This document shows, in pieces, positions 1-64,000 of a stretch of 64,000 nt of DNA. The translations under genes and the position numbers were made by a program. The stretch spans positions 5,362 through 69,361 of the forward strand of contig PTKS01000009.1 of the NCBI GenBank assembly GCA_002937855.1, given 5' to 3'. This stretch comes from Alphaproteobacteria bacterium MarineAlpha5_Bin12 (GTDB taxonomy: Bacteria; Pseudomonadota; Alphaproteobacteria; HIMB59; GCA-002718135). The notes under the pieces are model-generated. The model was not told where the DNA came from. It was given only the letters and a program-made list of their open reading frames with translations, and ran no database searches. Positions within the stretch are counted from its first letter, which is position 1. Each line of letters starts with the position of its first letter.

Positions 1-186
1 GTAGTGTTTTTTATATTTTTAGCTATTCTAAATGAAATAATTTGGCGTAACTTTTCAAAGGCCTATGGAAATCAGCCTACTGATGACATATGGATAAATT
101 TTAAAGTCTTTGGCATATTAATTTTAACATTTATTTTTTCTGTAACTCTATATCCAATATTAAAAAAATATTATAAAAAAAGTTAA
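1..186 (+). CDS. yciB: C-terminal fragment of intracellular septation protein A (YciB/IspZ family); 5-prime end lies outside the window
   Basis: Frame 1 is open from base 1. The tail DIWINFKVFGILILTFIFS resembles the conserved NIWVNFKVFG C-terminal region of YciB as I recall it. Confidence 0.65.
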   Translation, partial: VVFFIFLAILNEIIWRNFSKAYGNQPTDDIWINFKVFGILILTFIFSVTLYPILKKYYKKS

Positions 187-1391
187 TTGTGCTTTAAAGA
201 ATAAATTCCTGGAAGCTCCTTTCCTTCAAGCCATTCAAGAAAAGCTCCACCAGAAGTAGAAACATATGTAAAATCTTCAATAACCCCTAAATTGTTAATT
301 GAAGAAACTGTATCACCACCACCTATAACCACATTGATTTGTTTTTTCTTTGAAATAAGAGATAAATTTGTAGAAATAATTTTCGTGGAATTATCAAAAG
401 GTTTATATTCGAATGCCCCTAGTGGACCATTCCATAATACTGTTTTTACTTCTGAGAATAATTTTATAATTTCTGCACAGGATTGAGATCCTATATCAAA
501 AGCTTGATGATTTTTTTTAATTTTTTCAACCAATGTTTCATTTACAGAATTCTTATCACCTAAACTTTTAGAGGTTATTACATCAGTTGGTAAAATTATT
601 CTACAACCACTTTCTAATGCATTATTTTCTATATTTTTTATCAAATTAAAATATTTTTCTTCAACTTTTGATAATCCAACATCTATTGATTTTGATGCTA
701 AAAAGGTATTGGCCATACCACCCGCTATTACTAGGTAATCAAGTTTTTTAACCAAATTTTCTAAAATTGTAATTTTTGTTGAAACCTTTGAACCTCCAAT
801 TATTGCTAATGCAGGTTTATTAGATTTATTTAATATACTATTTAGTGCGTTAATTTCTTTTTCAAACATTAAGCCTGCATAGGAAGGTAAAAATTTTGTA
901 ATACCAACTATTGATGCATGGGATCTATGAGATGCTGAAAACGCGTCATTAATGTAGACGTCAAAGTTGTAAGAAAATTTTTCTGCAAAACTTTCTATAT
1001 TTTTTTCTTCTTCTTTATGAAATCGAATATTCTCTAATAAACATACTTCACCGGTATGCATTAATTTAATTGTATCTTCTATTTCTTTACCAAAATAATC
1101 TTTTACGAAATATAGTTTATTAAGTTTGAGGGAATTTTGAATTTCATTTATAATATTCTGAAGAGAAAGTTCTTTTTTAAAAACGCCTCTGGGTCGACCA
1201 AAGTGAGATAATAAAAATATTTTATTTTTATTCTTTATAAGATTTAATAAGGTTTCTCTAAGTGAATAAATTTTTGTAAAATCTGATATTTTACCTTTAA
1301 CGACTGGTACATTTAAATCTACTCTAACCAAAACATTCTTTTTAAAAATTTTTGTATTTTTTTGGAATTTTATTTCTAATGCTTTATCCAC
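183..1391 (-). CDS. pgk: Phosphoglycerate kinase
   Basis: 402 aa. Motifs RVDLNVP, SHFGRP and C-terminal GGGDT plus the two-domain length are typical of PGK. Confidence 0.95.
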   Translation of the reverse strand: MDKALEIKFQKNTKIFKKNVLVRVDLNVPVVKGKISDFTKIYSLRETLLNLIKNKNKIFLLSHFGRPRGVFKKELSLQNIINEIQNSLKLNKLYFVKDYFGKEIEDTIKLMHTGEVCLLENIRFHKEEEKNIESFAEKFSYNFDVYINDAFSASHRSHASIVGITKFLPSYAGLMFEKEINALNSILNKSNKPALAIIGGSKVSTKITILENLVKKLDYLVIAGGMANTFLASKSIDVGLSKVEEKYFNLIKNIENNALESGCRIILPTDVITSKSLGDKNSVNETLVEKIKKNHQAFDIGSQSCAEIIKLFSEVKTVLWNGPLGAFEYKPFDNSTKIISTNLSLISKKKQINVVIGGGDTVSSINNLGVIEDFTYVSTSGGAFLEWLEGKELPGIYSLKHN

Positions 1392-1525
1392 AAATTTTTT
1401 TTAATGAAAAAACCTTTTATTTCCTAGGTTTTTTTAAAAAAATACACAAATATCTGAATTTCTACTATTAATTTAGCATATATAGTATATAAAATAGACC
1501 CCAACACTATATGTAGGATATATTT

Positions 1526-2008
1526 ATGTCATGGACTGAAGAAAAGGTGTCTCAATTAAGAGAATTATGGGATCAAGGACTACCAACATCTCAAATAGGT
1601 AAAATACTAGATTTTTCTAAAAATGCTGTTGTGGGCAAAGCTCACAGAATTGGACTAGAAAGAAGACCTTCTCCAATTAAAAGAAGCATAATGAAGCCTG
1701 ATAGAAAAAAAGCGAGAGCTCCGTTGATGCCAAATTTGAGTATAAATTTGAAATCGGATAAGAGCTTTGAACAAAAAGATAATTCGAACGAAAACGCCTC
1801 ATTAACCACTAAAGATAAATTTATTGGTAATAACGTTATTGCAAATAATAAAAATTCAGGATGTGAATGGCCAGTGGGTCATCCAAATGAAATAGATTTT
1901 AGTTATTGTGGTGAAAAAAAATTGGAAGGAAAACCCTACTGTTTAAAGCATTGCTCAAAAGCATACATTGTTGCTGATAAAATCAAAAAGGAAGATGCAG
2001 CAGCATAA
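1526..2008 (+). CDS. gcrA: GcrA cell-cycle transcriptional regulator
   Basis: 160 aa. N-terminal MSWTEEKVSQLRELWDQGLPTSQIGK..AVVGKAHRIGL and C-terminal CEWPVGHP..PYCLKH match the alphaproteobacterial GcrA family. Confidence 0.9.
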   Translation: MSWTEEKVSQLRELWDQGLPTSQIGKILDFSKNAVVGKAHRIGLERRPSPIKRSIMKPDRKKARAPLMPNLSINLKSDKSFEQKDNSNENASLTTKDKFIGNNVIANNKNSGCEWPVGHPNEIDFSYCGEKKLEGKPYCLKHCSKAYIVADKIKKEDAAA

Positions 2009-2042
2009 AAGTGAATTATAATTTTTGTAATTACAAATTACT

Positions 2043-2492
2043 ATGTCAGTTCGACGTATTTGCTTTAAAACAAATTTTGGATTTATATCCATAAAAGAAG
2101 AAAATGAAAAAGTAATTTCAATTAATTTTAAAAAATCAAATAATTTATCTCCCAACAAACTTTTATTTAGATTAAGAAAAAATATTAATGAATTTTTTAA
2201 AAAGAATATAAAAAATATTAAATGTCCAACAAGAATTATTGGAAATAAAAATCAAAAAAAAGTATGGCATGAAATAAAGAAAATTAAATATGGCAAAACC
2301 AAATCATATAAACAAATAGCAAAAAAAGTAAAATTACACCCAAGATATGTAGGAAAAATTTGTAGTCAGAATAAGTTACTCTTAATAATTCCTTGTCATA
2401 GGGTAATTAGAACAGATGGAACACTAGGAGGATTCTCAGCAAATGGTGGTTTAAAGCTTAAAAGAAAACTAATTCAATTTGAAAAAATTTAA
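2043..2492 (+). CDS. ogt: Methylated-DNA--protein-cysteine methyltransferase
   Basis: 149 aa with the active-site motif IIPCHRVI (PCHR) followed by GGF. Confidence 0.85.
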   Translation: MSVRRICFKTNFGFISIKEENEKVISINFKKSNNLSPNKLLFRLRKNINEFFKKNIKNIKCPTRIIGNKNQKKVWHEIKKIKYGKTKSYKQIAKKVKLHPRYVGKICSQNKLLLIIPCHRVIRTDGTLGGFSANGGLKLKRKLIQFEKI

Positions 2493-2618
2493 TATCAAAT
2501 TTAATATATTAAGAATTTTTTTCTAAATTTTTAATTTTTTAAAAAAAAAATAGAAAAAGATTTTAAAAAATCTTGTTTTAAAGAATATTTTTCTTTACTA
2601 TAATAAAAATAAATCAAA

Positions 2619-3680
2619 ATGAGAAAAAAAAGAAACTTATTAAACCGATTAGACGATGGTCCAGTTATTTGTGCTGAGGGATTTCTTTTTGAAATAGAAA
2701 AAAGGGGATATATGGCTTCAGGTGAATTTGTCCCTATGGTTTCATTAGATCATCCTGAAGTTCTAGAAAATTTACACAAGGAATTTCAACATGCAGGCTC
2801 AGATATAGTTCAAGCATTTACATATAATGGTCACAGAGAGAAAATGAAAGTAATAGGAAAGGAAGAACTTCTGGAGCCATTAAATAGATCTGCTTTACAA
2901 ATTGCAAAAAAAGTTGCTGAGAACAATGATGATGGTGAGCCTAATTTAATGGCAGGAAATATTTCAAATTCAAATATTTGGAAACAAGGAGATAAAAATT
3001 CACAATTAGAAGTTGAAAAAATGTTCAATGAAATGGTTGGTTGGGCAGTTGATGAAGGTGCAGATATGTTAATTGGTGAAACTTTTTATTATGCTGAAGA
3101 AGCTTATATGGCTTTGAAAGTTATGAAACAAACTAAACTTCCATCAGTAATTACTATTGCTCCATATGGACAAAATATAATGAGAGACAATATTTCTATA
3201 GTTGATACATGTAAAGAATTGGAACAGCAAGGCGGTGATGTAGTGGGAATGAATTGTCACCGGGGTCCAAATACAATGATGCCCTACCTCAAAGAAATTC
3301 GTAAAATATTAAAATGTCATATGGCTGGTTTACCTATTAACTTTAGAACAACAGAAAAGAGTCCAACTTTTTTTAATTTGCCTGACCATAATGGCTGTAC
3401 ACACCACACTCCTCATACAACTACATTTCCAACAGCATTGGATCCAATGCAGTGTAATAGATATGAAATTAAGCATTTTGCAGAAGAAGCGTATGCGATA
3501 GGTATAAATTATCTTGGGGTTTGCTGCGGTGCTAATCCAATGCTAATCAGGGAAGTTGCTGAGGCTGTGGGATTAAAAGTTCCTGCTAGTAAATATAGAG
3601 AAAATATGGAAAACCATTATATGTACGGAAAAAATAAAAGAATACCTGAACATATAAAAGCTTATGGTGATAAAGCTTAA
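2619..3680 (+). CDS. bhmT: Homocysteine S-methyltransferase family enzyme, probably betaine-homocysteine S-methyltransferase
   Basis: 353 aa. Pattern GSDIVQAFTY, GADMLIGETF, GMNC, GVCCGA (Cys-rich zinc-site pattern of the family). It sits next to a betaine transporter. Confidence 0.7.
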   Translation: MRKKRNLLNRLDDGPVICAEGFLFEIEKRGYMASGEFVPMVSLDHPEVLENLHKEFQHAGSDIVQAFTYNGHREKMKVIGKEELLEPLNRSALQIAKKVAENNDDGEPNLMAGNISNSNIWKQGDKNSQLEVEKMFNEMVGWAVDEGADMLIGETFYYAEEAYMALKVMKQTKLPSVITIAPYGQNIMRDNISIVDTCKELEQQGGDVVGMNCHRGPNTMMPYLKEIRKILKCHMAGLPINFRTTEKSPTFFNLPDHNGCTHHTPHTTTFPTALDPMQCNRYEIKHFAEEAYAIGINYLGVCCGANPMLIREVAEAVGLKVPASKYRENMENHYMYGKNKRIPEHIKAYGDKA

Positions 3681-3686
3681 AAAAGG

Positions 3687-4574
3687 CTAATTTTTATCTA
3701 TTTTTTTAAAAGAATCATTAAATTTTTTTAAATTTTCTTCTGTGTATTTATTGTAGTCAAAATCAATTTTTGAAGTTATTTCTGATACCATACTCCACAT
3801 TGTTTCTCTTAATAAAGAAGCACATTTCATTGCATTGTATTTGAGGATTAATTGGTCATCAGTTTTTTTATTAAAATAATTTTCTAATAAATATATTTCT
3901 TCTTTATCTGAAAAGTCATTATTTGAAGCTAGCCCTCCTAAATCAAATAGCGGACTATTAAATCCTGAATATTCCCAATCAATTAACCATAACTTTGAAC
4001 CATCATCTAGTATATTAGCAGGTAATAAATCGTTATGTCCAAATACAATTTGATAAGGCGAGGAATTATTCTCTAATTTAGAACAATTCCCCAAAAGTTG
4101 ATCGAGGATTGGGGAATGTCTACTATCATTATTTCTTAAAAATTGTGCGTAATTTTTTATAACATGAAAAACCCAAAAAATCATTGCCGGCCCAAAGATT
4201 TTTTTTGGAATTTCATAATGTACTTTTTTTAAAAGAAAAATTATTTTATCTATATTGTTTCTTACATCTACTGGAGAAAATGTTTTACTTTTTATATATT
4301 CCAAAACTAAAACACCTTCTTTATGATAAATTACTTTTGGGCTTATTCCGACATCATAAGCTGCTTTACTAGATATTAATTCGTTTGATCTTAATACATG
4401 ATGTTCTAATATATCTTTACCTAACCTAACAACCACTTTTGTACCACCATCCTTTACCAAAAAATTTTGATTGGTGATTCCTCCATCCAAATTAGATATC
4501 TCTATTTTATTTTTCCATATTGGAAGAGATAATATCTCTTTTTCAATTCCTTTAAAATCTGATGTCGTGTTCAT
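3687..4574 (-). CDS. Choline/ethanolamine kinase-family (APH-fold) small-molecule kinase
   Basis: 295 aa. Brenner-type HNDLLPANIL and LIDWEYSGFNSPLFDLG motifs. The start lies 1 nt after the stop of the upstream permease gene. Confidence 0.7.
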   Translation of the reverse strand: MNTTSDFKGIEKEILSLPIWKNKIEISNLDGGITNQNFLVKDGGTKVVVRLGKDILEHHVLRSNELISSKAAYDVGISPKVIYHKEGVLVLEYIKSKTFSPVDVRNNIDKIIFLLKKVHYEIPKKIFGPAMIFWVFHVIKNYAQFLRNNDSRHSPILDQLLGNCSKLENNSSPYQIVFGHNDLLPANILDDGSKLWLIDWEYSGFNSPLFDLGGLASNNDFSDKEEIYLLENYFNKKTDDQLILKYNAMKCASLLRETMWSMVSEITSKIDFDYNKYTEENLKKFNDSFKKIDKN

Positions 4575-4575
4575 A

Positions 4576-6567
4576 TTAAATCATACCATACTTATCTTTT
4601 AATTTATTACTTCCTGATTTAATTATTCTATCAGCAATAATAGAAATAAATGCTACGCATAGACCAGAAACTAAACCCCTACCAATATCAGCTTTAGTTA
4701 AAGCAATATATACTTCTTGTCCCAAATCTCTTGTACCAACAAGTGCTGTAATTACCAGCATAGATAATGCAAGCATAATAGTTTGATTAATTCCTAACAA
4801 TATTTCTGGTAGAGCTAATGGTAATTTTATTTTAAACAGTAGTTGTCTTGGAGAACAGCCACAAATTAGAGCTGCTTCTACAATTTGATTGTTAATATTT
4901 TTTATCCCATGCGCAGTATATCTTACTGCAGGGGCTAGAGCATATAATATTACTGCAAGCATTGCAGTAAAATCTCCAACTCTAAATAACATTACAACTG
5001 GAATAAGATACACAAAACTTGGTAATGTTTGAAGTGTATCAATAAATACGGTGAGAGCTTTATTTGCTCTAGCGTTTACACCTGCCCATACTCCGAGAGG
5101 TATACCGATCATCGAAGCAATTAAAACACTTGAACCACAAAGATATAAAGTGATCATCGCCTTTTCCCATAAGCCTGTAACAACAATAAATAAAGATAAT
5201 ACTAGGCATAAAAAGGCTAGTCTTAATTTTCCAAAATACCACCCTGTAATAGTTAAGATTGTTATAAACCATGGCCATGGAATTCCAAGAAAGAACCTTT
5301 TTATTGGTAACATAAAATAAGTTAATAAAGTTACTTTAAAAGATTCTAAATTATCATAATAATTTATATTTATATATTTTACTAATTCTTCCCAAAATAA
5401 TGAGGTATTGAAAACTAAGTTTTCTGGAAAATTTTTTATTAATGGTAGAAAAGGACTAAGTAAATAAATTACAATTATAAATATAAACAAAGTAATTATA
5501 TTAAAATTTTTTTTAAAAAAAGAAATATTTTTTTTTCTTTTTCTTGCTGGTATGTTTACAAAAGCCTGACTTAATCTATCTAAAGCTATAGCTAAAACTA
5601 CTATCGCAACACCTGTTTCAAAACCTACTCCAATGTTTAGTCTTCTTAAAGATGCAAGAACATCATATCCCAAACCTCCAGCACCTATCATTGAAGCTAT
5701 AATAACCATATTTAAAGAAAGCATTATAACTTGATTTACACCTACCATAAGGGTCGGTTTAGATACTGGTACTAAAACTTTCCATAACAACTGTCTTTCA
5801 GTACACCCAGACATTAGTCCACATTCTTTTATTTGAGGATCAATACTTTTTAATGCTAACAATGTTGTTCGAACCATTGGAGGCATAGAATAAATTATTG
5901 TTGCTATCAGTGCTGAAACAGGTCCGAAGCCGAACATAACTAATATAGGAACTAAATAAGCAAAAACTGGTACTGTTTGCATTAAATCAAGTATTGGGGA
6001 TATAATTCTTTCTAAGATCTCTGACTTATATGACAATATTCCTAATATAAGTCCAATTATTACTCCAACAGGAACTGCTATAATTATAGAAGATAGAGTA
6101 ACCATTGAACTTTCCCACTGTCCAAATATTACTAAATAAAAAAAAGCAAAGGCTACTAAAGCAACAAGTATTTTATCTTTTGTGTACAATGCCATAGATA
6201 CAATTATTGTAATTACTGAAATCCAACTAAGGGGAGGTAATATTTCTACTGCATCTTGACCTTGTCCTTGTAAAAAACCTTTTGAAATCAATGCTAAAAT
6301 CAAATTATATGGTTGTTGTATTAACCAAGCAATAAAACGAGTTAAATCTCTAAAGGAAAAAATTCCAAAAGTAGCTTCATCCATTAACCACTTTACAAAT
6401 AGGCTTGTATATTTTGATATTGGAAAAATATAATGTTTTGGATATTTAATAATCCATTTAGCATCAAAGTATGAAGCTATTTCCTTTCCATAAAAATATA
6501 AAATAAAGGTAATTATAAATAGTAAAAAAAATGTGATTTTTTTGTTATTTTGAATATTGCTTATCAT
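4576..6567 (-). CDS. proW: Glycine betaine/proline ABC transporter permease with two tandem ProW-like domains in one polypeptide
   Basis: 663 aa. Two homologous halves each carry the permease loop (LMQTVPVFAYLVPIL..MSGCTERQLLWKVLVP and LQTLPSFVYLIPVV..ICGCSPRQLLFKIKLP). Confidence 0.85.
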   Translation of the reverse strand: MISNIQNNKKITFFLLFIITFILYFYGKEIASYFDAKWIIKYPKHYIFPISKYTSLFVKWLMDEATFGIFSFRDLTRFIAWLIQQPYNLILALISKGFLQGQGQDAVEILPPLSWISVITIIVSMALYTKDKILVALVAFAFFYLVIFGQWESSMVTLSSIIIAVPVGVIIGLILGILSYKSEILERIISPILDLMQTVPVFAYLVPILVMFGFGPVSALIATIIYSMPPMVRTTLLALKSIDPQIKECGLMSGCTERQLLWKVLVPVSKPTLMVGVNQVIMLSLNMVIIASMIGAGGLGYDVLASLRRLNIGVGFETGVAIVVLAIALDRLSQAFVNIPARKRKKNISFFKKNFNIITLFIFIIVIYLLSPFLPLIKNFPENLVFNTSLFWEELVKYININYYDNLESFKVTLLTYFMLPIKRFFLGIPWPWFITILTITGWYFGKLRLAFLCLVLSLFIVVTGLWEKAMITLYLCGSSVLIASMIGIPLGVWAGVNARANKALTVFIDTLQTLPSFVYLIPVVMLFRVGDFTAMLAVILYALAPAVRYTAHGIKNINNQIVEAALICGCSPRQLLFKIKLPLALPEILLGINQTIMLALSMLVITALVGTRDLGQEVYIALTKADIGRGLVSGLCVAFISIIADRIIKSGSNKLKDKYGMI

Positions 6568-6579
6568 TCTTAAAATTTA

Positions 6580-6600
6580 TGGGGGATATAAAATCCCCCA
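6580..6600 (-). promoter_or_regulatory. GC-rich 8-bp stem-loop between proX and proW (intercistronic attenuator/stabiliser candidate)
   Basis: tgggggat-ataaa-atccccca is a perfect inverted repeat in an otherwise AT-rich 62-nt spacer. Confidence 0.5.
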
Positions 6601-6629
6601 TTAAATTTAAATATAATTAGATAAAATAA

Positions 6630-7568
6630 TTATTTTATCCACGTACTCCATCTGCCTTCATTGCTAGACATCCAATCTGCAACCACAGCTTCAACTGTAT
6701 TACCATCTAAGTCAACAGATGCAACTAGATTACCCATTTCATTACTATCTAATGTGAAAGCTTCAACTGCATCATAGGCTCCTGGCCATTTGTCTTTCAA
6801 CATACTTGAAGCAACCTTCCAAATAGGGCCTCTTGGTTTTCCGCAATCATACGCAGAATTTTTATTTATACCCCAAGATGGATCAGTATAACATTCTGTT
6901 GTATATGGAGGAAAGTCTACAAACTCACCACTATATTTAGACGGAGCCCAATGTGGAGCGTAAACCCAAAGCATTATAGGAGCCTTTCTTTGGTAAGCAG
7001 ATTCTAATTCTGCAAAAAGTGCAGCATCTGTTCCCGCATGAATAACCTCCCAATCAAGATTTAATGCTTCTACTCTTTCATCATCAAATCCACCCCAAGT
7101 AACTGGGCCTCCTAAGTATCTACCTTTTGGAGAAGTTTCTGGAGTTGCAAAAGCTTCTGCACAATCATTTAATGCTTCCCAGTTAGGTAAGCCAGGACAT
7201 TTTTCTTTCATATAAGTAGGATACCACCATTCTTCTATTGCATCCATTCCTGTGCTTCCGACATTAACTACTCGACCATCAGCAGTATATTCATCAATTG
7301 CGTCCCTTCCAGTAGTTTCCCACATTTCCATTGCAACATGAAGATCTCCAGTTTGAAGACCAGCAAATTGTGCAATATAATCTGCAGGCACAAGCTCTAC
7401 ATTATAACCAGCTTTTTTTAAAACTTCAGCCATAATATTAGTTGTAATTAATTGGCCTGTCCAATCATGTAATGTAAGTTTTATTGGATCTTTTGATTCA
7501 ACTGCTGATAAGCTGCTTGAAAAACCAATAAAAAAAATACTAAAAAAAATAGCAAAAAAATTCTTCAT
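6630..7568 (-). CDS. proX: Glycine betaine-binding periplasmic protein
   Basis: Signal peptide MKNFFAIFFSIFFIGFSSSLSA and a Trp-rich OpuAC-like body (HDWTGQ, MEMWE, WWYP). Start placed at 7568 because AGGAGG lies 5 nt upstream. The ORF track starts it 7 codons earlier. Confidence 0.85.
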   Translation of the reverse strand: MKNFFAIFFSIFFIGFSSSLSAVESKDPIKLTLHDWTGQLITTNIMAEVLKKAGYNVELVPADYIAQFAGLQTGDLHVAMEMWETTGRDAIDEYTADGRVVNVGSTGMDAIEEWWYPTYMKEKCPGLPNWEALNDCAEAFATPETSPKGRYLGGPVTWGGFDDERVEALNLDWEVIHAGTDAALFAELESAYQRKAPIMLWVYAPHWAPSKYSGEFVDFPPYTTECYTDPSWGINKNSAYDCGKPRGPIWKVASSMLKDKWPGAYDAVEAFTLDSNEMGNLVASVDLDGNTVEAVVADWMSSNEGRWSTWIK

Positions 7569-7703
7569 AATTTCCTCCTTTGAATTCATTTATGTATTTT
7601 AAATTTTAAAGATATAAATTAGCTAATTACTGATTGAATGTCTATTCAATTATTTTTGATTAATATTAAAAAATCAAAGGAAATCAAGGCTTTTCAATTA
7701 TAT

Positions 7704-8714
7704 TTAGTTGTAAAGAAACCTTGAAACAGTTTCTTTATCTATTGATCCCACAGTTTTATTATTATTATCTATTACTCTAACTATTCCATTAGTTAAAACT
7801 TTTTCAACTATCTTAAAAACTTTTTCATTTTCATACACAGTAACATCATATTTTGAATTTTGATCCTTAGTCATAATACTTTTAACTGACAATAATCTTT
7901 CTCTTGGTAAATCTTCTGTGAATTCTTTTACATACTCATCTGCGGGTTTCATAATTAAATCCTCAGGACTTCCAATTTGTACTATCTTACCTTCATTCAT
8001 AATAATAATCCTATCAGCAAGTCTAATAGCTTCATCAAAATCATGAGTAATAAAAATAATAGTTTTTTTCAATGCACTTTGTATTCTAAGAAATTCATTT
8101 TGCATTTCTTTTCTAATAAGCGGATCCAATGCAGAAAAGGGTTCGTCTAAAAACCATAATTCTGGCTTTACAGCAAGAGAGCGTCCGATACCAACTCTTT
8201 GCTGTTGTCCTCCTGATAATTCTTTTGGAAAATAATTTTCTCTACCTTCTAAGCCTACCAATTCAATTATTTCCATTGCACTTTTTTCTCTTTCATTTCT
8301 CCCTATACCCTGTACCTCTAAAGGAAAGGCGATATTTTCAATTACCGTTCTATGTGGAAATAGAGCAAAGTGTTGAAAAACCATTCCCATTTTATGACGT
8401 CTTATCTCTATCAATTCTTTTTTAGAAATTTCTCCCATATTGATATCTTCAAAAAAAATTTCTCCTATTGTAGGTTCAACTAATCTTGACATACACCTAA
8501 CTAATGTAGACTTACCAGAACCACTAAGACCCATAATAACTAGAATTTCATTTTCAAAAACTTCAACAGAAGCGTCTCTTATTGCTTGGATATATCCTTC
8601 TTTTTTAATTGTATCATCACTTGGATTATTGTTATGCTTTAATAAAAAATCTTTTGGATTGTTACCAAAGAGTTTCCAAACATTTTTACAAATTAGCTTA
8701 GGATTCTTTTTCAT
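7704..8714 (-). CDS. proV: Glycine betaine/proline ABC transporter ATP-binding protein
   Basis: Walker A GLSGSGKST, signature LSGGQQQRV, Walker B WFLDEPFSALD and a C-terminal regulatory tail. Start placed at MKKNPK to avoid overlap with the upstream stop. Confidence 0.9.
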   Translation of the reverse strand: MKKNPKLICKNVWKLFGNNPKDFLLKHNNNPSDDTIKKEGYIQAIRDASVEVFENEILVIMGLSGSGKSTLVRCMSRLVEPTIGEIFFEDINMGEISKKELIEIRRHKMGMVFQHFALFPHRTVIENIAFPLEVQGIGRNEREKSAMEIIELVGLEGRENYFPKELSGGQQQRVGIGRSLAVKPELWFLDEPFSALDPLIRKEMQNEFLRIQSALKKTIIFITHDFDEAIRLADRIIIMNEGKIVQIGSPEDLIMKPADEYVKEFTEDLPRERLLSVKSIMTKDQNSKYDVTVYENEKVFKIVEKVLTNGIVRVIDNNNKTVGSIDKETVSRFLYN

Positions 8715-8716
8715 GA

Positions 8717-9481
8717 TTATCCCTTGGAATACCATCCATTATCAATATAAAGAGCCTGACCATTTACAAATCTAGACTCATCTGATGCTAAAAACAAAAC
8801 AGTTGAAGCCACTTCTTCGGGACTGCAGATTCTTCCCTGAACATTTTTGAGGTCTTCTTCATTCCAATTTTGACCTTGCTCATCTAATTCTTTAATTTCT
8901 CTTAATCCATGATTTGTTTTAACGAAACCTGGGCAAATAGCATTACATCTAATCCCGTTATCCCTGTATTCCACTGCAATGGATCTTGCTAATTGAAGCA
9001 CAGCCCCTTTTGTCATACAATAAAGAGACTCCAGGGCAAATCCTTTTTCTCCACCTATCGAAGAAGTAATTATAATTGAACCGCCTCCACTTTTTAACAT
9101 TATGGGTACAACTTTATTGCATACCAAAAATGCAGATCGCACATTGATATCCATTAAATAGTTGTAATCACTTTCTGTTGAATCATGAAGGGGCTTTACA
9201 ATAATAGTTCCGGCATGATTAAATAAAACATTTATCTCACCAAAAAATTTCACAACTTCATTTATTGAATTATGAACTTCAGATGACTTTGAAACATCTG
9301 TCTTATAAAATACTGCTTTTCCTCCAGATTTAATAATTGCATTTTGTGTTTCTTGACCTTCTTGCTCATTAATATCAAGTATTGCTAAATAAGCACCTTC
9401 ACGAGCAAAGAGTTCAGAGGTTGCTTTACCCATACCTGAAGCACCCCCTGTAATCACAACTTTTTTTCCTTTTAATTTCAT
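8717..9481 (-). CDS. Short-chain dehydrogenase/reductase
   Basis: 254 aa. TGGASGMGKA cofactor motif, NHAG, catalytic YCMTKGAV (YxxxK). Confidence 0.8.
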   Translation of the reverse strand: MKLKGKKVVITGGASGMGKATSELFAREGAYLAILDINEQEGQETQNAIIKSGGKAVFYKTDVSKSSEVHNSINEVVKFFGEINVLFNHAGTIIVKPLHDSTESDYNYLMDINVRSAFLVCNKVVPIMLKSGGGSIIITSSIGGEKGFALESLYCMTKGAVLQLARSIAVEYRDNGIRCNAICPGFVKTNHGLREIKELDEQGQNWNEEDLKNVQGRICSPEEVASTVLFLASDESRFVNGQALYIDNGWYSKG

Positions 9482-10197
9482 ATTGATTTTGTAAGCCCTC
9501 CATCAACCCTTATGTTTTGACCAGTTATGTAAGAGGCACCATCAGAAGCAAGGAAGCACACTACTTCAGATATTTCATTTACTTTACCAAATCTTTTTAG
9601 AGGTATGCGATGTAAAAATTTATCAAAATTAAATTTCTTTTTTTGCTCTTTAGTCATACTATCAATCATTCCTGGTAATATATTATTTATTCTAATGTTA
9701 TCTGATGCATATTTGTCAGCAAATAATTTTGTAAAATTTGCTAAACCAGCTCTAAAAGGACCGGAAGTTGGGCTAATTGGATCTGGTTCAAGTGCAGAAA
9801 AAGTAGATATATTTATTATAACACCTGATTTTTGTTTTTTCATAATAGGTGTAACTAATCTTGAAGCACGGACCACGTTCATTAAATAAACATCTAAACC
9901 TTTATGCCAATCTTCATCAGTTAGCTCAAGAATAGGTTTTTTTGGTCCGTGTCCCGCACTATTAACTAAAACATCTACACGTCCCCATTTTTTTATTGTT
10001 AGATCAACAATTTTTTTTAAATCTTTATTCAATAAATTAGATCCTGTATACCCAATACCTTTGAGTTTTTTTGCCAATTTCTCTCCTTTTCCAGAAGATG
10101 ATAATATAGAAACCTTAAATCCTTTTGAGGAAAGTTTTTTAGCCGAGTCTGCGCCCATGCCAGTTCCACCAGCAATTATAATTGCAACTTTATTCAT
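9478..10197 (-). CDS. Short-chain dehydrogenase/reductase (divergent)
   Basis: 239 aa. IIAGGTGMGA, NSAG, SDR-like length. It overlaps the downstream SDR by 4 nt. Confidence 0.75.
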   Translation of the reverse strand: MNKVAIIIAGGTGMGADSAKKLSSKGFKVSILSSSGKGEKLAKKLKGIGYTGSNLLNKDLKKIVDLTIKKWGRVDVLVNSAGHGPKKPILELTDEDWHKGLDVYLMNVVRASRLVTPIMKKQKSGVIINISTFSALEPDPISPTSGPFRAGLANFTKLFADKYASDNIRINNILPGMIDSMTKEQKKKFNFDKFLHRIPLKRFGKVNEISEVVCFLASDGASYITGQNIRVDGGLTKSI

Positions 10198-10297
10198 TAA
10201 ATTAATCTTATCACTAAAAGTTAATTATGTTGATAAAAAAATATTAAATACTGTCAATAATATATAAAATAATAGAATTATATATTAAGTACTCATA

Positions 10298-10867
10298 ATG
10301 AATAAAAAGGCTAAAGCTATTTTAGATTTTTGGTTTATAAAAACTTCTCCAGAAGAAAAGTTCAATCGTAATGATGAATTTGATAAGAAAATAAAAGATC
10401 TTTTCTTAGAAGATTATAAAAAAGCGACAAACAATGAATATGATTATTGGCAAGAAAGTGCTGAAGAATGTTTAGCATTAATAGTATTATTAGATCAATT
10501 TTCCCGAAACTTATTTAGAAATGATCCTAAAGCATTTGCAATGGATTATAAAGCTCAAGCAATTGCTAAAAATGCTATAAATCGAAATTATCACAAATTA
10601 CTATCTAATAACTATATTTTATTTATTTTTTTACCTTTAATGCATAGTGAAGAGTTGGATGACCAATTACAGTGCAATAAATTGATTGATGAATACTTAA
10701 AAGATAATAAGAACTATAAAGAAATAAGTAAATTCACAAATATACACTTAGATATAATTAAAAAATTTGGAAGATTCCCATATAGGAATAAAGTATTAAA
10801 AAGAAAGAATACGAAAAAAGAAAATGATTATTTGAATTCTACTCATCATGGATTTTTTAATATTTAA
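10298..10867 (+). CDS. DUF924 family protein
   Basis: 189 aa. LLDQFSRNLFR and HSE motifs are characteristic of DUF924. Confidence 0.7.
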   Translation: MNKKAKAILDFWFIKTSPEEKFNRNDEFDKKIKDLFLEDYKKATNNEYDYWQESAEECLALIVLLDQFSRNLFRNDPKAFAMDYKAQAIAKNAINRNYHKLLSNNYILFIFLPLMHSEELDDQLQCNKLIDEYLKDNKNYKEISKFTNIHLDIIKKFGRFPYRNKVLKRKNTKKENDYLNSTHHGFFNI

Positions 10868-12318
10868 TTATTATTTTTTAAAGTTTCATTAATTTGATTT
10901 GCTAATAATGCATAACCTTCATTAGTATAATGATTTGGAAGTTCAAATGGGAAATAACTAAGTGGATTTTCTTGATTACTCAAAACATCATTAAAATCGA
11001 CAACTTGTATATCTAAAGATTTAACAATATTTATTAATTCTTTTTTATTTTGCAAAAAAGGTTTATTATTTGTATATTCCTCCCAGCTTGGCAAATATAT
11101 AAAATAAAAATTACCACCCCAGCTTTCAGTAGTTTCTTTTGCTTTTAACAATATTTTAGAAAAATCATTTTTAGTTTCTTCAGCACAAAAATAATCTACA
11201 CAAGAATATTTATTATCATATAAATTAAGTAAATTTCGAATATTTGTAAATTTGAAAAAAAACAATATTTCTAAAAATTTTCCATGAATATTATCTTGGA
11301 TAATTAATTGTGATTTTAAAAATTTTGCTTCTTTTTTTTTCTTAAATTCTTTTACCATTATATCTACTGCAGAAATTCTTTTGTCCAAATATTTGGATAA
11401 GAAGTTATCTATTTCATCTTGTCTATTGATCAAATTTTGAGAATAATCATTATTTAAATATTTTATTAATATTTCATTTTTCAATTCAGAGAATAAATCT
11501 TCTACATCACCTCTAAAATAAAACCATAGAAGATTTTTTGGTTTATAAATAGAGGCATATTCTTTTAAAATTGCTAATTCGATTAATGGGCCGCTTCCAG
11601 CATAACCATAATTCAAAGAGGTATAATTAAATTTTCTTAAATGGCTTGTCACATCTTCATCCATTTTAACGCAAGCTCCTTGCACAAAAGAATCTCCGAT
11701 TGATATAATATCTATATTTTTTTTATATGCGTAATTGGGATTATTAAATCCATATTTATCTGATTCATACTCAGCCCAATAACCTGATTCATTACAATTA
11801 ACTGTAAGTTTATTTGATATTCCACTGAGTGGATAAATATTATTTTCTAAACTATACCTCACTGCATCATTTTCGCTTTTAAAATCTTGTTTTCCTCTCC
11901 ATATACTTGGAGGAAAAATAGGAACAGGATCTAAACCCTGGGATGTTAAATCTTTCATATATTCTAATTTTGATCTGGGCTCATATAATTTTGCATTTTC
12001 TTGACTTTTTTTTAGAGCAAGACCTCTATTAAAAAATGTAGAATTAATAAGTAATATCTCTACAATTATTAAACTAATTATAATTGTGATAGATGAGATA
12101 GAAATTACCGCTTTCCACTCAGTATTTAAATAAAAAATTGTAAAAATATAAAATAATAAAATAACAATAATAATTGATAAAAAAAATAAATTAAATAGAA
12201 AACTGTGGGCTGGTACTCGGTATAAAAATAATAAAAATAAAAGAAAATTTGTTACAATAGCTGAAACTATTATAAAATTATTGAATTGTTTTAATAGTTT
12301 GTTTTCTAAATTTATCAT
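10864..12318 (-). CDS. Membrane-anchored SGNH/AlgX-AlgJ-like protein (putative polysaccharide O-acyl esterase/transferase)
   Basis: 484 aa. Three N-terminal hydrophobic helices, GDS block ISIGDSFVQG, Gly block GYAGSGP and a C-terminal HYTNEGYALLA block. Assignment is by motif only. Confidence 0.4.
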   Translation of the reverse strand: MINLENKLLKQFNNFIIVSAIVTNFLLFLLFLYRVPAHSFLFNLFFLSIIIVILLFYIFTIFYLNTEWKAVISISSITIIISLIIVEILLINSTFFNRGLALKKSQENAKLYEPRSKLEYMKDLTSQGLDPVPIFPPSIWRGKQDFKSENDAVRYSLENNIYPLSGISNKLTVNCNESGYWAEYESDKYGFNNPNYAYKKNIDIISIGDSFVQGACVKMDEDVTSHLRKFNYTSLNYGYAGSGPLIELAILKEYASIYKPKNLLWFYFRGDVEDLFSELKNEILIKYLNNDYSQNLINRQDEIDNFLSKYLDKRISAVDIMVKEFKKKKEAKFLKSQLIIQDNIHGKFLEILFFFKFTNIRNLLNLYDNKYSCVDYFCAEETKNDFSKILLKAKETTESWGGNFYFIYLPSWEEYTNNKPFLQNKKELINIVKSLDIQVVDFNDVLSNQENPLSYFPFELPNHYTNEGYALLANQINETLKNNN

Positions 12319-12329
12319 ATTTATATCCT

Positions 12330-12396
12330 TGGCGCGCCCGAGATGATTCGAACATCCGACCCCAGAATTAGGAATTCTGTACTCTATCCAAACTAG
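12330..12396 (-). repeat. Partial copy of the 3-prime ~67 nt of tRNA-Arg(CCT) (att-like scar; 5-prime acceptor arm absent)
   Basis: 12330-12380 is identical (51/51) to 13672-13722. There is one mismatch at 12381. Identity holds through ctctatccaa and then decays. Confidence 0.9.
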
Positions 12397-12414
12397 AAAT
12401 TAATTCAAGTCTTT

Positions 12415-12470
12415 CCGCGGGTTTTGAAAATGGAAAAGTGGTTTTTTGAAAGTGAAAAGAGACCTGAGAG
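12415..12470 (-). repeat. Left subterminal copy of a ~56-nt imperfect direct repeat (core 12432-12456)
   Basis: The core ggaaaag-tgg-ttttttgaa-a-gtgaa recurs at 13582-13607 as ggaaaag-ggtg-ttttttgaa-c-gtgaa. The flanks ccgYg and cct also recur. Confidence 0.6.
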
Positions 12471-12497
12471 AGACTTAAAAAATTTGATTAATTTCAT

Positions 12498-12731
12498 TCA
12501 TTTTCTAAAAATCCTATTTAACACTTTATAAGAAAAAATAGTTAATAGAATCCAAACGAAATAACCTAAAAGGTTAAACCAATAAAAAAAGCCTAAATCC
12601 TCCCTTACATAAGTCTCTATTTGCTCCCTCCCTACGTCGAATTGGTAATAAATCATCGCGCTAGCCATCGTTAAGATGAAACCTAGAAGGATTGCGGATA
12701 TCAGTTTTACGGTGAGTTTGAAATATTGCAT
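12498..12731 (-). CDS. Hypothetical 77-aa protein with two predicted transmembrane helices
   Basis: Hydrophobic stretches LISAILLGFILTMASAMIY and FYWFNLLGYFVWILLTIF. It is the last gene of the islet cassette. No family recognised. Confidence 0.5.
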   Translation of the reverse strand: MQYFKLTVKLISAILLGFILTMASAMIYYQFDVGREQIETYVREDLGFFYWFNLLGYFVWILLTIFSYKVLNRIFRK

Positions 12732-12741
12732 AATTTTTTCA

Positions 12742-13326
12742 TCATAATCCCGTCACATCAATATCATAGCCCTTACCCGTATCATAAGCTTTCAAATCCT
12801 CTTCTTGGTAAATTTTAGCTAGTTCTGGAATATTTGGTTCGTCTTCCTTTAAGGCTAAATAAATTTCAATTTGCTTATAATAATCACTTTTCCCAAATAT
12901 CGTAAAATTCAGTTCCTTGCTTGGTTCATTGGGATGAACAAAATTACCATAATCTCTTCTAAAAGGAATAATCTTGCTATCATAAGGAACAAACTCGTAG
13001 GTGTGCATAGATTGAAAAAGTTTATAATAAAAAATTGCGTAAGAGATCAAATAAGTCTCGATAAAAAAATTAGTCAAATCTTCATAGAGCTCCATTACAT
13101 CATCAATTGCCATCGGTGATAAGGTGTACGCGTAAATTCTCTTAATTTTCATATCCTTTTTCTCACAAGAGACACCGTAGTTTGTAAAAATCAAATTGGG
13201 GTTTGGCGGTAAATCAATATCGATGTCGTATTCTTCTTCTACTAATTCTTTTTTTGTAACTTCAAAGTTTGTTTCATCAAAAACTTCGCCTAATTTTAAA
13301 CCAAATAATCCCTCAAGTTTTTTCAT
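12742..13326 (-). CDS. Hypothetical 194-aa acidic cytoplasmic protein, no recognised family
   Basis: Longest ORF of the islet. Its start lies 1 nt after the stop of the upstream 72-aa ORF. Confidence 0.6.
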   Translation of the reverse strand: MKKLEGLFGLKLGEVFDETNFEVTKKELVEEEYDIDIDLPPNPNLIFTNYGVSCEKKDMKIKRIYAYTLSPMAIDDVMELYEDLTNFFIETYLISYAIFYYKLFQSMHTYEFVPYDSKIIPFRRDYGNFVHPNEPSKELNFTIFGKSDYYKQIEIYLALKEDEPNIPELAKIYQEEDLKAYDTGKGYDIDVTGL

Positions 13327-13327
13327 T

Positions 13328-13546
13328 TTATGATAATAATTTTTTCAATTCCTTTATTCGATTTTTAAAAACTATTTCTATTGATTTAATTGTTTTTAAT
13401 CGCTCTTTTTTATTATTTTCAATACTCTTGTATTTTATTAAAAACTTATTGATTGCCTTAATTGCTTCTTCGTCTTTTTTTTCCATAATTTTTTGCAACT
13501 TAATCAATTCAACAAAATCTTTTTTAGACGTTTTCTTTTTCATCAC
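13328..13546 (-). CDS. Hypothetical 72-aa Lys/Glu-rich, probably all-helical protein
   Basis: First gene of the islet cassette. Charged heptad-like sequence. No family recognised. Confidence 0.45.
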   Translation of the reverse strand: MMKKKTSKKDFVELIKLQKIMEKKDEEAIKAINKFLIKYKSIENNKKERLKTIKSIEIVFKNRIKELKKLLS

Positions 13547-13563
13547 GATTATCCTACCACCAA

Positions 13564-13620
13564 CCGTGAGGAATGTTGAGGGGAAAAGGGTGTTTTTTGA
13601 ACGTGAAGGAATCCTCTAGG
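13564..13620 (-). repeat. Right subterminal copy of the ~56-nt imperfect direct repeat (core 13582-13607)
   Basis: See the left copy. It lies between the tRNA 3-prime end and the first cassette gene. Confidence 0.6.
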
Positions 13621-13671
13621 TATCCAAAAAAGGAAATAAAAGAATATAAATAAAAATTTATCGCAGAAAAG

Positions 13672-13748
13672 TGGCGCGCCCGAGATGATTCGAACATCCG
13701 ACCCCAGAATTAGGAATTCTGTGCTCTATCCAACTGAGCTACGGGCGC
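13672..13748 (-). tRNA. tRNA-Arg (anticodon CCT), CCA encoded
   Basis: The reverse complement GCGCCCGTAGCTCAGTTGGATAGAGCACAGAATTCCTAATTCTGGGGTCGGATGTTCGAATCATCTCGGGCGCGCCA folds as a cloverleaf. It has a perfect 7-bp acceptor stem, GCTC/GAGC D stem, CAGAA/TTCTG anticodon stem with loop TTCCTAA, and a TTCGAAT T loop. Confidence 0.95.
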
Positions 13749-13762
13749 TTTAAATTATTATA

Positions 13763-14272
13763 TTAAAAAGACGACTGATAAGATAGAGACAAAATCTCAG
13801 TACCAGGATTTTTATTACCTAAGCTAGCATTAGAAATATGTCCGATACTTAAGCCAATTCTGTCGCCTGATGGTATTTCGTAGCTTAGCTCTAAAGTACT
13901 TCTGAACTGAACTACATTTCCTAGATCTTTACCATCTCCATTTGAATATAATCCACCGCCAAAACTTGGCGTTAAATAAATTTTTCTTGAAATTTTTTCT
14001 TCAACATAAAAACCTCCCAATCCGTATGCAGCACCATCGGAAGTTATTTCAATTCCATAAAAAGGTTTTATTGTATAAAGCGGCTCTACTGAAGGGCCAA
14101 GATCAAATATTTTTTTATCTAACCTTCTTTCAAAACGAAAATCTATCGCTTCATTTTTTTTCTTGTTAAAATCATATAAGCCTAAACCAAAAATATTTAA
14201 TTCATCAGAATTAGCAAAATTTGGTTTAAGAAATAAAAAAATTAATAAAAAACTAAATACTGTTATTTTCAC
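13763..14272 (-). CDS. Outer-membrane beta-barrel acyloxyacyl hydrolase (lipid A 3-O-deacylase PagL-like)
   Basis: 169 aa. Signal peptide, alternating beta-strand pattern, GHISNASLGNKNPGTE (HxSN catalytic motif) and a C-terminal aromatic residue. Confidence 0.65.
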   Translation of the reverse strand: MKITVFSFLLIFLFLKPNFANSDELNIFGLGLYDFNKKKNEAIDFRFERRLDKKIFDLGPSVEPLYTIKPFYGIEITSDGAAYGLGGFYVEEKISRKIYLTPSFGGGLYSNGDGKDLGNVVQFRSTLELSYEIPSGDRIGLSIGHISNASLGNKNPGTEILSLSYQSSF

Positions 14273-14322
14273 TAAATTTTTATAAGATAAAAAAAAAATA
14301 TATACAATATAATTATTAATAT

Positions 14323-15117
14323 TTATCTTTCTATAATATCAATTATATCAGCATTTGAAGAAAAAAGACCCGCAACAATTGGGCCGCCAAATCCAGAACC
14401 CTTATATAGAGAACATACTACTTCATTTTTATTTGGTCCTGTTTTTTTAGGATCATAACCCCTAACTAATTTCTTAAAATTATAATATGGCTTTGATGTT
14501 TTTGAAAAATTATGAAAGCCCCACCAGAAACAATCATTTTGTGCAGAAAGTGGTCTTGAAGTATCAACACCTCGATTAACAAATAAAATTTTTTCTGTAT
14601 TTGGAAAAGAGGCATGAACAAGATAAGAAAAATAATCGCTATGACCTTCATAATTATTAATTAAATTTTTTGCTTTAGTAGTCCATTTTGAAATCAAAAC
14701 TGTTCCTAACTCACAAGTTTTATATAGATCCTTAATATCCATACCATAGGATGATAATGTTTTATCCACCCCATGCTCATGCATCCAAGTTAAAATTTCT
14801 TTAGGGTTTGGAGAAAGGTGTAATTCTAATAATTTTGTTAACATTTCTTCTTGGGCACCTCTAAGAAAAATAAAAGAGCTTGGTTTTAATTTAAATTTTC
14901 CCATAATTTCAGCACGAAATTTAAGTATTTCATTTACAGAAGAAGAAGATTCTGGACCTACTCCAATTACATTTCCCAAGTAAATTATTGTATCATTTGC
15001 TTTAAATTCGCTAAAAATTACTTTGTGTATTTTTTTAATACTATCTACATTTCCATGTATTGAACCAATTGCCCAAATACGATCACAACCTTCTAATTTA
15101 CTAAATTTATTTAACAA
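14323..15117 (-). CDS. Metallophosphoesterase (ApaH/PrpA-like Ser/Thr phosphatase) homolog with all metal-binding motifs substituted
   Basis: Collinear with the GDxHG / GDxxDRG / RGNHE layout, but it reads IGSIHGN / LGNVIGVGP / LRGAQEE. Confidence 0.55.
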   Translation of the reverse strand: MLNKFSKLEGCDRIWAIGSIHGNVDSIKKIHKVIFSEFKANDTIIYLGNVIGVGPESSSSVNEILKFRAEIMGKFKLKPSSFIFLRGAQEEMLTKLLELHLSPNPKEILTWMHEHGVDKTLSSYGMDIKDLYKTCELGTVLISKWTTKAKNLINNYEGHSDYFSYLVHASFPNTEKILFVNRGVDTSRPLSAQNDCFWWGFHNFSKTSKPYYNFKKLVRGYDPKKTGPNKNEVVCSLYKGSGFGGPIVAGLFSSNADIIDIIER

Positions 15118-15123
15118 GAATAA

Positions 15124-15639
15124 TTACTTATTTTTTAAAATTGATTCTATTTTTTCTGTGGCTGAAAAATGATCTATTTTTTCAACTGAAGCTAATTCTC
15201 GGGCTAAACGCTCAACTGCCAATTGAAACATTTGTCTTTCACTATAAGATTGTTCTGGTTGATTATTTTTACGATAAAGATCTCTTACAACTTCACCTAT
15301 CATAATTGGGCTTCCAGAATTTATTTTGTTGGTATATTCTTGAGCTCTTCTGCTCCACATCATTCTCCTAACTTTAGCCTTACCTTTCAATAAATCTAAG
15401 GCTTCTTGCATAGTTTTTTTTGATGCTAATTTTCTTAAACCTACTTGAGAAATTTTATCAAATGGAACTTTAAGTACTAAGTTATCCTGCTCCATTTGTA
15501 TTGAGAGAAATTTTATTTTTACTTTATCAAATGTTAAATTTTCTATTGTATTAATTTGACCAACTCCATGGCTAGGGTAAACGACCATTTCCCCAATGTT
15601 AAACCCTGATGTGATTTTTTTTTTCTTTTTTTTTATCAT
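15124..15639 (-). CDS. carD: CarD/CdnL family RNA polymerase-binding transcription factor
   Basis: 171 aa. FNIGEMVVYPSHGVGQI N-terminal Tudor-like motif. Preceded by the unusual MIKKKKKKITSG. Confidence 0.9.
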   Translation of the reverse strand: MIKKKKKKITSGFNIGEMVVYPSHGVGQINTIENLTFDKVKIKFLSIQMEQDNLVLKVPFDKISQVGLRKLASKKTMQEALDLLKGKAKVRRMMWSRRAQEYTNKINSGSPIMIGEVVRDLYRKNNQPEQSYSERQMFQLAVERLARELASVEKIDHFSATEKIESILKNK

Positions 15640-15645
15640 ATTAAT

Positions 15646-15993
15646 TTATTTTTTAGGATCCCCTTCTCCGGGTTTATCACTAAAATGATTTTTGAATTTA
15701 TTTTCTAAATTTTCCCATTTTTTAGCATCTTCTGGTGGTTTTTTTATTTGAGTAATTAAAGGCCATACATCTGAATATTTTTTATTTAATTCTAACCACT
15801 TTTCCATACCTTCGTCAGAGTCTGGATGAATTGCATCTATTGGACATTCTGGTTCGCATACTCCACAATCTATACATTCATCAGGATGTATAACAAGCAT
15901 GTTCTCACCTTCATAAAAACAATCAACTGGACATACTTCTACGCAATCCATATATTTACATTTAATACATTTTTCATCTACAACATATGTCAT
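15646..15993 (-). CDS. fdxA: 7Fe ferredoxin (FdxA type)
   Basis: [41 protein letters not shown] carries the [3Fe-4S][4Fe-4S] cysteine pattern. Confidence 0.9.
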
Positions 15994-15997
15994 AATT

Positions 15998-16444
15998 TTA
16001 TTTTTCTAACTTCTTTTTAATTTTATTTTTTACAAGACCACTATCTACATCTTTAATATGAAGTAATCCAGAAATTCTTCTCATAAAATTTGACTCAAAG
16101 TCATCAACTATTTTGTTCACCAAAATAACCTCCCATAACATTTCCAATATCTCGAGCTTTTCAGAATAATTATATTTTTTATGAATTTTAGAGGTAAAAT
16201 TATGAAAAGAAGTGTTATTTTCCTTCACTATAATGGCTTCATTATAATATTTTTTAGCTGTTTCTTGATTTAAATCAAAATTTTTACAAACAATTTCTAT
16301 TATTTTATCTATTTCAATTTTTTCAATATTATCATCTATTGAAGAAGCTTCTATTAATAACGCTATTACATTAATAGTATCTTCGTTATTATCCTCTTTT
16401 AACTCACTATTTTGTTTTTTATCTGTAAAAAATTTTAAAATCAT
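15998..16444 (-). CDS. TerB-like (tellurite-resistance TerB family) protein
   Basis: 148 aa. [38 protein letters not shown] follows the TerB-family pattern conserved in alphaproteobacteria. Confidence 0.6.
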
Positions 16445-16692
16445 TATTTTATTTGTTCATATGTAAGTTTGGTATCTTTTGGCGAAATTCTATTCTTAGG
16501 CAATTTTAGAATTTTTACAATATTAACCTTTTGATCTTTTGCAAGTGTTATTATATCATTTATAGATACATTATAACTTGAATTATATTTTTTTATCTTA
16601 TTTACCAATATATTTCCACTACTGCATGCTTCAGAAGATTTTGCTCTTGTATTAAAAAATCTTGAATAAAACAACCATTTATCTAAACGCAT
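16444..16692 (-). CDS. S4-domain RNA-binding protein (Hsp15-like)
   Basis: 82 aa. MRLDKWLFYSRFFNTRAKSSEACSSGNILVN is an S4 domain signature. Confidence 0.75.
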   Translation of the reverse strand: MRLDKWLFYSRFFNTRAKSSEACSSGNILVNKIKKYNSSYNVSINDIITLAKDQKVNIVKILKLPKNRISPKDTKLTYEQIK

Positions 16693-19229
16693 TATTTATT
16701 AAAGTAAGCTCCTAATGCGCCGAAAGACTCTTTGTCAGTTTTTTTATTGAAAAAATTCTTTTTATTTTTAACATCTTTTTTTATTTTATTAAATTTTTTT
16801 TCTTGTTTTAAAATAAAAATTAATTGCTCATTTCCCATATATACAGACTCATAGTTTAAAAATAACATTATTTTTTTTAATGTTTCAGAATCACATCCAA
16901 CTAAATTCATCAAATCAGGATCTTGAATGAACGTTCCAAATCTATATTTTTTTCTTACCATAAAAAAAAGTCTTTCATAAATATCTACTCTCACAGCAAT
17001 TTTATTTATTCTTATATATCCAATAGCTAACCAATAATCGTCAGGGATTTCATTTTTTATATTAAAATAAACCCTTCCATTAGAAGGTAATGGATATAAA
17101 AAATTTTTCGAAAATAATTTATAATTTTTCCATAATAAAGCTCTTAATTCAATTGATTCCTTTTTCATAAAACTTGGAAAATAAAAATATTGTGTTCCTG
17201 TTCTAATACCAAGTTTGCTTAATTCTTTTTTTTCTTCAGGTGATAAATTTTTATTAAAATTAATAAAGTCATTAGTCTTGGCGCAACCTAAATTATGAAA
17301 TAAAATATATGATATAGATCTAATTGATGAAAAATTAGAAATTTCATTTGTATCTTTGTCTATTGGTTTTAATAATTTTTGTATTTTATCTAAAACCCAT
17401 TTTTGTAACCTTTTAGAAATCTTTTCTCTATTATGGGAATCTAAAAGTTCAGAATTTAAAACACTTAATTTAGGTAAAAAAATACTTTCTCCTTTTTCTA
17501 AATAACCAACTGGATCTTCACCCCAATATATATATGGTAAGCTGTTCATTTGACTCTCATTTAAGTTTCCAAAATTAAATGCTTCATCAGGAGCTTTTAT
17601 TAGAGAATCTATTCTTTCAGGTATCATTTTTAGAATTGTTTTTTTAGCTATACTGTTAACCAAGTTTGACTTAATTGAATTAATATCATCATTAAATCGC
17701 AAATTAAATCCTTTAATTGAAGCAATATTTGTCTCGACATGATTATCATTTTTGAATGTAACGTTTAAATTATTTCCTTTTTTAATTTTATCAAGAAAAA
17801 AATTACCTGGTTGATCAACAAATCTATTTTTTAACTTATTATGTAATTCATCTGATAATTTATCTTCAATGTTTCTTGTTCTTTCTTGCCAATATTGTTT
17901 ATTTTCTATCCATTCTCCTTGATTGGAAATATATGTCCATGTCCTAATGAATGCAATTCTTTTAGAGAGTAAGTCTATATCTCCACTAATATCATCCAAT
18001 TTTTTTACATGTTTTTCTATTAAATCGTCTGGAATTAAATTGTTATTAATCATTAAATTAATAAATATATTCTTTAAAAATTCTATATAGCTTTCAGTCA
18101 TAAGTTTTTGAAAGTCTGGAATTCTACACACTTTCCAAAGAGTAATAATTTTTTCAGAATTTATTAAGTGTTTTTTTATATCTGTGTCATATGATAATGC
18201 TCGAAATGATTTTTCATCTTCAGCATTTTTCTTTTTAATAAATATATTTGATGGGGGATTTTTATTTAATGAGTTCATTAATGACAAAACTGAACTAAAA
18301 TCTAGCTCAGAATTTCTCCAATAAATTTTTTCAACAGAATCAAATCTATGATTCTCTAAAGCTTCTATTGAAAGAGGGTCAAGCTCATAATATTTTTTAG
18401 ATACACCAAAAGTACCATCATTTTGATATCTCCCTGCTCGACCAGCAATTTGACCAATTTCTGATAAATGTAAATGTCTGTGAAATCTTCCATCATATTT
18501 TTTTAAACTTGAAAATGAAATATGTTCTATGTTTAAATTTAAACCCATTCCAATAGCATCAGTGGCAACTAAATAATTTACACTTTTATTTTCATACATT
18601 TCTACTTGGGAATTTCTTGTTCTAGGACTTAGAGCTCCCAAAACTACAGCTGACCCACCTTTTTGAGACCGTAATTGTTCAGCAATTGAGTATACATCAT
18701 CTAAATTAAAAGCAATAATTGCACTTCTGGGTTTTAATTTTGAAATACTTTGACTTTTAACATAAGTTAGTTTCGAAAATCTTTCTCTATAGTCAATTGA
18801 AATATTTGGAAATAATGTTTTTAAAATTTTCTCAATGGTTATTGAACCCAGCAATATAGTTTCAAAATTTCCTCTTAAATTTAAAATTCTTTCAGTAAAA
18901 ATATGGCCTCTTTCAAAGTCAGAACATAATTGTACTTCATCAATACAAATAAAATCAACACTTTTTAAAGTAGGCATTGATTCAACTGTACAAAAAAAAT
19001 ATTTTGCTCCTTCAGGTAAAATTTTTTCTTCCCCAGTTATTAAGGCTACTAATTTTGAATCTACTTTTTTTAAAGCTTTATCATAATTTTCTCTTGCAAG
19101 AAGTCTTAAAGGAAATCCAAAAATTCCAGATTTATATGACAACATTCTATCTAAGGCATAATAAGTTTTTCCTGTGTTTGTTGGGCCCAAGACTGCCTTT
19201 AAACCTAAGTCAAAATTATTTTTTATCAT
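16692..19229 (-). CDS. Suv3-like ATP-dependent helicase
   Basis: 845 aa. Walker A GPTNTGKTY, DEVQ box, GRAGR motif and a long C-terminal extension. Confidence 0.75.
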   Translation of the reverse strand: MIKNNFDLGLKAVLGPTNTGKTYYALDRMLSYKSGIFGFPLRLLARENYDKALKKVDSKLVALITGEEKILPEGAKYFFCTVESMPTLKSVDFICIDEVQLCSDFERGHIFTERILNLRGNFETILLGSITIEKILKTLFPNISIDYRERFSKLTYVKSQSISKLKPRSAIIAFNLDDVYSIAEQLRSQKGGSAVVLGALSPRTRNSQVEMYENKSVNYLVATDAIGMGLNLNIEHISFSSLKKYDGRFHRHLHLSEIGQIAGRAGRYQNDGTFGVSKKYYELDPLSIEALENHRFDSVEKIYWRNSELDFSSVLSLMNSLNKNPPSNIFIKKKNAEDEKSFRALSYDTDIKKHLINSEKIITLWKVCRIPDFQKLMTESYIEFLKNIFINLMINNNLIPDDLIEKHVKKLDDISGDIDLLSKRIAFIRTWTYISNQGEWIENKQYWQERTRNIEDKLSDELHNKLKNRFVDQPGNFFLDKIKKGNNLNVTFKNDNHVETNIASIKGFNLRFNDDINSIKSNLVNSIAKKTILKMIPERIDSLIKAPDEAFNFGNLNESQMNSLPYIYWGEDPVGYLEKGESIFLPKLSVLNSELLDSHNREKISKRLQKWVLDKIQKLLKPIDKDTNEISNFSSIRSISYILFHNLGCAKTNDFINFNKNLSPEEKKELSKLGIRTGTQYFYFPSFMKKESIELRALLWKNYKLFSKNFLYPLPSNGRVYFNIKNEIPDDYWLAIGYIRINKIAVRVDIYERLFFMVRKKYRFGTFIQDPDLMNLVGCDSETLKKIMLFLNYESVYMGNEQLIFILKQEKKFNKIKKDVKNKKNFFNKKTDKESFGALGAYFNK

Positions 19230-19236
19230 TATAACT

Positions 19237-21864
19237 TTATGAATTATTATCTATTATTTGATTTAACAAGTATTTTAAAATTCCACCTGATTTATAATAT
19301 TCTAATTCTTTTTCAGTATCAATTCTGCATAGAAGTTTTATTTTTCTATTTTTATTTATATTGCAATTAATAATTTTTTTTGGCTTAATTTTATTAATTT
19401 CATTAATAGTAAAAAATTCTTCACCAGTAATTTTTAATTTTTTTCTATTTTCATTATTAATAAATTCTAATGGCAAAACGCCCATACCAATCAAATTCGA
19501 GCGATGAATTCTTTCAAAACTTTCAGCAATTACAGCCTTTATTCCTAAAAGATTTGTTCCTTTCGCTGCCCAATCTCTTGAAGATCCTGTTCCATATTCT
19601 TTTCCTGCAATAATAATTAATGGAATTTTTTGTTCTTTGTATTCCATTGCTGTATCATATATGTTTGATTTATTTCCATTTAAAAAATTTTTTGTTAAAC
19701 CTCCAAAATCTCCTGAAACTAATTCGTTTTGAAGCCTAATATTGGCGAAAGTACCTCTAATCATTATCTCATGATTGCCTCTTCTTGAACCATAAGAATT
19801 AAATTCATTAAATGCTATCTGTCTTTCTGAAAGATATTTACCAGCCGGGCTATTTTTTTTTATTGCTCCAGCAGGAGAAATATGGTCTGTCGTAATGCTA
19901 TTATCTAACATAACTAGAACCCGCGCGTTAACAATATCACCTAAGTCTGATTGTTCTATAAAATAAGGTGGGCGTTTAACATAGGTGCTAGATGGGCTCC
20001 AATCAAATAAATCTTTTTTTATTATTTTGATTTTTTTCCAATTCTCATCACCCTGGCTAATATCTTTATATTTGTCGATAAAAATTTTTTTATTTAAATT
20101 ATTTTTGATAACATTTTGAATTTCCTGGCTATTTGGCCAAATGTCTTTCAAATAAACTTTATTGTTATTCTTGTCATAACCCAAATGATCTTTTTTAAAA
20201 TTAAAATTAATATTTCCTGCAATTGCATAAGCAATTACTATTGGAGGAGAGCCTAAATAATTTGCTTTTACTTCTGGATGTATTCGGCCCTCAAAGTTTC
20301 TATTGCCTGATAAAACTGAACAAACTGTAAAATTTTTTTCTAAAATTTTATCAGAAACTTCTTTTTTCAATGGACCTGAATTTCCTATACAAGTTGTGCA
20401 GCCATAACCCACAACATTAAAACCCATTTTATCAAGACTAATGGTTAGTCCACTGTCATCTAAATATTTACTAACAACTTTACTTCCAGGAGCAAAACTT
20501 GTTTTAACAAATTTTTTAATGTTTAATCCTTTTTCAAGAGCTTTTTTAGCTAACAATCCTGCTGCGACAAGAACATTTGGATTTGATGTATTTGTGCAGC
20601 TTGTGATTGCTGCTATTACAATTGATCCATCTTGTAATTCGCTATTTTGTAATTTATCTATCTTTTTTTGATTTTTTGTAAAATCTTGAAAAGATTTTGG
20701 AACTTGGTAAAGTTGAACTCTATCTTGTGGCCTTTTAGGTCCTGCCAAAGAACTTGAAACTTCACTTAAATTTATATTAACTATATCATTGTATTGAGAT
20801 GTATAACTATTATCTAACCACAGACCTTGAATTTCACTATATTGACGAACTAAGTTTAATTCATGTTTAGTCTTGCCAGTTAGAGCCAGATAATTAATTG
20901 TTTCTTGGTCAGTGGGAAAAAAACCGCATGTTGCTCCATATTCTGGAGACATATTCGCAATAGTTGCTCTATCTGCAAGAGTGATATTGCTGACCCCAGT
21001 TCCAATAAATTCTACAAATTTACCAACCACTCCTTTTTTTCTTAGATGTTCAGTCACAGTTAATACTAAATCTGTAGCAGTAACTCCTTCAGATAATTTG
21101 CCACTAAAGTTAACTGCAATAACTTCAGGTAAATTGATAGAAATAGGCTCTCCCAAAATTGTAGCTTCAGCTTCAATTCCTCCTACACCCCAACCTAAAA
21201 CTGAAAGTGCATTAATCATGGTAGTATGGCTATCAGTTCCAACTAAAGAATCTGGAAAAATAAATTTAGATCCATTAATGTTTTTGACCCATATTGTTTT
21301 TGTTAAATATTCTAAATTAACTTGATGACAAATTCCTGTTCCTGGAGGTACCACATTAAAATTCTTAAACGAATTTTGACCCCATTTTAAAAATTCATAT
21401 CTTTCTCTATTTCTGTCAAATTCTAATTCTACATTCTTACTGAACGAATGCTTATCTCCATAGTAATCAACTGAAACCGAATGGTCTATTACCAGATCAA
21501 CAGGAATTTTAGGGTTAATTAAATCTGGCTTAATACTTCTTTTTTTAAGCGCTTCTCTCATGGCTGCCAAATCTACAACAGCAGGAACACCAGTAAAATC
21601 CTGCATTAAAACTCTTGTTGGATAGAAAGAAAATTCTAAATTTTTATTTTTATAAATGGTTTTGAAATTTTTAAATTTTTCTAAATTAACATTCTTGTTT
21701 TCTTCATTTCTTAAAAAATTTTCAATTAAAACCTTTAAACTATATGGGACTACTTCATGTTTAATATTAATTTTATTAAAAAAAGTTTTTAAACTAAAAT
21801 ATTTATATTCCTTATTATCAATAATAATTGATTTTTTTGTTCTAAAACTATCTAAAGATTCCAT
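19237..21864 (-). CDS. acnA: Aconitate hydratase A
   Basis: 875 aa. Aconitase/IRP-type sequence with Fe-S ligand regions TSCTNTSNP and CTTCIGNSG. Confidence 0.95.
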   Translation of the reverse strand: MESLDSFRTKKSIIIDNKEYKYFSLKTFFNKINIKHEVVPYSLKVLIENFLRNEENKNVNLEKFKNFKTIYKNKNLEFSFYPTRVLMQDFTGVPAVVDLAAMREALKKRSIKPDLINPKIPVDLVIDHSVSVDYYGDKHSFSKNVELEFDRNRERYEFLKWGQNSFKNFNVVPPGTGICHQVNLEYLTKTIWVKNINGSKFIFPDSLVGTDSHTTMINALSVLGWGVGGIEAEATILGEPISINLPEVIAVNFSGKLSEGVTATDLVLTVTEHLRKKGVVGKFVEFIGTGVSNITLADRATIANMSPEYGATCGFFPTDQETINYLALTGKTKHELNLVRQYSEIQGLWLDNSYTSQYNDIVNINLSEVSSSLAGPKRPQDRVQLYQVPKSFQDFTKNQKKIDKLQNSELQDGSIVIAAITSCTNTSNPNVLVAAGLLAKKALEKGLNIKKFVKTSFAPGSKVVSKYLDDSGLTISLDKMGFNVVGYGCTTCIGNSGPLKKEVSDKILEKNFTVCSVLSGNRNFEGRIHPEVKANYLGSPPIVIAYAIAGNINFNFKKDHLGYDKNNNKVYLKDIWPNSQEIQNVIKNNLNKKIFIDKYKDISQGDENWKKIKIIKKDLFDWSPSSTYVKRPPYFIEQSDLGDIVNARVLVMLDNSITTDHISPAGAIKKNSPAGKYLSERQIAFNEFNSYGSRRGNHEIMIRGTFANIRLQNELVSGDFGGLTKNFLNGNKSNIYDTAMEYKEQKIPLIIIAGKEYGTGSSRDWAAKGTNLLGIKAVIAESFERIHRSNLIGMGVLPLEFINNENRKKLKITGEEFFTINEINKIKPKKIINCNINKNRKIKLLCRIDTEKELEYYKSGGILKYLLNQIIDNNS

Positions 21865-22078
21865 TTTAAAGATTTATTTTAATTTTATATATATTTACAA
21901 TTATGCTTTTTTTTAATTTTATCAATATAAGTTACTGTAAATACTTAAAAATTTAAGTAAAAAATAAGTAAAATTGTAAAATATTAAATAAATTATTTAT
22001 AAACTAAATTATTGACTTTGTGCGAAAGTTTTGAAAAAAAACATTAAGCCTTTATTGTTTTGCTAGATAGCGAAACAC

Positions 22079-22094
22079 TGTAGAAATTTCTACA
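22079..22094 (+). promoter_or_regulatory. Perfect 16-bp palindrome upstream of the small basic ORF (operator or 5-prime UTR hairpin candidate)
   Basis: tgtagaaatttctaca sits 24 nt upstream of the ATG at 22118. Confidence 0.35.
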
Positions 22095-22117
22095 CTAACT
22101 TATACAAGGAGCAAATA

Positions 22118-22243
22118 ATGGCTAAAAGAAGAAAAAAAGCTAAAAAAGCGGCGCCTAAGAAAAAAAGAAGAGCTGCACCTAAAAAGAAGAAAAAAGCAGC
22201 TAAGAAAAAAGCTAAAAAGAAAGCTAAAAAAAGAAGAAGATAG
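22118..22243 (+). CDS. 41-aa polybasic Lys/Arg/Ala protein (histone H1-tail-like or ribosome-associated candidate); absent from the ORF track
   Basis: MAKRRKKAKKAAPKKKRRAAPKKKKKAAKKKAKKKAKKRRR. SD AAGGAG lies 6 nt upstream, and two hairpin+T-run terminators follow. Confidence 0.55.
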   Translation: MAKRRKKAKKAAPKKKRRAAPKKKKKAAKKKAKKKAKKRRR

Positions 22244-22256
22244 TTGAATTTTCTAG

Positions 22257-22279
22257 CCTTTTAATAAAAAGGTTTTTTT
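22257..22279 (+). terminator. Weak AT-rich intrinsic terminator
   Basis: cctttt-aata-aaaagg followed by 7 T. Confidence 0.4.
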
Positions 22280-22317
22280 CTTAGGAATTAGAGATCTCTT
22301 AATGGTCTCTTTAAAAA

Positions 22318-22342
22318 GCGGGGTGTTAAGCCCCGTTTTTTT
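22318..22342 (+). terminator. Intrinsic terminator
   Basis: gcgggg-tgttaag-ccccg followed by 7 T. Confidence 0.7.
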
Positions 22343-22383
22343 ATGGCATTTCGCTCCTTTGTATCATAATAGTTTTGTTAATA

Positions 22384-23007
22384 ATGATTTTGGCAAGTAA
22401 TATAAGTTGTAAACGTGGAAACAATTTAATATTTGAAAATTTAAACTTCAAGATTGAAGATGGAGTTGCAACAATAATTAGTGGTAAAAATGGATCCGGT
22501 AAAACAAGTCTTTTAAGGATATTGGCTAATTTATTAAAACCAAAAAAAGGGGATATAATTTGGAAAGGAAAATCAATATATAAAAATATTGATGAATATC
22601 ATAAGGAGCTTACCTACATAGCAGATATAAATTGTTCAAAGGAAAATCTTAGTGTTTATGAAAATATGAAGTTTTGGAAAAATTTATATAAATCTTCCAT
22701 ATCAAATGATCTATTTTTGAAACTCTTATCTAATATAGATTTAGATAATTATATAAATGAAAGAGTGAAGAACTTATCTAGTGGACAAAAAAGAAAGTTG
22801 GAATTGACAAGATTAATAATTGAAGAGAGACATACTTGGATACTAGATGAGCCTTTTTTAGGCTTAGATCAACACTCAGTTAGTATCATCGGTCAAACTA
22901 TTTCAGATCATTTAAAACAAAAAGGAACAGTAATTTTATCTTCACATATACCAGTTAATATCACAAATAAAACTTATATAGATTTGGATTTACATGAGTC
23001 AAATTAA
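22384..23007 (+). CDS. ccmA: Heme exporter ATP-binding protein CcmA
   Basis: Walker A GKNGSGKTS, signature LSSGQKRK, Walker B WILDEP. Start uncertain (TTG at 22375 or ATG at 22384). Confidence 0.85.
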   Translation: MILASNISCKRGNNLIFENLNFKIEDGVATIISGKNGSGKTSLLRILANLLKPKKGDIIWKGKSIYKNIDEYHKELTYIADINCSKENLSVYENMKFWKNLYKSSISNDLFLKLLSNIDLDNYINERVKNLSSGQKRKLELTRLIIEERHTWILDEPFLGLDQHSVSIIGQTISDHLKQKGTVILSSHIPVNITNKTYIDLDLHESN

Positions 23008-23689
23008 TAAAAATTTATTTATTTTTTTCAAATCAATTTTAAGCATATCATTTAGGGATATAAAAATTCAATTTAGAAATATGAGTTATATTTATAGTAT
23101 TATGATTTTTTTTATAATGATTATCCTTATATTTATATTTGCAATTGGCCCAGACGAAGAACAATTAAAAGTATATTTAATTCCGATATTATGGTCAATA
23201 TTAATTCTTTGTTCATGCATTTCAATTAACAATTTATTAAAAGATGATTATTTAGATGGTAATTTTGGTATTTATCAATTTACTGGAATATCATTTGAAT
23301 TAATTGCAATTTCAAAAATATTTACTTCTTGGATACTTTATCAACTTCCAATATTAATTTTAATGCCTTTTATAGCTTTTATAATTGAAATCAATGAAAC
23401 TAAAATTTTTCATTTAATAATTACAATAGCAATTGGCTCACCTATTCTCACAGTATTTACATTGATATCAAGTGCAATGATGCTTACTAATAGCAAAAAC
23501 TTAATTTTGGGAAGCATAATTATGATTCCTTTGTGTATACCCGTTATAATTTTTTCTATCGGTGCTATTACAAATGATCAAGAATTATTTACAGCACAAA
23601 TAAATATTTTGTTATCAATATTTTTTGCCTCTCTAGCGATAGGGCCATGGGTAATATCGGGTTGTATTAAAATAGCTTTGAAGAATTAG
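22994..23689 (+). CDS. ccmB: Heme exporter permease CcmB
   Basis: 231-aa polytopic membrane protein. It follows ccmA with a 14-nt overlap, and its position and size are typical of CcmB. Confidence 0.8.
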   Translation: MSQINKNLFIFFKSILSISFRDIKIQFRNMSYIYSIMIFFIMIILIFIFAIGPDEEQLKVYLIPILWSILILCSCISINNLLKDDYLDGNFGIYQFTGISFELIAISKIFTSWILYQLPILILMPFIAFIIEINETKIFHLIITIAIGSPILTVFTLISSAMMLTNSKNLILGSIIMIPLCIPVIIFSIGAITNDQELFTAQINILLSIFFASLAIGPWVISGCIKIALKN

Positions 23690-23691
23690 AT

Positions 23692-24396
23692 ATGTTTTCA
23701 TTTTTATATAATCCAGGAAAGTTTTTTATAGCAGCGGAAAAAAGCCATAATTATATAAAAATGACTGCAATTTATTTAATGATTATTGGAATTTTGTATG
23801 CTCTTGTATTTTCCCCTGACGATTATCAACAAGGATTTACAGTTAAGATAATGTTTATACATGTTCCTGCTGCTTGGTTAGCGATGTTTACTTACGCATT
23901 AATGACTATATACGGAATTTTAGCACTATCCTTTAAAATTACTTTTGGCTATATATTTATAAAAGCAGTTGCACCTATTGGTTTGATTTTTACTTTAATG
24001 TGTTTAATTACAGGTTCAATTTGGGGCAAACCAATGTGGGGTACATGGTGGGTTTGGGATGCTAGACTAACATCAGTATTAATATTAGGAATTTTTTATA
24101 TAATAATTATGATTTTAAACAGATCTTTTGATGATATTGAAAATGGTGAAAAAATATCAACTATATTTGTTTTATTAGGTTCAATAAATTTACCAATTAT
24201 TAAATTCTCAGTAGATTGGTGGAATACCTTACATCAACCTGCAAGCATCAGCAAGCTTGCATCTCCATCTATAGAAATCTCACTATTGTTACCTCTTATT
24301 GTTATGACCATTGCATTTAAAGTATTATTTTTATTTTTAATTTCATTAAGAGTTAGAGCAGAAATAAATATTAGAAAACAAATACTTAAGGAATAA
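23692..24396 (+). CDS. ccmC: Heme exporter protein CcmC
   Basis: WGTWWVWDARLTS Trp-rich (WWD) heme-handling motif. Confidence 0.9.
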   Translation: MFSFLYNPGKFFIAAEKSHNYIKMTAIYLMIIGILYALVFSPDDYQQGFTVKIMFIHVPAAWLAMFTYALMTIYGILALSFKITFGYIFIKAVAPIGLIFTLMCLITGSIWGKPMWGTWWVWDARLTSVLILGIFYIIIMILNRSFDDIENGEKISTIFVLLGSINLPIIKFSVDWWNTLHQPASISKLASPSIEISLLLPLIVMTIAFKVLFLFLISLRVRAEINIRKQILKE

Positions 24397-24435
24397 GCTT
24401 GCTTATTACAAAAATGATAAATTATATATTAAATA

Positions 24436-24570
24436 ATGATTAGTTTTAGCATTGAAATTCCCTACTTTTGGTATGTTGTGTCGGCATATATAATTTCATT
24501 ATTATTAATATTATTTATATTAATAAATTCTTTGAATTTACTTAAAAAGAATAAAAAACTAAAGAAATAA
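24436..24570 (+). CDS. ccmD: Heme exporter protein CcmD (44 aa, absent from the ORF track)
   Basis: MISFSIEIPYFWYVVSAYIISLLLILFILINSLNLLKKNKKLKK has a single TM helix plus a basic tail, exactly in the ccmC-ccmE gap. Confidence 0.6.
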   Translation: MISFSIEIPYFWYVVSAYIISLLLILFILINSLNLLKKNKKLKK

Positions 24571-24575
24571 TCTTT

Positions 24576-25004
24576 ATGTCAAAAAGATTCCAGAGAGTTT
24601 TAGTAGTAATATTTTCTTTAATTTTTTTATTAGCATCAGCACTTTTAATATTATTTAATGTAAAAAGTAATATAGTATTTTTTTTAACACCGTCTGAATT
24701 ACAGATTGAGAAACACAACAATACTATAGTACGTGTTGGTGGTATGGTAAAAGAAAATTCATATTCAACATATAATAACATTAAAAAATTTATCATTACA
24801 GATAATGAAAAAGAAATATTTGTTAACTATGAGGGAATACTTCCAGATCTTTTTAAAGAAAAAAGTGGAGTAGTCGTGGAGGGAAAATTAATAAATGATA
24901 ATTTAAATGCATCTAAAGTATTTGCAAAACATGATGAAAATTATATGCCTGCAACTATATCAGATAAGCTAAAAGAAAAAGGATTTTGGAATAAAAATTA
25001 TTAA
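24576..25004 (+). CDS. ccmE: Cytochrome c-type biogenesis heme chaperone CcmE
   Basis: N-terminal anchor, OB-fold body and heme-binding AKHDENYMP motif. Confidence 0.9.
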   Translation: MSKRFQRVLVVIFSLIFLLASALLILFNVKSNIVFFLTPSELQIEKHNNTIVRVGGMVKENSYSTYNNIKKFIITDNEKEIFVNYEGILPDLFKEKSGVVVEGKLINDNLNASKVFAKHDENYMPATISDKLKEKGFWNKNY

Positions 25005-25005
25005 C

Positions 25006-26877
25006 ATGCTATACACTGGACAAATATTAATTCTTATTGCTATTTTAAATAATTTTTTAAATGTATTTCTTTTCTTTTTTTTAAAAAAAAATTCAAATTT
25101 TATTAAACAAATTTTTATTACATCATCAAGATTAAATGCGCTGCTAATTTTACTGGCTTTTTTATTTTTAATATTTCTATATGTTAGTTCTGATTTTAGA
25201 AATTTAAATGTTTTTTTTAATTCTCACTCAGACAAACCTTTAATTTATAAAATATCTGGAGTTTGGGGAAATCATGAAGGTTCATTATTATTATGGATTC
25301 TGATTATGTCAGTTTACAATTTTGTTTTTTCATTAAATAAAAGTTTAGATGAAAATCTTAAGAATATGACTATTTTTTTTCAAACTATAATGACTACGAG
25401 TTTTATCCTGTTTATGCTTCTAACTTCCAACCCGTTCATCATTAATTTTTCTAATCCCAATGAAGGTTTGGGGTTAAATCCAGTTTTACAAGATCCAGCT
25501 TTAGCAATCCACCCACCCTTATTATATATTGGTTATGTTGGATTTTCTCTGGTTTTAAGTCTTGCAGTCTCGGGAATGTTAACAAATAAAATAAATACTG
25601 CTTGGATTAAAACTACCAAACAATATTCAATTTTTTGTTGGGCAATGTTAACATTGGGAATAACAGTCGGGTCATATTGGGCCTATTATGAATTAGGATG
25701 GGGAGGATGGTGGTTTTGGGACCCTGTAGAAAACGTATCATTAATGCCTTGGTTAACTGGACTTGCACTAATTCATTCATTGCAAATAATAAACAATAAT
25801 TCATATATAAAAAATTGGGTAATTTTTTTATCGATTTTATGTTTTTCTTTAAGTTTATTAGGAACGTTTATAGTTAGATCAGGTGTATTAATGAGTGTTC
25901 ATGCATTTGCAAGTGATTCTCATAGAGGTATGTTTATATTAATAATTTTTTTTCTTATAACTGGTTTTTCTTTTTTAGTTTTTTTAATTAAACCAGATAA
26001 TACACAAAGAAATCCCCAATCATTGGTTTTTAATAAATACAGCACTTTAATTATAAATAACATTGTTATGACAGTTGCGTGTTTTACAATTTTATTAGGA
26101 ACTATTTATCCAATTATTTTAGAAAGTATAAATAATCAAAGAATTACAGTAGGAGCGCCATATTTTAATTCAACCGTAATTCCAATCGTTCTTCCAGGGC
26201 TTCTTCTTATGGCTATAGCGCCTGCTCTATCGTGGAAGAAAAATAGAATTAATGATTTTAAATATTACTTATATATATTTTTTGCTCTTTTAATTATTTG
26301 TATTGTCATCTATTTTCTCTCCAACTATAATCCATGGGGAATTATTGGAATTGCAGTTGGACTCTGGGTTTTATTTCCATCAATAATTCAATTAATAAAA
26401 ATCATAGTCAAAAAAGATATTGCTAAAAATAAAATTCCTGGGCTAACTTCTCATATTGGTATGGGTATTTTAATTTTAGGAGTAACTATTTCGAGCGTAT
26501 GGCAAAAAGAAACAATCAATAATTTAAAAATTGGAGAAGAGATATTATTAGAAAACTATTCTATAAAACTTAAAAATGTAAAAGAAGAAGTAAAAAATAA
26601 CTATATAAGAATGATGGGTAATTTTAAAATTTTTGAAAATAATGTTGAAATAGGTGAAATTTACTCTGAAAAAAGATATTATCCAGTTTCTCAAACTGTA
26701 ACTACTGAAGCTGGAATTATGCATAAATTTGATAAAGACATATATATTGTAATAGGAGAAAATATCAGTGATAATGAATGGTTAATTAAAATTTATTTTA
26801 ACCCTTTTGTTTCATTTATATGGTTAGGAGCCTTAATTACAGTTTTGGGTGGAATAATATCTTTAAGAAAAATATGA
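25006..26877 (+). CDS. ccmF: Cytochrome c heme lyase subunit CcmF
   Basis: 623 aa, polytopic, with the WGGWWFWDPVEN WWD motif. Confidence 0.9.
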   Translation: MLYTGQILILIAILNNFLNVFLFFFLKKNSNFIKQIFITSSRLNALLILLAFLFLIFLYVSSDFRNLNVFFNSHSDKPLIYKISGVWGNHEGSLLLWILIMSVYNFVFSLNKSLDENLKNMTIFFQTIMTTSFILFMLLTSNPFIINFSNPNEGLGLNPVLQDPALAIHPPLLYIGYVGFSLVLSLAVSGMLTNKINTAWIKTTKQYSIFCWAMLTLGITVGSYWAYYELGWGGWWFWDPVENVSLMPWLTGLALIHSLQIINNNSYIKNWVIFLSILCFSLSLLGTFIVRSGVLMSVHAFASDSHRGMFILIIFFLITGFSFLVFLIKPDNTQRNPQSLVFNKYSTLIINNIVMTVACFTILLGTIYPIILESINNQRITVGAPYFNSTVIPIVLPGLLLMAIAPALSWKKNRINDFKYYLYIFFALLIICIVIYFLSNYNPWGIIGIAVGLWVLFPSIIQLIKIIVKKDIAKNKIPGLTSHIGMGILILGVTISSVWQKETINNLKIGEEILLENYSIKLKNVKEEVKNNYIRMMGNFKIFENNVEIGEIYSEKRYYPVSQTVTTEAGIMHKFDKDIYIVIGENISDNEWLIKIYFNPFVSFIWLGALITVLGGIISLRKI

Positions 26878-27401
26878 AAAAAATTTATCCAAAACTTCCA
26901 TTAATTTTTACTGTAATAATATTTGGTTTTTTATTGTATTTTTTAACTCAAGATAAGAATCCATCAAATCCACCAAGCGCTTTATTAAACAAACAAATGC
27001 CTAAATTTGAATCAAATGATTTAATTGATGAAAATTATCAAATTAGTGGCGAAAAATTTTATGGAAAAAAAATAATAATAAATTTTTTTGCTTCTTGGTG
27101 TTCTCCCTGTAAAGTAGAACATCCACTTTTAATAGAAATTGCAAATAATCATTCCGATGTTTTAATGATAGGTGTAAATCATAAAGACAAAAAAGATGAT
27201 GCTATGAATTTTTTAGAATCAGGAAATCCATATGATCAAATTGCATTGGATAAAGACGGAAAAATTGCAATGGAATTTGGTGTTTATGGATTGCCTGAAA
27301 CTTTTATAATTAATGAAAAAGGAATAATCGTTTTTGCTTATGTTGGCCCAATAACGAATAAAATTTATGAAAAAAAAATTAAAAGATTACTTTCAAATTA
27401 G
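26874..27401 (+). CDS. ccmG: Thiol:disulfide oxidoreductase CcmG/DsbE
   Basis: ASWCSPC thioredoxin motif. Start set at MKKIYPK, which forms an ATGA overlap with the ccmF stop. The ORF-track N-terminal extension is rejected. Confidence 0.85.
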   Translation: MKKIYPKLPLIFTVIIFGFLLYFLTQDKNPSNPPSALLNKQMPKFESNDLIDENYQISGEKFYGKKIIINFFASWCSPCKVEHPLLIEIANNHSDVLMIGVNHKDKKDDAMNFLESGNPYDQIALDKDGKIAMEFGVYGLPETFIINEKGIIVFAYVGPITNKIYEKKIKRLLSN

Positions 27402-27759
27402 TTTTTTTATAACTTTAATTATTATTTCTAGCAATTTTGTAATTGCTAAAAAAAATGATACTTTGAATAAAGATTTTGATGAAATAACAAAAATGTTAAG
27501 ATGTATGTCATGTCAAAATTTGAATGTTTATGAATCTGACACTGATTTTTCAAAACAAATAAAAAAAGAAGTTTTTGATCAACTGAAATTGAATAAATCA
27601 AAGGAAGAAATTGTAGATTTTATGGTAGAGAGATATGGTGAATATATAGTTTTGAAACCAAGGTTTGATGGTAAAAACTTAATTTTATGGCTTTCGCCGT
27701 TTGTTTTGATTATTTCTGCATTATTAATAATTATTGGTAAAATGAGAAAAAACAGCTAA
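27367..27759 (+). CDS. ccmH: Cytochrome c-type biogenesis protein CcmH
   Basis: LRCMSCQNLNVYESD (LRCxxCQ) motif plus a C-terminal TM helix. Confidence 0.8.
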   Translation: MKKKLKDYFQISFFITLIIISSNFVIAKKNDTLNKDFDEITKMLRCMSCQNLNVYESDTDFSKQIKKEVFDQLKLNKSKEEIVDFMVERYGEYIVLKPRFDGKNLILWLSPFVLIISALLIIIGKMRKNS

Positions 27760-27873
27760 TATATATAGTAATTGGCAAAAAAATGAGATTAAGTCTAATT
27801 TATTTAGTATTTTTCTTGTTTTTGTATTAAAAAATCAGAATTATTAAATTATTTGAAACTTGTGGAGGATTTA

Positions 27874-28719
27874 GTGAAAAAAATATTAATATCAACATTA
27901 GCACTTTTTGCATTACTTATAGCATCTGGTGTTAGTGCTAAAACTATTAGGATCGGAACTGAGGGGGCTTATCCTCCTTGGAATAATTTAAATGCTGCAG
28001 GAGATCTTGAGGGTGCTGAAATAGATTTTGCAAATGAAGCATGTAAAAGAATGAATGCGGAATGTGAATGGGTTACTCAAGATTGGGATGGGATTATACC
28101 TGCGCTATTAAATGGTAAGTACGATATCATAATTGCAGGAATGTCTATTACTGAAGAAAGAAAACAAAAAGTTAACTTTACTGATGGTTATATGACAGAT
28201 CCAGCTAACTTTGCGGTTCTAAAGAGTAGTAATTTAGGAAGTATGGGTACAAACTGGTCAGGATCTCAAGTAAAAAAAGTTGATCTCGCTAACCCAAGTG
28301 GCAAAGAGTTAACAGCTATAGCCCAAATAAATACTGCACTTGATGGTATGGTTGTAGGGGTACAATCATCAACAATTCATCAGAATTATGTTGAACAATA
28401 TATGCAAGGGGCTGTTGAGATGAGACTTTACCAAACACAGGATGATTTAAATCTTGATTTAGCTGCTGGAAGAATAGATGCTCTTCTTGCTGATCAAGGA
28501 GCAATTATGGATTTTATGGCTACTGAAGAAGGTAAAGACGTTGTTTTCACAGGACCTAATTTTTCAGGTGGAGTGTTTGGAGAAGGTGTTGGTGGTGCTG
28601 TTAGAAAAGAAGATAATGACATCTTAGAAATGTTTAACAAAGCCATTGCTGAAATGAGTGCTGATGGAACAACTGCAAAAATAACAAAAAAATGGTTTGG
28701 GAGAGATATTTCTCTGTAA
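27874..28719 (+). CDS. Polar amino acid ABC transporter substrate-binding protein (HisJ/ArtJ/OccT family)
   Basis: Signal peptide, then KTIRIGTEGAYPPWN and DIIIAGMSITEERK family motifs. GTG start at 27874 follows GGAGGA. Confidence 0.8.
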   Translation: MKKILISTLALFALLIASGVSAKTIRIGTEGAYPPWNNLNAAGDLEGAEIDFANEACKRMNAECEWVTQDWDGIIPALLNGKYDIIIAGMSITEERKQKVNFTDGYMTDPANFAVLKSSNLGSMGTNWSGSQVKKVDLANPSGKELTAIAQINTALDGMVVGVQSSTIHQNYVEQYMQGAVEMRLYQTQDDLNLDLAAGRIDALLADQGAIMDFMATEEGKDVVFTGPNFSGGVFGEGVGGAVRKEDNDILEMFNKAIAEMSADGTTAKITKKWFGRDISL

Positions 28720-28744
28720 ATCGAAAGAAAAATCAATAAACATA

Positions 28745-28772
28745 GAAGCGGCTTTTGCCGCTTCTTTTTTTT
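28745..28772 (+). terminator. Intrinsic terminator/attenuator between the binding-protein and permease genes
   Basis: gaagcggc-tttt-gccgcttc followed by 8 T. Confidence 0.75.
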
Positions 28773-28775
28773 GGT

Positions 28776-29489
28776 ATGATAAATTTTAATTTATTAATTT
28801 TGGGTGATACTGGATGGGGTGATGAGCTTTTAATAGCAACATTGATGACCATCTTTGTAAGTATAAGTGCAATGTCACTTGGAATTATTATAGCTATATT
28901 TACCGCTTGGACAAAAATTTCTGGAAGATTTATATCAAGATTAATCGCAAATTTTTATACTACAGTAATAAGAGGTGTGCCCGAACTTTTGGTAATTTAT
29001 CTTATTTTTTTTGGAGGCAGTGCGGGAGTAATGTATGTTGCAAAAATTTTTGGATATCAAGGTTATATAGAACTTCATCCATTTACTATAGGTACAATCG
29101 CTATAGGATTAATTTCTGCTACATATTCATCAGAGGTTTTTAGAGGTGCTTACAATGTAATTGATAAAGGCCAGGTTGAAGCTGCAAAATCATTGGGGCT
29201 CTCAAAATTTAAAATTTTTTATAAAGTTTTAGGTCCTCAAATTTTAAGACATGCGCTCCCAGGCCTTGGTAATGTTTGGCAAATAACACTTAAAGATACG
29301 GCTTTAATCTCAGTAACAGGTTTAGTAGAAATTATGAGACAAGCAAAAATAGGCGCAGGATCTACTCATTCACCTTTTACATTTTATATCGCAGCAGCAA
29401 TTTTGTATATTATTTTAACAACTTTTTCGACAAAATTTTTCAACAAGCTTGAAGATGTCTCCAATAAAAGTCTTAGGATTTCTCAATGA
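28776..29489 (+). CDS. Polar amino acid ABC transporter permease (HisQ-like)
   Basis: The EAAKSLGLSKFKIFYKVLGPQ permease loop is present. ATG at 28776 chosen because the ORF-track start lies inside the terminator hairpin. Confidence 0.85.
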   Translation: MINFNLLILGDTGWGDELLIATLMTIFVSISAMSLGIIIAIFTAWTKISGRFISRLIANFYTTVIRGVPELLVIYLIFFGGSAGVMYVAKIFGYQGYIELHPFTIGTIAIGLISATYSSEVFRGAYNVIDKGQVEAAKSLGLSKFKIFYKVLGPQILRHALPGLGNVWQITLKDTALISVTGLVEIMRQAKIGAGSTHSPFTFYIAAAILYIILTTFSTKFFNKLEDVSNKSLRISQ

Positions 29490-30172
29490 ATTTTGAACTT
29501 ATTTCAAAAAACTTTTATTTAGTTTTTAAAGGTCTTGATGAGACGATACTCCTAGTTTTATTATCGTTAAGCATAGGATTTATAATTTCTATTTTTTTTG
29601 CACTAGCAAGACTTTCTTCAATAAAGATATTATCAAATATAGTTTACTATTATGTATTTATAATTAGAGGAACACCATTAATAGTTCAAATTTATCTTTT
29701 TTATTTTGGGCTTGGGTCTATAAAATTTGTAAGAGAAAGTTTTTTATGGGTAGTGTTAAAAGAGCCCTTTTGGTGTGGAGTTATAGCATTAATTTTAAAT
29801 ACAGTAGCTTATACGACTGAAATTTTCAGAGGAGGAATACAATCAATAACGAAAGGACAAATTGAAAGTTGTAAATCGCTTGGAATGAAAAGATTTACAA
29901 TGTATTATAAAATTATTCTACCAGTAGCTTTTAGGCAGGCTTTACCAGCTTATGGAAATGAAATGATATTAATGGTAAAAGCAACTTCACTGGTAAGTTT
30001 AACAACTTATATGGAAATGACAGGTATAGCCAGAAATATAATGTCAAAAACTTTTGCTCCTGTAGAAGCTTTTGTTGCTGCAGGATGCTTTTATTTATTT
30101 TTAAATTTTTTAATTGTGCAATTAATTAAATTTCTTGAATGGAAATACAATCCTCACTTAAGGTTAAAATAA
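29486..30172 (+). CDS. Polar amino acid ABC transporter permease (HisM-like)
   Basis: The ESCKSLGMKRFTMYYKIILPVA permease loop is present. It overlaps the previous permease gene by 4 nt. Confidence 0.85.
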   Translation: MNFELISKNFYLVFKGLDETILLVLLSLSIGFIISIFFALARLSSIKILSNIVYYYVFIIRGTPLIVQIYLFYFGLGSIKFVRESFLWVVLKEPFWCGVIALILNTVAYTTEIFRGGIQSITKGQIESCKSLGMKRFTMYYKIILPVAFRQALPAYGNEMILMVKATSLVSLTTYMEMTGIARNIMSKTFAPVEAFVAAGCFYLFLNFLIVQLIKFLEWKYNPHLRLK

Positions 30173-30178
30173 TAAGTT

Positions 30179-30865
30179 ATGAAATATTCAAGAAAAAACC
30201 CTTCTTTGAAATATATTGAATTAATTAAAGAATACAAATTAATGCATAAAAAAGGATATACGCAAACAAATAAATTACAAAAAAAACCTGAGGATTGCTA
30301 TGATGGTAAATCAACGATTTGGTTTGTAGAAATAATCAAAAATATAATTAATAGCAATAAATGTAATAATCTTTTAGATTATGGAGCCGGTAAAGGTAAT
30401 TTTTATGAAAAAAATTTTCTTTTAAATAATAAGAATTATCCTGGATTTAAAGAATATTGGAATCTAAAAGAATATTTTTTATATGATCCTAGTTATAAAA
30501 AAAATTCAATTCTTCCAAAAAAAAATTTTGATTGTTCAATATGTATTGATGTTTTAGAACATATACCTTCACAAGATTTGTCATGGGTAATAAAAGAAAT
30601 TTTGAGATTCACAAACAAGATTGCTTTTTTTAACATAGCCTGCTTTTCAGCCTTTGCAGTTCTCCATAATGGAGAAAATGCTCACATTACAATTAAAGAT
30701 CCGAGGTGGTGGCATGGATTTTTTTCATCTATAATGCAGGATTATCCTGAAAAAAAATTAGTTTGTTACTGCACCTTAAAAGATAAAGATGGTAAAAGAA
30801 AATATTACTCATTTTCAATTAATGATAATTTCAAAAAATATGATAATATCAACTTTATAAACTAA
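30179..30865 (+). CDS. Class I SAM-dependent methyltransferase
   Basis: Motif I LLDYGAGKGNF and post-motif CIDVLEHIP. Confidence 0.6.
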   Translation: MKYSRKNPSLKYIELIKEYKLMHKKGYTQTNKLQKKPEDCYDGKSTIWFVEIIKNIINSNKCNNLLDYGAGKGNFYEKNFLLNNKNYPGFKEYWNLKEYFLYDPSYKKNSILPKKNFDCSICIDVLEHIPSQDLSWVIKEILRFTNKIAFFNIACFSAFAVLHNGENAHITIKDPRWWHGFFSSIMQDYPEKKLVCYCTLKDKDGKRKYYSFSINDNFKKYDNINFIN

Positions 30866-30866
30866 T

Positions 30867-31148
30867 ATGAATTCGCTACTTTTTTTAATTATTCAAATAA
30901 TAGATCTCTATAAGTTTGTTTTAATTATATATGTTATAGCAACTTGGCTTGTAGGTTTTGGAATAATCAATACTGGTAATAGATTAGTATATTCAATTCT
31001 TGATACTTTGCACAGAATCTGTGAACCAAGTATAAGAATCGTAAGAAAATTTATTCCTAGTTTTGGAAATATTGATATATCACCTATTATTGTTTTTATA
31101 TTATTAGAATTTTTGAAAAGATTAATTATTGAATATTGGCCAATTTAA
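30867..31148 (+). CDS. yggT: YggT family membrane protein
   Basis: 93 aa. LHRICEPSIRIVRKFIPSFGNIDISPIIVFILL matches the YggT repeat. Confidence 0.75.
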   Translation: MNSLLFLIIQIIDLYKFVLIIYVIATWLVGFGIINTGNRLVYSILDTLHRICEPSIRIVRKFIPSFGNIDISPIIVFILLEFLKRLIIEYWPI

Positions 31149-31149
31149 A

Positions 31150-32031
31150 ATGAAATTGATAGATGGAAAAAAGATAGCGCAAAGTCTTAGAGAAACTTTA
31201 ACAAAAGAAATAAAAACTTTGAAAGCAAAACATAATAATGTTCCAGGATTAGCGGTAGTTCAAGTTGGAGATGTTGCTGCAAGTAGCGTATATGTTAAAG
31301 CAAAAACAAAAAATGCAAAAGAGGTTGGAATAAATGTTTTTGATCACCATTTAGATGAAAATATTACAGAAAAAGAATTGTTAGATTTAATAAATAAACT
31401 TAATACACAAGAAGATGTAGATGGTATATTGGTACAACTACCTTTGCCAAAAAATATAAATGAACAAAAGGTATTAGATACAATAAAACCTTCAAAAGAT
31501 GCTGATGGCTTTCATCCATTAAATGTTGGGAAACTTTCAATTGCTAGTCACAATGATGAAAATCTTTTGATTCCTTGTACGCCTTATGGCGTTTTAATAA
31601 TGCTAAAAGAATTAAAAATAGATTTAATTGGCAAAAATGCTGTAATTGTTGGAAGATCAAATATTGTAGGTAAACCTATGGCTCAATTACTAGTCAAAGA
31701 ATCTTGTACTGTTACAATAGCTCATTCCAAAACTAAAGAGCTTCAAAAAATTTGTAAAAATGCTGATATCATAGTTGCTGCAGTTGGAAAACCCAAAATG
31801 ATTAAAGACGGTTGGGTTAAAGAAGGAGCAATAGTTTTGGATGTAGGTATTAATAGGATACAAGTGCAAAAAGATGGTAAAATAAAAAATATTTTAGTTG
31901 GTGATGTTGATTTTCAAGAAGTAAAAAATACAGCAAGTGCAATAACTCCTGTACCTGGTGGGGTTGGACCAATGACAATTGCTTGTTTATTAAGAAATAC
32001 AACAATAGCCTTTAAAAATAAATATACATAA
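31150..32031 (+). CDS. folD: Bifunctional methylenetetrahydrofolate dehydrogenase/cyclohydrolase
   Basis: MKLIDGKKIA..., VQLPLP, GRSNIVGKPMAQLL and PGGVGPMT motifs. Start moved to 31150. Confidence 0.93.
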   Translation: MKLIDGKKIAQSLRETLTKEIKTLKAKHNNVPGLAVVQVGDVAASSVYVKAKTKNAKEVGINVFDHHLDENITEKELLDLINKLNTQEDVDGILVQLPLPKNINEQKVLDTIKPSKDADGFHPLNVGKLSIASHNDENLLIPCTPYGVLIMLKELKIDLIGKNAVIVGRSNIVGKPMAQLLVKESCTVTIAHSKTKELQKICKNADIIVAAVGKPKMIKDGWVKEGAIVLDVGINRIQVQKDGKIKNILVGDVDFQEVKNTASAITPVPGGVGPMTIACLLRNTTIAFKNKYT

Positions 32032-32061
32032 TTTTAACCAAGATCGTAATCTTTTACGAAA

Positions 32062-32949
32062 ATGAATATAAAAAATATCAACGAAAAAGCTCATAAATAT
32101 AGATCCAAGTCTAAAGAAAATTTTAAATTATTTAGTCATAAAGAATTGATGAAATTACCTCCGTATAACGGAATATTAAATTTTTCTATTAATAATATTA
32201 CTTTTGAAATGCTAAATATTAATAATGATGATGGTATAGTAACTAAATATTTTTGGAGAAATGAATATGAGGCAATTTCAATTAAGCTGTGGAGCAATCT
32301 CTCTAAAAAGGATGCTATTTTTATTGATGTAGGAAGCCATACTGGAATCTATTCGATTATAGGCAATCTATCAAACCAAAAAAATATTACAATCTCTATT
32401 GAGCCATATTTTTTAAATTATGCAAGATTACTAACCAACTTAAGATTAAATTACATTCCAACTGATAATTGTCTTTGTTATGCTGCTCATAATAAACCGG
32501 GTTCAGTAAATTTTAAAATTTCTACAAATAATTTTTATCACACTATGGGTGGAAGAATTGATGATGGTGGAGAATTAAAAATAAGAACTTTAGCACTAGA
32601 CAATTTAAAATTTGATACTACTAATAAAAAGATTGAAGCAATAAAAATTGATACAGAAGGATCAGAAGATAAAGTTCTTGATGGAGCAAAAAAAATTATT
32701 ATGATTAATAAGCCAGATTTGTTGATTGAATATAATTTAAATACTTATGAAAAATGTTTGAAAATAATAAAAAACTATAATTATTCAGTTTATTTTCTGG
32801 ATGATAACAATAAAAAAATAATTACATTTAAAGAATTTGAGTCAAATAAAGACAATTACGTTGGTCAAAATAACCCTTGGCCTAAGGAAGGGGCAAATTT
32901 CTATTGCACACAAAAAACTTTTAAAGAAGTAGTTTCATTAATAAATTAA
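32062..32949 (+). CDS. FkbM-family methyltransferase
   Basis: FIDVGSHTGIYS motif I and IKIDTEGSEDKVLDG, both typical of FkbM/Methyltransf_21. Confidence 0.7.
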   Translation: MNIKNINEKAHKYRSKSKENFKLFSHKELMKLPPYNGILNFSINNITFEMLNINNDDGIVTKYFWRNEYEAISIKLWSNLSKKDAIFIDVGSHTGIYSIIGNLSNQKNITISIEPYFLNYARLLTNLRLNYIPTDNCLCYAAHNKPGSVNFKISTNNFYHTMGGRIDDGGELKIRTLALDNLKFDTTNKKIEAIKIDTEGSEDKVLDGAKKIIMINKPDLLIEYNLNTYEKCLKIIKNYNYSVYFLDDNNKKIITFKEFESNKDNYVGQNNPWPKEGANFYCTQKTFKEVVSLIN

Positions 32950-33719
32950 TTATCAATTATTTCGTAAGCATTTATTAAATTTTTTTTATGTACTTTTAAA
33001 AATTCATTTTCTAATATTTGACCTTGAAGTTTATACTTTTTAATAAATACACTTGTATATTTAAAACTTAGACCACTATAAGAAAAAATACTTTTCTTGA
33101 ATTCATGAGGTAATATAAAAAAAGCATTTACTCCATTTTTATCAACACAAATAAATTTATAATTATATTTTTTAAGCAACACTTTCCAAGCTTGTAAAGA
33201 AGAACCAAAATAAAGTCCGCGCTTTTTATCAAACTTGTATCTGTCAAAATTTAAATGATATTTTACAACTAAAGGATCTTTTCCAAAAAATGAATTATAT
33301 TCTACGCATAGTATTTTTGGTAAAATTTTACTTTTTAATAATCTGTTGATTATATAAAAATCATAAGAATCAATATCTATTGAAAAAAAATCAATTTTTA
33401 ATTTTTTAAGTTTAATTATAATCTCATTAATATTTTCTAAATTAATTGATCCTCCGGCTAATTCTATTTTTCCTTTGGGATTAACTTTTTTTAACAAGGA
33501 AACAAAATTATTGATATTTTTTGGAAGATCACAAACTATTCCTGACCATCCATTTTCTATTAGATTTCTAGAATTATTTTGTAAACCATTTGAACAACCA
33601 AATTCCACAAAAAATTTATTATTTTTTTTTAATTTTTTTGTCAAAAAATCTATAAGACCATCTTCTCCGTTTTGTGAAAAATTGGAATATTCATAATCAT
33701 TAATTTTTTTTGATCTCAT
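32946..33719 (-). CDS. Putative methyltransferase (FkbM-like N-terminus), uncertain
   Basis: SQNGEDGLIDFL and FVEFGCSNG resemble the N-termini of FkbM-like enzymes. The match is weak. Confidence 0.35.
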   Translation of the reverse strand: MRSKKINDYEYSNFSQNGEDGLIDFLTKKLKKNNKFFVEFGCSNGLQNNSRNLIENGWSGIVCDLPKNINNFVSLLKKVNPKGKIELAGGSINLENINEIIIKLKKLKIDFFSIDIDSYDFYIINRLLKSKILPKILCVEYNSFFGKDPLVVKYHLNFDRYKFDKKRGLYFGSSLQAWKVLLKKYNYKFICVDKNGVNAFFILPHEFKKSIFSYSGLSFKYTSVFIKKYKLQGQILENEFLKVHKKNLINAYEIIDN

Positions 33720-34585
33720 TTATTATATTCAATTATTTTTTTCTCTAAAATTGAGATAACATTATCTATCTCTATTTCCTGCATACACTTTTTACAATGG
33801 TTACAAATAACTTTAGAACCACATGGAGACTCTGGCAAATCAACATAAAGATTGGTATGGGTTTTATAACCAACTATAGATGGGCTTATCCAGCCTCCAA
33901 AAATATTTATTGCATCTTTTTTTAATGCTGCGGCAGCATGAGAATAACCACTATGAGTCCCCACAAATAAGTCACAATACTTAAGTATTGATAAAGCCCC
34001 ACGAAAATTACAGTCAATATGAATTGCATTCAATAATTTTTTTACACCTTGTAAATGAGGTTGGATAAAAACAATTCTATCTTTTAATGTATTAACAATT
34101 TTTTGCCATTTTTCAAAACCCCAATCTCTATTAAGATGAACATCCCCTACTGCTCTCCCCCCAACAGCTTTTGCATAAACTTCTGTTTTTACATTTGGCT
34201 CTATCAAAACAATCATTTTTGGTGATTTTAAAAAATGTTCTTTCCATAATTTAATTGTTTGATTTATTATTTTTAAACCATGCTCTAACTCAGTTTGATT
34301 AAGATATATTTCTCCTGGTTTGACTGAAAATTCAAGATCCCAAACATTTTTATTATTGTCAGATTTTACATAGTTGACGTATGGCCTATTATTTACATAA
34401 TTTAAGATCCATATATTATTCTTATTTTCGCTAATATTTTTAATTTCTGAAATATATGGATTATTTAAATACATTATTGAAGGATAATTAAACCTTCCAT
34501 CACCAATTAAAATATTTGCATCAGGGAATAATTTTTTTGCTTCCTTGGCCTCTGCTGTAGCCATAATGTCATCGCCATATCCCAT
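33716..34585 (-). CDS. GT9-like (heptosyltransferase-fold) glycosyltransferase
   Basis: N-terminal GYGDDIM and C-terminal LFVGTHSGYSHAAAALKKDAINIFGG resemble the GT9 GD...DSGxxHLAAA pattern. Confidence 0.5.
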   Translation of the reverse strand: MGYGDDIMATAEAKEAKKLFPDANILIGDGRFNYPSIMYLNNPYISEIKNISENKNNIWILNYVNNRPYVNYVKSDNNKNVWDLEFSVKPGEIYLNQTELEHGLKIINQTIKLWKEHFLKSPKMIVLIEPNVKTEVYAKAVGGRAVGDVHLNRDWGFEKWQKIVNTLKDRIVFIQPHLQGVKKLLNAIHIDCNFRGALSILKYCDLFVGTHSGYSHAAAALKKDAINIFGGWISPSIVGYKTHTNLYVDLPESPCGSKVICNHCKKCMQEIEIDNVISILEKKIIEYNK

Positions 34586-34604
34586 TAAAGAAAATTGACT
34601 TTAT

Positions 34605-35078
34605 TTAACAGTCTTTTTTAAGTTTATTGTATGCTGCAGTAAACCCTATCAAAGTATAAGTATCAGTTGTAAGTGTTCCTCTCGAAGATGTCCCCTTGAC
34701 AATCATCTCTTTACCTTTCTTCATTGATTCAATTATTTTTTTATCATTTTCCGTCCAAGCTGTATCACCTTCAATAATTGATAAAAGATTCTTATTATTA
34801 TCTATTATTACTTCAACTTCTTTTGTTTCTGAATAATTATAACCTGCATTTACCTGAATTTCAGGATCTGGTTGATTGTTAATTCTGACTACTAAAAAAT
34901 AAGTATCTCCTCTTTTGGTATAATTACCCTCTTCTAGTAATGGAATGCTACCAATATAACACCAATCTTTGTCTTTTGTGAAAGTCCATTTCCCTTTTTC
35001 TAGTGAAAAAGATTCCGTAGATAAAAATAGGGTGATAATAAAAATAATTTTGTATAAACCGTTTATTTGAGTTTTCAT
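34605..35078 (-). CDS. Secreted protein, possibly invasion-associated locus B (IalB)-like
   Basis: Signal peptide, W..C near the N-terminus and a C-terminal TLIGFTAAYNKL. Weak motif-level similarity only. Confidence 0.3.
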   Translation of the reverse strand: MKTQINGLYKIIFIITLFLSTESFSLEKGKWTFTKDKDWCYIGSIPLLEEGNYTKRGDTYFLVVRINNQPDPEIQVNAGYNYSETKEVEVIIDNNKNLLSIIEGDTAWTENDKKIIESMKKGKEMIVKGTSSRGTLTTDTYTLIGFTAAYNKLKKDC

Positions 35079-35159
35079 AGCCTATGAAAATTATAACATA
35101 ATTAGTGAATAATTGAAATTTTTAAAAATTTATTTATATCTATAATAGGTGCATAAATA

Positions 35160-36041
35160 TTGTCTCAAAATATAAATTCTAAAAATATAATTGGTGATAG
35201 AAAATTTTCATTTATTGATTCTGATGTATTATCAATCATTAATCTTTCATCTTCTTACAACTGTGTTTGTGATAAAATAACTCTCAAAAATGGAAAAAAA
35301 TTTGTGGTAAAGTTTCAAATTTCATCAGAAAATTCTAAATATCACTCTATATATTATGAGGGGAAATCGCTAAAAATTATGAATGAAAAATTTGGAAGTA
35401 TTTTTCCAAAAGTTTATCATTTAGAAAAAAATTTATTTATCATTAATTGGATTGAAAATAATAATTTAAAAAATAATAACTCTGAAGAGGAGCTTGCATA
35501 TTATCTCTCTAAAATACACTCAGACAATAACGGTAGATTTGGTTTTGATTTTAATTCACCAATTGGAGGAATTGAACAACCTTGTGGTTTTGAGAATAGT
35601 TGGATAAATTTTTTTAGAAAAAAACGTCTCCAGTTTATATTTGATAAAATAAATTATTCTAATCCTATGCCAAAAGATATTAATAAAGGAATAGAAAAAA
35701 TTATTAATAAATTAGAAACTTTTATTCCCGAATCAAATAAACCGTCATTAATTCACGGAGATTTATGGTCTGGAAATATTCTTTTTAATAATGGTAAACT
35801 TGCAGGTTTAATTGATCCAGGAATTTATTATTCTAATAAAGAATTAGACTTATCTAGTCTCTCTTTTTTAAATGCAGTGTCTAAAGATTTTATCCAAAAA
35901 TATAAAAATTTTTCTAATATTGAAAATGATTTTGAAGAAAGAAAAGGAATTTATGAATTATATTATGCTCTTCTTAATGTTTATTTGTGGAGTAGAGAGT
36001 ATATAAAAAACACTAAAGAAATAATTAAAAGATATGAATAA
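35160..36041 (+). CDS. Fructosamine/ketosamine-3-kinase family protein
   Basis: LIHGDLWSGNILF catalytic motif and LIDPG. Apparent TTG start. Confidence 0.8.
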   Translation: MSQNINSKNIIGDRKFSFIDSDVLSIINLSSSYNCVCDKITLKNGKKFVVKFQISSENSKYHSIYYEGKSLKIMNEKFGSIFPKVYHLEKNLFIINWIENNNLKNNNSEEELAYYLSKIHSDNNGRFGFDFNSPIGGIEQPCGFENSWINFFRKKRLQFIFDKINYSNPMPKDINKGIEKIINKLETFIPESNKPSLIHGDLWSGNILFNNGKLAGLIDPGIYYSNKELDLSSLSFLNAVSKDFIQKYKNFSNIENDFEERKGIYELYYALLNVYLWSREYIKNTKEIIKRYE

Positions 36042-36048
36042 TTTATTC

Positions 36049-37104
36049 TTACACACATGGATTTGGATCTGAAAGATGTATATCTTGAATCTCTTTCAGT
36101 ATTTCTTTTGAAAGTGTCAGATCTACACTATCAATATTTTCCTTTAATTGTTCCATGGTTGTTGCTCCAATAATATTGCTGGTTACAAAAGGTCTATCAT
36201 TTACAAAAGCATTTGCAAAAGTAGATGGGGCAATTCCATATTTTTTTGCAAGATTAACATAAGCTTCTATAGCTATTTCACCTCTTTTGGTGTGATGTCT
36301 TGAAAATCTTCTGGGCCAAATTGTGTATCTTGCCCCTTTAGGCATACTGTTAGATATATATTTTCCACTTAACCTTCCTCCAGCCAAAGGGGAATAAGCA
36401 AGTAATCCACATTGTTCACGGATTGAAACTTCAGAATTTGCTATATCGAAAACCCTATTCACAAGACTGTATACATTTTGGATAGACATCATTCTAGGTA
36501 GTTTTTTTTCTTTTGAAATTTGAATAAATTTCATAACACCCCAAGGTGTTTCATTGGATAAACCTACATATCTTATTTTTCCTAATTTAACGAGATTATT
36601 TAAATTTTCCAAAACTTCCTCAATTGCTGTCCAATCATTATCTTTAGGATCATATTCAAAATCTAAAGTTCCAAATTTAGGAACTTTTCTTTCAGGCCAA
36701 TGCAATTGGTACAAATCAATATAATCAGTTTTTAATCTTTTTAAACTTGCATCAATAGCTTCATTTATATTTTTCTTATCAAATCCTAAATTTTTTGAAC
36801 CACCTCTTATCCAATTTAGATCTCCCTCTGTTTTGGAAGCAATCTTACTTGCAAGAATAACTTTGTCCCTGTTATTTTTTTCTTTAAACCAGTTGCCAAT
36901 TATTTCTTCAGTTTTTCCATATGTTCCTTGTCTAGGCATAACAGCATATAACTCTGCGGTATCAAAAAAATTTATTCCTCTTTCGAGTGCATAATTCATT
37001 TGATCAAACCCCTCCTGTTGATTATTTTGTTCACCCCAGGTCATAGTACCAAGGCAAATTACACTTACATTTAAATCAGTAGTTCCTAGTTTGCGATATT
37101 TCAT
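36049..37104 (-). CDS. Aldo/keto reductase (Tas-like)
   Basis: 351 aa. GINFFDTAELY, LYQLHWP and GLSNETPWG motifs. Confidence 0.9.
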   Translation of the reverse strand: MKYRKLGTTDLNVSVICLGTMTWGEQNNQQEGFDQMNYALERGINFFDTAELYAVMPRQGTYGKTEEIIGNWFKEKNNRDKVILASKIASKTEGDLNWIRGGSKNLGFDKKNINEAIDASLKRLKTDYIDLYQLHWPERKVPKFGTLDFEYDPKDNDWTAIEEVLENLNNLVKLGKIRYVGLSNETPWGVMKFIQISKEKKLPRMMSIQNVYSLVNRVFDIANSEVSIREQCGLLAYSPLAGGRLSGKYISNSMPKGARYTIWPRRFSRHHTKRGEIAIEAYVNLAKKYGIAPSTFANAFVNDRPFVTSNIIGATTMEQLKENIDSVDLTLSKEILKEIQDIHLSDPNPCV

Positions 37105-37197
37105 TATATTTACCTATTTATATGAATATTTTTAGATTTTGATCTTGAATTCTTTGATTATATAACGATATAAGGAATTAGACAAAGGAGAATTTAA

Positions 37198-37944
37198 ATG
37201 GATCTTAATAAGAAAACTTATTCTAAAACTATAGATCAAACTATGGTAGATGAAGGATTAAGAGCATATATGCTCAAAGTCTACAACTATATGACTACCG
37301 GCTTAATTCTAACTGGTTTAATAGCATGGTTTTTTGGTAAAGCCTCAATTATTACAAATGATTATGGTCAGCTAGTGGGATTAACTTCTCTAGGGGAAAC
37401 ACTATTTTATTCTCCTTTAAAATGGCTGATAATGTTGGCTCCTTTGGGTTTTGTTTTTTATCTAAGTGCAAGAATGCACAAAATGAGTCTTTCTAAAGCT
37501 CAAATTACATTTTGGATTTATTCAGCTATAATGGGACTTTCACTATCTTGGATATTTATAGTTTTTACAAATATTTCAATCGTAAGAGTATTTTTTATCA
37601 GTGCAGCTACTTTTGGTGCGATGAGTTTATATGGATACACAACAAAAAGAGACTTAACTAAACTTGGGGGATTTTTGTTTATGGGTTTAATTGGAATAAT
37701 TATCGCTAGCTTAGTTAATATGTTTATAGGAAGTACAGCATTACAATTTGCTATCTCAATAATCGGAGTTTTAGTTTTTGTAGGGCTCACAGCATATGAT
37801 ACTCAAAAAATTAAAAATATGTATTATGCAGGTGATAGCTCTGATATCGAAGGAAAAAAAGCACTTATGGGTGCTCTAAGGCTTTATCTAGATTTCATAA
37901 ATCTATTTATATTGTTACTTCAATTATTTGGACAAAGAAGATAA
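37198..37944 (+). CDS. Bax inhibitor-1/YccA family membrane protein
   Basis: 248 aa, seven hydrophobic segments, C-terminal GALRLYLDFINLFILLLQLFG. Confidence 0.85.
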   Translation: MDLNKKTYSKTIDQTMVDEGLRAYMLKVYNYMTTGLILTGLIAWFFGKASIITNDYGQLVGLTSLGETLFYSPLKWLIMLAPLGFVFYLSARMHKMSLSKAQITFWIYSAIMGLSLSWIFIVFTNISIVRVFFISAATFGAMSLYGYTTKRDLTKLGGFLFMGLIGIIIASLVNMFIGSTALQFAISIIGVLVFVGLTAYDTQKIKNMYYAGDSSDIEGKKALMGALRLYLDFINLFILLLQLFGQRR

Positions 37945-37947
37945 TAT

Positions 37948-37974
37948 AAAACCCGGCTTTAGCCGGGTTTTTTT
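37948..37974 (+). terminator. Intrinsic terminator whose T-run abuts the next start codon
   Basis: aacccggc-ttta-gccgggtt followed by T7. The ATG of the next gene is at 37975. Confidence 0.8.
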
Positions 37975-39780
37975 ATGAATGAAAAAAATAATAATAAAAA
38001 ATATTTAAATTCTCTTTTAATAAAATATAAAAAGGGAAATAAAAAAGAAGCAATTTCAGAATTAGAATATTATACTACAATAAACCCTAAAGATACTTTA
38101 GCTACATACAATCTTGGAGTAATGTACCAAGAAACAAATCAAATTACAAAATCAATTGAACAATACCTTAAAGTTATCAAAAAAGACAAAAAAAATTGGA
38201 AAGCTTATTTAAATTTAGGTTTACAATATTTTAAGAAAAAAGATTATCAAAAATCAAATGAATATTATTTCAATGTTTTAAAAGTAAATAAAGATTATCA
38301 ACCTGCTCTAAGAGATTTGGGAACAAATTATTTATTATTAAATAATTATAAAAAAGCTGACGAATACTTAAATCGATCAATAAGATTAAATCCTGTCGAC
38401 TACATATGTCTTAATTCTTTAGGGGTGGTAAAAATGAGATTAGATAAATCAGAAGATGCTAAAGATATATTTGAGAGAGCTATTTCAGTAAATAAAGATT
38501 ATTATACTAGTTATAATAATTTAGGGTTATATTATGACCGGATTGGTGAAAAAGAAAAAGCATTTAAAGAATATAAAAAATGTCTAAAAATAGAACCTAA
38601 TTATCCTAATGCATTAAATAATATTGGATTAATATATTATTATTATGAAAATAATGAAAAAGCTTTTGATTGTTTTTTTAAAGCTTTAAAAATTGACCCA
38701 GATATGATTGATATTTATTTCAATCTAGCACACACTTATTTTACTCTTAGAAAATTTGAGGAAGCTGAAAAATGGTTTAAAAAAGGTTTTAAGATGGATC
38801 CACATAATATAACTGGGCACTATAATTATTCATTCTATTTATTAGCCCTTCAACAATATAAAAAAGCCTGGATCGAATATGAATATAGATTAAAAAAACC
38901 ATTAGTAATCTTAAACGATTTGTCATATGAAAATATTAAAGAAAAGCTATGGAGTGGAGAAAAATTAACAAATCAAAAATTATTAGTTTTAAGAGAACAA
39001 GGTGCTGGAGATGAGATACTCTATAGTTCAATGTATCAAGATCTTGCTAATATAAATAAGAATGTAGTTTTTGAAACTGATCCTAGGTTAATCTCCTTAT
39101 TTAAAAGATCTTTCAAAATAAATTTTATAAAAGATAAATTCTATTCAAAAAATGATTTAGATAAATTCGACAAAATCATTTTTGCTGGAAGTTTAGGTAA
39201 ATTTTTTAGAAAAAATATTAATGAATTTCCTAAAAGGAAAAATTATTTAATATCCAATAAAGAAATAGTTAAAAAAATAAATACTAGATTGAATAAATTA
39301 AACAATAATAAAAAGATTGGTATTTCTTGGTTTAGCAAAAATAAAAGAATAGGTGGAGGAAAATCAATAAATTTAAACGAAATGAAACCAATTCTTGAAA
39401 CTAAAGGAGCAACATTTATAAATATGCAATATGATGATCATATAAAAGAAATTAATGATTTTAAAAACACAACTGGAATTGAAATTATTGATTTCAAAGA
39501 TATTGATAAATTTAATGATTTTGAAAGCCTAGCAGGCTTAATAGAGTCTTTGGATTTATTTATTACAGTAAGTAATACTACTGCTCATTTAGCAGCTGCC
39601 TTAGGAAAAGAAACTTGGGTAATGGCTCCAAAAAATGATTCTTTATTATTTTATTGGAATACCGGATCTGATAAAACACCATGGTACTCGAAAGTAAAAA
39701 TATTTCCAAAAATAAATAAATGGGATGAAACAATAGAATTAGTTAAATCAAATTTATCAAATTGGATGAAAAAGAATTAA
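37975..39780 (+). CDS. TPR-repeat protein with C-terminal GT9-like glycosyltransferase domain (paralog A)
   Basis: 601 aa. About 8 TPR units (Y..LG..Y....A...Y.kal.i.P), then EQGAGDEILYSSMY, FKRSF, AGSLGKFFR, GISW, NMQYD and VSNTTAHLAAALGKETWV. Confidence 0.7.
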   Translation: MNEKNNNKKYLNSLLIKYKKGNKKEAISELEYYTTINPKDTLATYNLGVMYQETNQITKSIEQYLKVIKKDKKNWKAYLNLGLQYFKKKDYQKSNEYYFNVLKVNKDYQPALRDLGTNYLLLNNYKKADEYLNRSIRLNPVDYICLNSLGVVKMRLDKSEDAKDIFERAISVNKDYYTSYNNLGLYYDRIGEKEKAFKEYKKCLKIEPNYPNALNNIGLIYYYYENNEKAFDCFFKALKIDPDMIDIYFNLAHTYFTLRKFEEAEKWFKKGFKMDPHNITGHYNYSFYLLALQQYKKAWIEYEYRLKKPLVILNDLSYENIKEKLWSGEKLTNQKLLVLREQGAGDEILYSSMYQDLANINKNVVFETDPRLISLFKRSFKINFIKDKFYSKNDLDKFDKIIFAGSLGKFFRKNINEFPKRKNYLISNKEIVKKINTRLNKLNNNKKIGISWFSKNKRIGGGKSINLNEMKPILETKGATFINMQYDDHIKEINDFKNTTGIEIIDFKDIDKFNDFESLAGLIESLDLFITVSNTTAHLAAALGKETWVMAPKNDSLLFYWNTGSDKTPWYSKVKIFPKINKWDETIELVKSNLSNWMKKN

Positions 39781-40481
39781 ATTTTAAATTTAGATTTTAA
39801 ATAATTATTTTTTTCTTTGTTCCAAAGATCAGCATACTCTACATCTTTCCATTCATCAAACCACGGGCCACCTCTGGTAAAATGAACAGCAAATGGGCTC
39901 TCAGAATTATGTTTTGATGTCCAACCCTCAAGCCAATTCCACCTTTCATCAAGATCTCCAATTTCAATATCTTTTAGCCATTTAAATTGGTGCAAATATG
40001 ATCCGGTCTCTTTGTTTACTAAATCTATCGATAATTTTTTATTTGATGGATGAGAACAGTTAAAAATAATAAAACTTGACCAATTTTTTCTTGGATAAAT
40101 CGTTTGCTGTTGACCATCCATTTTATGTTTTTCAGATGGAGTATAATCATGTTTTACACAATACACGGCTTTGTCTTCTGATAATTTATTAAATAATTTA
40201 TTTGGGTCTTCTAAAAAAAGAATATCAGAGTCACAAAAAACTGCCCAACCCTTATAATTCATTAAAGCTGGAACAAGAAATCTTGTATAAGTAAACTCTG
40301 TTGAAGCTAGAGGATCTTTAATCCTATTATAAAAACCCATAGACCTTAATTCAAATTGTTTTAAAGCAAATACTTTAATTGTTGAAGAAGAATTATTAAG
40401 AATTGATTGCTTGCAAACTCTATAAGCTATATCTTCCTTTGGATCATATCCAATAAAAAAAACTGGTTTTTCTATATTCAT
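39777..40481 (-). CDS. GT-A fold glycosyltransferase (GT8-like, DxD)
   Basis: STEFTYTRFLVP and VFCDSDILFLED (DxD) motifs. Confidence 0.5.
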   Translation of the reverse strand: MNIEKPVFFIGYDPKEDIAYRVCKQSILNNSSSTIKVFALKQFELRSMGFYNRIKDPLASTEFTYTRFLVPALMNYKGWAVFCDSDILFLEDPNKLFNKLSEDKAVYCVKHDYTPSEKHKMDGQQQTIYPRKNWSSFIIFNCSHPSNKKLSIDLVNKETGSYLHQFKWLKDIEIGDLDERWNWLEGWTSKHNSESPFAVHFTRGGPWFDEWKDVEYADLWNKEKNNYLKSKFKI

Positions 40482-40534
40482 ATTATTAATTATCTATTGA
40501 TACTAAAAATTTAACTAAAAACCCATACAATTTT

Positions 40535-41866
40535 TTACGAAGAACCTATAATATTAGGAATTAAATTATTTTTTTCTTTTATTTTATCAGTTTTAGGCCA
40601 AGTCCATTCTAAAGAATTTAAAAAACCTCCCTCGCTAACTGGAGACCAGTTATCTTGGATATAGCCAGTATATTTGCATACCCAAGTTTTTTCATAATCG
40701 CCCATTAATATTCTATTTTTCCAAGAATTTGCTTTTTGTGCATTTCCTGACATACCTAACTCTATGTCATGCATAACTTCACAAACTGTTTTACTTGGTT
40801 TTGAGGATAATAGTGGTTTCATTAAATTTTTAGCTCTTTCCCAATTTTTTTCTAAAATATGCGCCTTAGCCATTGCAATAATAGAATCATATTCATTAGG
40901 ATTATTTTTAATCAATTTAGAAACATTGTTAATAATGTTGGTATTTTCACTCCTAGAGATATTAACATATTCATCAAATAACATTTGATGTGGAAAGTGT
41001 GCCCAACACTTTAAAATTAATTTTTTTGCTTTTGTAAATTCATTATTATTTATTAAAAGTGATGAAAATTTCTTAACTATAGGGGGATAGTTTGGTCTAT
41101 CATTGTTTGCTATACTTAATAAATTAATTGCTTCTTGAGAAGAAAAGCTTTCTTTTATTATTGCAATTTCATAATTTGCAGATGAATTAGTTTCTTGAAA
41201 TTCTTGTTTTGAAATAATTTTTTTGTAATAAGCATCTTTATTAATTTCAATTAATTTTTGCCAATTTTGTGTTTTAACTATTATTTGAATTATTGTTTCA
41301 AATATCCATTCTAATTTATAATTGATTTTATATATCTCTTCTGCATATATAAGAGCATGATGAAAATCTTGTTTTTTCAAATTTTGTTCAAGTAATCCTC
41401 TAAATCCTATTATTTTAGTATCTGAAAGTTGAAGCATTTGATTATAATATTTTTCTGCAATATCATTTTTTTTTGCTTTTTTTGCTGACTCAGCTTTGAG
41501 TATTAAAGAAATTGGATTATCTTTTAAATAATTGTCAATTCTATTTGCTTGAACAATCAATTCCTTATCATCATTATTTGACATAGCTGCAATAGCTTTG
41601 ACAATAGATGTTATACCTTTATTATAATTGTTGATAACCATAGAATTTCTAATTTTTTTTGGAGACTGTCTAAAAAAAATATAAATTCGGTAAATAATCA
41701 ATATCAATACTATTAAAAAAACAGAAATAAAAATTATACTACTAATTTTGCTTGTAAAAATAATACCTTCCCAAAAGAAATCTACTCTTTGCTCAAAGGA
41801 CATTATCCAAAGAAATAGTATAATTAATATTAAAACCTGAAATAATAAATAAAAGAATTTAGTCAT
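40535..41866 (-). CDS. hemY: HemY-like heme-biosynthesis-associated TPR membrane protein
   Basis: 443 aa. Two N-terminal TM helices followed by a TPR-like helical region. It overlaps the upstream coiled-coil gene by 4 nt, as in the alphaproteobacterial mic60-hemY locus. Confidence 0.6.
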   Translation of the reverse strand: MTKFFYLLFQVLILIILFLWIMSFEQRVDFFWEGIIFTSKISSIIFISVFLIVLILIIYRIYIFFRQSPKKIRNSMVINNYNKGITSIVKAIAAMSNNDDKELIVQANRIDNYLKDNPISLILKAESAKKAKKNDIAEKYYNQMLQLSDTKIIGFRGLLEQNLKKQDFHHALIYAEEIYKINYKLEWIFETIIQIIVKTQNWQKLIEINKDAYYKKIISKQEFQETNSSANYEIAIIKESFSSQEAINLLSIANNDRPNYPPIVKKFSSLLINNNEFTKAKKLILKCWAHFPHQMLFDEYVNISRSENTNIINNVSKLIKNNPNEYDSIIAMAKAHILEKNWERAKNLMKPLLSSKPSKTVCEVMHDIELGMSGNAQKANSWKNRILMGDYEKTWVCKYTGYIQDNWSPVSEGGFLNSLEWTWPKTDKIKEKNNLIPNIIGSS

Positions 41867-42753
41867 TGTGCTTGCATTTCGTTTTTAATTAACTCTATTA
41901 ATTTATAAGATTCGCTATATTTTTCTGCTTCTTTTATCCATATTTTGAAATACAATTCTATATCTTCAATTTTTAATAATTCATCTATTGCATTTTGGAT
42001 ATTTTTTTGATCTAAATAAATTTTTGCTGAAGAAAGTCTTTTCACATTTTTATCTTCTGAAATGTTATTTCGATCAGGCTTAAGATTAAAAATATTTAAA
42101 AAAAATTGAATAAAAAATGAATCACCAGATTTTTTAATTAAATATTCTCTTAAAAACAAATCGCTACTTGAATTAAAGTTATTCTTTAATTCAGTATAAC
42201 TTTTAACACCTTCATTAGCTATTATAGATAATTTTTCTAAGTGAGATATTGCAATGTTAGTTGAAAGTATTTTAAACAGTTCATCAATTATATCATCATA
42301 GCTTAATCCCTTTTCAATACTTAATTGAATATTGGATAAATATTTATCAATAAGAAAAATCTTTTCATTAATTAAATTTCCTTCTTGAGATAAATTATTA
42401 GCAATACTTTTATCTTTTTTTAAAATTAATATTTGATTTAAAATTTCATCTAAATCTTCTTTTTTAACAGTGTTGTTTGATAAATCATCTCTGGATTCTA
42501 ATGATTGAATTTTATTCTCAATATTTTCAATTTTTTTAATTAAATCAATAACTGATTTATTTGTTTTCTCAAGACTAGTTGAAACCTGTTCTTGGATTAT
42601 ATTTATTTCGGATAATTGATTATTATCCCCTAAATTCATTTGTTTAACATAGCCCTTATAAAAAACATAAATAAGAAAGATTATAATTAATAACAATATG
42701 ATTGATGAGGATAATTTTGTTAAAAAATAAAAGTTTTTTAATATTTTTTGCAT
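41863..42753 (-). CDS. N-terminally anchored coiled-coil protein, candidate alphaMIC60 (mitofilin-like)/HemX-like
   Basis: 296 aa with one TM helix and a long coiled coil. It sits immediately upstream of hemY-like. The call rests mainly on synteny. Confidence 0.4.
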   Translation of the reverse strand: MQKILKNFYFLTKLSSSIILLLIIIFLIYVFYKGYVKQMNLGDNNQLSEINIIQEQVSTSLEKTNKSVIDLIKKIENIENKIQSLESRDDLSNNTVKKEDLDEILNQILILKKDKSIANNLSQEGNLINEKIFLIDKYLSNIQLSIEKGLSYDDIIDELFKILSTNIAISHLEKLSIIANEGVKSYTELKNNFNSSSDLFLREYLIKKSGDSFFIQFFLNIFNLKPDRNNISEDKNVKRLSSAKIYLDQKNIQNAIDELLKIEDIELYFKIWIKEAEKYSESYKLIELIKNEMQAQ

Positions 42754-42827
42754 ACTTTAATATTAATTTATTATAATATTAGTATTATTTTAACACGTAT
42801 TCTAACAATTAAAAATTACGGTATAAG

Positions 42828-43844
42828 TTGATATTTGCCATAGAAACAAGTTGTGATGAGACATCAACAGCAATTGTTGATTTTAAGGGAAAAATATTGA
42901 GCCATATTGTTACTAATCAAGAGGAGCATAGAAAATTTGGAGGGGTTGTTCCTGAATTAGCATCAAGAGCACATCTTCAAATACTACAAAATATAATTCC
43001 AGAAACTATAAAAAATGCCGGTCTTTCTAAAGAATCGATCAATATTTTTTGCGCAACTTGTGGTCCTGGACTTATAGGGGGTCTTTTAGTTGGATCTACT
43101 GTAGCTAAAGCAATGGCAGTTGCTTCTAATAAACCATTTTATCCAATAAATCACCTTGAAGGACATGCGCTATCAGTTCAAATAAATGATAAAGTATCTT
43201 TTCCATTTTTATTGTTATTGATATCAGGTGGACATACTCAATTTTATTTAGTTAATAATGTAGGATCTTACAAATTATTAGGGTCCACTATTGATGATTC
43301 AGTGGGTGAATGTTTTGATAAAGTCGCAAAAATGATAAATATGCCCTATCCAGGAGGAAAATATATAGAATCAAAATCAAAAAATGGAAATAAAAATAAA
43401 TTTAATTTTCCAAAACCACTTTTAAAAAAAAATAATTTAGATTTTTCATTTTCAGGTTTAAAAACTGCAGTTAAACTTGAGGTAAACAAAAGTAAAAAAA
43501 TTAATAATAAATTTAAAGAAGACTTAAGTGCCTCATTTCAAGAAACAGTTACAAATATTTTAACTATAAAAATGAAATTTGCTATTCAACACTGCAAAAG
43601 AAATTATCCAAAAGTTAAAAACGTTGTAGTTGCAGGAGGTGTAGCTGCAAATAACTCAATTCGCCTATCCTTAAAAGAATTATGTGAAGAAAATAAATTA
43701 AACATTTATTATCCTCCTGTTTCATTATGTGGCGATAACGCTGCGATGATTGGCTGGGCATGCCTTCAAAGATTTAAAATTGGATATAAGGGTAATATTA
43801 ACTTTAGGCCACGACCAAGATGGTCATTAAATGAGATAATTTAA
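42828..43844 (+). CDS. tsaD: tRNA N6-adenosine threonylcarbamoyltransferase
   Basis: IETSCDETS, INHLEGH and GGVAAN motifs. TTG start. Confidence 0.93.
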   Translation: MIFAIETSCDETSTAIVDFKGKILSHIVTNQEEHRKFGGVVPELASRAHLQILQNIIPETIKNAGLSKESINIFCATCGPGLIGGLLVGSTVAKAMAVASNKPFYPINHLEGHALSVQINDKVSFPFLLLLISGGHTQFYLVNNVGSYKLLGSTIDDSVGECFDKVAKMINMPYPGGKYIESKSKNGNKNKFNFPKPLLKKNNLDFSFSGLKTAVKLEVNKSKKINNKFKEDLSASFQETVTNILTIKMKFAIQHCKRNYPKVKNVVVAGGVAANNSIRLSLKELCEENKLNIYYPPVSLCGDNAAMIGWACLQRFKIGYKGNINFRPRPRWSLNEII

Positions 43845-44942
43845 TCACCCCGAAACATCTGACAAAATTTTATTTATTGAAAAATTATTACTCTCGTTAT
43901 CTCTTTTTAATATAAGCTCATGAATATGTTTTTGAATTTTAGATTGTTCTGAATGAATTATTTTCCATTTTAAATCGAATGGATATTCTCTAATCTTTGT
44001 TTCATATTTTTCATATCTATTAATACACACAAAGTTACCTTTGTCTTTTATTATTCGATGAATATTTGTAAAATAATATTTAATCATTTCTTTTGTCATT
44101 TCCATCATTGATCTGATATTAATAATTAAATCTAAAGACTTATTAGGTATTCTTATAATCTCCCAATAGGGTAATAATAAGAAATCGAATTCATAATTAA
44201 AAATTTTTTCACCATCTTTTTTTAAATCTGTTAAAAATAAAAATTTTGAGTTAGGAAACTCCTGACTTAAATAGTAATTTTGTACTGCTAAAACTTCCGG
44301 TAAATCTATAATTATACATTTAATGCCCTTATAATTATGCTTAATTTTAGAAATTAAACCACCATATCCGCTTCCTATTTCTAATAATGTAATAGGTTTT
44401 GTAGAGAGTGATTTTTTTAAATAATTACAAATAATAAAGAAATAATATATGTCTGATAAATCGTGATTATTACAAAAGTAATTTTTATTACTATAATTTT
44501 TATTTTTTTTTGGATCAATTTTAAAAAATGTTTTAGTAGGTGACCCTACGTTAGACTGAATATTTTTTAAAACAAAATCTAATCCACACAAGCCAAATAA
44601 GGAATTTAAAAAATTTAAATTTTTTTTATTTTCTTCTGCATCAATTATGTTTTCACTAATAAGATCTTTAAAATCAAACTTCTCTCTTAAATCCCATCCA
44701 TTTGAAAAGTTGTTGTTTTGATTAGTTCTTGAATTGGAAAAATTCATTAAATTATCATTAAATCCAATTGATATGGAGTTTCTTAAAAAATTTGGCCAGA
44801 ATTCTGTCCTAGCTATTATTTTTTTAAAATCACTATTAAAAACATCCCAATGTTCACCTATATCTATCTTATCAGAAGTATTTTCTGATAATGAATAATT
44901 TTTATACATTGTAGAAAATGGTTGTTTTAGCTTCATATTCAT
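43845..44942 (-). CDS. Class I SAM-dependent methyltransferase (sugar O-methyltransferase-like)
   Basis: 365 aa. Motif I LLEIGSGYGGL sits in the C-terminal half. The N-terminal half was not recognised. Confidence 0.5.
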   Translation of the reverse strand: MNMKLKQPFSTMYKNYSLSENTSDKIDIGEHWDVFNSDFKKIIARTEFWPNFLRNSISIGFNDNLMNFSNSRTNQNNNFSNGWDLREKFDFKDLISENIIDAEENKKNLNFLNSLFGLCGLDFVLKNIQSNVGSPTKTFFKIDPKKNKNYSNKNYFCNNHDLSDIYYFFIICNYLKKSLSTKPITLLEIGSGYGGLISKIKHNYKGIKCIIIDLPEVLAVQNYYLSQEFPNSKFLFLTDLKKDGEKIFNYEFDFLLLPYWEIIRIPNKSLDLIINIRSMMEMTKEMIKYYFTNIHRIIKDKGNFVCINRYEKYETKIREYPFDLKWKIIHSEQSKIQKHIHELILKRDNESNNFSINKILSDVSG

Positions 44943-45007
44943 AAATAATAGTTATTTTATTTTATAATTAAAGCAATATAATTATATTAGATTTAAAATA
45001 AATAAAA

Positions 45008-45415
45008 ATGAAATATTGGCTTATAAAAACTGAACCAAGTACATGGTCTTGGCAAGATCAAGTAAAAGCAAAAATAACAAATTGGGATGGAGTAAGAAAT
45101 TATCAAGCTAGAAATAATCTAATTAAAATGAAAATTGGTGATTTATGTTTTTTTTATCACTCCGTAAAAGAAAAAAAAATTATTGGGATTGTTAAAGTTG
45201 TTAAAGAGTCTTATCCTGATAAGACAGATAAGACTAAAAGATTTGTAATGATAAATGTAAAAACTTATAAAAAATTAAATAAACCAGTTTCACTTGAGGA
45301 AATTAAAGGAAATAAAAAATTAAACCACTTAAGTTTAATAAAACAATCAAGATTATCAGTAATGCCAATTGACTATAAATCATGGTTAATTATAATGAAA
45401 TTATCTAAAGCTTAA
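45008..45415 (+). CDS. EVE (PUA-like) domain protein
   Basis: [15 protein letters not shown]...[11 protein letters not shown] is the typical EVE N-terminus. Confidence 0.8.
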
Positions 45416-45417
45416 TA

Positions 45418-47355
45418 ATGTCAAACAAAAATAATATATTTAAAACACAAACTGCATGGCAAAAAAATTCTTATTTTAATAAAAAAACTTATGAAGAAAA
45501 ATATAGGGAATCAATCGAAAATAATGAACAGTTTTGGGCAAAAGAAGGTAAAAGGATTGATTGGATCAAACCTTATTCGAAAATTAAAAAAGTAAAATAT
45601 AGTGACAAAGAAGTTTATATAAATTGGTATTATGATGGAAAATTAAATGCTTCAGTAAATTGTATAGATAGACATTTGCAAGACAAAGGAGATAAAATAG
45701 CAATAATTTGGGAAAGTGATGATCCCAACATATCAAAAAAAATAACCTATAAAGAGCTTCATACTAATGTTTGTAAAACGGCTAATGGCTTAAAAAAAAT
45801 TGGAGTAAAAAAAGGTGATAGAGTTACAATATACTTATCAATGATTCCGGAATTGGCTTATGTTATGTTGGCTTGTGCAAGAATTGGAGCAATACATTCT
45901 ATAATATTTGGAGGATTTTCTTCAGAATCAATTGCTGGAAGAATTTCTGATTGTGATTCACATTATATAATAACTGCAGATGAAGGAATAAGGGGAGGAA
46001 AAACTATACCTCTAAAAAAAATTACGGATGATGCTTTATCTAAATGTCCAAACATTAAAAAATGCATAGTAGTTAAAAACACAGGTGCAGAAGTTGCTTG
46101 GGATAAAGTTAGAGACATTTCATATGATGAAATGATAAAGAATGTATCTGCAGAGTGTGAGCCTGAGGAAATGGAATCAGAAGATCCTCTGTTTATACTT
46201 TATACTTCGGGTTCTACTGGCAAACCAAAAGGTGTTCTCCATACTACTGGTGGTTATATGGTATATGCATCAATGACACACCAGTATATTTTTAATTATA
46301 AAGAAGGTGATATATATTGGTGCACAGCAGATATAGGTTGGGTAACTGGACATAGTTATATAATCTATGGGCCCTTGGCAAACGGCGCTACTACAATAAT
46401 GTTTGAAGGTGTTCCAAATTACCCAGATGCTTCTAGATTTTGGGAAGTTGTCGACAAACATCAAGTTAATATATTTTATACAGCACCAACAGCTATTAGA
46501 GCTCTTATGAAGGAAGGGAAAAAACCAGTAGAAAAGACTTCTAGAAAATCTCTTAAATTACTTGGAACAGTTGGTGAACCAATTAATCCCGAAGCTTGGT
46601 TGTGGTATTTTAACGTGCCCGGAGGATCTAAATGTCCAATTGTAGATACATGGTGGCAAACAGAAACAGGCGGGATACTTATTGCTCCTCAAGTTGGAGC
46701 GATTGATTTGAAACCTGGATCAGCAACTAAGCCTTTTTTTGGTATACAACCTTTAGTTGTAGACACAAAAGGAAATGTCTTAGAAGGTGAATGTGAGGGA
46801 AGACTTTGTATTGCTGACTCTTGGCCAGGTCAAATGAGAACAGTGTATGGCGATCATGAAAGATTTATCAAAACTTATTTTTCTCAATTTAACGGAAAAT
46901 ATTTTTCTGGTGATGGATGTAGAAGAGATAAGGATGGAGATTATTGGATCACTGGAAGAGTGGATGATGTTATTATTGTTTCTGGTCATAATCTTGGTAC
47001 AGCTGAATTAGAAAGTGCATTTGTTGCCCATCCAAAAGTAGCTGAATCAGCAATTGTTGGATACCCCCATGAAATAAAAGGAAATGGTCTTTATTGCTAC
47101 GTGACATTAAATACAGGGCAAGAACCCTCAGATTTTTTAAAAAAAGAATTGAAGGATTGGGTAAGAAAAGAAATAGGCCCTATAGCAACTCCTGATATCA
47201 TTCATTTTACTCCAAGTTTACCAAAAACAAGATCAGGAAAAATTATGAGAAGGATTTTAAGAAAAATTGCATCAAAAGAATTTGATCAATTAGGGGATAC
47301 TTCAACTCTAGCAGATCCTAGTATAGTGCAAGATTTAATTAATTCTAAGGTATGA
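45418..47355 (+). CDS. acs: Acetyl-CoA synthetase
   Basis: 645 aa. [14 protein letters not shown]-binding motif, [19 protein letters not shown]. Confidence 0.95.
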
Positions 47356-48792
47356 TTATAAAAAATTCTTTTCTTTTGAAACTACATCTGAAAGATTTTG
47401 ATTAAACTGAACGATTTTTAAATTTTTATACCAATCATTCTTCGATTTTTGATTTAAAATTGATTCATATTCTGAATGATAAAAGGCTAAACATTTTTTC
47501 CCTATCGCCCCAGCTAAATGAATGGTTACATTAGGAGATGTTACCACACAATCTAGAGTATGTATTAGTGCAATAGTTTCATCAATATCATTAAATAAAT
47601 CAAGATCATTTATTTTTAATATTTTGTTTTCATTTTTTAAATTAAATTCATCAAGATCTTTTGTTTCACCATATTGTAAATTGACAATAAGATAATTTTT
47701 ATCTTTAATTATTGATTTAAAATCTTTTAATTCAAAAGATTTATTATGTGCAAATCTAGAAGAACTTTTCCAAGACAAGCCTATTATTTTTTTAAAACTA
47801 TAATTTTTAAATAATAATTCATATTTTGAAACTTTTTCTAAATTAGGTTTTAAAAAAGATTTTGTCATAAAATCACTAGAATTTTTTCTAAAATATTTTC
47901 CTAAACTTCCAGCATATATAAACTCATACCCATTTCTTACAAGGTCTCTAATCCTATCATAATTATCAAGGTTTATATATTCGTGGTCGCCAAAACTTCT
48001 TTTAAAGATTGTATTTAATCGCGAATCTATTAGAAATTTTAGCTCAGTATGGCATTTCAATAAGTCATTATATATAGAGCTAAAAAGAATTTTATCGCCT
48101 ATTCCCTGCTCTGATACAACTACTAGTTTTTTGACACTTTTAATATCTTTATTTTTAAATAGGTTTTTTTCTATTATTGAAAATAATGTTCCCTTATTTT
48201 GGCCAGAATATATTCTGCTTTCAAAATAATCCCAGGCTTCGGAGTATTTTTGTTGAGATAATAATATTAATCCCTTACCTTTTTTTATTTCAGGAATATT
48301 CGAATCAATAGATATGCCCTTTTCATAAAATTTCAAAGCTTCTGTAATCTTATTTTGCTTTTTATATAAATTACCAATATTTTTATAATAATGAGGATTT
48401 TGAGGTTTAAGTTCTAGGGCTTGTAAATAATATTTTTCAGCTTCAGAATAATTATAAGTTAATAGATATGAATATGCTAAGTTAACTATAGCTGGCTCAT
48501 TTTTATTATCTATATTTAATATCTTTTTGTAAGAGTTTTGAGCTTCAACAAACAAATTATTTTTAATCAGCGCCTCTGAGTATGCAAATAAATATTCAAT
48601 ACTTTGATTTAATGCTAGAGCTTTTTGAAAATATTCTATTGCTTCTTCAATATTATTAATTTTTAAATTTATAATTCCTAATAGATAAAAAGCTTTACTA
48701 TTGCTAGAGTCTGTGGTGATGATTTTTTTTAAATCTTTTTGTGCATTCTCATAATCTTGTTTATTAATTTTATTAATAATTTGATCTAACAT
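47356..48792 (-). CDS. TPR-repeat protein with C-terminal GT9-like glycosyltransferase domain (paralog B)
   Basis: 478 aa. TPR units, then EQGIGDKILFSSIY, FKRSF, AGSLGKYFR, GLSWKS, NLQYG and SPNVTIHLAGAIGKK. Confidence 0.7.
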   Translation of the reverse strand: MLDQIINKINKQDYENAQKDLKKIITTDSSNSKAFYLLGIINLKINNIEEAIEYFQKALALNQSIEYLFAYSEALIKNNLFVEAQNSYKKILNIDNKNEPAIVNLAYSYLLTYNYSEAEKYYLQALELKPQNPHYYKNIGNLYKKQNKITEALKFYEKGISIDSNIPEIKKGKGLILLSQQKYSEAWDYFESRIYSGQNKGTLFSIIEKNLFKNKDIKSVKKLVVVSEQGIGDKILFSSIYNDLLKCHTELKFLIDSRLNTIFKRSFGDHEYINLDNYDRIRDLVRNGYEFIYAGSLGKYFRKNSSDFMTKSFLKPNLEKVSKYELLFKNYSFKKIIGLSWKSSSRFAHNKSFELKDFKSIIKDKNYLIVNLQYGETKDLDEFNLKNENKILKINDLDLFNDIDETIALIHTLDCVVTSPNVTIHLAGAIGKKCLAFYHSEYESILNQKSKNDWYKNLKIVQFNQNLSDVVSKEKNFL

Positions 48793-48803
48793 TTTATTTT
48801 AAA

Positions 48804-49682
48804 TTATTTTTTTGAAACCATATATTTTTTAATTGATTTTAAATTCTTAAACTTATTCACTTTTGAAAATGCTATGACAGCTTGTTGTAAATTCATTTCT
48901 AAACCATTCATAAATTTTAATTTTCTTTTTTTTGATTCTTTTAACAAAATTGTTGGGTTTGGATCATAAATTACATCAAAAATTATTGTTGATTTTACAA
49001 TTTCTTTTAAAATGGATTTTTTTATTGGAGATTTTTTTTTCTGATCTCCCCAACCTATTGTTGTGCAGTTAATTATTATTGCATGTTGATTAATAAGCTT
49101 AGGCAAAAATTGCCATAAATTACTTTTCACATTTTTATATGATTTTGAAAATTTTAATTTTTTATGACTTCTTCCTATTAATGTTATATTTGCTGTATTA
49201 CCTATTTCTGAAGATAGATAAGCGACAACTGCTTTAGCAGTGCCCCCAGTTCCCAAAACCATAATTTTTTTATTTTTTATTGATCCAAATTTTTGCTTAA
49301 AAGAAATAAGCGCTCCTTCTCCATCAGTGTTTGTGCCAGCCAATTTATTTTTATCTCTAAAGATACAATTAACTGCTCCGATTTTTTTAGATTCTTTTGA
49401 GATTGATTTTCCTAACCATTTAGCAACATTTTCTTTATATGGAGCTGCTATAGCACCTCCTTCAAAATTTTTCATTTTTTGAAGATTTATTAACAGTTTA
49501 TTTAAGTTTTTAGATTTACAATCCAAAGGTATCATTCTAGTGATTTTATTCATCTTTTTATAAGTCTTGTTCCATAATTTTGGAGATCTAGCCCCTTCTG
49601 AAGGATTAGAGCCAATTATTGCACTAAATTTATTTATTTTTGGAATTTTAATTTTATTTTCAATTAGAGAATCTATTTTCAT
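48804..49682 (-). CDS. Shikimate/quinate dehydrogenase-like (AroE family, divergent) oxidoreductase
   Basis: GSNPSEGARSPKLWN, APYK (catalytic Lys), GTNTDGEG (catalytic Asp), GTGGTAKA and GLEMNLQQAV. It overlaps the upstream aldolase-like gene by 4 nt. Confidence 0.65.
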   Translation of the reverse strand: MKIDSLIENKIKIPKINKFSAIIGSNPSEGARSPKLWNKTYKKMNKITRMIPLDCKSKNLNKLLINLQKMKNFEGGAIAAPYKENVAKWLGKSISKESKKIGAVNCIFRDKNKLAGTNTDGEGALISFKQKFGSIKNKKIMVLGTGGTAKAVVAYLSSEIGNTANITLIGRSHKKLKFSKSYKNVKSNLWQFLPKLINQHAIIINCTTIGWGDQKKKSPIKKSILKEIVKSTIIFDVIYDPNPTILLKESKKRKLKFMNGLEMNLQQAVIAFSKVNKFKNLKSIKKYMVSKK

Positions 49683-50566
49683 AAAATATTTCTTCCTAAT
49701 GTATTAGCAACACTATTCATAGATTTACATAAAGATTCAAATTCTTGAAAGTCTATTGGCTGTAGGGGATCTACGGATGCATTAATTGGATCAGGGTGTA
49801 CTTCTAACATTATTCCATCTGCTCCTGAAGCAACGCTCGCTAAGGCCATAGAAGACACCCAAGGTCGCCAAAAAGTTGCATGCGAGGGATCTACTACTAC
49901 AGGTAAATGTGTTAGTTCTTGAGCTGCAGGTACAACTTGAAGATCAAGTAAAAATCTGGATGTGGATCTATGAGTATGGGGCGCTGATACACCCCTTTCA
50001 CACAATATAACCTTTTCATTGCCTTCAACTAAAATATATTCTGCAGCGCCTAACCAATCTCTTAATGAGGCTCCATAATGTCTTTTTAACATAATAGGTT
50101 TTCCAGTTTTTGCCACTGAAGTTAGAAAAGGATAGTTTTGCATATTTCTTGAACCAATTTGAATAATATCAGCAACATCAGAAACCAGATCTATAAATTT
50201 TTCCTCCATGACCTCAGTAATTATAGGAATTCCAGATATTTCTTTTGCATTTTTTAACCACTTGATGCCCTGTTCTCTTGTTTCAGTATACTTTGGTCCT
50301 CTATATGGAAAACTTAGAGGTTTAAATGCTCCTCCTCTTAAGAAATGAGCTCCAGACTTTTTTACACTTATCGCAGTATCTTTTATTAGCTCTTCACTTT
50401 CTACCATATTTGGACCTGCAAAAATTGGAATTAAGCTTCCACCAAACTCTACTCCAGATACATTGAATTTACTTTTATGATTTTTATTTTTTTTTGCAAC
50501 CAATGGAAATTTTGTTTTAAGATCTTCTTCAGAAATATCTTTACCTGGAAATTTATTTTCAGTCAT
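49679..50566 (-). CDS. Type I-beta DAHP synthase / KDO8P synthase-family PEP aldolase with atypical active-site residues
   Basis: Collinear with Thermotoga/Bacillus-type DAHPS: FAGPNMVES (canonical AGPCSVES), LRGGAFKPLSFPY (canonical RGGAFKPRTSPY), IQIGSRNMQN, LKR, ILCERG, DPSHA, MLEVHPDP. Confidence 0.75.
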   Translation of the reverse strand: MTENKFPGKDISEEDLKTKFPLVAKKNKNHKSKFNVSGVEFGGSLIPIFAGPNMVESEELIKDTAISVKKSGAHFLRGGAFKPLSFPYRGPKYTETREQGIKWLKNAKEISGIPIITEVMEEKFIDLVSDVADIIQIGSRNMQNYPFLTSVAKTGKPIMLKRHYGASLRDWLGAAEYILVEGNEKVILCERGVSAPHTHRSTSRFLLDLQVVPAAQELTHLPVVVDPSHATFWRPWVSSMALASVASGADGIMLEVHPDPINASVDPLQPIDFQEFESLCKSMNSVANTLGRNIL

Positions 50567-50585
50567 AAGTTTTCTCCTTTAGTTT

Positions 50586-51653
50586 TTATATACCAAGTTT
50601 TTGTGAATTAATTTTATCATTTATTGATATCCAAGAATTATTTTCATAGCTAGCATACAAAGAATGTATTATTCTAGTTGTTATTGCAGCATCCTCAGAG
50701 TTTACAGGTGCGTCAATACTTCCATTATTTAAGCAGTCAATAACTTTTTGAAGATAAGGTCCGTGGCTCAATCCATAGCCATTTGGAACTTCTTGTGAAA
50801 ATTTATTAATAATTTCTTTTTCATTTTGATTTGAATTATTTGAATACCATTTTTCTATTTTATTAAGAGCTATTCCACCTACAGTAGCTATTGCTTTATC
50901 CCCCACAATAGAAATTGAAGCTTCCTGATCTTTTGGCCTTAGTCCTGTAGTTGCTTCAATAGTACCAAAAGATCCATTTTTAAATTTAATAATACCAACC
51001 ATGGTATCTTCTGCCTCAAGATTGTTTATTAAATTTCCACCTGTTGCACAAACTTCAGTTACAGGTCCACAAAGCCAGTTCATTACATCTACATGATGAA
51101 TTGCTTGTTGGTTAATTACTCCCCCATCTTGCTTCCATGTTCCATGCCATTCATCTTCATAATAATCCTGATATCTCGCCCATCTTAGACGGATGCTAGC
51201 GGTAATAATTTTACCAAAAGCACCTTTATTTAATTCATTTTTTAAAAATTGAATAGCGGGATTTAATCTATTTTGATAAACAACTCCTAACATCAAGTTC
51301 ATTTTTATTGATAAATCTTTTAAAGAGTCAGCTTCGGAAGGAGTCATGGCTATGGGCTTTTCAACTATAGTATTACATCCCATTTTAAGTGATTTTCTTA
51401 CATCATTAAAATGTTCACCTGATGGAGTTAAGACTAAAACTAAATTAGGTTTTTTTTTATTAATCATTTCAGATAAATCACTAAAAAAATCACAATTGAA
51501 ATTTTTTGAATAATTTTGTGCCTTAGATATTTCTTTATCTGCAACTCCTACGATCTCAAAGTTTTTTACATTACCAGAATTTAATATATTTTTATAATGT
51601 TGCGCTACCCTTCCACATCCTAAAATACCTATTTTAATATTTTTCATTTTCAA
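50586..51653 (-). CDS. Gfo/Idh/MocA family NAD(P)-dependent sugar oxidoreductase
   Basis: IKIGILGCGRVAQHY Rossmann N-terminus and the EKP motif. Confidence 0.85.
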   Translation of the reverse strand: MKMKNIKIGILGCGRVAQHYKNILNSGNVKNFEIVGVADKEISKAQNYSKNFNCDFFSDLSEMINKKKPNLVLVLTPSGEHFNDVRKSLKMGCNTIVEKPIAMTPSEADSLKDLSIKMNLMLGVVYQNRLNPAIQFLKNELNKGAFGKIITASIRLRWARYQDYYEDEWHGTWKQDGGVINQQAIHHVDVMNWLCGPVTEVCATGGNLINNLEAEDTMVGIIKFKNGSFGTIEATTGLRPKDQEASISIVGDKAIATVGGIALNKIEKWYSNNSNQNEKEIINKFSQEVPNGYGLSHGPYLQKVIDCLNNGSIDAPVNSEDAAITTRIIHSLYASYENNSWISINDKINSQKLGI

Positions 51654-53001
51654 GATTGGTCATATTTTTTACTATTTCTAAACTTGTTGCATCCTTTATT
51701 TCATATGATACCAATGGATCATTAATTTCATAAAATCCAAATTTTCCACTTCCAAGTGAATTATTGCGAAGAGGCATTGGCCTTGATACCAAACCTAAGC
51801 CAACAAGACCAATAAAAGATTTGCTTTTCTTCAATTTTTTTGGGACAAATCCTTCATTTACTATATGAGTTGATTCTTCTTCTTGAACAATTATACCCCT
51901 ATTTTCTTCAACAGCTGCTATTATTGTATCAAGTTCTTCATTAATAAGTTTTTCAATCATTTGATCAATTAGATTTGAATTTCTGAAAAAATATCCTTCT
52001 TGAAGAACTACTACTAGTTCTGGGCTTTGATTATTTTTTTCAATTTGATCAAGTGTGAATCTTACTACATCTAATATATCAACATAATTTTTTGAGAGTT
52101 CAGGTGGTCTTAAAAATGGTGCCTTAGCTCCAATTTTTTTTGCCAACTTTGAAGTGTTAGGGTTGTCTGTAGAAACAATTATTTCTTTGACATATTTGGA
52201 TTTTTTTATTGAATTAACAGTGTGTTCAACAAGAGTCTTGTTATTTACAAAAAAAGATTCTCCTTTTATTGGAATAATAGCTGTTATATTCATTTTATCT
52301 AATGATTCATTTTTTGGATAAGATACAAGGCCCTTAATTGATTCTAAAACATTTACAACATTGCTTGCTCTAGTTAAGTTTGAATCGTGATGAATACCAT
52401 GCCAATGAAAAACGCTTGCTTCGGGTTCATAAATAATATTGTAATTTGAATCGATTACTTGTTGACCCCATACTCTATCTTCAATGTTTGAGACTTTTTC
52501 GTCAAATGGAAATTTATTCCAAATTTCTCTCCTAAATGCACTGTTTGCGTTATGAAAAAATGAATCTTTTTTTTGTATTTTTTTATCTAGACCAAAAACA
52601 GTTAACAAATCTCTCTTATCTAAATCACTTGAATATGAAAATGGCTGTTGTCTTCCATAAACTCCAGCTACTTCTTCATTTTTTAGATCATTTATTAAAT
52701 TAGACAGCCAATTTTCATTTGTTGGAACACAATGTCCTGATAAACAAACTATATATTTCCCTTTAGATGCTTTGATGCCATCATTTATTGATTTACCGGG
52801 TAAAAATTCTTTTATTGTTATTATCTTAACTGAAAATTCTTTTGCTTTTTTTACTGTCATATCTGTTGATAAATTATCAACTATAATGACTTCTATATTC
52901 TTATGAGTCTGATTAAAAACAGATTGTAAGCATGACGAAATCCATCTTTCTTCATTTTTTGTTCTAATAATTATTGATACTAAGGGATTTTGAGAATTCA
53001 T
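51634..53001 (-). CDS. Fusion protein: N-terminal GT2 glycosyltransferase plus C-terminal cytidylyltransferase-like (CMP-sugar synthetase fold) domain
   Basis: Residues 1-230 carry VSIIIRTKNEERWI..VIIVDNLSTD (GT2). From Met237, MNITAIIPIKGES..STDN..FLRPPELS follows the NeuA/KdsB-type layout, but it lacks the ARGGSKG..KN motif. Confidence 0.7.
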   Translation of the reverse strand: MNSQNPLVSIIIRTKNEERWISSCLQSVFNQTHKNIEVIIVDNLSTDMTVKKAKEFSVKIITIKEFLPGKSINDGIKASKGKYIVCLSGHCVPTNENWLSNLINDLKNEEVAGVYGRQQPFSYSSDLDKRDLLTVFGLDKKIQKKDSFFHNANSAFRREIWNKFPFDEKVSNIEDRVWGQQVIDSNYNIIYEPEASVFHWHGIHHDSNLTRASNVVNVLESIKGLVSYPKNESLDKMNITAIIPIKGESFFVNNKTLVEHTVNSIKKSKYVKEIIVSTDNPNTSKLAKKIGAKAPFLRPPELSKNYVDILDVVRFTLDQIEKNNQSPELVVVLQEGYFFRNSNLIDQMIEKLINEELDTIIAAVEENRGIIVQEEESTHIVNEGFVPKKLKKSKSFIGLVGLGLVSRPMPLRNNSLGSGKFGFYEINDPLVSYEIKDATSLEIVKNMTNLENEKY

Positions 53002-53708
53002 AAGTTAAAATTTTTTATAATTAAATTAGCAAGTTTTAAATCATTTTTTGTATGGATATCAACAAACGAAAATTCATTTTTATGCATTATAATTTCAACT
53101 CTATTACCTATTCTTTTTCCTTTACGCCATAAATAAGCTCTGCTTGCGCAACTCAACCCTGTATCTTCCCTTACAATTGACCTTCGTACTTGTCTAGATT
53201 GATATAGCGACATCCATTTTCTTAATCGAGTCCATTTTTTGTTTTTATTTTTTTCCCAAAAATTTTTGTGAGTTTCATATCCTACAAAAACACTTTCTAT
53301 CTTTGGTTTTCTTTTTAATATATTTACAGCTTTTTTAATCCAGCGATGATCTCTAAAAATATCAGTAGCTGTTAAAAATACAGCGATTTCGTATTTTTTA
53401 TTAAAAATTTTTTCATAACTTAAAATGGCGTGTTTTAGAGTTTCTTCAGTAGTAGATAAACTTCCTGAAATCTTTTTGGGTCTAAAAAATGGAACTTCAG
53501 CTCCATATTTTTTTGCAACTTTTGCAATTTTTTCATCGTCAGTTGAAACCAAAATTGTTCCTATAACTCCAGATTTAATTGCATGTTTAATAGGTCTAGA
53601 AATTAGAGGTTCTCCATCTATTTTTAATAAATTTTTCTTAGGCAATCCTTTTGATCCACCTCTTGCTGGTATAATGCAAATTACATCATCATAATTATTT
53701 TTTTTCAT
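52998..53708 (-). CDS. Acylneuraminate/ulosonate cytidylyltransferase (NeuA/KdsB superfamily)
   Basis: ICIIPARGGSKGLPKKN and STDD..FFRP motifs. Confidence 0.8.
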   Translation of the reverse strand: MKKNNYDDVICIIPARGGSKGLPKKNLLKIDGEPLISRPIKHAIKSGVIGTILVSTDDEKIAKVAKKYGAEVPFFRPKKISGSLSTTEETLKHAILSYEKIFNKKYEIAVFLTATDIFRDHRWIKKAVNILKRKPKIESVFVGYETHKNFWEKNKNKKWTRLRKWMSLYQSRQVRRSIVREDTGLSCASRAYLWRKGKRIGNRVEIIMHKNEFSFVDIHTKNDLKLANLIIKNFNL

Positions 53709-53741
53709 ATACCTAACAAATATATAGCATTAAAATAGTAA

Positions 53742-55076
53742 TTAAAACTTATTTCTAAGTCTTTTGATTATTTCAGAGAGAGTGTTGTTTAAATTTTTTT
53801 TAATATAAAATATCTTTAATTTATCATACCACTCACAATTTCTATTTTGTTTCTTAGAATACAAAAAATGTTCATTATCATCATGGATAATCTCCCAAGT
53901 TTCAGTGCCTAATGAACTAGCAAAATTGCTGTTGATATTTGCGACTGTGATTACTAAATCTAGATTTGATATTAATGAAGCTAAATCATCCAAATTATTA
54001 AATTTATCTAATTCTTGAATATCAATTATTTTATTTTTATTTTTAGAATTAAAATTATTTATTTCCTGTTTTACTTTACCGTATTGTAAATTAACAAAAC
54101 CAATATCTCTATTGTCTCTATTATTAATTAGTTTAGAGAAATCTTCCAATCTAAATGATTTTTTTAAAAATGATTTAGATCCAGATTTCCATGAGATTCC
54201 AATATATTTTTTTTTATTATATTTTAATAAAATATCTTGATATTTTTTTGATATTTTTTTGTCATCAGTAAGATATGGTTTATTTTTAAAATCTATTATA
54301 TTATTTCTAAAAAATTTTCCTAAACTTCCAGCATAAATAAATAAATATTTTTTTTTCACATAATAAAAAATTTTATTTAAATTAGATTCTAAAATAAAAT
54401 CTTTAAATTTAAAGCTTCTTTTAAATATTTTTAAAAGCCTATCATCTACGACTATTTTACACTCTGGATTTAATTTTATAAATTCTTTATACATTGAGCT
54501 AAATAAAATTTGGTCCCCAATACCCTGTTCTGGTACAATTATAATTTTCAAATTTTGTGGAACTAATTTTTTATTATAAATATTATTCTTTATAATTTTA
54601 TAAATATCAGTATTTGTATACTCAGCTAATATTCTATTATCATATAGTGCCCAACCATCTTTGTATAATTTCTTTTTTAAAAGTATATAAGATTTATTAA
54701 ATTTAAAATTAGGAATATTTGAATTAATTTTGATTGCATTATTATATGATCTTAAAGCCAAATTTAATTTACCAAATTTCTTATATAAATTACCTAAATT
54801 AAATTGTAAAAATTCATTATCTGGTTTGATTTTTATTGCTCGAAAAATATAATTTTTTGAATTTTTATAATCCTCTTTTAACATGTAGCAATAAGCTATA
54901 TTACTTAAAGATTGAATGTGATTCCTATCAATCAATAATAATTTTTTGTATGTTTCTATTGCCTCATCTATTTTATTTGATTCTAAACTTTTATTCCCTT
55001 GATCTAAAAGAGATTCAGGTGTTTTTTTAATTATATTTTTCTTTTTTGATACATTGATACCAATATTTGCATTCAT
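53742..55076 (-). CDS. TPR-repeat protein with C-terminal GT9-like glycosyltransferase domain (paralog C)
   Basis: 444 aa. TPR units, then EQGIGDQILFSSMY, FKRSF, AGSLGKFFR, GISWKS and NLQYG. The HLA(G/A)A motif is replaced by NSNFASSLG. Confidence 0.7.
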   Translation of the reverse strand: MNANIGINVSKKKNIIKKTPESLLDQGNKSLESNKIDEAIETYKKLLLIDRNHIQSLSNIAYCYMLKEDYKNSKNYIFRAIKIKPDNEFLQFNLGNLYKKFGKLNLALRSYNNAIKINSNIPNFKFNKSYILLKKKLYKDGWALYDNRILAEYTNTDIYKIIKNNIYNKKLVPQNLKIIIVPEQGIGDQILFSSMYKEFIKLNPECKIVVDDRLLKIFKRSFKFKDFILESNLNKIFYYVKKKYLFIYAGSLGKFFRNNIIDFKNKPYLTDDKKISKKYQDILLKYNKKKYIGISWKSGSKSFLKKSFRLEDFSKLINNRDNRDIGFVNLQYGKVKQEINNFNSKNKNKIIDIQELDKFNNLDDLASLISNLDLVITVANINSNFASSLGTETWEIIHDDNEHFLYSKKQNRNCEWYDKLKIFYIKKNLNNTLSEIIKRLRNKF

Positions 55077-55077
55077 T

Positions 55078-55632
55078 TTATTGCGGTTTCCAGTGTTTTA
55101 AGCACCTTGGTTCATATACGTCGGATGCTCCTACTTGTGTTCTTTCTCCACCTTTATTTTTTCTATAGGTTTTTGTAGCTTCTTGTCCACATATGTTACA
55201 AAAACCATATATTTTAGTTATTTTATCCGCAAGTCCAAGAAGTAATGATGAGGTTTCCCAAGGCTTACCTCTAGAATCTTGATCTAATCCAGCGCATACA
55301 ACATTGATTCCTGAATTTAGTAATTCATCAATGTTTTCTAAAGTTTCATCTGCTTTCATAAATTGAACTTCATCTAAAAACAATGTATCTAAATTTTCAG
55401 TATTAAAATCAAATCTTTTTCTAGCGTCAGTCCAATTTGCAATGGAATAACATTCATGTGTAATATTATTATGGGTAGATATTAGTTTTTCAGAATATCT
55501 ATTATCAATTATAGGTTTTAATACCAATATTTTTTTTTGTTGGTGTTTTACCCAGAGAATTTTTTTTAAAAGCTCACTGGTTTTTCCAGCAAACATCGCA
55601 CCAACAATAGTTTCAAGGGTTCCTCTTTGCAC
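55078..55632 (-). CDS. tdk: Thymidine kinase (TK1 type)
   Basis: GAMFAGKTSEL P-loop, FLDEVQF and a C-terminal Cys pair pattern CNICG...CLKH. Confidence 0.9.
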   Translation of the reverse strand: MQRGTLETIVGAMFAGKTSELLKKILWVKHQQKKILVLKPIIDNRYSEKLISTHNNITHECYSIANWTDARKRFDFNTENLDTLFLDEVQFMKADETLENIDELLNSGINVVCAGLDQDSRGKPWETSSLLLGLADKITKIYGFCNICGQEATKTYRKNKGGERTQVGASDVYEPRCLKHWKPQ

Positions 55633-55670
55633 AAAATTTTATATCATATATTTTGTATATAAAATAATAA

Positions 55671-56834
55671 TTATTTAAGTAATTCATCTAAAAATATTTT
55701 AATTTTTTGATAATTAATAGATTCTATACAACCTACGGGGTTATTTAAAAAGTATTTATAGCTTTTTTTTAAATTCCCTCTGTTTAATAAATGTATCTTT
55801 GTATTTTCAAATACTAATTTTTTTTCTTTTTTTAGTGAATAATAGCAACCATGTTCATTATTAAAATTTATAATATTCGTAAGTCCACAAGGCGCAGAAC
55901 AATAATTTGATTTAAAGTTAGAATTATAATAAGTAATGTTGCTATTTTCATATAATATTTTTTTTGAATCTACTGAAGTAGAAATTAAAATTCCTTTTTT
56001 GTTATAAATTTTTGATATATGCAATGGCCCAGAATCACAAAAAACACCAAACTCTATAGTTTTAATGTATTTGACTAAATCCTTTAAATTACTTGGATTA
56101 TAAACTTTACATTTATTTAAATTTTTAAGATTGCGAAAATGTTCAGTAGTTATTTGATCATTTCCTAATATTAAATCAACTTCATATTTTTTATTTATTA
56201 AGTGGCTAATTATATTATCAATTAAATTAATAGGTAAAGTTCTTATTGGTGAATTAGAAATAGGGAAAATGGAAATTCTTGAAATTTTTTTATTAGCAAA
56301 ATTTTTATTTAAAATTTTATTTTTAATTCTAAAAAAATTATTTATTGCTTCTTCAATATTTTCTCTTTCATATTTTTGTAATTTCAGTAAATTAATCTCA
56401 CTTGTGAAATGGAATATAGTGTCATATTTTTTTATCTGTGATTCACTTATAAAATCAGAATAAATATTATCTGCTTCTGTAAAGTGAGATAATATTTCAT
56501 GAGCGTTGGAACAAAAAGCAATTCCAATCTCTTTAAAAATTTTATTTAATTTAATATTTTTTATAGCTAAACCATACTCGATTGAGTCACCTATGCCTGG
56601 ATTTGGTGGAAGACAAAATAGTATTTTTTCTGATTTTGGTAAATATTTACTATGTTTTTCTATATTAATTTCTTTTAATAAATCTTGATTATTTTTTTTA
56701 TTAAGTATTTTCCAAATAGATGAGTTTTTAGAGAAGTATTTTGTATCTTTTTTAATATATTCTACATCACAATTTTTCAAATCTAATGATGAAGTTGAGC
56801 AGTTTTTATTTAATATAAAGCTAAAAAATGGCAT
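55671..56834 (-). CDS. GT9-like (heptosyltransferase-fold) glycosyltransferase
   Basis: PPNPGIGDSIEYG N-terminal motif and VFCDSGPLHISK C-terminal motif. Confidence 0.55.
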   Translation of the reverse strand: MPFFSFILNKNCSTSSLDLKNCDVEYIKKDTKYFSKNSSIWKILNKKNNQDLLKEINIEKHSKYLPKSEKILFCLPPNPGIGDSIEYGLAIKNIKLNKIFKEIGIAFCSNAHEILSHFTEADNIYSDFISESQIKKYDTIFHFTSEINLLKLQKYERENIEEAINNFFRIKNKILNKNFANKKISRISIFPISNSPIRTLPINLIDNIISHLINKKYEVDLILGNDQITTEHFRNLKNLNKCKVYNPSNLKDLVKYIKTIEFGVFCDSGPLHISKIYNKKGILISTSVDSKKILYENSNITYYNSNFKSNYCSAPCGLTNIINFNNEHGCYYSLKKEKKLVFENTKIHLLNRGNLKKSYKYFLNNPVGCIESINYQKIKIFLDELLK

Positions 56835-56888
56835 TAAAATAAATATTATTGTCTACTTCTTGCATTTTTTTGATATTAAGCATTCATT

Positions 56889-58178
56889 ATGACCGATGGT
56901 ATTAATTCAAGAATTGTTATAGTAAAAATACTTAAAAAGATAAAAGAATCAAGAATTAATATTGATCAATGTTTTGAAAAAGAATTAAAAAAAATAAATT
57001 TATCAATAAAAGATAAAAAATATATTTATAATGTTGTAATAACAACAATAAAAAATATCAATTCTATTGACCAAATATTAAAAAATTTTACTAAAAGTGT
57101 TAATAAAAAAGATGTATCTTATTTTTTTATAATAAGTGCAATATCACAAATATTTATTTTAAATCAAAAAGAATATGCAGTAATTAATTCAACTTGCGAA
57201 GCATATAAAAGACTAAATAAAAAAAAGTTAAACTTTATTAATGGGCTTCTTAGAAATATTACTAGAAATAAATCATTTATAAATATAGATAAGCTAAATA
57301 AATCTTTACATCCTATATGGTTTAAAAATATTTTAAAAGAATTGCCAACAAGTAAAAGAAAGGTCATCTATAAATCAATTACAAAAAGACCTCTAATAAA
57401 TTTAGTTTTTAAGAATAATAAAAAATTGAATATAGTTAAACAAAAATTTTTAGAAACATCTAAAAATAGTTTAGCTTTATCTGAATTTATAGATTTAAAA
57501 AAAATATCAGGTTACAATGAGGGTCTGTGGTGGGTTCAAGATTTTGCATCTACTATTCCAGTTAAATTAATTCCGAATTTAAAAAATCAAAATATATTGG
57601 ATATGTGTGCGGCACCAGGAGGCAAAACTTTTCAACTATTAAATAGTGGTGCTAGGGTAACATCTTGTGATATTTCTATTAATAGAGTTAAATTGTTAAA
57701 AGAGAATGCACGTAGATTACAATATAATTTAAATATAATTAATATGGACGCTTTAAAAATATTAGAAAATAAATTTTTTGATACAGTTTTAATTGACGCA
57801 CCTTGCAGCTCTATTGGAACAATTAGAAAAAATCCTGAAATTCTCTATAGAAATAGCGGCCCAAATTTTGAATTTTATTTAGATTTACAATATAAATTAC
57901 TAGAAAAAGCAAAAAAATTGTTAAAAATTAATGGGACTCTAATATTTGCAGTTTGTTCATTTAATAAAAAAGAAGGTGTAAAACAGATAGAAAAATTTTT
58001 GTTAAAAAATAAGAATTTTCAAATAAATCCTATAATTAAAAGTGAATCAAAGGGTTTTAAAAAATTAGTTACTAAAGAAGGTTTTTTTCAATCATATCCT
58101 GATGATTTAATTGAAATTGGTGGTATTGATGGGTTTTTTATAGCAAGGTTAATTAAAAAAAATGATAATGCTTTATAA
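56889..58178 (+). CDS. rsmB: 16S rRNA (cytosine-C5)-methyltransferase RsmB/Sun
   Basis: DMCAAPGGKT SAM motif and DAPCSSIGTIRKNPE catalytic motif. Confidence 0.85.
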   Translation: MTDGINSRIVIVKILKKIKESRINIDQCFEKELKKINLSIKDKKYIYNVVITTIKNINSIDQILKNFTKSVNKKDVSYFFIISAISQIFILNQKEYAVINSTCEAYKRLNKKKLNFINGLLRNITRNKSFINIDKLNKSLHPIWFKNILKELPTSKRKVIYKSITKRPLINLVFKNNKKLNIVKQKFLETSKNSLALSEFIDLKKISGYNEGLWWVQDFASTIPVKLIPNLKNQNILDMCAAPGGKTFQLLNSGARVTSCDISINRVKLLKENARRLQYNLNIINMDALKILENKFFDTVLIDAPCSSIGTIRKNPEILYRNSGPNFEFYLDLQYKLLEKAKKLLKINGTLIFAVCSFNKKEGVKQIEKFLLKNKNFQINPIIKSESKGFKKLVTKEGFFQSYPDDLIEIGGIDGFFIARLIKKNDNAL

Positions 58179-59748
58179 AATTATTAAATATTTAGTTATT
58201 AAAAATTTTTTATACAAAATATATTTATTAATACGAACTAAGAAAGAATTTGAAGGAATTCAAAACTTTAATATTGTTCCTACTAAAAAAAAATCTCTTA
58301 ATAGTCTTTTAAAAATTAATGAAGATTATTTTTCTTCTAATCCTGAAAATAAAATACCCATAGAAATGCACAGTTTTGATTGGTTAAATGATTTTAAAAA
58401 AACAGGTGGTATCAATTTACTAAAAAAATCAAGACACTTAATTTTGGATTGGAAACACTGTGACTTTAACTTGTCTTCAAATGTATGGAATGAATTGTTG
58501 ATAGCTAAAAGAATTATTAATTTATCTACAAATTTTGACTACTATGGCACAACTGCAAGTAAAGAATTCAAAACTATTGTTACAAATTTAATTTTTTTTC
58601 ATTACAAAAATTTACTATTCCTTAAAAATTTCTATCTTGAAAAACATGATATCGACTTGGAAGTATCAAAAGCATTATTATTAACGTCTAGTTTTTTTGG
58701 AAAAAAAAAGGATTTTTTTAAATTAATAAATTTTATAAAAAAACAAACTATACATCAAATTAATAAGGATGGATTTCATAAAAGTATTAATATTTTTGAA
58801 CAAGCGAAGTTTATTAACAATTTAATAGAAATAAAAAATATATTACTTTTTAATAAATATAATAATTGGTCTGGTATAGATAATATAATTGAAGAAATGA
58901 CATCAGTTTTAAAAAATTTTTTTCATAAAGATCAGAGCTTGCCTTTATTTAACGCAACAAACAATAAGCAAATTGATTATGTTAGATACATAGCAAACTT
59001 ACAAAAGGATTTAAAAGTAAAAAAACTTTTTGAAATAAAGGATGGTATTGCGGTAGTTGAGGCATCAACAACAAAAATTTTTTTTGATATTACAAAGCCA
59101 AATAGCAAATTATTGAACAAAAGAATGCATTCTGGGACTTTAAGTTTTGAAATGAGTCATGATAATGAAAAAATAATTACAAATTGTGGATCTCCAGAAA
59201 AATATTTAGGAAAAAACCAAGTATATTTTCGATATTCAGCTGCACATTCTACCTTAACAATTAATAATACTAATATTAGCGAATTATCTGAAAAAAATGG
59301 GTATAGAAGAATACCAAAAAATATTAAAAATTCATCAGAAGAAAAAAAAGATTTTTATAAAATTACTGCATCTCATGATGGTTACAAAAATAATTATGGT
59401 GTTTTAATTAGAAGAACTCTAAAAATAAATAAGGACGGACTATTAATTTTGGGGTCCGATGAAATACTCAACTTAAAAAAAGTAAATAAAAACAATACTT
59501 TCGAAATAAGATTTCATTTAATGCCAGAAATTATTAGTGCTTTAACAAATAATGATGAACAAGTTATATTAAAATTAAAAAATGGTATGGCTTGGTATTT
59601 GAGGTCTGAAAACAATAAACTAAGAATTGATGAAAGTCTCTATATGGGAAGTGGAAGCCAGCCTCTTGCATCATCACAAATTGTTATTTATGGATCTATA
59701 AGTAAATTAAAGAATATAGTAAATTGGGAATTAAAAAAGGTTATATAA
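58162..59748 (+). CDS. Heparinase II/III-like family protein
   Basis: HSGTLSFEMSHDNEKIITNCGS...YSAAHSTLTINN resembles the Hepar_II_III C-terminal domain. It sits between rsmB and purH, as in many alphaproteobacteria. Confidence 0.65.
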   Translation: MIMLYKIIKYLVIKNFLYKIYLLIRTKKEFEGIQNFNIVPTKKKSLNSLLKINEDYFSSNPENKIPIEMHSFDWLNDFKKTGGINLLKKSRHLILDWKHCDFNLSSNVWNELLIAKRIINLSTNFDYYGTTASKEFKTIVTNLIFFHYKNLLFLKNFYLEKHDIDLEVSKALLLTSSFFGKKKDFFKLINFIKKQTIHQINKDGFHKSINIFEQAKFINNLIEIKNILLFNKYNNWSGIDNIIEEMTSVLKNFFHKDQSLPLFNATNNKQIDYVRYIANLQKDLKVKKLFEIKDGIAVVEASTTKIFFDITKPNSKLLNKRMHSGTLSFEMSHDNEKIITNCGSPEKYLGKNQVYFRYSAAHSTLTINNTNISELSEKNGYRRIPKNIKNSSEEKKDFYKITASHDGYKNNYGVLIRRTLKINKDGLLILGSDEILNLKKVNKNNTFEIRFHLMPEIISALTNNDEQVILKLKNGMAWYLRSENNKLRIDESLYMGSGSQPLASSQIVIYGSISKLKNIVNWELKKVI

Positions 59749-61242
59749 ATGAAAGAATATGCTTTGATATCTGTGCAAAATAAAAAAAACCTTTCTATGA
59801 TTTGCAAAATTTTCAAAAAAAACAATGTTGACATTATTTCTACTGGAGGCACATATAAAGCAATAAAAAAATTAGGCTTCAAAGTTTTAAAAGTTTCAGA
59901 AATAACGAAATTTGAAGAAGTTTTAGATGGAAGAGTTAAAACTCTTCATCCAAAAATACATGCTGGAATTTTATTTGACAGAAAAAAAAATAATCATCAA
60001 AAAACTATAGCTAAAAAAAACATACCTACTATTGAATATCTTGTTGTAGATTTATATGATTTTAAAAAAACAATCAAAAATACAAATGATTTAGAAAAAT
60101 GTATAGAAAATATTGATATAGGTGGGCATTCATTAATTAGATCTGCTGCAAAAAATTACAAGTATGTAAATGTTTTGACTGACATAAAAGATTATAAAAA
60201 GCTTAATTATGAATTAAATTTAAATAATGGGAAAACATCCATTAACTTTAGAAAAAAATTAGCAAGCAAAGCATTTAAATCAATATATAAATATGACTTA
60301 GTAATTAGCGATTGGTTCAATAATAATAATAATTTGTTATTTAAAAAATTAAAATATGGTGAAAACCCCCACCAAAAAGCTCGTTTAGTTTCAAAAAAAA
60401 ATAATCCTATTTTATCTTTCATAAAAAAAATTCAAGGTAAAGAAATGAGTTATAATAACATTAACGATACTATATGTGCGATATCATGTATTAAAGATTT
60501 AAAAAAATTTGCAACTGTTTTTGTTAAACATGCAAATCCATGTGGAGCAGCTCAAAATAATAACATTTTAAAAGCTTTTGATAATGCATTAGCGTCTGAT
60601 AAACAAAGTGCTTATGGTGGTGTCGTTATTTTTAATAAATCTGTAAATGATCAGCTTGCTAAAAAAATAAAAAAAATTCATTTAGACATAGTTATAGCGC
60701 CTAATTTTAGTAAATCTGCTTTAAACATATTGAAAAATAAAAAAATAATTATATTAATTTTAAAAAAAACAAATCAAAAAAAAGAATTAAAATCGATACC
60801 AGGAGGCTTAATTGAGCAGGAAGTAGATAAGGTTGTAGTTAAACGAAAAAATTTAAAATGTGTAACAAAATATAGCTCTCAAAATAGATTATTAGATGAC
60901 ATGATATTTGCATATACAATTGCTAAACATGTTAAATCTAACGCAGTAGTTATAACAAAAAATTTTCAAGTTTTAGGAATTGGCGCAGGTCAAATGAGTA
61001 GGGTTGATGCAATTGAAATTGCAATGAAAAAAATGACGAAGAATTTTGCCAAGAATAGCAGTTATGTTATTGCTTCTGATGGATTCTTGCCCTTTTCAGA
61101 TAATATTAACAAATTAAAAAAACCAGGTTGTAAAGGAATAATTCAACCAGGGGGTTCAAAAAATGATTCTTTTATTATTAAAAAAGCAAATAAATATAAA
61201 ATTCCAATGTATTTTACAGGTATAAGACAATTTAAACATTAA
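59749..61242 (+). CDS. purH: Bifunctional AICAR transformylase/IMP cyclohydrolase
   Basis: ALISV..K, STGGT, LDGRVKTLHPKIHAGIL, KHANPCG and the C-terminal FTGIRQFKH. Confidence 0.93.
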   Translation: MKEYALISVQNKKNLSMICKIFKKNNVDIISTGGTYKAIKKLGFKVLKVSEITKFEEVLDGRVKTLHPKIHAGILFDRKKNNHQKTIAKKNIPTIEYLVVDLYDFKKTIKNTNDLEKCIENIDIGGHSLIRSAAKNYKYVNVLTDIKDYKKLNYELNLNNGKTSINFRKKLASKAFKSIYKYDLVISDWFNNNNNLLFKKLKYGENPHQKARLVSKKNNPILSFIKKIQGKEMSYNNINDTICAISCIKDLKKFATVFVKHANPCGAAQNNNILKAFDNALASDKQSAYGGVVIFNKSVNDQLAKKIKKIHLDIVIAPNFSKSALNILKNKKIIILILKKTNQKKELKSIPGGLIEQEVDKVVVKRKNLKCVTKYSSQNRLLDDMIFAYTIAKHVKSNAVVITKNFQVLGIGAGQMSRVDAIEIAMKKMTKNFAKNSSYVIASDGFLPFSDNINKLKKPGCKGIIQPGGSKNDSFIIKKANKYKIPMYFTGIRQFKH

Positions 61243-61530
61243 TGTATTTTAATAGAGAAATAAAAAAAAAGAATAAATTATATAAGAAAAAATTGGTAAA
61301 GTTTGAATCAAAATTTAATATTAATACATTAAATTTTTTTATTTCAAAACATCCAAAACTAAAAGGTGGTAGAAAAAATTACATAAAAAAAGAAGTAAAT
61401 AATTCAAAAAATATATGTCTAACAAAGCTATATAAATACTCAAAAAAAGTGAAAGCTAAAGAAATCACTAAAGTAAAATTTAAAAAATACAAAAACAAAA
61501 TTACAATTAATGCGTTACTATATATATAAT

Positions 61531-61590
61531 TTATTAAATGAAATTAAAATGATTTATAAAAAAGAAATGGAAGAATTAGGTTATTTGTAA
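61531..61590 (+). pseudogene. C-terminal remnant of a third sulfotransferase paralog
   Basis: The frame ending at TAA 61588-61590 reads LLNEIKMIYKKEMEELGYL*. This parallels the C-termini FEIEKKFENEMKELGYI* and KLIENNFFQEMKTLEYL* of the two intact neighbours. No N-terminal PAPS-binding part is present. Confidence 0.4.
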
Positions 61591-61592
61591 CT

Positions 61593-62438
61593 ATGGATTC
61601 TAAAAAATTCATATGGCTTAGCTCTTACCCCAAAAGTGGAAATACAATGATAAGACTTTTTTTATCTGCATATTTTTTTTCTAAAGAAGGCAAAATTAAC
61701 TCTTTAAAAGAAATCAAACATATTTCAAATTTCCAAAATTTATTGTTAACACTGCCAAATATACCTAGTTATGAAGATTTTAAAAAAGATTTAAGTAAAG
61801 TATGTCCTCTTTGGCTTAATGCTCAAGAAACTAATGCTCCGTTAATAAAAAAGTCTTTGATTTTAAAAACTCACAGTTTTATGGGAAAGATCAATAACTA
61901 TCCTCTCACTAGCTCCAAATACACTAAAGGATTTATTTATATTGTTAGAGATCCAAGATCAGTGTGTATTTCAAATATGCATCATTATAATTTTTCCATA
62001 AATGAATCTGTTAAAAGTATTTTTGATGATAAAAGATTTTCATTAGGATTGGGAGCTCCAGTACCTGAAATTATTTCATCTTGGAAAAATCATTATTTGT
62101 CATGGAAAAAATTTAGTTCAGAAGTTCCAAACATTATAGTTAAATATGAAGATTTAATAGATAACAAAGAAAAAGAATTGGAAAAAATTTTAAAATTTTT
62201 AAGCTTAATAAACAAATTTGAATTAAATTTAGAAAAATTAAAAAATTCAATCAATTCTATTGACTTCAAAAAAGTGAAAAAAATGGAAGAAGATAAGGGT
62301 TTTGATGAAAAATTACATGGTAATTCTTTTTTTAGAAAGGGGTTAAAAGATGAGTGGAAAAATGAATTATCAAAAAAACTTCAATTTGAAATAGAAAAAA
62401 AATTTGAAAATGAAATGAAAGAATTGGGATATATTTAA
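61593..62438 (+). CDS. PAPS-dependent sulfotransferase
   Basis: 5-prime-PSB motif SYPKSGNTM and 3-prime-PB motif IVRDPRS. Confidence 0.8.
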   Translation: MDSKKFIWLSSYPKSGNTMIRLFLSAYFFSKEGKINSLKEIKHISNFQNLLLTLPNIPSYEDFKKDLSKVCPLWLNAQETNAPLIKKSLILKTHSFMGKINNYPLTSSKYTKGFIYIVRDPRSVCISNMHHYNFSINESVKSIFDDKRFSLGLGAPVPEIISSWKNHYLSWKKFSSEVPNIIVKYEDLIDNKEKELEKILKFLSLINKFELNLEKLKNSINSIDFKKVKKMEEDKGFDEKLHGNSFFRKGLKDEWKNELSKKLQFEIEKKFENEMKELGYI

Positions 62439-62441
62439 TAA

Positions 62442-63296
62442 TTATAGATATTCAAGAGTTTTCATTTCTTGAAAAAAATTATTTTCTATTAATTTAATTT
62501 GTTCATTATTTAGAACATTCGTCCATTCATCAACCACACCTTTTCTAAAAAATTTCTTCGAAGTAAATGGTTTTTCTAAAAATCCTTTTTTATTTTCTAT
62601 TTTTTTCAAATTTTGAAGGTTGGTAGATTTTACACAATTAATAAGTTTTTTTTCATTGATTTCAAAATTTATAAAATTTTTCAAAAATAATAAAATCTTT
62701 CTAAATTGTATTATGGGATTTTGAACTAGTTCTTCGTATTTTATAATTAATCCTAGACCATTATTTGCAAAATTTTTCCAAGAATTATAATGAATAGCCC
62801 ATGAAGAAACAAGTTCGGGTATTGTTAAATCAGTTTTTTGATAATTAATAATATAATTTTTATTAATTAAATATTTTATTGTTTTGTTTAAATCGTAACC
62901 AGTATGATGGCTATAGGAAACCGCTATTGAGCGAGGGTCTCTAACGATATAAATAAAACACTTAGTTAAATCTTTGTTTGTAAAATAAGTGTTATTTATT
63001 TTAGCCATACAATCATGGGTTTTGATAAATAAATTAGTTTTAATTTTAGAAGAAATTTCTTTTTGAATTGGCAACCAATATTTACTTGATATTTTTGGAT
63101 TTTTTATAAAGTAATCAATTTCTGGAACATTTTTTATATTTTTTAAAAATGCATATCTGCTAATTTTGAATATATTTTCGATTGTATTAAAATCTGAAAT
63201 TATTCCATCAGTTGAATAAAAATAAGCAGATAAAAGCAATCTTATATAAGTGTTTCCACTCTTTGGGTATGATGCAATCCAACTAATCTTTTTCAT
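62442..63296 (-). CDS. PAPS-dependent sulfotransferase (paralog, convergent)
   Basis: SYPKSGNTY and IVRDPRS. It is collinear with the 61593 gene. Confidence 0.8.
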   Translation of the reverse strand: MKKISWIASYPKSGNTYIRLLLSAYFYSTDGIISDFNTIENIFKISRYAFLKNIKNVPEIDYFIKNPKISSKYWLPIQKEISSKIKTNLFIKTHDCMAKINNTYFTNKDLTKCFIYIVRDPRSIAVSYSHHTGYDLNKTIKYLINKNYIINYQKTDLTIPELVSSWAIHYNSWKNFANNGLGLIIKYEELVQNPIIQFRKILLFLKNFINFEINEKKLINCVKSTNLQNLKKIENKKGFLEKPFTSKKFFRKGVVDEWTNVLNNEQIKLIENNFFQEMKTLEYL

Positions 63297-63366
63297 AATT
63301 TTAATTACAACCTTAATACAATGTAATATATTTACTCAAATATTAATATAAATAATTTAATTTATT

Positions 63367-64000
63367 ATGTCAGAAAAAAAACAAAAACAAATTATGATCG
63401 ATCTTTCCAAGGCTGAATCGTATTTTAGAGGCGGAGGAATGACAATAATTAATAAAAACTTTCATTTTCTCTTAGATAAAAATTTTATGGAAATTAATAA
63501 AAGTTTGGCAAGTGATGATAAAGAAGAAAAGAGGATTTGGAAAAATCATATTTTTTGCAATTTTTTTGATAATGGTTTGCATGTAGAAGGGGATTTAGTT
63601 GAATGTGGGGTTTACAAAGGATTTTCATGTGCAGTTGCATGTAATTATTTAAACTTTGAAAGATACAAAAATAAAAAATTATTTTTATTTGATACATGGG
63701 ACGGCATTCCTGATGATCAACTTGATGATATTAGAAAAAAATATCCTGAAATGAATAATAAATATAAATCAGAAGAGAATCTTGAACTGGTTAATGAAAG
63801 GTTTAAAAAATTTCCCAATGTAATAAAAGTGAAAGGAAAGATTCCCGAATCTTTTAAAAGTATTTCTTTGCCTGATAAAATTTCTTTTTTACATTTAGAT
63901 CTTAATACTCACATAGGAGAAATACTGGCTCTTGAGAAATTATTTTCTAGAATGTCAAAGGGCGCTATATGTCTTTTGGATGACTTTGGAGAAACAATTG
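63367..64000 (+). CDS. TylF/MycF-family (macrocin-type) O-methyltransferase, 3-prime end outside the window; absent from the ORF track
   Basis: I translated 211 codons without a stop. GDLVECGVYKGFS, FDTWDGIP and ISFLHLDLN are characteristic TylF motifs. Confidence 0.75.
   Translation, partial: MSEKKQKQIMIDLSKAESYFRGGGMTIINKNFHFLLDKNFMEINKSLASDDKEEKRIWKNHIFCNFFDNGLHVEGDLVECGVYKGFSCAVACNYLNFERYKNKKLFLFDTWDGIPDDQLDDIRKKYPEMNNKYKSEENLELVNERFKKFPNVIKVKGKIPESFKSISLPDKISFLHLDLNTHIGEILALEKLFSRMSKGAICLLDDFGETI

What the first reader, a model, noticed from the sequence alone, without database searches (positions are those of the whole stretch)
12330..13748. tRNA-Arg(CCT) plus a 51-nt perfect copy of its 3-prime half 1.3 kb downstream: att-like scars of an integrase-less mini-island
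The intact 77-nt tRNA lies at 13672-13748 (minus strand). Bases 12330-12380 are identical to 13672-13722, running from the CCA end through the anticodon stem. Similarity continues with mismatches through the D-loop to ~12396, and the 5-prime acceptor arm is missing. That is the textbook footprint of site-specific integration into the 3-prime half of a tRNA gene. The enclosed 1275 bp carry three orphan ORFs and no integrase or excisionase. The element is therefore either the decayed stump of a prophage/island or a very small satellite-like element mobilised in trans. Temperate pelagiphages have been reported to integrate into SAR11 tRNA genes, so a phage origin is plausible.
Basis: partly seen in the sequence, partly recalled or inferred. 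Interest (0 to 1): 0.8.

Follow-up and report, generated by a model that had tools for sequence, protein, structure and literature searches.

The report
Integrase-less mini-island in tRNA-Arg gene
A 1.3-kb piece of foreign DNA with no recombinase of its own sits in a tRNA-Arg gene of an abundant marine bacterium, is precisely absent from sister strains, and begins with a conserved ~30-base motif that marks the joints of shuffled gene cassettes in hundreds of ocean metagenome contigs.

Summary
tRNA-Arg(CCT) lies at 13672-13748 (-). Its 3' 62 nt recur at 12330-12391 (51 nt perfect, one mismatch), enclosing three ORFs and no recombinase.

The integration reading is supported. Four metagenome contigs from near-identical strains carry the exact empty site, with the tRNA followed directly by the 484-aa gene. 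One contig shows a tandem, attP-like junction. Other strains carry different cargo at the same site.

The host is a HIMB59-clade alphaproteobacterium (MarineAlpha5_Bin12-like), not core SAR11. No phage link was found.

The island ends are conserved element termini. The same right-end module flanks partial tRNA-Gly copies elsewhere, including cargo-less mini-elements. The ORF72-ORF194 cargo, 94-99.9% identical, also sits beside tRNA-Val and tRNA-Gly and beside non-tRNA genes.

The cargo starts with the motif TCAACATTCCTCGTGGTTGGTGGTAGGAT. It has at least 120 metagenome hits, none in IMG/VR, and one copy in the window. Elsewhere it forms co-oriented arrays about 1 kb apart, and homology between contigs breaks inside its core. 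Phage-type tyrosine integrases occur on 7 of 120 motif contigs.

Best reading: a non-autonomous, CIME-like integrative element carrying a motif-headed cassette. The recombinase and current activity are inferred, not shown.

The parts
13672..13748 (-). Intact tRNA-Arg(CCT). Its 3' 62 nt (13672-13733) are the attL copy of the direct repeat.
   Evidence: ARAGORN; Rfam RF00005 at 65.2 bits; repeat family D1.
12330..12391 (-). Displaced partial tRNA-Arg (D-loop to CCA): the attR copy of the repeat. It is 51 nt perfect and 62 nt with one mismatch at 12381.
   Evidence: It scores below the tRNA threshold at 23.4 bits. In empty-site alleles this copy and the attL copy collapse into a single tRNA.
13608..13671 (-). 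Left-arm spacer next to the tRNA 3' end (element side of attL).
   Evidence: Absent from the empty-site alleles. In L229 it follows a second right-end module plus core, which is the tandem / attP-like junction.
13585..13607 (-). Arm repeat TTCACGTTCAAAAAACACCC, a candidate arm-type binding site. It is a direct repeat of 12434-12456.
   Evidence: Repeat family D9, 23 nt at 83%. The same sequence lies beside tRNA-Gly in L087 and, in related form, in L203 and L118.
13548..13587 (-). Conserved cassette-head motif (core CCTCAACATTCCTCACGGTTGGTGGTAGGAT at 13555-13581 and beyond), directly upstream of the ORF72 start. It is promoter/RBS-like.
   Evidence: The only copy in the window. At least 120 metagenome contigs match exactly. 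It is the point at which homology with L094, L232, L088 and L237 starts or stops.
13328..13546 (-). ORF72: a small Lys-rich protein, predicted helical from composition, of unknown function.
   Evidence: No family hit. It belongs to a narrow family at 68-100% identity that, in every context examined, is followed by ORF194.
12742..13326 (-). ORF194: a conserved acidic protein of unknown function. It travels with ORF72. A 60%-identical relative overlaps the stop codon of a tyrosine integrase gene in L221.
   Evidence: The AlphaFold model is unusable (pLDDT 40).
12498..12731 (-). ORF77: a small hydrophobic protein with two apparent transmembrane segments (read by eye). It is present in the window-type island and in L232, but not in the tRNA-Val or MORN contexts.
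12411..12459 (-). Right-end module (in tRNA orientation, TTCACTTTCAAAAAACCACTTTTCCATTTTCAAAACCCGCGGAAAG), containing the second arm repeat at 12434-12456.
   Evidence: The same module lies next to partial tRNA-Gly(GCC) in L118, L138 and L141. A 2-mismatch variant forms the tandem junction in L229.
12392..12410 (-). Spacer between the right-end module and the partial tRNA. Positions 12392-12398 keep degenerate D-arm similarity, reflecting the element-borne tRNA-like part of attP.
   Evidence: Sequence reading.
10864..12318 (-). Host flank: the 484-aa membrane protein gene. In empty-site alleles it starts 11 nt after the tRNA.
13763..14272 (-). Host flank: the PagL-like gene upstream of the tRNA. 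It was used to retrieve the occupied and empty alleles.
   Evidence: Pfam PF09411.

Best explanation
The segment is a 1,342-bp non-autonomous integrative element, in the sense of a cis-mobilizable element (CIME). It sits in the 3' part of the tRNA-Arg(CCT) gene of a HIMB59-clade marine alphaproteobacterium.

Origin. An element-borne tRNA-like attP recombined with the tRNA gene. That attP comprised the right-end module, 62 nt of tRNA-like core and the left arm. The event left an intact tRNA at attL, rebuilt from element DNA, and the displaced native 3' part at attR.

Mobility. The element has no recombinase, so further excision or transfer needs a tyrosine integrase from a related element. That integrase could act in trans, or in cis after tandem accretion.

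Cargo. The cargo is a compact cassette of ORF72-ORF194 plus ORF77, headed by a conserved promoter/RBS-like motif. The same cassette is exchanged between different docking sites by recombination inside that motif.

Shown: the repeat; the precise empty site; the tandem junction; alternative cargos at the same site; conserved termini at other tRNAs; the same cargo in other contexts; phage-type integrases on related contigs.

Inferred: catalysis by a tyrosine integrase; which integrase it is; present-day activity; promoter function of the motif.
For: 1. att footprint. The 62-nt direct repeat of the tRNA 3' part is not expected by chance.

2. Precise empty site. L092, L097, L098 and L099 encode a PagL protein identical to the window's. 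Their left flank is 99.1-99.7% identical at the DNA level. They lack exactly the 1342 bp between the repeats.

3. Several alleles in strains whose left flank is at least 99% identical to the window:
- empty;
- the island, 100% identical across JGI, NCBI MAG, Tara and GOS contigs;
- L094, with the same tRNA, arm and motif but a different 121-aa ORF;
- L165, with a different cargo, the motif and a diverged partial tRNA;
- L229, in which a right-end variant is followed by the core, the left arm, the island and attR, giving a tandem or attP-like junction.

4. Conserved termini. The right-end module recurs next to partial tRNA-Gly(GCC) in L118, L138 and L141. In L118 and L138 the motif is followed almost directly by the right-end module, so these are cargo-less elements of about 190 bp.

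5. Tandem arrays of tRNA fragments occur in related genomes. L010 has 5 tRNA-Arg(CCT) pieces and L118 has 4 tRNA-Gly pieces.

6. The ORF72-ORF194 module occurs in other contexts:
- after tRNA-Val(GAC), at 94.4-94.6% identity (L224, L233);
- after a tRNA-Gly 3' end (L087);
- after a MORN-repeat gene (L237);
- after another non-tRNA gene, at 99.9% identity starting exactly at the motif (L232).

7. Tyrosine recombinases. A signature scan found them on 7 of 120 motif-bearing contigs. The five scanned against Pfam hit PF00589 at E 1e-20 to 1e-24. Most lie next to tRNA genes or fragments. A 60%-identical ORF194 relative overlaps the stop codon of such an integrase (L221). That integrase aligns over its full length with temperate-phage integrases.
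Against: - No integrase-bearing element with the same arms or right-end module was found, so the helper is hypothetical.
- All occupied alleles are nearly clonal. The empty alleles come from slightly diverged strains, with the right flank 96-98.7% identical. The island/empty polymorphism alone could therefore reflect a single old gain or loss.
- No unambiguous circular form was seen. Contigs such as L089 begin and end in the repeat, as expected from assembly-graph breaks. L229 is a single contig end.
- L087 may be partly chimeric, because its mismatches cluster in the first ~120 nt.
- The left boundaries of the shared cargo vary (window 13631, 13607, 13593, 13580, 13540). That fits homology-driven exchange as well as a fixed site-specific crossover.
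- The rest of the host genome could not be inspected for integrases.
Confidence: 0.6

Rival explanations
1. Inert relic. A larger integrative element or island once integrated here, then lost its integrase and most genes by deletion. What remains is immobile. Empty alleles are either ancestral strains or deletions by RecA recombination between the 62-nt repeats.
For: There is no recombinase in the island or in the 64-kb window. Occupied alleles are clonal and empty ones belong to slightly diverged strains. L222 shows that related modules do decay: only the last ~14 codons of an integrase remain upstream of the ORF194 relative.
Against: Both termini are intact and conserved with elements at other tRNAs, including cargo-less copies. 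The 51-nt repeat is perfect. There are several different alleles and a tandem junction at this one site in near-identical strains. The cargo is 94-99.9% identical in at least four other contexts, which needs recent movement.
Confidence: 0.25
2. Two-level system. The tRNA-linked arms form a resident docking platform, which is seen empty in L118 and L138. The three ORFs arrived later as a motif-headed cassette, by recombination inside the conserved motif. That recombination could be site-specific or homology-driven, as with PeSL cassettes of T4-type phages. The tRNA repeat would then not date the arrival of the genes.
For: - Cargo-less platforms exist.
- L094 shares the tRNA, arm and motif but has other cargo.
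- L232 shares the motif and cargo but has another upstream gene, at 99.9% identity.
- L114 equals L197 plus one 558-bp motif-plus-GNAT unit, with the motif duplicated.
- Among motif-centred segments, 62 pairs are homologous only on the left, 59 only on the right and 34 on both sides.
- The motif's 5' edge travels with the left flank and its tail with the right flank. Exchange points therefore lie inside the 25-nt core.
Against: The empty-site alleles in this species lack the platform as well, so at least one event moved platform and cargo together. No recombinase specific for the motif is known. The motif shows no attC-like fold. Boundaries of shared segments are not all at one position.
Confidence: 0.3
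3. Stump of a temperate pelagiphage or phage satellite that integrated into the tRNA gene.
For: Podoviral pelagiphages do integrate into SAR11 tRNA genes, including a tRNA-Arg (10.1101/410191). The integrase on the related contig L221 is of the temperate-phage type.
Against: IMG/VR gave no hit to the core, the motif (two versions), ORF194 or two integrases. INPHARED phages gave only generic tRNA-Arg matches at 76-78% identity and nothing for ORF194. PHROGs gave no significant hit. No structural or replication genes appear on any related contig examined.
Confidence: 0.05
4. No mobile element. The repeat is a chance or assembly-generated duplication of part of the tRNA gene.
For: None beyond the small size of the insert.
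Against: No matches are expected by chance. The same structure occurs in more than 20 independent contigs from different projects and assemblers. Precise empty alleles exist.
Confidence: 0.01

Closest known systems
CIMEs (cis-mobilizable elements) and tandem accretion at tRNA att sites, as described for Streptococcus ICE/IME families (PMC5704250)
   Same: The element is bounded by attL and attR in the 3' end of a tRNA gene and lacks integration and transfer genes. Tandem arrangement with another element at the same site is seen (L229), and arrays of tRNA fragments occur in relatives.
   Different: The host is a streamlined planktonic alphaproteobacterium with no known conjugative partner. The element is tiny (1.3 kb). 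No cognate autonomous element has been identified. The cargo is headed by a conserved motif that is itself an exchange point.
Tycheposons of Prochlorococcus (10.1101/2020.12.28.424599)
   Same: Small cargo-carrying elements integrated at tRNA genes of a streamlined marine bacterium. Partial tRNAs mark the boundaries. There are tandem integrations and degenerate remnants, and populations are heterogeneous.
   Different: There is no integrase or replication module here. The phylum and the integrases on related contigs are different, and their relationship to tycheposon recombinases was not tested. No equivalent of the cassette-head motif is mentioned in the passages of that paper that I searched.
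tRNA/tmRNA-integrated genomic islands as defined in Islander (PMC4383910)
   Same: A regenerated intact tRNA plus a displaced 3' fragment precisely mark the endpoints. The identity block runs to the CCA end.
   Different: That definition relies on an island-encoded tyrosine integrase, which is absent here.
Integron cassette arrays
   Same: In related contigs the motif forms co-oriented arrays (92 same-orientation adjacent pairs against 3 opposite) with a median spacing of 1017 bp. Single cassette indels occur with the site duplicated, and the same cassettes occur in different contexts.
   Different: The site is a 25-45-nt sequence at the 5' end of the ORF and includes an RBS-like AGGA. It lacks the R''-L''/L'-R' attC architecture and has no significant hairpin. 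The integrases on related contigs score far below the integron-integrase cutoff. No attI/intI platform was seen.
PeSL mobile regulatory cassettes of T4-type phages (PMC2839356, PMC4122927)
   Same: Short conserved expression signals flank small accessory ORFs. Insertions, deletions and replacements between relatives have their breakpoints in these motifs. Exchange between neighbouring copies could release circles.
   Different: This is cellular DNA, not phage. No terminator stem-loop was detected. Promoter activity is untested. The motif is linked to tRNA docking sites and tyrosine integrases.
Temperate HTVC019P-type pelagiphages integrating into SAR11 tRNA genes (10.1101/410191)
   Same: tRNA gene as attB; tyrosine-integrase type chemistry is inferred.
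   Different: No phage genes are present and no phage carries the core. The host is HIMB59-clade rather than Pelagibacter.

Membership tests
tRNA-integrated genomic island (Islander-type) | Intact tRNA gene at one end | tested here: met
   tRNA-Arg(CCT) at 13672-13748, 65.2 bits.
tRNA-integrated genomic island (Islander-type) | Displaced tRNA fragment as a direct repeat at the other end | tested here: met
   62 nt at 12330-12391 with 1 mismatch.
tRNA-integrated genomic island (Islander-type) | Island-encoded tyrosine integrase | tested here: not met
   The three ORFs have no PF00589 or other hit. No recombinase signature was found in window ORFs.
tRNA-integrated genomic island (Islander-type) | Precise absence in related genomes (attB) | tested here: met
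   L092, L097, L098 and L099.
CIME (cis-mobilizable element) | Retains attL and attR of an integrative-element family | tested here: met
   Repeat plus arms. The right-end module is shared with elements at tRNA-Gly.
CIME (cis-mobilizable element) | Has lost, or lacks, integration and transfer genes | tested here: met
CIME (cis-mobilizable element) | Accretion with a cognate autonomous element at its att site | tested here: inconclusive
   L229 shows a second right-end module joined through the core to this island. The partner's content is unknown and there is only one contig.
CIME (cis-mobilizable element) | Excision or transfer when the integrase is supplied | not testable with these tools
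   Needs experiments or raw reads.
Tycheposon | Element-encoded tyrosine or large serine recombinase together with a replication module | tested here: not met
   None in the island.
Tycheposon | Integration at tRNA genes with partial tRNA repeats, tandem copies and remnants | tested here: met
Integron / attC cassette | IntI-type integrase | tested here: not met
   Integrases on related contigs score 18-25 bits against TIGR02249, whose cutoff is 265. There is none in the window.
Integron / attC cassette | attC site of 57-141 nt with paired R''/L'' and L'/R' boxes forming a hairpin | tested here: not met
   The conserved block is about 25-45 nt. Folding is no better than shuffles (z-scores 0.17 and -0.56). 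There is no conserved upstream partner.
Integron / attC cassette | Co-oriented repeated sites separating cassettes of about 1 kb | tested here: met
   92 same-orientation adjacent pairs against 3 opposite; median spacing 1017 bp. This applies to related contigs, not to the window.
Prophage or phage-satellite remnant | Phage-derived genes, or an attP in a phage genome | tested here: not met
PeSL-like mobile regulatory cassette | Conserved promoter plus terminator stem-loop | tested here: inconclusive
   All motif variants keep a hexamer-17 nt-hexamer geometry (by eye). The consensus scan does not call it a promoter and finds no terminator. There is no significant fold.
PeSL-like mobile regulatory cassette | Breakpoints of insertions, deletions and replacements between relatives fall in the motif | tested here: met

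The most novel reading that the evidence does not exclude
The mini-island is one visible copy of an undescribed gene-cassette system of HIMB59/SAR11-like marine alphaproteobacteria.

In this reading, cassettes are headed by a nearly invariant 25-nt core (TCAACATTCCTCGTGGTTGGTGGTA, followed by GGATAAT and a start codon). They recombine inside that core and stack into co-oriented, integron-like arrays. Small att-bearing platforms and phage-type tyrosine integrases dock them next to tRNA genes.

This would be a mechanism for gene flow in streamlined ocean bacteria that otherwise seem to lack mobile elements. Integrons were not seen on any contig examined here. From my own knowledge, not checked here, they are reported as absent from Alphaproteobacteria.
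Probability: 0.35. Interest if true: 0.85.

Novelty: new variant of a known kind. Interest (0 to 1): 0.7.

Why it matters
How streamlined ocean bacteria such as SAR11 and HIMB59 acquire their large flexible gene pools is an open question. They have almost no recognisable mobile elements. Recent work on complete Pelagibacter genomes infers insertion at tRNA-anchored boundaries but names no vehicle (10.64898/2026.04.03.716430). A study of HIMB59 islands found no hallmarks of mobile elements (PMC10734472).

This locus provides a concrete, testable vehicle:
- a minimal att-bounded element with conserved arms, polymorphic among near-identical wild strains;
- a conserved cassette-head motif at which genes are demonstrably reshuffled.

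Both can be followed in existing metagenomes, by searching for junction reads and by a motif census. Both can also be tested in culture with integrase assays and promoter or recombination reporters.

Tried and rejected
- Phage origin. I scanned IMG/VR for the 36-nt core, two motif patterns, ORF194 and two integrases, and found nothing. BLAST of the whole locus, and tblastn of ORF194, against INPHARED phages gave only generic tRNA-Arg matches and no ORF194 match.

- Structured RNA. Rfam at a permissive E-value found only the tRNA. Folding of the motif is no better than shuffles.

- Function of the ORFs. Pfam, PHROGs, NCBIfam and PADLOC gave nothing. The AlphaFold2 model of ORF194, built from a 14-sequence alignment, has pLDDT 40, so I ran no fold search. 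A profile search of 1.84 billion representatives gave 33 hits. These include secreted proteins with the domain repeated, but they have no Pfam annotation.

- ORF72 as an integrase remnant. There is no similarity to the L221 integrase.

- Synteny in reference genomes. The one genome-contig scan returned only relatives about 50% identical (HIMB59-clade SAGs and MAGs), mostly without a tRNA at this position. It did not give empty sites. Those came from exact-protein look-ups instead.

- Integron reading of the motif. Rejected on attC architecture and integrase family.

- Circular form. Contigs that start and end inside the repeat (L084, L089, L230) are explained by assembly-graph breaks and are not counted as evidence.

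- Decayed motif copy upstream of the SDR gene, around 10200-10240. It looks similar by eye but nhmmer does not detect it, so I make no claim.

- L165's downstream flank. The gene downstream of L165's partial tRNA reads by eye as an asd homologue. It has no DNA match anywhere in the window. Its placement is unresolved.
Full report
**1. The observation**

ARAGORN finds a single tRNA in the window: tRNA-Arg(CCT) at 13672-13748 on the minus strand. Rfam scores it at 65.2 bits.

The 51-mer at 12330-12380 is identical to 13672-13722. These are the only two copies in the window at up to 3 mismatches, and none of 100 shuffles gave a match. The repeat runs for 62 nt with one mismatch, 12330-12391 against 13672-13733, at a spacing of 1342 bp. 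Degenerate D-arm similarity continues to about 12398. The partial copy scores 23.4 bits, below the tRNA threshold of 29.

The 1280 bp between the copies hold three minus-strand ORFs of 72, 194 and 77 aa. None matches Pfam, PHROGs, NCBIfam or PADLOC. No tyrosine-recombinase signature occurs in any window ORF of 100 aa or more.

**2. Host**

The closest genomes in the species-level collection are HIMB59 / 'MarineAlpha5' SAGs and MAGs. They are about 50% identical in the neighbouring 264-aa protein, and the CarD, 264-aa and PagL genes lie in the same order in L073.

ORF72 is identical to a hypothetical protein of 'Alphaproteobacteria bacterium MarineAlpha5_Bin12'. The MAG contig PBAN01000004.1 carries the island at 99.97% identity. 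The host is thus a HIMB59-clade bacterium (former SAR11 clade V), not core Pelagibacter.

**3. Empty sites and other alleles**

I looked up contigs that encode exactly the window's PagL-like protein. Ten places were returned.

- Four (L092, L097, L098, L099) go straight from the tRNA to the 484-aa gene.
- Alignment shows window 16000-13672 and 12391-9000 joined through a single 62-nt copy.
- The junction reads ...CGCGCCA|AGGATATAAATATG.

Occupied alleles are 99.9-100% identical in at least 20 contigs from JGI, NCBI, Tara and GOS assemblies. The empty alleles are 99.1-99.7% identical on the left flank and 96-98.7% on the right. They therefore belong to slightly diverged strains.

Further alleles exist at the same site:
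- L094 shares the tRNA, left arm and motif, then continues with a different 121-aa ORF.
- L165 has the identical PagL, the tRNA, a 225-aa membrane protein, the motif and a diverged 46-nt partial tRNA.
- L229 begins with a 2-mismatch variant of the right-end module. That is joined through the core to the left arm, the island and attR, giving a tandem or attP-like junction.

**4. The ends are element termini**

Read in tRNA orientation, the island has this layout:
- the tRNA;
- a 64-nt spacer;
- TTCACGTTCAAAAAACACCC;
- TTTTCC followed by the motif;
- ORF72, ORF194 and ORF77;
- TTCACTTTCAAAAAACCAC-TTTTCC-ATTTTCAAAACCCGCGGAAAG;
- 19 nt;
- the partial tRNA.

The two TTCAC.TTCAAAAAAC copies are direct repeats (family D9). 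In a circular form they would flank the core, as arm-type sites do.

The right-end module recurs with few changes next to partial tRNA-Gly(GCC) copies in L118, L138 and L141. In L118 and L138 the motif is followed after about 25 nt by the right-end module. These are cargo-less elements of about 190 bp between tRNA-Gly copies.

Related genomes show stacks of tRNA fragments. L010 has five tRNA-Arg(CCT) pieces, including two full genes 2.2 kb apart. L118 has four tRNA-Gly pieces. L154 has a 67-nt tmRNA 3' duplicate. This is the pattern of repeated integration at one site described for tycheposons (10.1101/2020.12.28.424599) and for CIME/ICE accretion (PMC5704250).

**5. The cargo moves**

ORF72 and ORF194 form narrow families. 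The ORF72-ORF194 unit occurs in several other places:
- after a full tRNA-Val(GAC) with a variant motif, at 94.4-94.6% identity. Homology ends exactly at the ORF194 stop codon (L224, L233, L234, L235);
- after a MORN-repeat gene, with homology running from the arm repeat onward (L237);
- after a tRNA-Gly 3' end (L087). The right part of that contig may be chimeric, because its mismatches cluster in the first ~120 nt;
- after an unrelated non-tRNA gene, at 99.9% identity starting exactly at the motif's 5' edge (L232, a k127 contig).

A 60%-identical ORF194 relative overlaps by 4 nt the stop of a 325-aa tyrosine integrase, next to the 5' half of a tRNA-Arg(ACG) (L221). In L222 only the last ~14 integrase codons remain. 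That integrase aligns over its full length, at 38.6% identity, with integrases of temperate Pseudomonas phages.

The function of ORF194 remains unknown. The AlphaFold model is poor. Its N-terminal domain is repeated in secreted proteins that have no annotation.

**6. The motif**

The sequence just upstream of ORF72 is CCTCAACATTCCTCACGGTTGGTGGTAGGATAATCGTGATG. It was not found in 2.9 million IMG/VR contigs. It occurs once in the window and twice in 1.44 Mb of HIMB59 SAG/MAG loci. One of those two copies lies between the two tRNA-Arg(CCT) genes of L010.

A profile built from these copies finds 270 copies on 135 sequences. Ninety-nine by-catch copies, which were not selected by the search pattern, are about 90-99% conserved at nearly every position of TCAACATTCCTCGTGGTTGGTGGTA.

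Other properties:
- Adjacent copies are co-oriented in 92 of 95 cases, with a median spacing of 1017 bp.
- About half are followed within a few nucleotides by an ATG-initiated ORF. Many directly follow a stop codon.
- No Rfam family matches, folding is not significant, and no paper in the library contains the sequence.

Contigs that share one flank often differ on the other. L114 equals L197 plus one 558-bp motif-plus-GNAT unit, with the motif duplicated. Among motif-centred segments, 62 pairs are homologous only on the left, 59 only on the right and 34 on both sides. The motif's 5' edge is linked to the left flank and its tail to the right flank. Exchange points therefore lie inside the invariant core.

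All sequence variants keep a hexamer-17 nt-hexamer layout: TCAACA/TTAACA/TTAATC ... TAGGAT/TATAGT/TATAAT. This was read by eye, and the consensus scanner does not call it a promoter. I read the motif as a portable expression signal that also serves as the recombination joint. The closest analogue is the PeSL cassette of T4-type phages (PMC2839356, PMC4122927). The arrays resemble integrons, but the attC and IntI criteria fail.

Tyrosine recombinases occur on 7 of 120 motif contigs. That is far more than I would expect, from my own knowledge, for such genomes. In L159 and L206 the motif lies about 100 nt beyond the integrase stop codon, in convergent orientation.

**7. Explanation**

The best-supported reading is a non-autonomous integrative element that arose by attP x tRNA recombination and now depends on a related integrase. 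Its cargo is a motif-headed cassette that is exchanged among docking sites.

Shown:
- the att repeat;
- the precise empty site;
- multiple alleles and a tandem junction;
- termini conserved at other tRNAs;
- cargo mobility.

Inferred:
- the enzyme;
- trans or cis mobilisation;
- current activity;
- promoter function of the motif.

The main rival is an inert relic, since occupied alleles are clonal and no helper element was found. A phage origin has no support.

**8. Novelty**

tRNA-bounded islands, CIMEs and tycheposons are known kinds. New here are an integrase-less mini-element with conserved arms in the HIMB59 lineage and the associated cassette-head motif. To my knowledge, and by a literature search for the sequence, the motif is undescribed.

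Noticed in passing
window 13548-13587 (-); loci L101-L220: A conserved motif, TCAACATTCCTCGTGGTTGGTGGTA(GGATAAT). It occurs in at least 120 metagenome contigs and not in IMG/VR. It forms co-oriented arrays about 1 kb apart, for example 10 copies in L180 and 7 in L181. Mosaic breakpoints lie inside the core. It has no Rfam family and no literature hit.
   Followed up: yes
L118 (rc) ~60-340; L138 ~1190-1400: Cargo-less mini-elements of about 190 bp. Each consists of a tRNA-Gly copy, a short spacer, the motif, about 25 nt, the right-end module and a partial tRNA-Gly. They amount to bare att platforms.
   Followed up: partly
L010 13172-18334: A HIMB59 MAG (MarineAlpha5_Bin5) has five tRNA-Arg(CCT)-derived segments. 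These include two full genes 2.2 kb apart. Between them lie a methyltransferase-like gene and a motif-led fatty-acid-desaturase-like gene (both read by eye). The first tRNA copy lacks an encoded CCA.
   Followed up: partly
L159 (rc) ~100-190; L206 2990-3080; L105 and L209 contig ends: Between the integrase stop codon and the convergent motif lies a conserved stretch of about 75 nt. It encodes a 24-aa hydrophobic peptide (MICWLLSTALWWIGVIVVIMWLFF) on the integrase strand. This resembles a type I toxin, and the motif could drive an antisense transcript.
   Followed up: no
L154 1470-1782 and 5213-5279: A two-piece (permuted) tmRNA gene has a 67-nt copy of its 3' end 3.4 kb downstream. This is another att-bounded islet in a motif-bearing contig.
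   Followed up: no
window 10200-12400: The 484-aa and DUF924 genes next to attR have very low G+C (0.21-0.25, against about 0.30 around them). The right flank is more diverged between strains (96-98.7%) than the left. In a related contig (L178) the SDR homologue is directly motif-led and the DUF924 homologue sits between motif copies. This region may be an older cassette zone. A possible decayed motif upstream of the SDR gene (about 10200-10240) is not statistically detectable.
   Followed up: partly
P0050, P0055 (profile hits of ORF194): The N-terminal 'GxFGxKxGEVxD' domain of ORF194 is repeated 2-3 times in signal-peptide proteins. Nearly all family members end in the C-terminal tripeptide xGL (TGL, KGL or NGL).
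   Followed up: no
L221 895-935; L139 30-110; L159 75-160: Several integrase genes are preceded by only the 5' half of a tRNA (Arg-ACG, Leu-CAA, Ser-GCT) that breaks off after the anticodon or variable region. This suggests a second class of elements that duplicates the 5' part of the tRNA. L010 and L107 have the motif about 100 nt upstream of the full tRNA, which fits that class.
   Followed up: partly
L165 (rc) 1426-2511: This contig shares a 99.5%-identical PagL and tRNA with the window. Beyond its partial tRNA it continues into a gene that reads by eye as an asd homologue. That sequence has no match anywhere in the 64-kb window. The cause is either a rearranged strain or a join through a second att-like site.
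   Followed up: partly

Follow-up and report, generated by a model that had tools for sequence, protein, structure and literature searches.

The acnA–ccmA interval and its reading frame

The window, i.e., the whole 64-kb stretch of DNA that we analyzed (26.7% GC), contains acnA and, divergent from it, a run of cytochrome c maturation genes in the order ccmA, ccmB, ccmC, ccmE and ccmF. The 510-nt space between acnA and ccmA holds an open reading frame of 41 codons, closed by a TAG stop, with the translation product MAKRRKKAKKAAPKKKRRAAPKKKKKAAKKKAKKKAKKRRR, together with a series of putative control elements on the same strand (Table 1). Our recount of this frame, which takes the form MAKRRKK...KKRRR, gave 21 lysines (16 AAA and 5 AAG codons), seven arginines (all AGA), 10 alanines, two prolines and one methionine, in exact agreement with the coordinates and composition reported in the initial annotation of this DNA. 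The calculated mass of the peptide is ~4.7 kDa, with the initiator methionine possibly removed. The window contains no second strongly polybasic ORF, and the −1 frame of the 41-codon gene is interrupted by many stops.

Two statements about the setting of this ORF need to be qualified. The space had been described as the only long non-coding gap, and function had been argued from this; at 510 nt it is indeed the largest ORF-free gap of a window that is otherwise very compact, but a second gap of 423 nt is present at 12319–12741, and the argument from uniqueness was therefore overstated. The ORF had also been described as unlisted, which is true of the list of reading frames used for that annotation, but public gene callers do call the 41-aa gene.

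Table 1. Positions of genes and putative control elements in and beside the acnA–ccmA interval, counted from the first nucleotide of the window
Feature	Position	Strand	Description
acnA	19237–21864	−	
Conserved upstream block	22009–22036	+	Consensus ATTGTTGACTTTnnnCGnAAGTTTTG; window reads ATTATTGAC...; includes a −35-like TTGACT at 22012–22017
Candidate sigma-70-type promoter	22031–22058	+	−35 TTGAAA (22031–22036), 16-nt spacer, −10 TATTGT (22053–22058); from a consensus scan
Hairpin 1	22060–22073	+	UUGCU-AGAU-AGCGA, just 3′ of the −10 hexamer; from the MFE fold
Hairpin 2 (16-bp palindrome TGTAGAAATTTCTACA)	22079–22094	+	UGUAGA-AAUU-UCUACA, in the 5′ UTR
Shine-Dalgarno sequence	22106–22111	+	AAGGAG, 6 nt before the ATG
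Polybasic ORF	22118–22243	+	
Terminator T1	22255–22279	+	A/U-rich stem at 22255–22274, AGCCUUUU-AAUA-AAAAGGUU, running into U7
Intermediate hairpin	22290–22310	+	AGAGAUC-UCUUAAU-GGUCUCU
Terminator T2	22313–22342	+	A-tract, GC stem GCGGGG-UGUUAAG-CCCCG(U) to 22341, U7
ccmA	start at 22384 or 22375	+	

Conservation of the polybasic ORF

In at least 96 blocks of marine assemblies, the gene calls on the contigs include this exact 41-aa protein, always with the same order of neighbors, i.e., a Suv3-like helicase, acnA, the 41-aa ORF and ccmABC-E-F. We also examined more distant loci, obtained in two ways. Loci fetched with AcnA from species-representative genomes, a sampling that is unbiased with respect to both the ORF and the promoter motif, include seven AT-rich single-cell genomes (27–29% GC) in which AcnA is ~60% identical to that of the window, and all seven contain a syntenic polybasic ORF of 47–81 aa, divergent from acnA and of the form MAKKKKKAA(PKKKKKAA)n...KKRRR. 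Scanning metagenome contigs with the conserved promoter block plus AAGGAG as a pattern, followed by an ATGGC filter, returned at least 120 loci; among the matches listed, 111 of 120 carry an ORF that begins MAK..., and the order acnA(−), polybasic gene, ccmA(+) is found wherever the contig is long enough. The CcmA proteins of these metagenome loci are ~40–45% identical to that of the window, with values of 63–75% in a small number of loci from the window's own clade (L093, L140 and L185).

These loci contain at least 83 distinct nucleotide alleles, which fall into 36 length classes from 35 to 92 aa, and essentially all of them are in frame; the exceptions among the 111 loci are L129, which has a 3′ frameshift, and L163, which encodes a 564-aa fusion. 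The alleles share the architecture MAKK(K/R)KKAA-(AAPK[KR]KK)n-KKRRR, where the head MAKK(K/R)KK and the tail (KKRRR or KRKR) are fixed and where the length differences between alleles consist of whole AAPK[KR]KK units. No conserved non-basic anchor residue is present across the alleles, and their lengths spread 2.6-fold. Approximately 30 of the 111 contigs break off within the repeat array.

In 24 close pairs of alleles of equal length, we counted 110 codon differences that are synonymous and 14 that are non-synonymous; codon position 3 accounts for 114 of the 130 nucleotide differences in these pairs. Loss of the frame through indels other than multiples of three had been named in the initial annotation as an observation that would speak against a translated gene; in the 83 alleles, the frame is kept. 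Its central proposal, of a functional, translated small gene as opposed to spacer, is thus borne out by synteny, by the in-frame alleles and by the excess of synonymous changes, and we reject the view that the region is a mere spacer because the frame is conserved and synonymous changes dominate. We conclude that the 41-codon frame is almost certainly a real gene, conserved across deeply diverged lineages, and the pattern of codon differences indicates that it is under purifying selection at the level of the protein.

The choice of lysine codons provides a further line of evidence. The share of AAG among lysine codons is 24% in the window ORF, 43.5% across the alleles and 11.5% in the long ORFs of the window, and in the window ORF and the four relatives tested no run of A is longer than 7. 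For these five sequences, we tested this limit on A-runs against genome codon usage (P ≤ 0.001) and against permutations of the same codons (P = 0.0003–0.007). Iterated AAA codons lead to less protein output and to ribosome sliding (PMC4363877), and given this penalty, AAG codons placed so that they break A-runs are expected from selection on the translation, or on the homopolymer stability, of a coding sequence. The placement of AAG in these alleles indicates selection against poly(A) tracks.

Promoter region, 5′ UTR and Shine-Dalgarno sequence

Our comparison of the upstream sequences covered 110 distinct regions and an alignment of three clades. The upstream block is invariant in the window and the seven AcnA-fetched single-cell genomes, and it occurs a single time in the window even when two mismatches are allowed; in the metagenome set, the invariance of this block, of AAGGAG and of ATGGC is imposed by the search and the filter, and it is in the seven AcnA-fetched genomes only that it is an unbiased observation. 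Possible roles for the block are those of an UP-like element, an activator site or a second promoter. In the columns of the candidate sigma-70-type promoter, the relatives read TTGGGA, a spacer of 16–17 nt and then TATGTT (65 sequences), TATAAT (18 sequences) or other hexamers. Two matches to the promoter-block pattern in viral contigs were set aside as chance, since the surrounding sequence is unrelated and a polybasic ORF does not follow.

Two hairpins are predicted between the −10 hexamer and the Shine-Dalgarno sequence. The equivalent of hairpin 1 in relatives reads TCACU...AGUGA; both sides of the stem have changed at 7 of 7 pairs, G-U wobbles occur, and 86.5% of cells are paired. If the −10 hexamer is assigned correctly, this hairpin would begin very near the transcription start, which it may straddle, and it may lie partly upstream of that start. 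Hairpin 2 is the palindrome highlighted in the initial annotation, which is perfect over 16 bp as described and ends 23 nt, not 24 nt, before the ATG. The weight placed on its perfection was too great: nine perfect 16-bp palindromes are observed in the window versus ~6 expected under a first-order Markov model, i.e., a number within the chance count, and we rejected perfection as evidence by itself. The palindrome instead carries weight because a hairpin is kept at that position with other sequences. In the main clades the position is occupied by GGAGG(G)-loop-CCUCC, and in the window clade by GUAGA/UCUAC (window), GUAGAG..CUCUAC (L101), AGAGGA..UCCUCU (L140) and GUGG(A)..CCCAC (L185); this covariation was read from individual folds and is uncounted, and MAFFT misregisters the window clade there.

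When the two hairpins were tested explicitly, 90.2% of cells were paired versus 40–60% in slid controls, with 0/500 for shuffles. When RNAalifold was run on the MAFFT alignment, neither of these hairpins was recovered; the structures proposed were a stem of 5 bp within the imposed promoter block and a CUCC/GGAG pairing of 4 bp. An alternative partner for the CCUCC of the main clades could be the GGAG in the Shine-Dalgarno sequence, which would be masked by such a pairing.

The Shine-Dalgarno sequence itself is present at the location, and with the spacing, described in the initial annotation. In the relatives, (T)ACAAGGAG is nearly invariant before ATGGC, with two contigs reading TAATAAGGAG. 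The window contains 27 copies of AAGGAG over both strands, and ~8 of these 27 are located 4–10 nt before the start of an ORF of at least 40 aa. A full and well-spaced AAGGAG is uncommon in the window, and its presence here is consistent with a gene adapted to efficient translation.

The 3′ region

Both of the hairpin and T-run terminators that had been described downstream of the ORF are present (T1 and T2), and a third hairpin is located between them; in the alignment that we made, this intermediate hairpin is restricted to the window and to contigs nearly identical to it. All of the aligned clades contain an invariant AGAAGAAGATAG, followed by an A/U-rich hairpin with a T-run and then by the terminator core GGGG..CCCCGTTTT. 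The predicted fold of the 3′ region has an energy of −33.5 kcal/mol (z = −3.7 versus shuffles), and the symmetry of T2 is that of a bidirectional terminator. The ccmA gene begins ~42 nt 3′ of T2, where we located a weak promoter-like site (22343–22370) at best, and its transcription may depend partly on read-through.

A search of Rfam 15 with the UTR and 3′ region gave no match at gathering level in the window, and none at E ≤ 0.1 in L007, L010 and L093. The L20_leader model scored 34.7 bits in the window against a gathering threshold of 58.7, and we rejected this candidate, the score being explained by the A-rich stretch and the terminator. The best explanation of the region from 22009 to 22342, as read from its sequence, is that of a self-contained monocistronic gene, in which a conserved promoter region is followed by a 5′ UTR with predicted structure, a ribosome binding site close to consensus, the ORF and tandem intrinsic terminators.

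Database searches and distribution of the gene

The protein family does not match any of the collections that we searched. With the 41-aa peptide, Pfam gave no match at E ≤ 10 (and no relevant match with the 80-, 81- and 92-aa alleles), NCBIfam gave 0 families at E ≤ 10 and hence no curated ribosomal protein model, and the chains in the PDB gave 0 matches at E ≤ 10; the peptide also had no match in PHROGs or in a word and HMMER search of 5.8 billion proteins. These homology searches come back empty because the correction for composition removes the signal. The exact peptide was not found in an exact-sequence cluster collection though it is present in the contig index, which we read as a difference in indexing.

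In the literature on lysine-rich or histone-like proteins of SAR11/Pelagibacter, we found no description of the gene, and it is not listed among the misannotated coding regions in the screen of SAR11 intergenic regions by Meyer et al. That it has gone unnoticed can be attributed to HMM searches that suppress its signal, to trypsin, which would destroy the peptide, and to assemblies that break inside the array.

The CcmA protein of the window is identical to NCBI PPR40770.1, and a cluster with 71% identity to it includes a protein labeled 'Pelagibacteraceae bacterium'. Using source labels, the low GC content and extreme compaction of the window, and abundance in assemblies of the GOS, Tara and ALOHA type, as opposed to a phylogeny, we infer that the carriers are SAR11-like, i.e., Pelagibacterales in the broad sense. 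Loci with 32% GC, where AcnA is 57% identical to that of the window, have a LysR-type gene beside acnA, and contain neither ccmA nor a polybasic ORF within the 4-kb flank. Three Rickettsiales loci contain a divergent acnA–ccmA pair, 100–260 nt apart, without a polybasic ORF. Because the Rickettsiales keep the pair without the ORF, the pair seems to be older than the gene, which from this distribution looks like a lineage-specific innovation of the marine clade; birth de novo from an A-rich spacer is conceivable.

Proposed function

Over the 83 alleles, the protein consists of 51% K, 26% A, 12% R and 9% P, and the likeness to the C-terminal tails of histone H1 and to bacterial H1-like proteins that had been noted for the single peptide therefore holds for the family. 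Because the window peptide carries 28 positive charges over 41 residues, and its only hydrophobic residues are Ala, Pro and the initiator Met, we infer that it binds polyanions. On its sequence, it belongs to the biochemical class of disordered polycations; such a peptide would have no fold alone and is predicted to act purely electrostatically.

Judged by this composition and by analogy with H1 tails, the most likely role, at about even odds, is that of a stand-alone, disordered, H1-tail-like nucleoid protein that would neutralize and compact AT-rich DNA. If so, the peptide would lie along the 27%-GC genome, neutralize phosphate charge and help compaction in a very small cell, and the number of repeats would adjust how much charge is supplied, as opposed to a fold. 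The upstream block and the UTR hairpins would regulate the output of a potentially toxic polycation, in the case of the hairpins perhaps at the level of translation, or would stabilize its mRNA.

The same chemistry also binds RNA, ribosomes or polyphosphate, and other functions therefore have to be weighed. A polycation that binds rRNA or mRNA instead of DNA, whether as an accessory protein held loosely on the ribosome, as an RNA chaperone or in place of polyamines, is in our view rather unlikely. The gene does resemble many small ribosomal protein genes in its small and extremely basic product, its strong Shine-Dalgarno sequence and its own promoter and terminator, and a structured 5′ UTR with conserved hairpins is reminiscent of autoregulated ribosomal-protein leaders. 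However, the product varies from 35 to 92 aa by repeat number without a conserved non-basic anchor residue, and this large length polymorphism disfavors a defined rRNA pocket; further, no ribosomal model in NCBIfam or Pfam was matched, and the gene is located outside any ribosomal operon. The suggestion of ribosome association made in the initial annotation thus agrees with the size and basicity of the protein and is weakened by its 2.6-fold range of lengths. A tether similar to AlgP/PhaF, which would bind polyphosphate or bridge it to DNA and so organize granules or buffer polyphosphate, would make use of the K/A/P repeat chemistry that is seen in the KPAA domain of AlgP (PMC9239181), but we consider this improbable, given that the folded N-terminal domain of AlgP/PhaF is absent from the 41-aa protein and that neither ppk nor ppx is present in the neighborhood.

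Two further explanations dispense with a function for the peptide. Translation of a Lys-rich leader could govern read-through of T1 and T2 into ccmABC, as an ORF rich in one amino acid and followed by terminators, with ccmA close behind T2 and scarcely a promoter of its own, might suggest. The MFE and centroid folds, however, show independent hairpins, with no antiterminator pairing to T1 or T2, and the very stable GC stem of T2 is conserved in all aligned clades; the conserved Ala/Pro spacing, head and tail, the rarity of non-synonymous changes and the variation between 35 and 92 codons also speak against a leader, and there is no logical reason for the supply of lysine to govern cytochrome c maturation. 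A leader of this kind is very improbable. Least probable of all, to the point of being negligible, is a chance ORF in an A-rich promoter and terminator spacer between acnA and ccmA. An AT-rich genome in which perfect 16-bp palindromes are common by chance would allow it, but the reading frame is conserved, together with its start context and stop, at loci where CcmA is only 40% identical, synonymous changes are in excess, the placement of AAG is non-random, no other such ORF is present in 64 kb, and the Rickettsiales acnA–ccmA pair manages with its much shorter spacer.

The nucleoid reading can be extended, although we regard the extended form as doubtful. Here, a minimal, four-letter protein of the protamine or H1-tail kind would serve the nucleoid of streamlined SAR11-type cells as a major counter-ion and compaction factor, and perhaps as the principal one. 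It would have arisen de novo from the A-rich, divergent acnA–ccmA spacer, and its output would be set by the upstream block and the 5′-UTR hairpins, possibly through binding of the protein to its own mRNA.

Comparison with known basic proteins

The C-terminal domain of histone H1 contains SPKK-type repeats, and the H1 of trypanosomatids consists of this domain only. The polybasic protein is similarly dominated by K, A and P and predicted to be disordered, with (A/S)PKK-like turns spaced by Ala, and by analogy, electrostatic binding to DNA, preferentially in the minor groove of AT-rich sequence, would be expected. It differs in being a bacterial protein of 35–92 aa without a winged-helix globular domain (no match to Pfam Linker_histone) and without detectable homology to H1, and it is almost devoid of Ser and Thr, hence with no obvious phosphoregulation.

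Bacterial H1-like repeat proteins have documented DNA binding and nucleoid association, and in two of them, chlamydial Hc2 and Bordetella BpH1, the number of repeats varies between strains. This Lys/Ala-rich polymorphism in repeat number is shared with Hc2 as a resemblance, not as homology. The Pfam models PF07432 and PF07382 for Hc1/Hc2 are unmatched by the 41-, 80-, 81- and 92-aa alleles, a comparison whose sensitivity is limited by the composition correction in HMMER. In addition, Hc1, BpH1, AlgP and PhaF are all longer than 100 aa and have a folded or distinct N-terminal part, and Hc2 also exceeds 100 aa, without such a part.

The tiny basic ribosomal proteins (bL34, bL36, bTHX, bS22/bL37 and eukaryotic eL41) do not vary in length, and their conserved positions fit a pocket in the rRNA. 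Size, extreme basicity and strong translation signals are common to these proteins and the one described here, which differs from them in its 36 lengths and in having no conserved non-basic residue. Protamines and Coxiella ScvA are Arg-rich (and Gln-rich), stage-specific condensers. The likeness is that of tiny, stand-alone polycations thought to condense DNA; the polybasic protein differs from them in being Lys-rich, and nothing indicates that it is stage specific.

DNA binding by the KPAA domain of AlgP/PhaF is established, and the authors of that work compare the domain to H1 (PMC9239181); AlgP localizes to polyphosphate granules, which require it for correct spacing (PMC9239181). Tandem repeats of Lys, Ala and Pro are the common element; the AlgP/PhaF array is attached to a folded N-terminal domain, whereas here it makes up the whole protein, with AAPK[KR]KK as the unit versus KPAA. 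The similarity to the H1-like families appears to be compositional or convergent, and the protein is distinct from the known kinds in that all of it is a repeat array, built of four amino acids and only 35–92 aa long.

If the carriers are SAR11-type, as labels and GC content suggest, they belong to the most abundant organisms of the sea, with very few regulators and very few chromatin proteins, and a conserved polycation whose expression signals are strong would be a missing piece in the packing and charge balance of a 27%-GC genome inside a minute cell. The absence of the gene from Rickettsiales that share the acnA–ccmA pair makes it a candidate for a lineage-specific, and possibly de novo, gene birth. 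An entire family of this kind can escape detection, with more than 80 alleles that are unseen by profile searches and that tryptic proteomics would miss. The polymorphism in repeat number also offers a natural dose series relating charge density to the organization of the nucleoid or of other polyanions. AAPKKK(K) repeats are found elsewhere, as C-terminal tails on unrelated viral ORFs, one of them in a giant-virus MAG, and such tails fit a generic nucleic-acid-binding module.

Conservation of the reading frame and contig ends within the polybasic gene

Among the 111 metagenome loci with the polybasic ORF in the matches listed, we found only two exceptions to conservation of the reading frame: in L163 the MAKKK... 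start continues into a 564-aa ORF, which runs from position 827 of the locus when this is read on the oriented strand, and in L129 the final residues of the polybasic ORF are frameshifted. Both anomalies are probably the result of assembly or read errors, or of a chimeric contig. Around 30 of these 111 contigs stop within the polybasic ORF (L090, L092, L099, L102, L104, L111, L113, L127 and some 25 more loci), and for some of them, e.g., L092, this is a true contig end. These assemblies seem to have been broken by the repeat array, or by strain-level heterogeneity in repeat number; such breaks would help to conceal the polybasic gene.

Hairpin in the 5′ UTR and the region upstream of ccmA

In L007, L010 and most of the other main-clade loci, i.e., relatives distinct from the window's own clade, the second hairpin of the polybasic gene's 5′ UTR takes the form GGAGG(G)-loop-CCUCC, so that an SD-like arm is paired with an anti-SD-like arm; the real SD follows approximately 20 nt downstream. 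For these clades RNAalifold proposed an alternative pairing, CUCC/GGAG, which involves the real SD (columns 90-107 and 128-131 of alignment A2 for the hairpin and alternative pairing). This three-part predicted arrangement of SD-like arm, anti-SD-like arm and real SD could serve as a translational switch in the main clades. In the window's clade the hairpin sequences differ from those of the main clades, and the alternative pairing is weak.

The terminator downstream of the polybasic gene (T2) is separated from the ccmA start by approximately 42 nt, where only one promoter-like site, a weak one, is present, and expression of ccmABC may be partly reliant on read-through from the polybasic gene. 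The same region contains an inverted sequence, GATACAAAGGAGCGAAATGCCATAA, resembling the start of the polybasic gene; the ORF that it opens is only two codons long, and no counterpart was found in the aligned main-clade relatives. It may be the remnant of an inverted duplication, or due to chance.

Features of the window and of viral contigs
Feature	Position	Strand	Description
T2-to-ccmA interval	22343-22384
Promoter-like site	22343-22370		ATGGCA, 16 nt, CATAAT
GATACAAAGGAGCGAAATGCCATAA	22344-22365	-	Close likeness to polybasic start region ATACAAGGAGCAAATAATGGC
ORF-free gap	12319-12741		423 nt
tRNA-like 3′ half	especially 12341-12395	-	T-arm, acceptor, CCA-like end; Rfam tRNA 23.4 bits
Viral AAPKKK(K) repeats, L209	1750-2007
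Viral AAPKKK(K) repeats, L210	1-237
Viral AAPKKK(K) repeats, L211	8994-9455
Viral AAPKKK(K) repeats, L212/L214
Viral AAPKKK(K) repeats, L213

Related loci and other elements

Rickettsiales MAGs and Candidatus Megaera keep the divergent acnA-ccmA pair (L028, L031 and L036; upstream of acnA), with a spacing of approximately 100-260 nt and with no polybasic ORF between the two genes, which argues that the pair is older than the inserted gene.

The second-largest ORF-free gap of the window contains a tRNA-like 3′ half, scoring below the Rfam gathering score of 29. By eye we spotted a AUUCGACG motif that recalls tmRNA 5′ regions; it lies on the minus strand, as does the tRNA-like half, and approximately 300 nt upstream of the latter. 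Neither ARAGORN nor Rfam called a tmRNA across the whole window. Possible identities for the element are a tRNA fragment and a divergent tmRNA.

Tandem AAPKKK(K) repeats are also present in IMG/VR contigs as C-terminal tails on otherwise unrelated viral ORFs, with a giant-virus MAG of 23-28% GC among the carriers (8-9 repeats). The viral tails and the polybasic gene share this polycationic module by convergence.

What the first reader, a model, noticed from the sequence alone, without database searches (positions are those of the whole stretch)
49679..50566. DAHP-synthase-like enzyme with the metal-ligand Cys replaced by Asn and the KPRT phosphate-binding motif changed to KPLS
The protein is collinear with Thermotoga/Bacillus-type DAHPS, but it reads AGPNMVES (Asn53) where the family has AGPCSVES. 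A Cys-to-Asn swap at this position distinguishes metal-independent from metal-dependent KDO8P synthases. To my knowledge, characterised DAHPS are all metalloenzymes. The other ligand positions (DPSH, EVH, SVD) appear retained. The aldose-phosphate binding motif KPRT(S)P is KPLSFP here (Lys82-Pro-Leu-Ser), losing the Arg. Both changes point to altered chemistry or a different aldose substrate rather than standard E4P condensation.
Basis: partly seen in the sequence, partly recalled or inferred. Interest (0 to 1): 0.7.

Follow-up and report, generated by a model that had tools for sequence, protein, structure and literature searches.

The report
DAHP-synthase-derived sugar-acid synthase for glycosylation
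This gene looks like the first enzyme of aromatic amino-acid synthesis, but it belongs to an undescribed, widespread offshoot that sits in a conserved gene set for making and attaching an activated acidic sugar to the cell surface or flagella, and the version in this abundant marine bacterium has probably lost its metal requirement.

Summary
The ORF at 49679-50566, on the minus strand, encodes a 295-aa type Ibeta DAHP-synthase homologue. It has Asn53 in place of the metal-ligand Cys and KPLSFP in place of KPRTSP. His229, Glu255, Asp266 and all six PEP-binding residues are kept.

The two changes are not errors. All 120 closest relatives carry both. They are also separate events:
- Loss of the Arg, together with two 3-residue loop insertions (FPYR..., ERGxxxPHTH) and LKRH, defines a whole subfamily. 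Most of its members still have Cys.
- Cys->Asn marks one clade nested inside that subfamily.

The subfamily is almost always found next to the same partners: a shikimate-dehydrogenase-like reductase, a Gfo/Idh/MocA oxidoreductase, a PseF-like cytidylyltransferase and a GT2 protein. In Nitrospira and in one marine bacterium this set lies inside flagellar or Maf glycosylation loci. In this window it is flanked by two TPR + GT-B (FlmG-like architecture) proteins. None of 78 canonical DAHPS loci has two or more of these partners.

Best reading: it is the PEP-condensing synthase of an uncharacterised CMP-activated 3-deoxy-ulosonic-acid pathway, not the aromatic-pathway DAHPS. Its aldose pocket is remodelled, and in this clade catalysis is probably metal-independent. 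The substrate and product are unknown. I found no description of this subfamily in the literature searched.

The parts
49679..50566 (-). DAHPS-derived (type Ibeta lineage) PEP-condensing ulosonate synthase homologue, 295 aa, Asn-type member of the 'KPLTFP/PHTH' subfamily
   Evidence: subfamily membership
50408..50410 (-). Codon AAT = Asn53, at the position of the metal-ligand Cys (AGPC -> AGPN)
   Evidence: present in 120 of 120 close relatives
50300..50323 (-). Lys82-Pro-Leu84-Ser-Phe-Pro-Tyr-Arg89. This is the KPRTSPYS motif with the E4P-phosphate Arg replaced by Leu, and it carries a subfamily-invariant Arg89. It is followed by a 3-residue loop insertion.
   Evidence: residue roles from PMC6362186
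49967..49996 (-). Arg191-Gly-Val-Ser-Ala-Pro-His197-Thr-His199-Arg200. The ERG Arg that binds PEP phosphate is kept. The following IR-TFE is replaced by xxxPHTH, with a 3-residue insertion.
49769..49882 (-). The three retained metal-site residues: His229 (49880-49882), Glu255 (49802-49804), Asp266 (49769-49771)
48804..49682 (-). Shikimate-dehydrogenase-family oxidoreductase. Its start overlaps the synthase stop by 4 nt. The catalytic Lys (AAPYK) and Asp (NTDG) are kept and the SxS substrate motif is changed. It scores below every AroE cutoff.
   Evidence: (second-best PDB hit is 5-ketofructose reductase 7COK)
50586..51653 (-). Gfo/Idh/MocA NAD(P) sugar oxidoreductase
   Evidence: co-occurs in 18 of 19 related loci
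51634..53001 (-). GT2 glycosyltransferase fused to a cytidylyltransferase-like domain that lacks the RGGSKGxPxKN nucleotide loop
   Evidence: co-occurs in 19 of 19 related loci
52998..53708 (-). PseF/NeuA-like cytidylyltransferase (CTP_transf_3), the presumed CMP-ulosonate synthetase
   Evidence: PseF model 126.8 bits, KdsB models about 50-64 bits; co-occurs in 18 of 19 related loci
47356..48792 (-). N-terminal TPR domain plus C-terminal GT-B (GT9-like) glycosyltransferase domain, the same architecture as FlmG; last gene of the string
   Evidence: FlmG architecture from PMC7591256
53742..55076 (-). Paralogue of the above (38% identity): TPR + GT9-like GT-B

Best explanation
The gene encodes the PEP-dependent aldol-type synthase of a conserved cassette. 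The cassette makes a cytidine-activated 3-deoxy-2-ulosonic (sialic/Kdo-like) acid sugar and hands it to glycosyltransferases that decorate a surface structure.

Proposed steps (all inferred):
1. The enzyme condenses PEP with an aldose that is not bound through the canonical E4P phosphate clamp. The PEP half-site is intact and the aldose half-site is rebuilt.
2. The two ring oxidoreductases (SDH-like, Gfo/Idh/MocA) tailor the substrate or the product.
3. The PseF-like enzyme makes the CMP-sugar.
4. TPR+GT-B proteins (here) or Maf (in flagellates) transfer it.

In the clade to which this gene belongs, Asn has replaced Cys plus metal, as in non-metallo KDO8P synthases. Catalysis is therefore probably metal-independent.

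What is shown: homology, residue replacements, subfamily structure and gene association. What is inferred: the reaction, the metal independence, and the order and roles of the partner enzymes.
For: (1) PEP site intact, aldose site rebuilt. PEP residues Arg77, Lys82, Ser139, Arg140, Lys161 and Arg191 are conserved, and three of the four metal-site residues are kept. The E4P-binding Arg of KPRT is Leu, and two adjacent loops carry conserved insertions.

(2) A distinct subfamily. It is monophyletic in an NJ tree (72% bootstrap). The Asn forms are one nested clade (76%). The subfamily scores 220-311 bits on TIGR01361, against 385-406 bits for canonical enzymes.

(3) Tight operon in the window. Gene gaps are -20 to +33 nt, in the order TPR-GT / CTP_transf_3 / GT2-CTP-like / Gfo / synthase / SDH-like / TPR-GT.

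(4) The same partners in other lineages:
- 18-19 of 19 related metagenome loci with at least 5 kb on both sides
- an Acidobacteriota MAG, inside a Wzx/GT4 polysaccharide cluster
- an Ilumatobacteraceae MAG
- a 67% GC contig
- the Nitrospira sp. Kam-Ns4a chromosome, next to FlgK/FlgL/FliW and a Maf (PF01973)-TPR protein
- between FliP and MotB/CheZ in a 51% GC marine contig

(5) Control. None of 78 canonical Ibeta DAHPS loci (1.17 Mb) has a cytidylyltransferase or two or more partners.

(6) No aro genes other than the SDH-like one in any of these contexts. Canonical Cys/KPRTSP enzymes exist in Nitrospira, Acidobacteriota and Acidimicrobiia lineages.

(7) Precedents. The Cys->Asn swap is the determinant of metal independence in KDO8PS (PMC3052366). 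Here it co-varies with changes near the Asp loop (position 270) and at ligand position 255. An SDH-family enzyme acting on a keto-sugar exists (7COK).

(8) Strong constraint. The synthase has a median 77% identity across loci whose partner genes are 44-52% identical.
Against: - No enzymology, and the product is unknown.
- The protein still passes the NCBIfam DAHPS equivalog-domain cutoff (279 vs 267.75 bits). It also lies next to a shikimate-dehydrogenase homologue, which genuine aro operons do as well (6 of 78 controls).
- I could not check whether this genome has another DAHPS.
- No enzymes that would supply a free aldose (NDP-sugar hydrolase/epimerase) and no phosphatase are recognisable in the cassette, so the source of the substrate is unexplained.
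- Some cassettes also carry a NeuB-type synthase, so the division of labour between the two synthases is unclear.
- The bootstrap supports are moderate.
- The invariant Arg89 could rebuild a phosphate site.
Confidence: 0.68

Rival explanations
1. It is the organism's ordinary DAH7P synthase for aromatic amino-acid synthesis. It simply tolerates Asn and Leu at these positions, and the adjacent gene is its AroE.
For: It passes the TIGR01361 cutoff (279.1 vs 267.75 bits). Databases name it 3-deoxy-7-phosphoheptulonate synthase. It is adjacent to an SDH-family gene. All PEP residues are intact.
Against: - The E4P-phosphate Arg is lost across the whole subfamily.
- The SDH-like partner scores below every AroE cutoff (best 168 vs 248 bits) and has a changed substrate motif.
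- No aroB/D/K/A/C genes are nearby.
- It always travels with cytidylyltransferase, GT2 and Gfo genes, and sits in flagellar or polysaccharide loci. Canonical loci never show this.
- Lineages that hold cassette copies also have canonical KPRTSP enzymes.
Confidence: 0.08
2. It serves the glycan cassette but keeps near-standard chemistry. It condenses PEP with a phosphorylated central-metabolism aldose (E4P, R5P/A5P or GAP). The phosphate is held by relocated residues (Arg89, Arg234, His163/197/199), and the sugar phosphate is later dephosphorylated by an unlinked phosphatase.
For: Phosphorylated aldoses need no supply enzymes, which fits the small cassette. Arg89 is invariant and sits in the same beta2-alpha2 loop, and Thr/Ser85 of KPxT is kept. 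From my own knowledge, not checked here, P. furiosus Ibeta DAH7PS is known to accept C5 aldose phosphates.
Against: No phosphatase (HAD/KdsC-like) appears in any of the contexts examined. The cytidylyltransferase is closer to the PseF/NeuA type, which acts on nonulosonic acids made from non-phosphorylated sugars, than to KdsB. There is no direct evidence either way.
Confidence: 0.2
3. It is a decayed or non-catalytic paralogue: a pseudoenzyme or binding protein.
For: It lacks two residues considered essential in canonical DAHPS.
Against: The reading frame is intact and has an RBS. It has 72-86% identity across loci whose neighbours have diverged to 32-70%. Sixty-seven columns are invariant across 68 sequences, including every PEP ligand. 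Non-metallo KDO8PS is a precedent for an active Asn form.
Confidence: 0.03

Closest known systems
Type Ibeta DAH7P synthase, unregulated core-only form (A. pernix 1VS1, P. furiosus 1ZCO, T. maritima 1RZM catalytic domain)
   Same: The same (beta/alpha)8 fold: TM 0.85-0.92, rmsd about 2 A, 37-42% identity. Collinear sequence. Identical PEP-binding residues and the same His/Glu/Asp of the metal site. No regulatory domain.
   Different: - Cys->Asn and KPRTSP->KPL(S/T)FP.
- Two 3-residue loop insertions, LKRG->LKRH, and a conserved N-terminal KDIxxxDL motif.
- About 100 bits lower on DAHPS models.
- Gene neighbours are a CMP-sugar/glycosyltransferase set, not aromatic-pathway genes.
Non-metallo KDO8P synthase (E. 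coli KdsA 1D9E, N. meningitidis)
   Same: The same superfamily and fold (TM 0.72-0.80). Asn replaces the metal Cys while His/Glu/Asp stay. The family is split into Cys (metal) and Asn (non-metal) forms (PMC3052366). The product is a sugar acid that is CMP-activated for a surface glycan.
   Different: Only 23-26% identity. It scores 68-91 bits on KDO8PS models whose cutoffs are 242-457. It has KPLSFP rather than KANRS, and the residue before Asn is Pro, not Met. In the tree it groups inside the DAH7PS Ibeta radiation, not with KDO8PS.
NeuB/PseI/LegI nonulosonic-acid synthases and their flagellin/surface glycosylation loci (Pse/Leg pathways with PseF/NeuA, and Maf or FlmG transferases)
   Same: The same logic: a PEP-condensing synthase, a CTP_transf_3 cytidylyltransferase, and a Maf or TPR+GT-B transferase, often in flagellar loci. 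NeuB uses a non-phosphorylated aldose, which would fit the lost phosphate clamp.
   Different: The synthase belongs to a different family. The weak Pfam NeuB hit (30 bits) is no stronger than in canonical DAHPS, and there is no SAF domain. The usual dehydratase, aminotransferase, acetyltransferase and NDP-sugar hydrolase steps are absent. In their place are an SDH-like and a Gfo/Idh/MocA oxidoreductase. A true NeuB is an optional extra in some cassettes.

Membership tests
Type Ibeta DAH7P synthase (EC 2.5.1.54) | Sequence and fold homology to the DAHP_synth_1 (beta/alpha)8 catalytic domain | tested here: met
   Pfam PF00793 179.6 bits. PDB 1VS1 at E 5e-66. AF2 model against 1VS1: TM 0.85/0.92.
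Type Ibeta DAH7P synthase (EC 2.5.1.54) | Four metal ligands Cys-His-Glu-Asp | tested here: not met
   Asn53 replaces Cys. His229, Glu255 and Asp266 are present.
Type Ibeta DAH7P synthase (EC 2.5.1.54) | PEP-binding residues (Arg and Lys of LRGGAFK, GxR, LKR Lys, ERG Arg) | tested here: met
   Arg77, Lys82, Ser139/Arg140, Lys161 and Arg191 are all conserved and invariant in the subfamily.
Type Ibeta DAH7P synthase (EC 2.5.1.54) | KPR(T/S) motif whose Arg and Thr bind the E4P phosphate | tested here: not met
   The motif is KPLS here. It is KPL(T/S) in 120 of 120 close relatives and KP(L/M)T in 119 of 119 Cys-type relatives. Residue roles are from PMC6362186.
Type Ibeta DAH7P synthase (EC 2.5.1.54) | Curated model cutoffs | tested here: inconclusive
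   TIGR01361: 279.1 vs cutoff 267.75 (pass). NF006421: 321.1 vs 335 (fail). Canonical enzymes score 385-406 and 430-456 on these two models.
Type Ibeta DAH7P synthase (EC 2.5.1.54) | Functional link to the shikimate pathway (aro gene context, sole DAHPS of the genome) | tested here: inconclusive
   The context is a CMP-sugar/GT cassette, and no aro genes apart from an atypical SDH-like gene are present. The rest of the genome could not be searched for a second DAHPS.
Type Ibeta DAH7P synthase (EC 2.5.1.54) | Catalyses E4P + PEP -> DAH7P | not testable with these tools
   Needs an enzyme assay or complementation.
KDO8P synthase (EC 2.5.1.55) | KANRS A5P-binding motif and family-level sequence score | tested here: not met
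   The motif is KPLSFP. It scores 90.6 bits on TIGR01362 (cutoff 314) and 88.9 bits on NF003543 (cutoff 242). It groups outside the KDO8PS clade.
KDO8P synthase, non-metallo class (analogy only) | Asn at the metal-Cys position with His/Glu/Asp retained | tested here: met
   E. coli GGMNVLES; PMC3052366. This is a shared solution, not evidence of membership.
NeuB-type nonulosonic acid synthase | NeuB catalytic domain scoring as NeuB/PseI/LegI, plus a C-terminal SAF domain | tested here: not met
   PseI model 24.8 bits (cutoff 340). The Pfam NeuB hit of 30 bits is the same level as in canonical DAHPS (31-42 bits). There is no SAF domain.
CMP-ulosonic-acid glycosylation cassette (Pse/Leg/Kdo-like systems) | PEP-condensing synthase encoded with a CTP_transf_3 cytidylyltransferase | tested here: met
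   Seen in the window operon. CTP in 18 of 19 and GT2-CTP in 19 of 19 related loci. Also found in Nitrospira, Acidobacteriota and other contigs.
CMP-ulosonic-acid glycosylation cassette (Pse/Leg/Kdo-like systems) | Dedicated transferase nearby (Maf, FlmG-like TPR+GT-B, or polysaccharide GTs) | tested here: met
   Two TPR+GT9-like GT-B proteins flank the cassette. There is a Maf-domain protein in Nitrospira and GT4/Wzx genes in Acidobacteriota.
CMP-ulosonic-acid glycosylation cassette (Pse/Leg/Kdo-like systems) | Recognisable supply route for the aldose (NDP-sugar dehydratase, aminotransferase, acetyltransferase and hydrolase, or isomerase plus phosphatase as for Kdo) | tested here: not met
   None is present in the core cassette. 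Only the SDH-like and Gfo/Idh/MocA oxidoreductases are there. Tailoring enzymes appear only in some variants.
CMP-ulosonic-acid glycosylation cassette (Pse/Leg/Kdo-like systems) | A CMP-sugar product and a glycan carrying it | not testable with these tools
   Needs LC-MS of the CMP-sugar and glycoprotein or glycan analysis.

The most novel reading that the evidence does not exclude
A third functional branch of the DAH7PS/KDO8PS family, previously unrecognised, makes a so far unknown ulosonic acid, possibly from a non-phosphorylated aldose. The sugar is CMP-activated and attached to flagellins (Nitrospira and marine flagellates) or to other surface proteins or glycans (non-motile Pelagibacteraceae, through FlmG-like TPR-GT-B enzymes). 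Within this branch nature has repeated the Cys->Asn metal-to-no-metal switch, giving the first naturally metal-independent enzyme of the DAH7PS lineage.
Probability: 0.4. Interest if true: 0.8.

Novelty: new variant of a known kind. Interest (0 to 1): 0.64.

Why it matters
- **Annotation.** If the reading is right, thousands of database entries named "3-deoxy-7-phosphoheptulonate synthase" are mis-assigned. They come from Pelagibacteraceae, Nitrospira, Acidobacteriota, Actinobacteria and others. Metabolic reconstructions that count them as the entry to aromatic biosynthesis would be wrong.
- **Biology.** It points to an uncharacterised acidic sugar on the surface of one of the ocean's most abundant bacterial groups and on the flagella of nitrifiers. 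This bears on phage and grazer recognition and on the make-up of marine dissolved organic matter.
- **Enzymology.** Close relatives that differ in Cys vs Asn (plus a few co-varying positions) provide a natural experiment on the role of the metal in the DAH7PS lineage. It parallels the long-studied KDO8PS case. The rebuilt aldose pocket shows how substrate specificity is rewired on an unchanged PEP site.

Tried and rejected
1. **NeuB-like features.** I asked whether the Pfam NeuB hit marks the protein as NeuB-like. It does not: canonical Ibeta DAHPS give equal or higher NeuB scores.
2. **A NeuB gene in the window.** None was found by tblastn. NeuB is only an optional neighbour elsewhere (7 of 80 loci).
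3. **Genome-collection scan with a subfamily alignment.** The patterns also matched canonical DAHPS. Only 2 of the 80 loci returned (L008, L009) were subfamily members. The other 78 were reused as the negative control.
4. **Pfam and PDB sequence searches of the C-terminal domain of the TPR proteins.** These gave nothing. The domain was resolved only by AF2 plus Foldseek, as GT9-like GT-B.
5. **Literature searches.** I looked for any link between DAHP synthase and flagellin glycosylation, nonulosonic acids, heptulosonic acid cytidylyltransferases, the ela genes of 8-epilegionaminic acid, or Pelagibacter shikimate genes. Nothing relevant was found.
6. **A second DAHPS in the same genome.** I could not establish whether one exists.
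7. **Active-site geometry.** Model coordinates are not exposed by the tools, so I could not measure which new residues line the aldose pocket.
Full report
**1. The observation**

The coordinates 49679-50566 delimit a real ORF, but it lies on the minus strand. It has an ATG start preceded by AAGGAG and encodes 295 aa. It is a homologue of type Ibeta (Thermotoga/Bacillus/Pyrococcus-type) DAH7P synthase. Pfam DAHP_synth_1 scores 179.6 bits, and the best solved relatives are A. pernix 1VS1 (E 5e-66) and P. furiosus 1ZCO.

In those HMMER alignments there is no gap between the two motifs in question. AGPNMVES lies under AGPCSVES, and KPLSFPY lies under KPRTSPY. MAFFT gives the same register. An AlphaFold2 model (pLDDT 91.6, pTM 0.90) superposes on 1VS1 with TM 0.85/0.92 at 2.1 A.

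Asn53 is an AAT codon (50408-50410), two substitutions away from any Cys codon. Leu84 is CTA.

I mapped the residue roles compiled for Ibeta enzymes in PMC6362186 onto the query:

| Role | Ibeta reference residues | Query residues |
|---|---|---|
| Metal ligands | C36, H206, E232, D243 | Asn53, His229, Glu255, Asp266 |
| PEP binding | R60, K65, S119, R120, K141, R171 | Arg77, Lys82, Ser139, Arg140, Lys161, Arg191 |
| E4P binding | R67, T68 | Leu84, Ser85 |

So the PEP half of the site is untouched. Three of the four metal residues stay, and the phosphate-clamping Arg is gone. All 120 nearest database relatives (75-99% identity, named Pelagibacteraceae where named) show AGPN and KPL[ST]FPY.

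**2.

The same alignments show further systematic differences from canonical enzymes:
- a 3-residue insertion after FPY with an invariant Arg89
- ERGIR---TFE replaced by ERGxxxPHTH
- LKRG replaced by LKRH
- DPSHxxGRR replaced by DPSHATF(W/K)R
- a conserved N-terminal KDI(S/T)xxDL motif

A search of 50%-identity representatives found proteins with this whole signature that still carry the metal Cys (P0121, P0125, P0134, P0129, P0132). It also found others with Asn (P0123, P0170). Of the listed relatives of P0121, 119 of 119 have AGPC together with KP(L/M)TFP, and 118 of them have the xHxH loop. They include the complete Nitrospira sp. Kam-Ns4a genome and Nitrospirota MAGs.

I built a neighbour-joining tree from 77 sequences and 278 columns, with 200 bootstraps, using PDB-verified KDO8PS sequences as an outside group. 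The tree recovers the subfamily as one clade (72%). All Asn forms fall in a single clade nested among the Cys forms (76%).

The two substitutions are therefore separate events. Loss of the Arg and the loop remodelling define the subfamily. Cys->Asn came later, in one branch that now spans organisms of 25-27% GC (SAR11-like), 51% GC (a flagellated marine bacterium) and 59% GC (Ilumatobacteraceae).

Positions that co-vary with the switch include 54 (Met/Ala), 255 (Glu in Asn forms, Asp in Cys forms) and 270 (Pro/Ala, four residues after the ligand Asp). This recalls the requirement in KDO8PS for extra changes in the Asp loop (PMC3052366).

On NCBIfam's DAHPS equivalog-domain model, canonical enzymes score 385-406 bits. 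Subfamily members score 220-311, straddling the 267.75 cutoff. This explains why pipelines name them DAHPS.

**3. Gene context**

In the window the gene lies in a tight minus-strand string (gaps -20 to +33 nt), in this order:
- TPR protein (53742-55076)
- PseF-like cytidylyltransferase (52998-53708)
- GT2 fused to a cytidylyltransferase-like domain (51634-53001)
- Gfo/Idh/MocA oxidoreductase (50586-51653)
- the synthase
- a shikimate-dehydrogenase-family protein (48804-49682)
- a second TPR protein (47356-48792)

The SDH-like protein keeps the catalytic Lys and Asp but scores below every AroE cutoff (best 168 vs 248 bits). Its SxS substrate motif is altered. Its second-best solved relative is 5-ketofructose reductase (7COK), an SDH-family enzyme that works on a keto-sugar.

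The C-terminal 308 residues of the TPR proteins have no Pfam or PDB sequence match. They model confidently (pLDDT 92.4) as a GT-B fold closest to GT9 heptosyltransferases: WaaF 1PSW at E 3.5e-8, then 3TOV, WaaC and TibC. TPR plus GT-B is the architecture of the flagellin glycosyltransferase FlmG (PMC7591256).

**4. The association is conserved, and specific**

Among 80 metagenome loci encoding 72-86% identical proteins, 19 have at least 5 kb on both sides. In those 19 the partners occur as follows: SDH-like 18, Gfo 18, GT2-CTP 19, cytidylyltransferase 18. Gene order varies, and some variants add radical-SAM/SPASM, aminotransferase, FMN-dehydrogenase, methyltransferase or NeuB genes.

Cys-type members show the same partners in four further settings:
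- a 67% GC contig: two CTP_transf_3, Gfo, synthase, SDH-like, NeuB+SAF, GT2
- an Acidobacteriota MAG, inside a Wzx/GT4/sulfotransferase polysaccharide cluster
- an Ilumatobacteraceae MAG
- the Nitrospira chromosome

In Nitrospira the set (Gfo, synthase, SDH-like, NeuB, GT2, two cytidylyltransferases) lies between FlgK/FlgL/CsrA/FliW and a 1174-aa protein with TPR, methyltransferase and MptE-like (PF01973, Maf) domains. That is a flagellin glycosylation island. A 78%-identical Asn-type gene lies with the same partners between FliP and MotB/CheZ.

As a control, I took the 78 canonical Cys/KPRTSP loci fetched in the same scan (1.17 Mb). Six have an SDH homologue, as expected for aro operons. One has a Gfo protein. 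None has a cytidylyltransferase or two or more partners. Canonical enzymes exist in Nitrospira, Nitrospirota, Acidobacteriota and Acidimicrobiia, so in those lineages the cassette copy is an additional paralogue.

**5. How it most likely works**

*Shown:* this is a DAH7PS-lineage barrel with an intact PEP site, a rebuilt aldose site and, in this clade, no metal Cys. It is encoded with enzymes that activate ulosonic acids with CMP and with glycosyltransferases.

*Inferred:*
- The enzyme condenses PEP with an aldose other than E4P bound in the canonical way, giving a 3-deoxy-2-ulosonic acid.
- The two NAD(P) oxidoreductases act on the pyranose ring of the substrate or product. An oxidation/reduction epimerisation is the simplest idea, because ulosonate pyranoses resemble quinate and shikimate.
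- The PseF-like enzyme makes the CMP-sugar.
- Maf, or the FlmG-like TPR-GT-B proteins, or polysaccharide GTs, transfer it.

Three points favour a non-phosphorylated aldose: the lost Arg clamp, the absence of any phosphatase in all contexts, and the cytidylyltransferase's greater similarity to PseF than to KdsB. On the other side, the invariant Arg89 and the lack of obvious aldose-supply enzymes keep a phosphorylated substrate in play. I give that rival 0.2.

Metal independence of the Asn form is inferred from the KDO8PS precedent only.

The housekeeping-DAHPS rival keeps about 0.08, because I could not search the rest of the genome. A pseudoenzyme is unlikely given the conservation: a median 77% identity, against 44-52% for the neighbours.

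**6. Comparison with known systems and novelty**

By descent this is a type Ibeta DAH7PS, but it fails two of that enzyme's defining features: the Cys ligand and the KPR(T/S) clamp. It shares the Asn solution with non-metallo KDO8PS but is not a KDO8PS, having no KANRS motif and scoring far below the cutoffs. Its operon logic matches NeuB-type nonulosonic-acid systems, but it is not a NeuB.

Ten full-text searches found no paper linking DAHP synthase homologues to flagellin glycosylation or CMP-sugar cassettes. Absence from this library is not proof of absence. I rate it a new variant of a known kind.

**7. Limits**

- No biochemistry was done.
- Tree supports are moderate.
- The product, the acceptor in non-flagellated Pelagibacteraceae and the role of co-occurring NeuB are unknown.
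- The coordinates of the model could not be inspected, so assigning the new His/Arg/Trp residues to the aldose pocket rests on their loop positions only.

Noticed in passing
window 37975-39780 (+): This is a third TPR + GT9-like protein (601 aa). Its C-terminal domain is 34% identical to that of the 478-aa TPR protein. The window therefore holds three paralogues of this FlmG-like architecture in a presumably non-flagellated, 27% GC genome, and the acceptor is unknown.
   Followed up: partly
window 51634-53001 (-), residues about 238-365: The cytidylyltransferase-like domain fused to GT2 lacks the nucleotide-binding loop: PIKGES--------FFVNNK against PARGGSKGLPKKNLLKIDG in the neighbouring enzyme. 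It may be a degenerate domain that binds a CMP-sugar rather than an active synthetase. In Nitrospira the GT2 and the two CTP_transf_3 are separate genes.
   Followed up: partly
subfamily alignment A3, query position 255: Cys-type members of the subfamily have Asp (LDVH) where canonical DAHPS and the Asn-type clade have the metal-ligand Glu (LEVH). I have no explanation for this.
   Followed up: no
L001 (51% GC) vs window (27% GC); L089-L168: The synthase is 78% identical between organisms of very different base composition. It is much more conserved (median 77%) than its cassette partners (44-52%). This suggests unusually strong constraint, horizontal spread of the cassette, or both.
   Followed up: partly
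L106 10899-12714; L166 10886-11818 and 13696-15695: Some SAR11-like cassettes insert extra genes next to the synthase: a radical-SAM/SPASM enzyme, a class I/II aminotransferase-like gene, a second Gfo-like protein, an FMN-dependent alpha-hydroxyacid dehydrogenase and a cytidylyltransferase-methyltransferase fusion. These are probably tailoring variants of the sugar.
   Followed up: partly
window 55078-55632 (-) and 55671-56834 (-): A thymidine kinase gene sits 1 nt upstream of the cassette, in the same orientation. Before it is a 387-aa ORF with only weak GT9 (E 1.3e-4) and STT3/PglB-core (E 2e-3) similarity. That ORF may be another glycosyltransferase of the island.
   Followed up: no
window 58162-59748 (+), 61593-62438 (+), 62442-63296 (-): There is a heparinase II/III-like protein and two sulfotransferase-domain proteins just beyond the cassette. 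Sulfotransferases also accompany the Acidobacteriota cassette. This hints at sulfated glycans.
   Followed up: no
L001 4976-6766 (+): In the flagellar-locus version, the gene after the SDH-like one encodes a 596-aa protein with no Pfam match and no similarity to the window's TPR-GT proteins. It is a candidate novel transferase.
   Followed up: no
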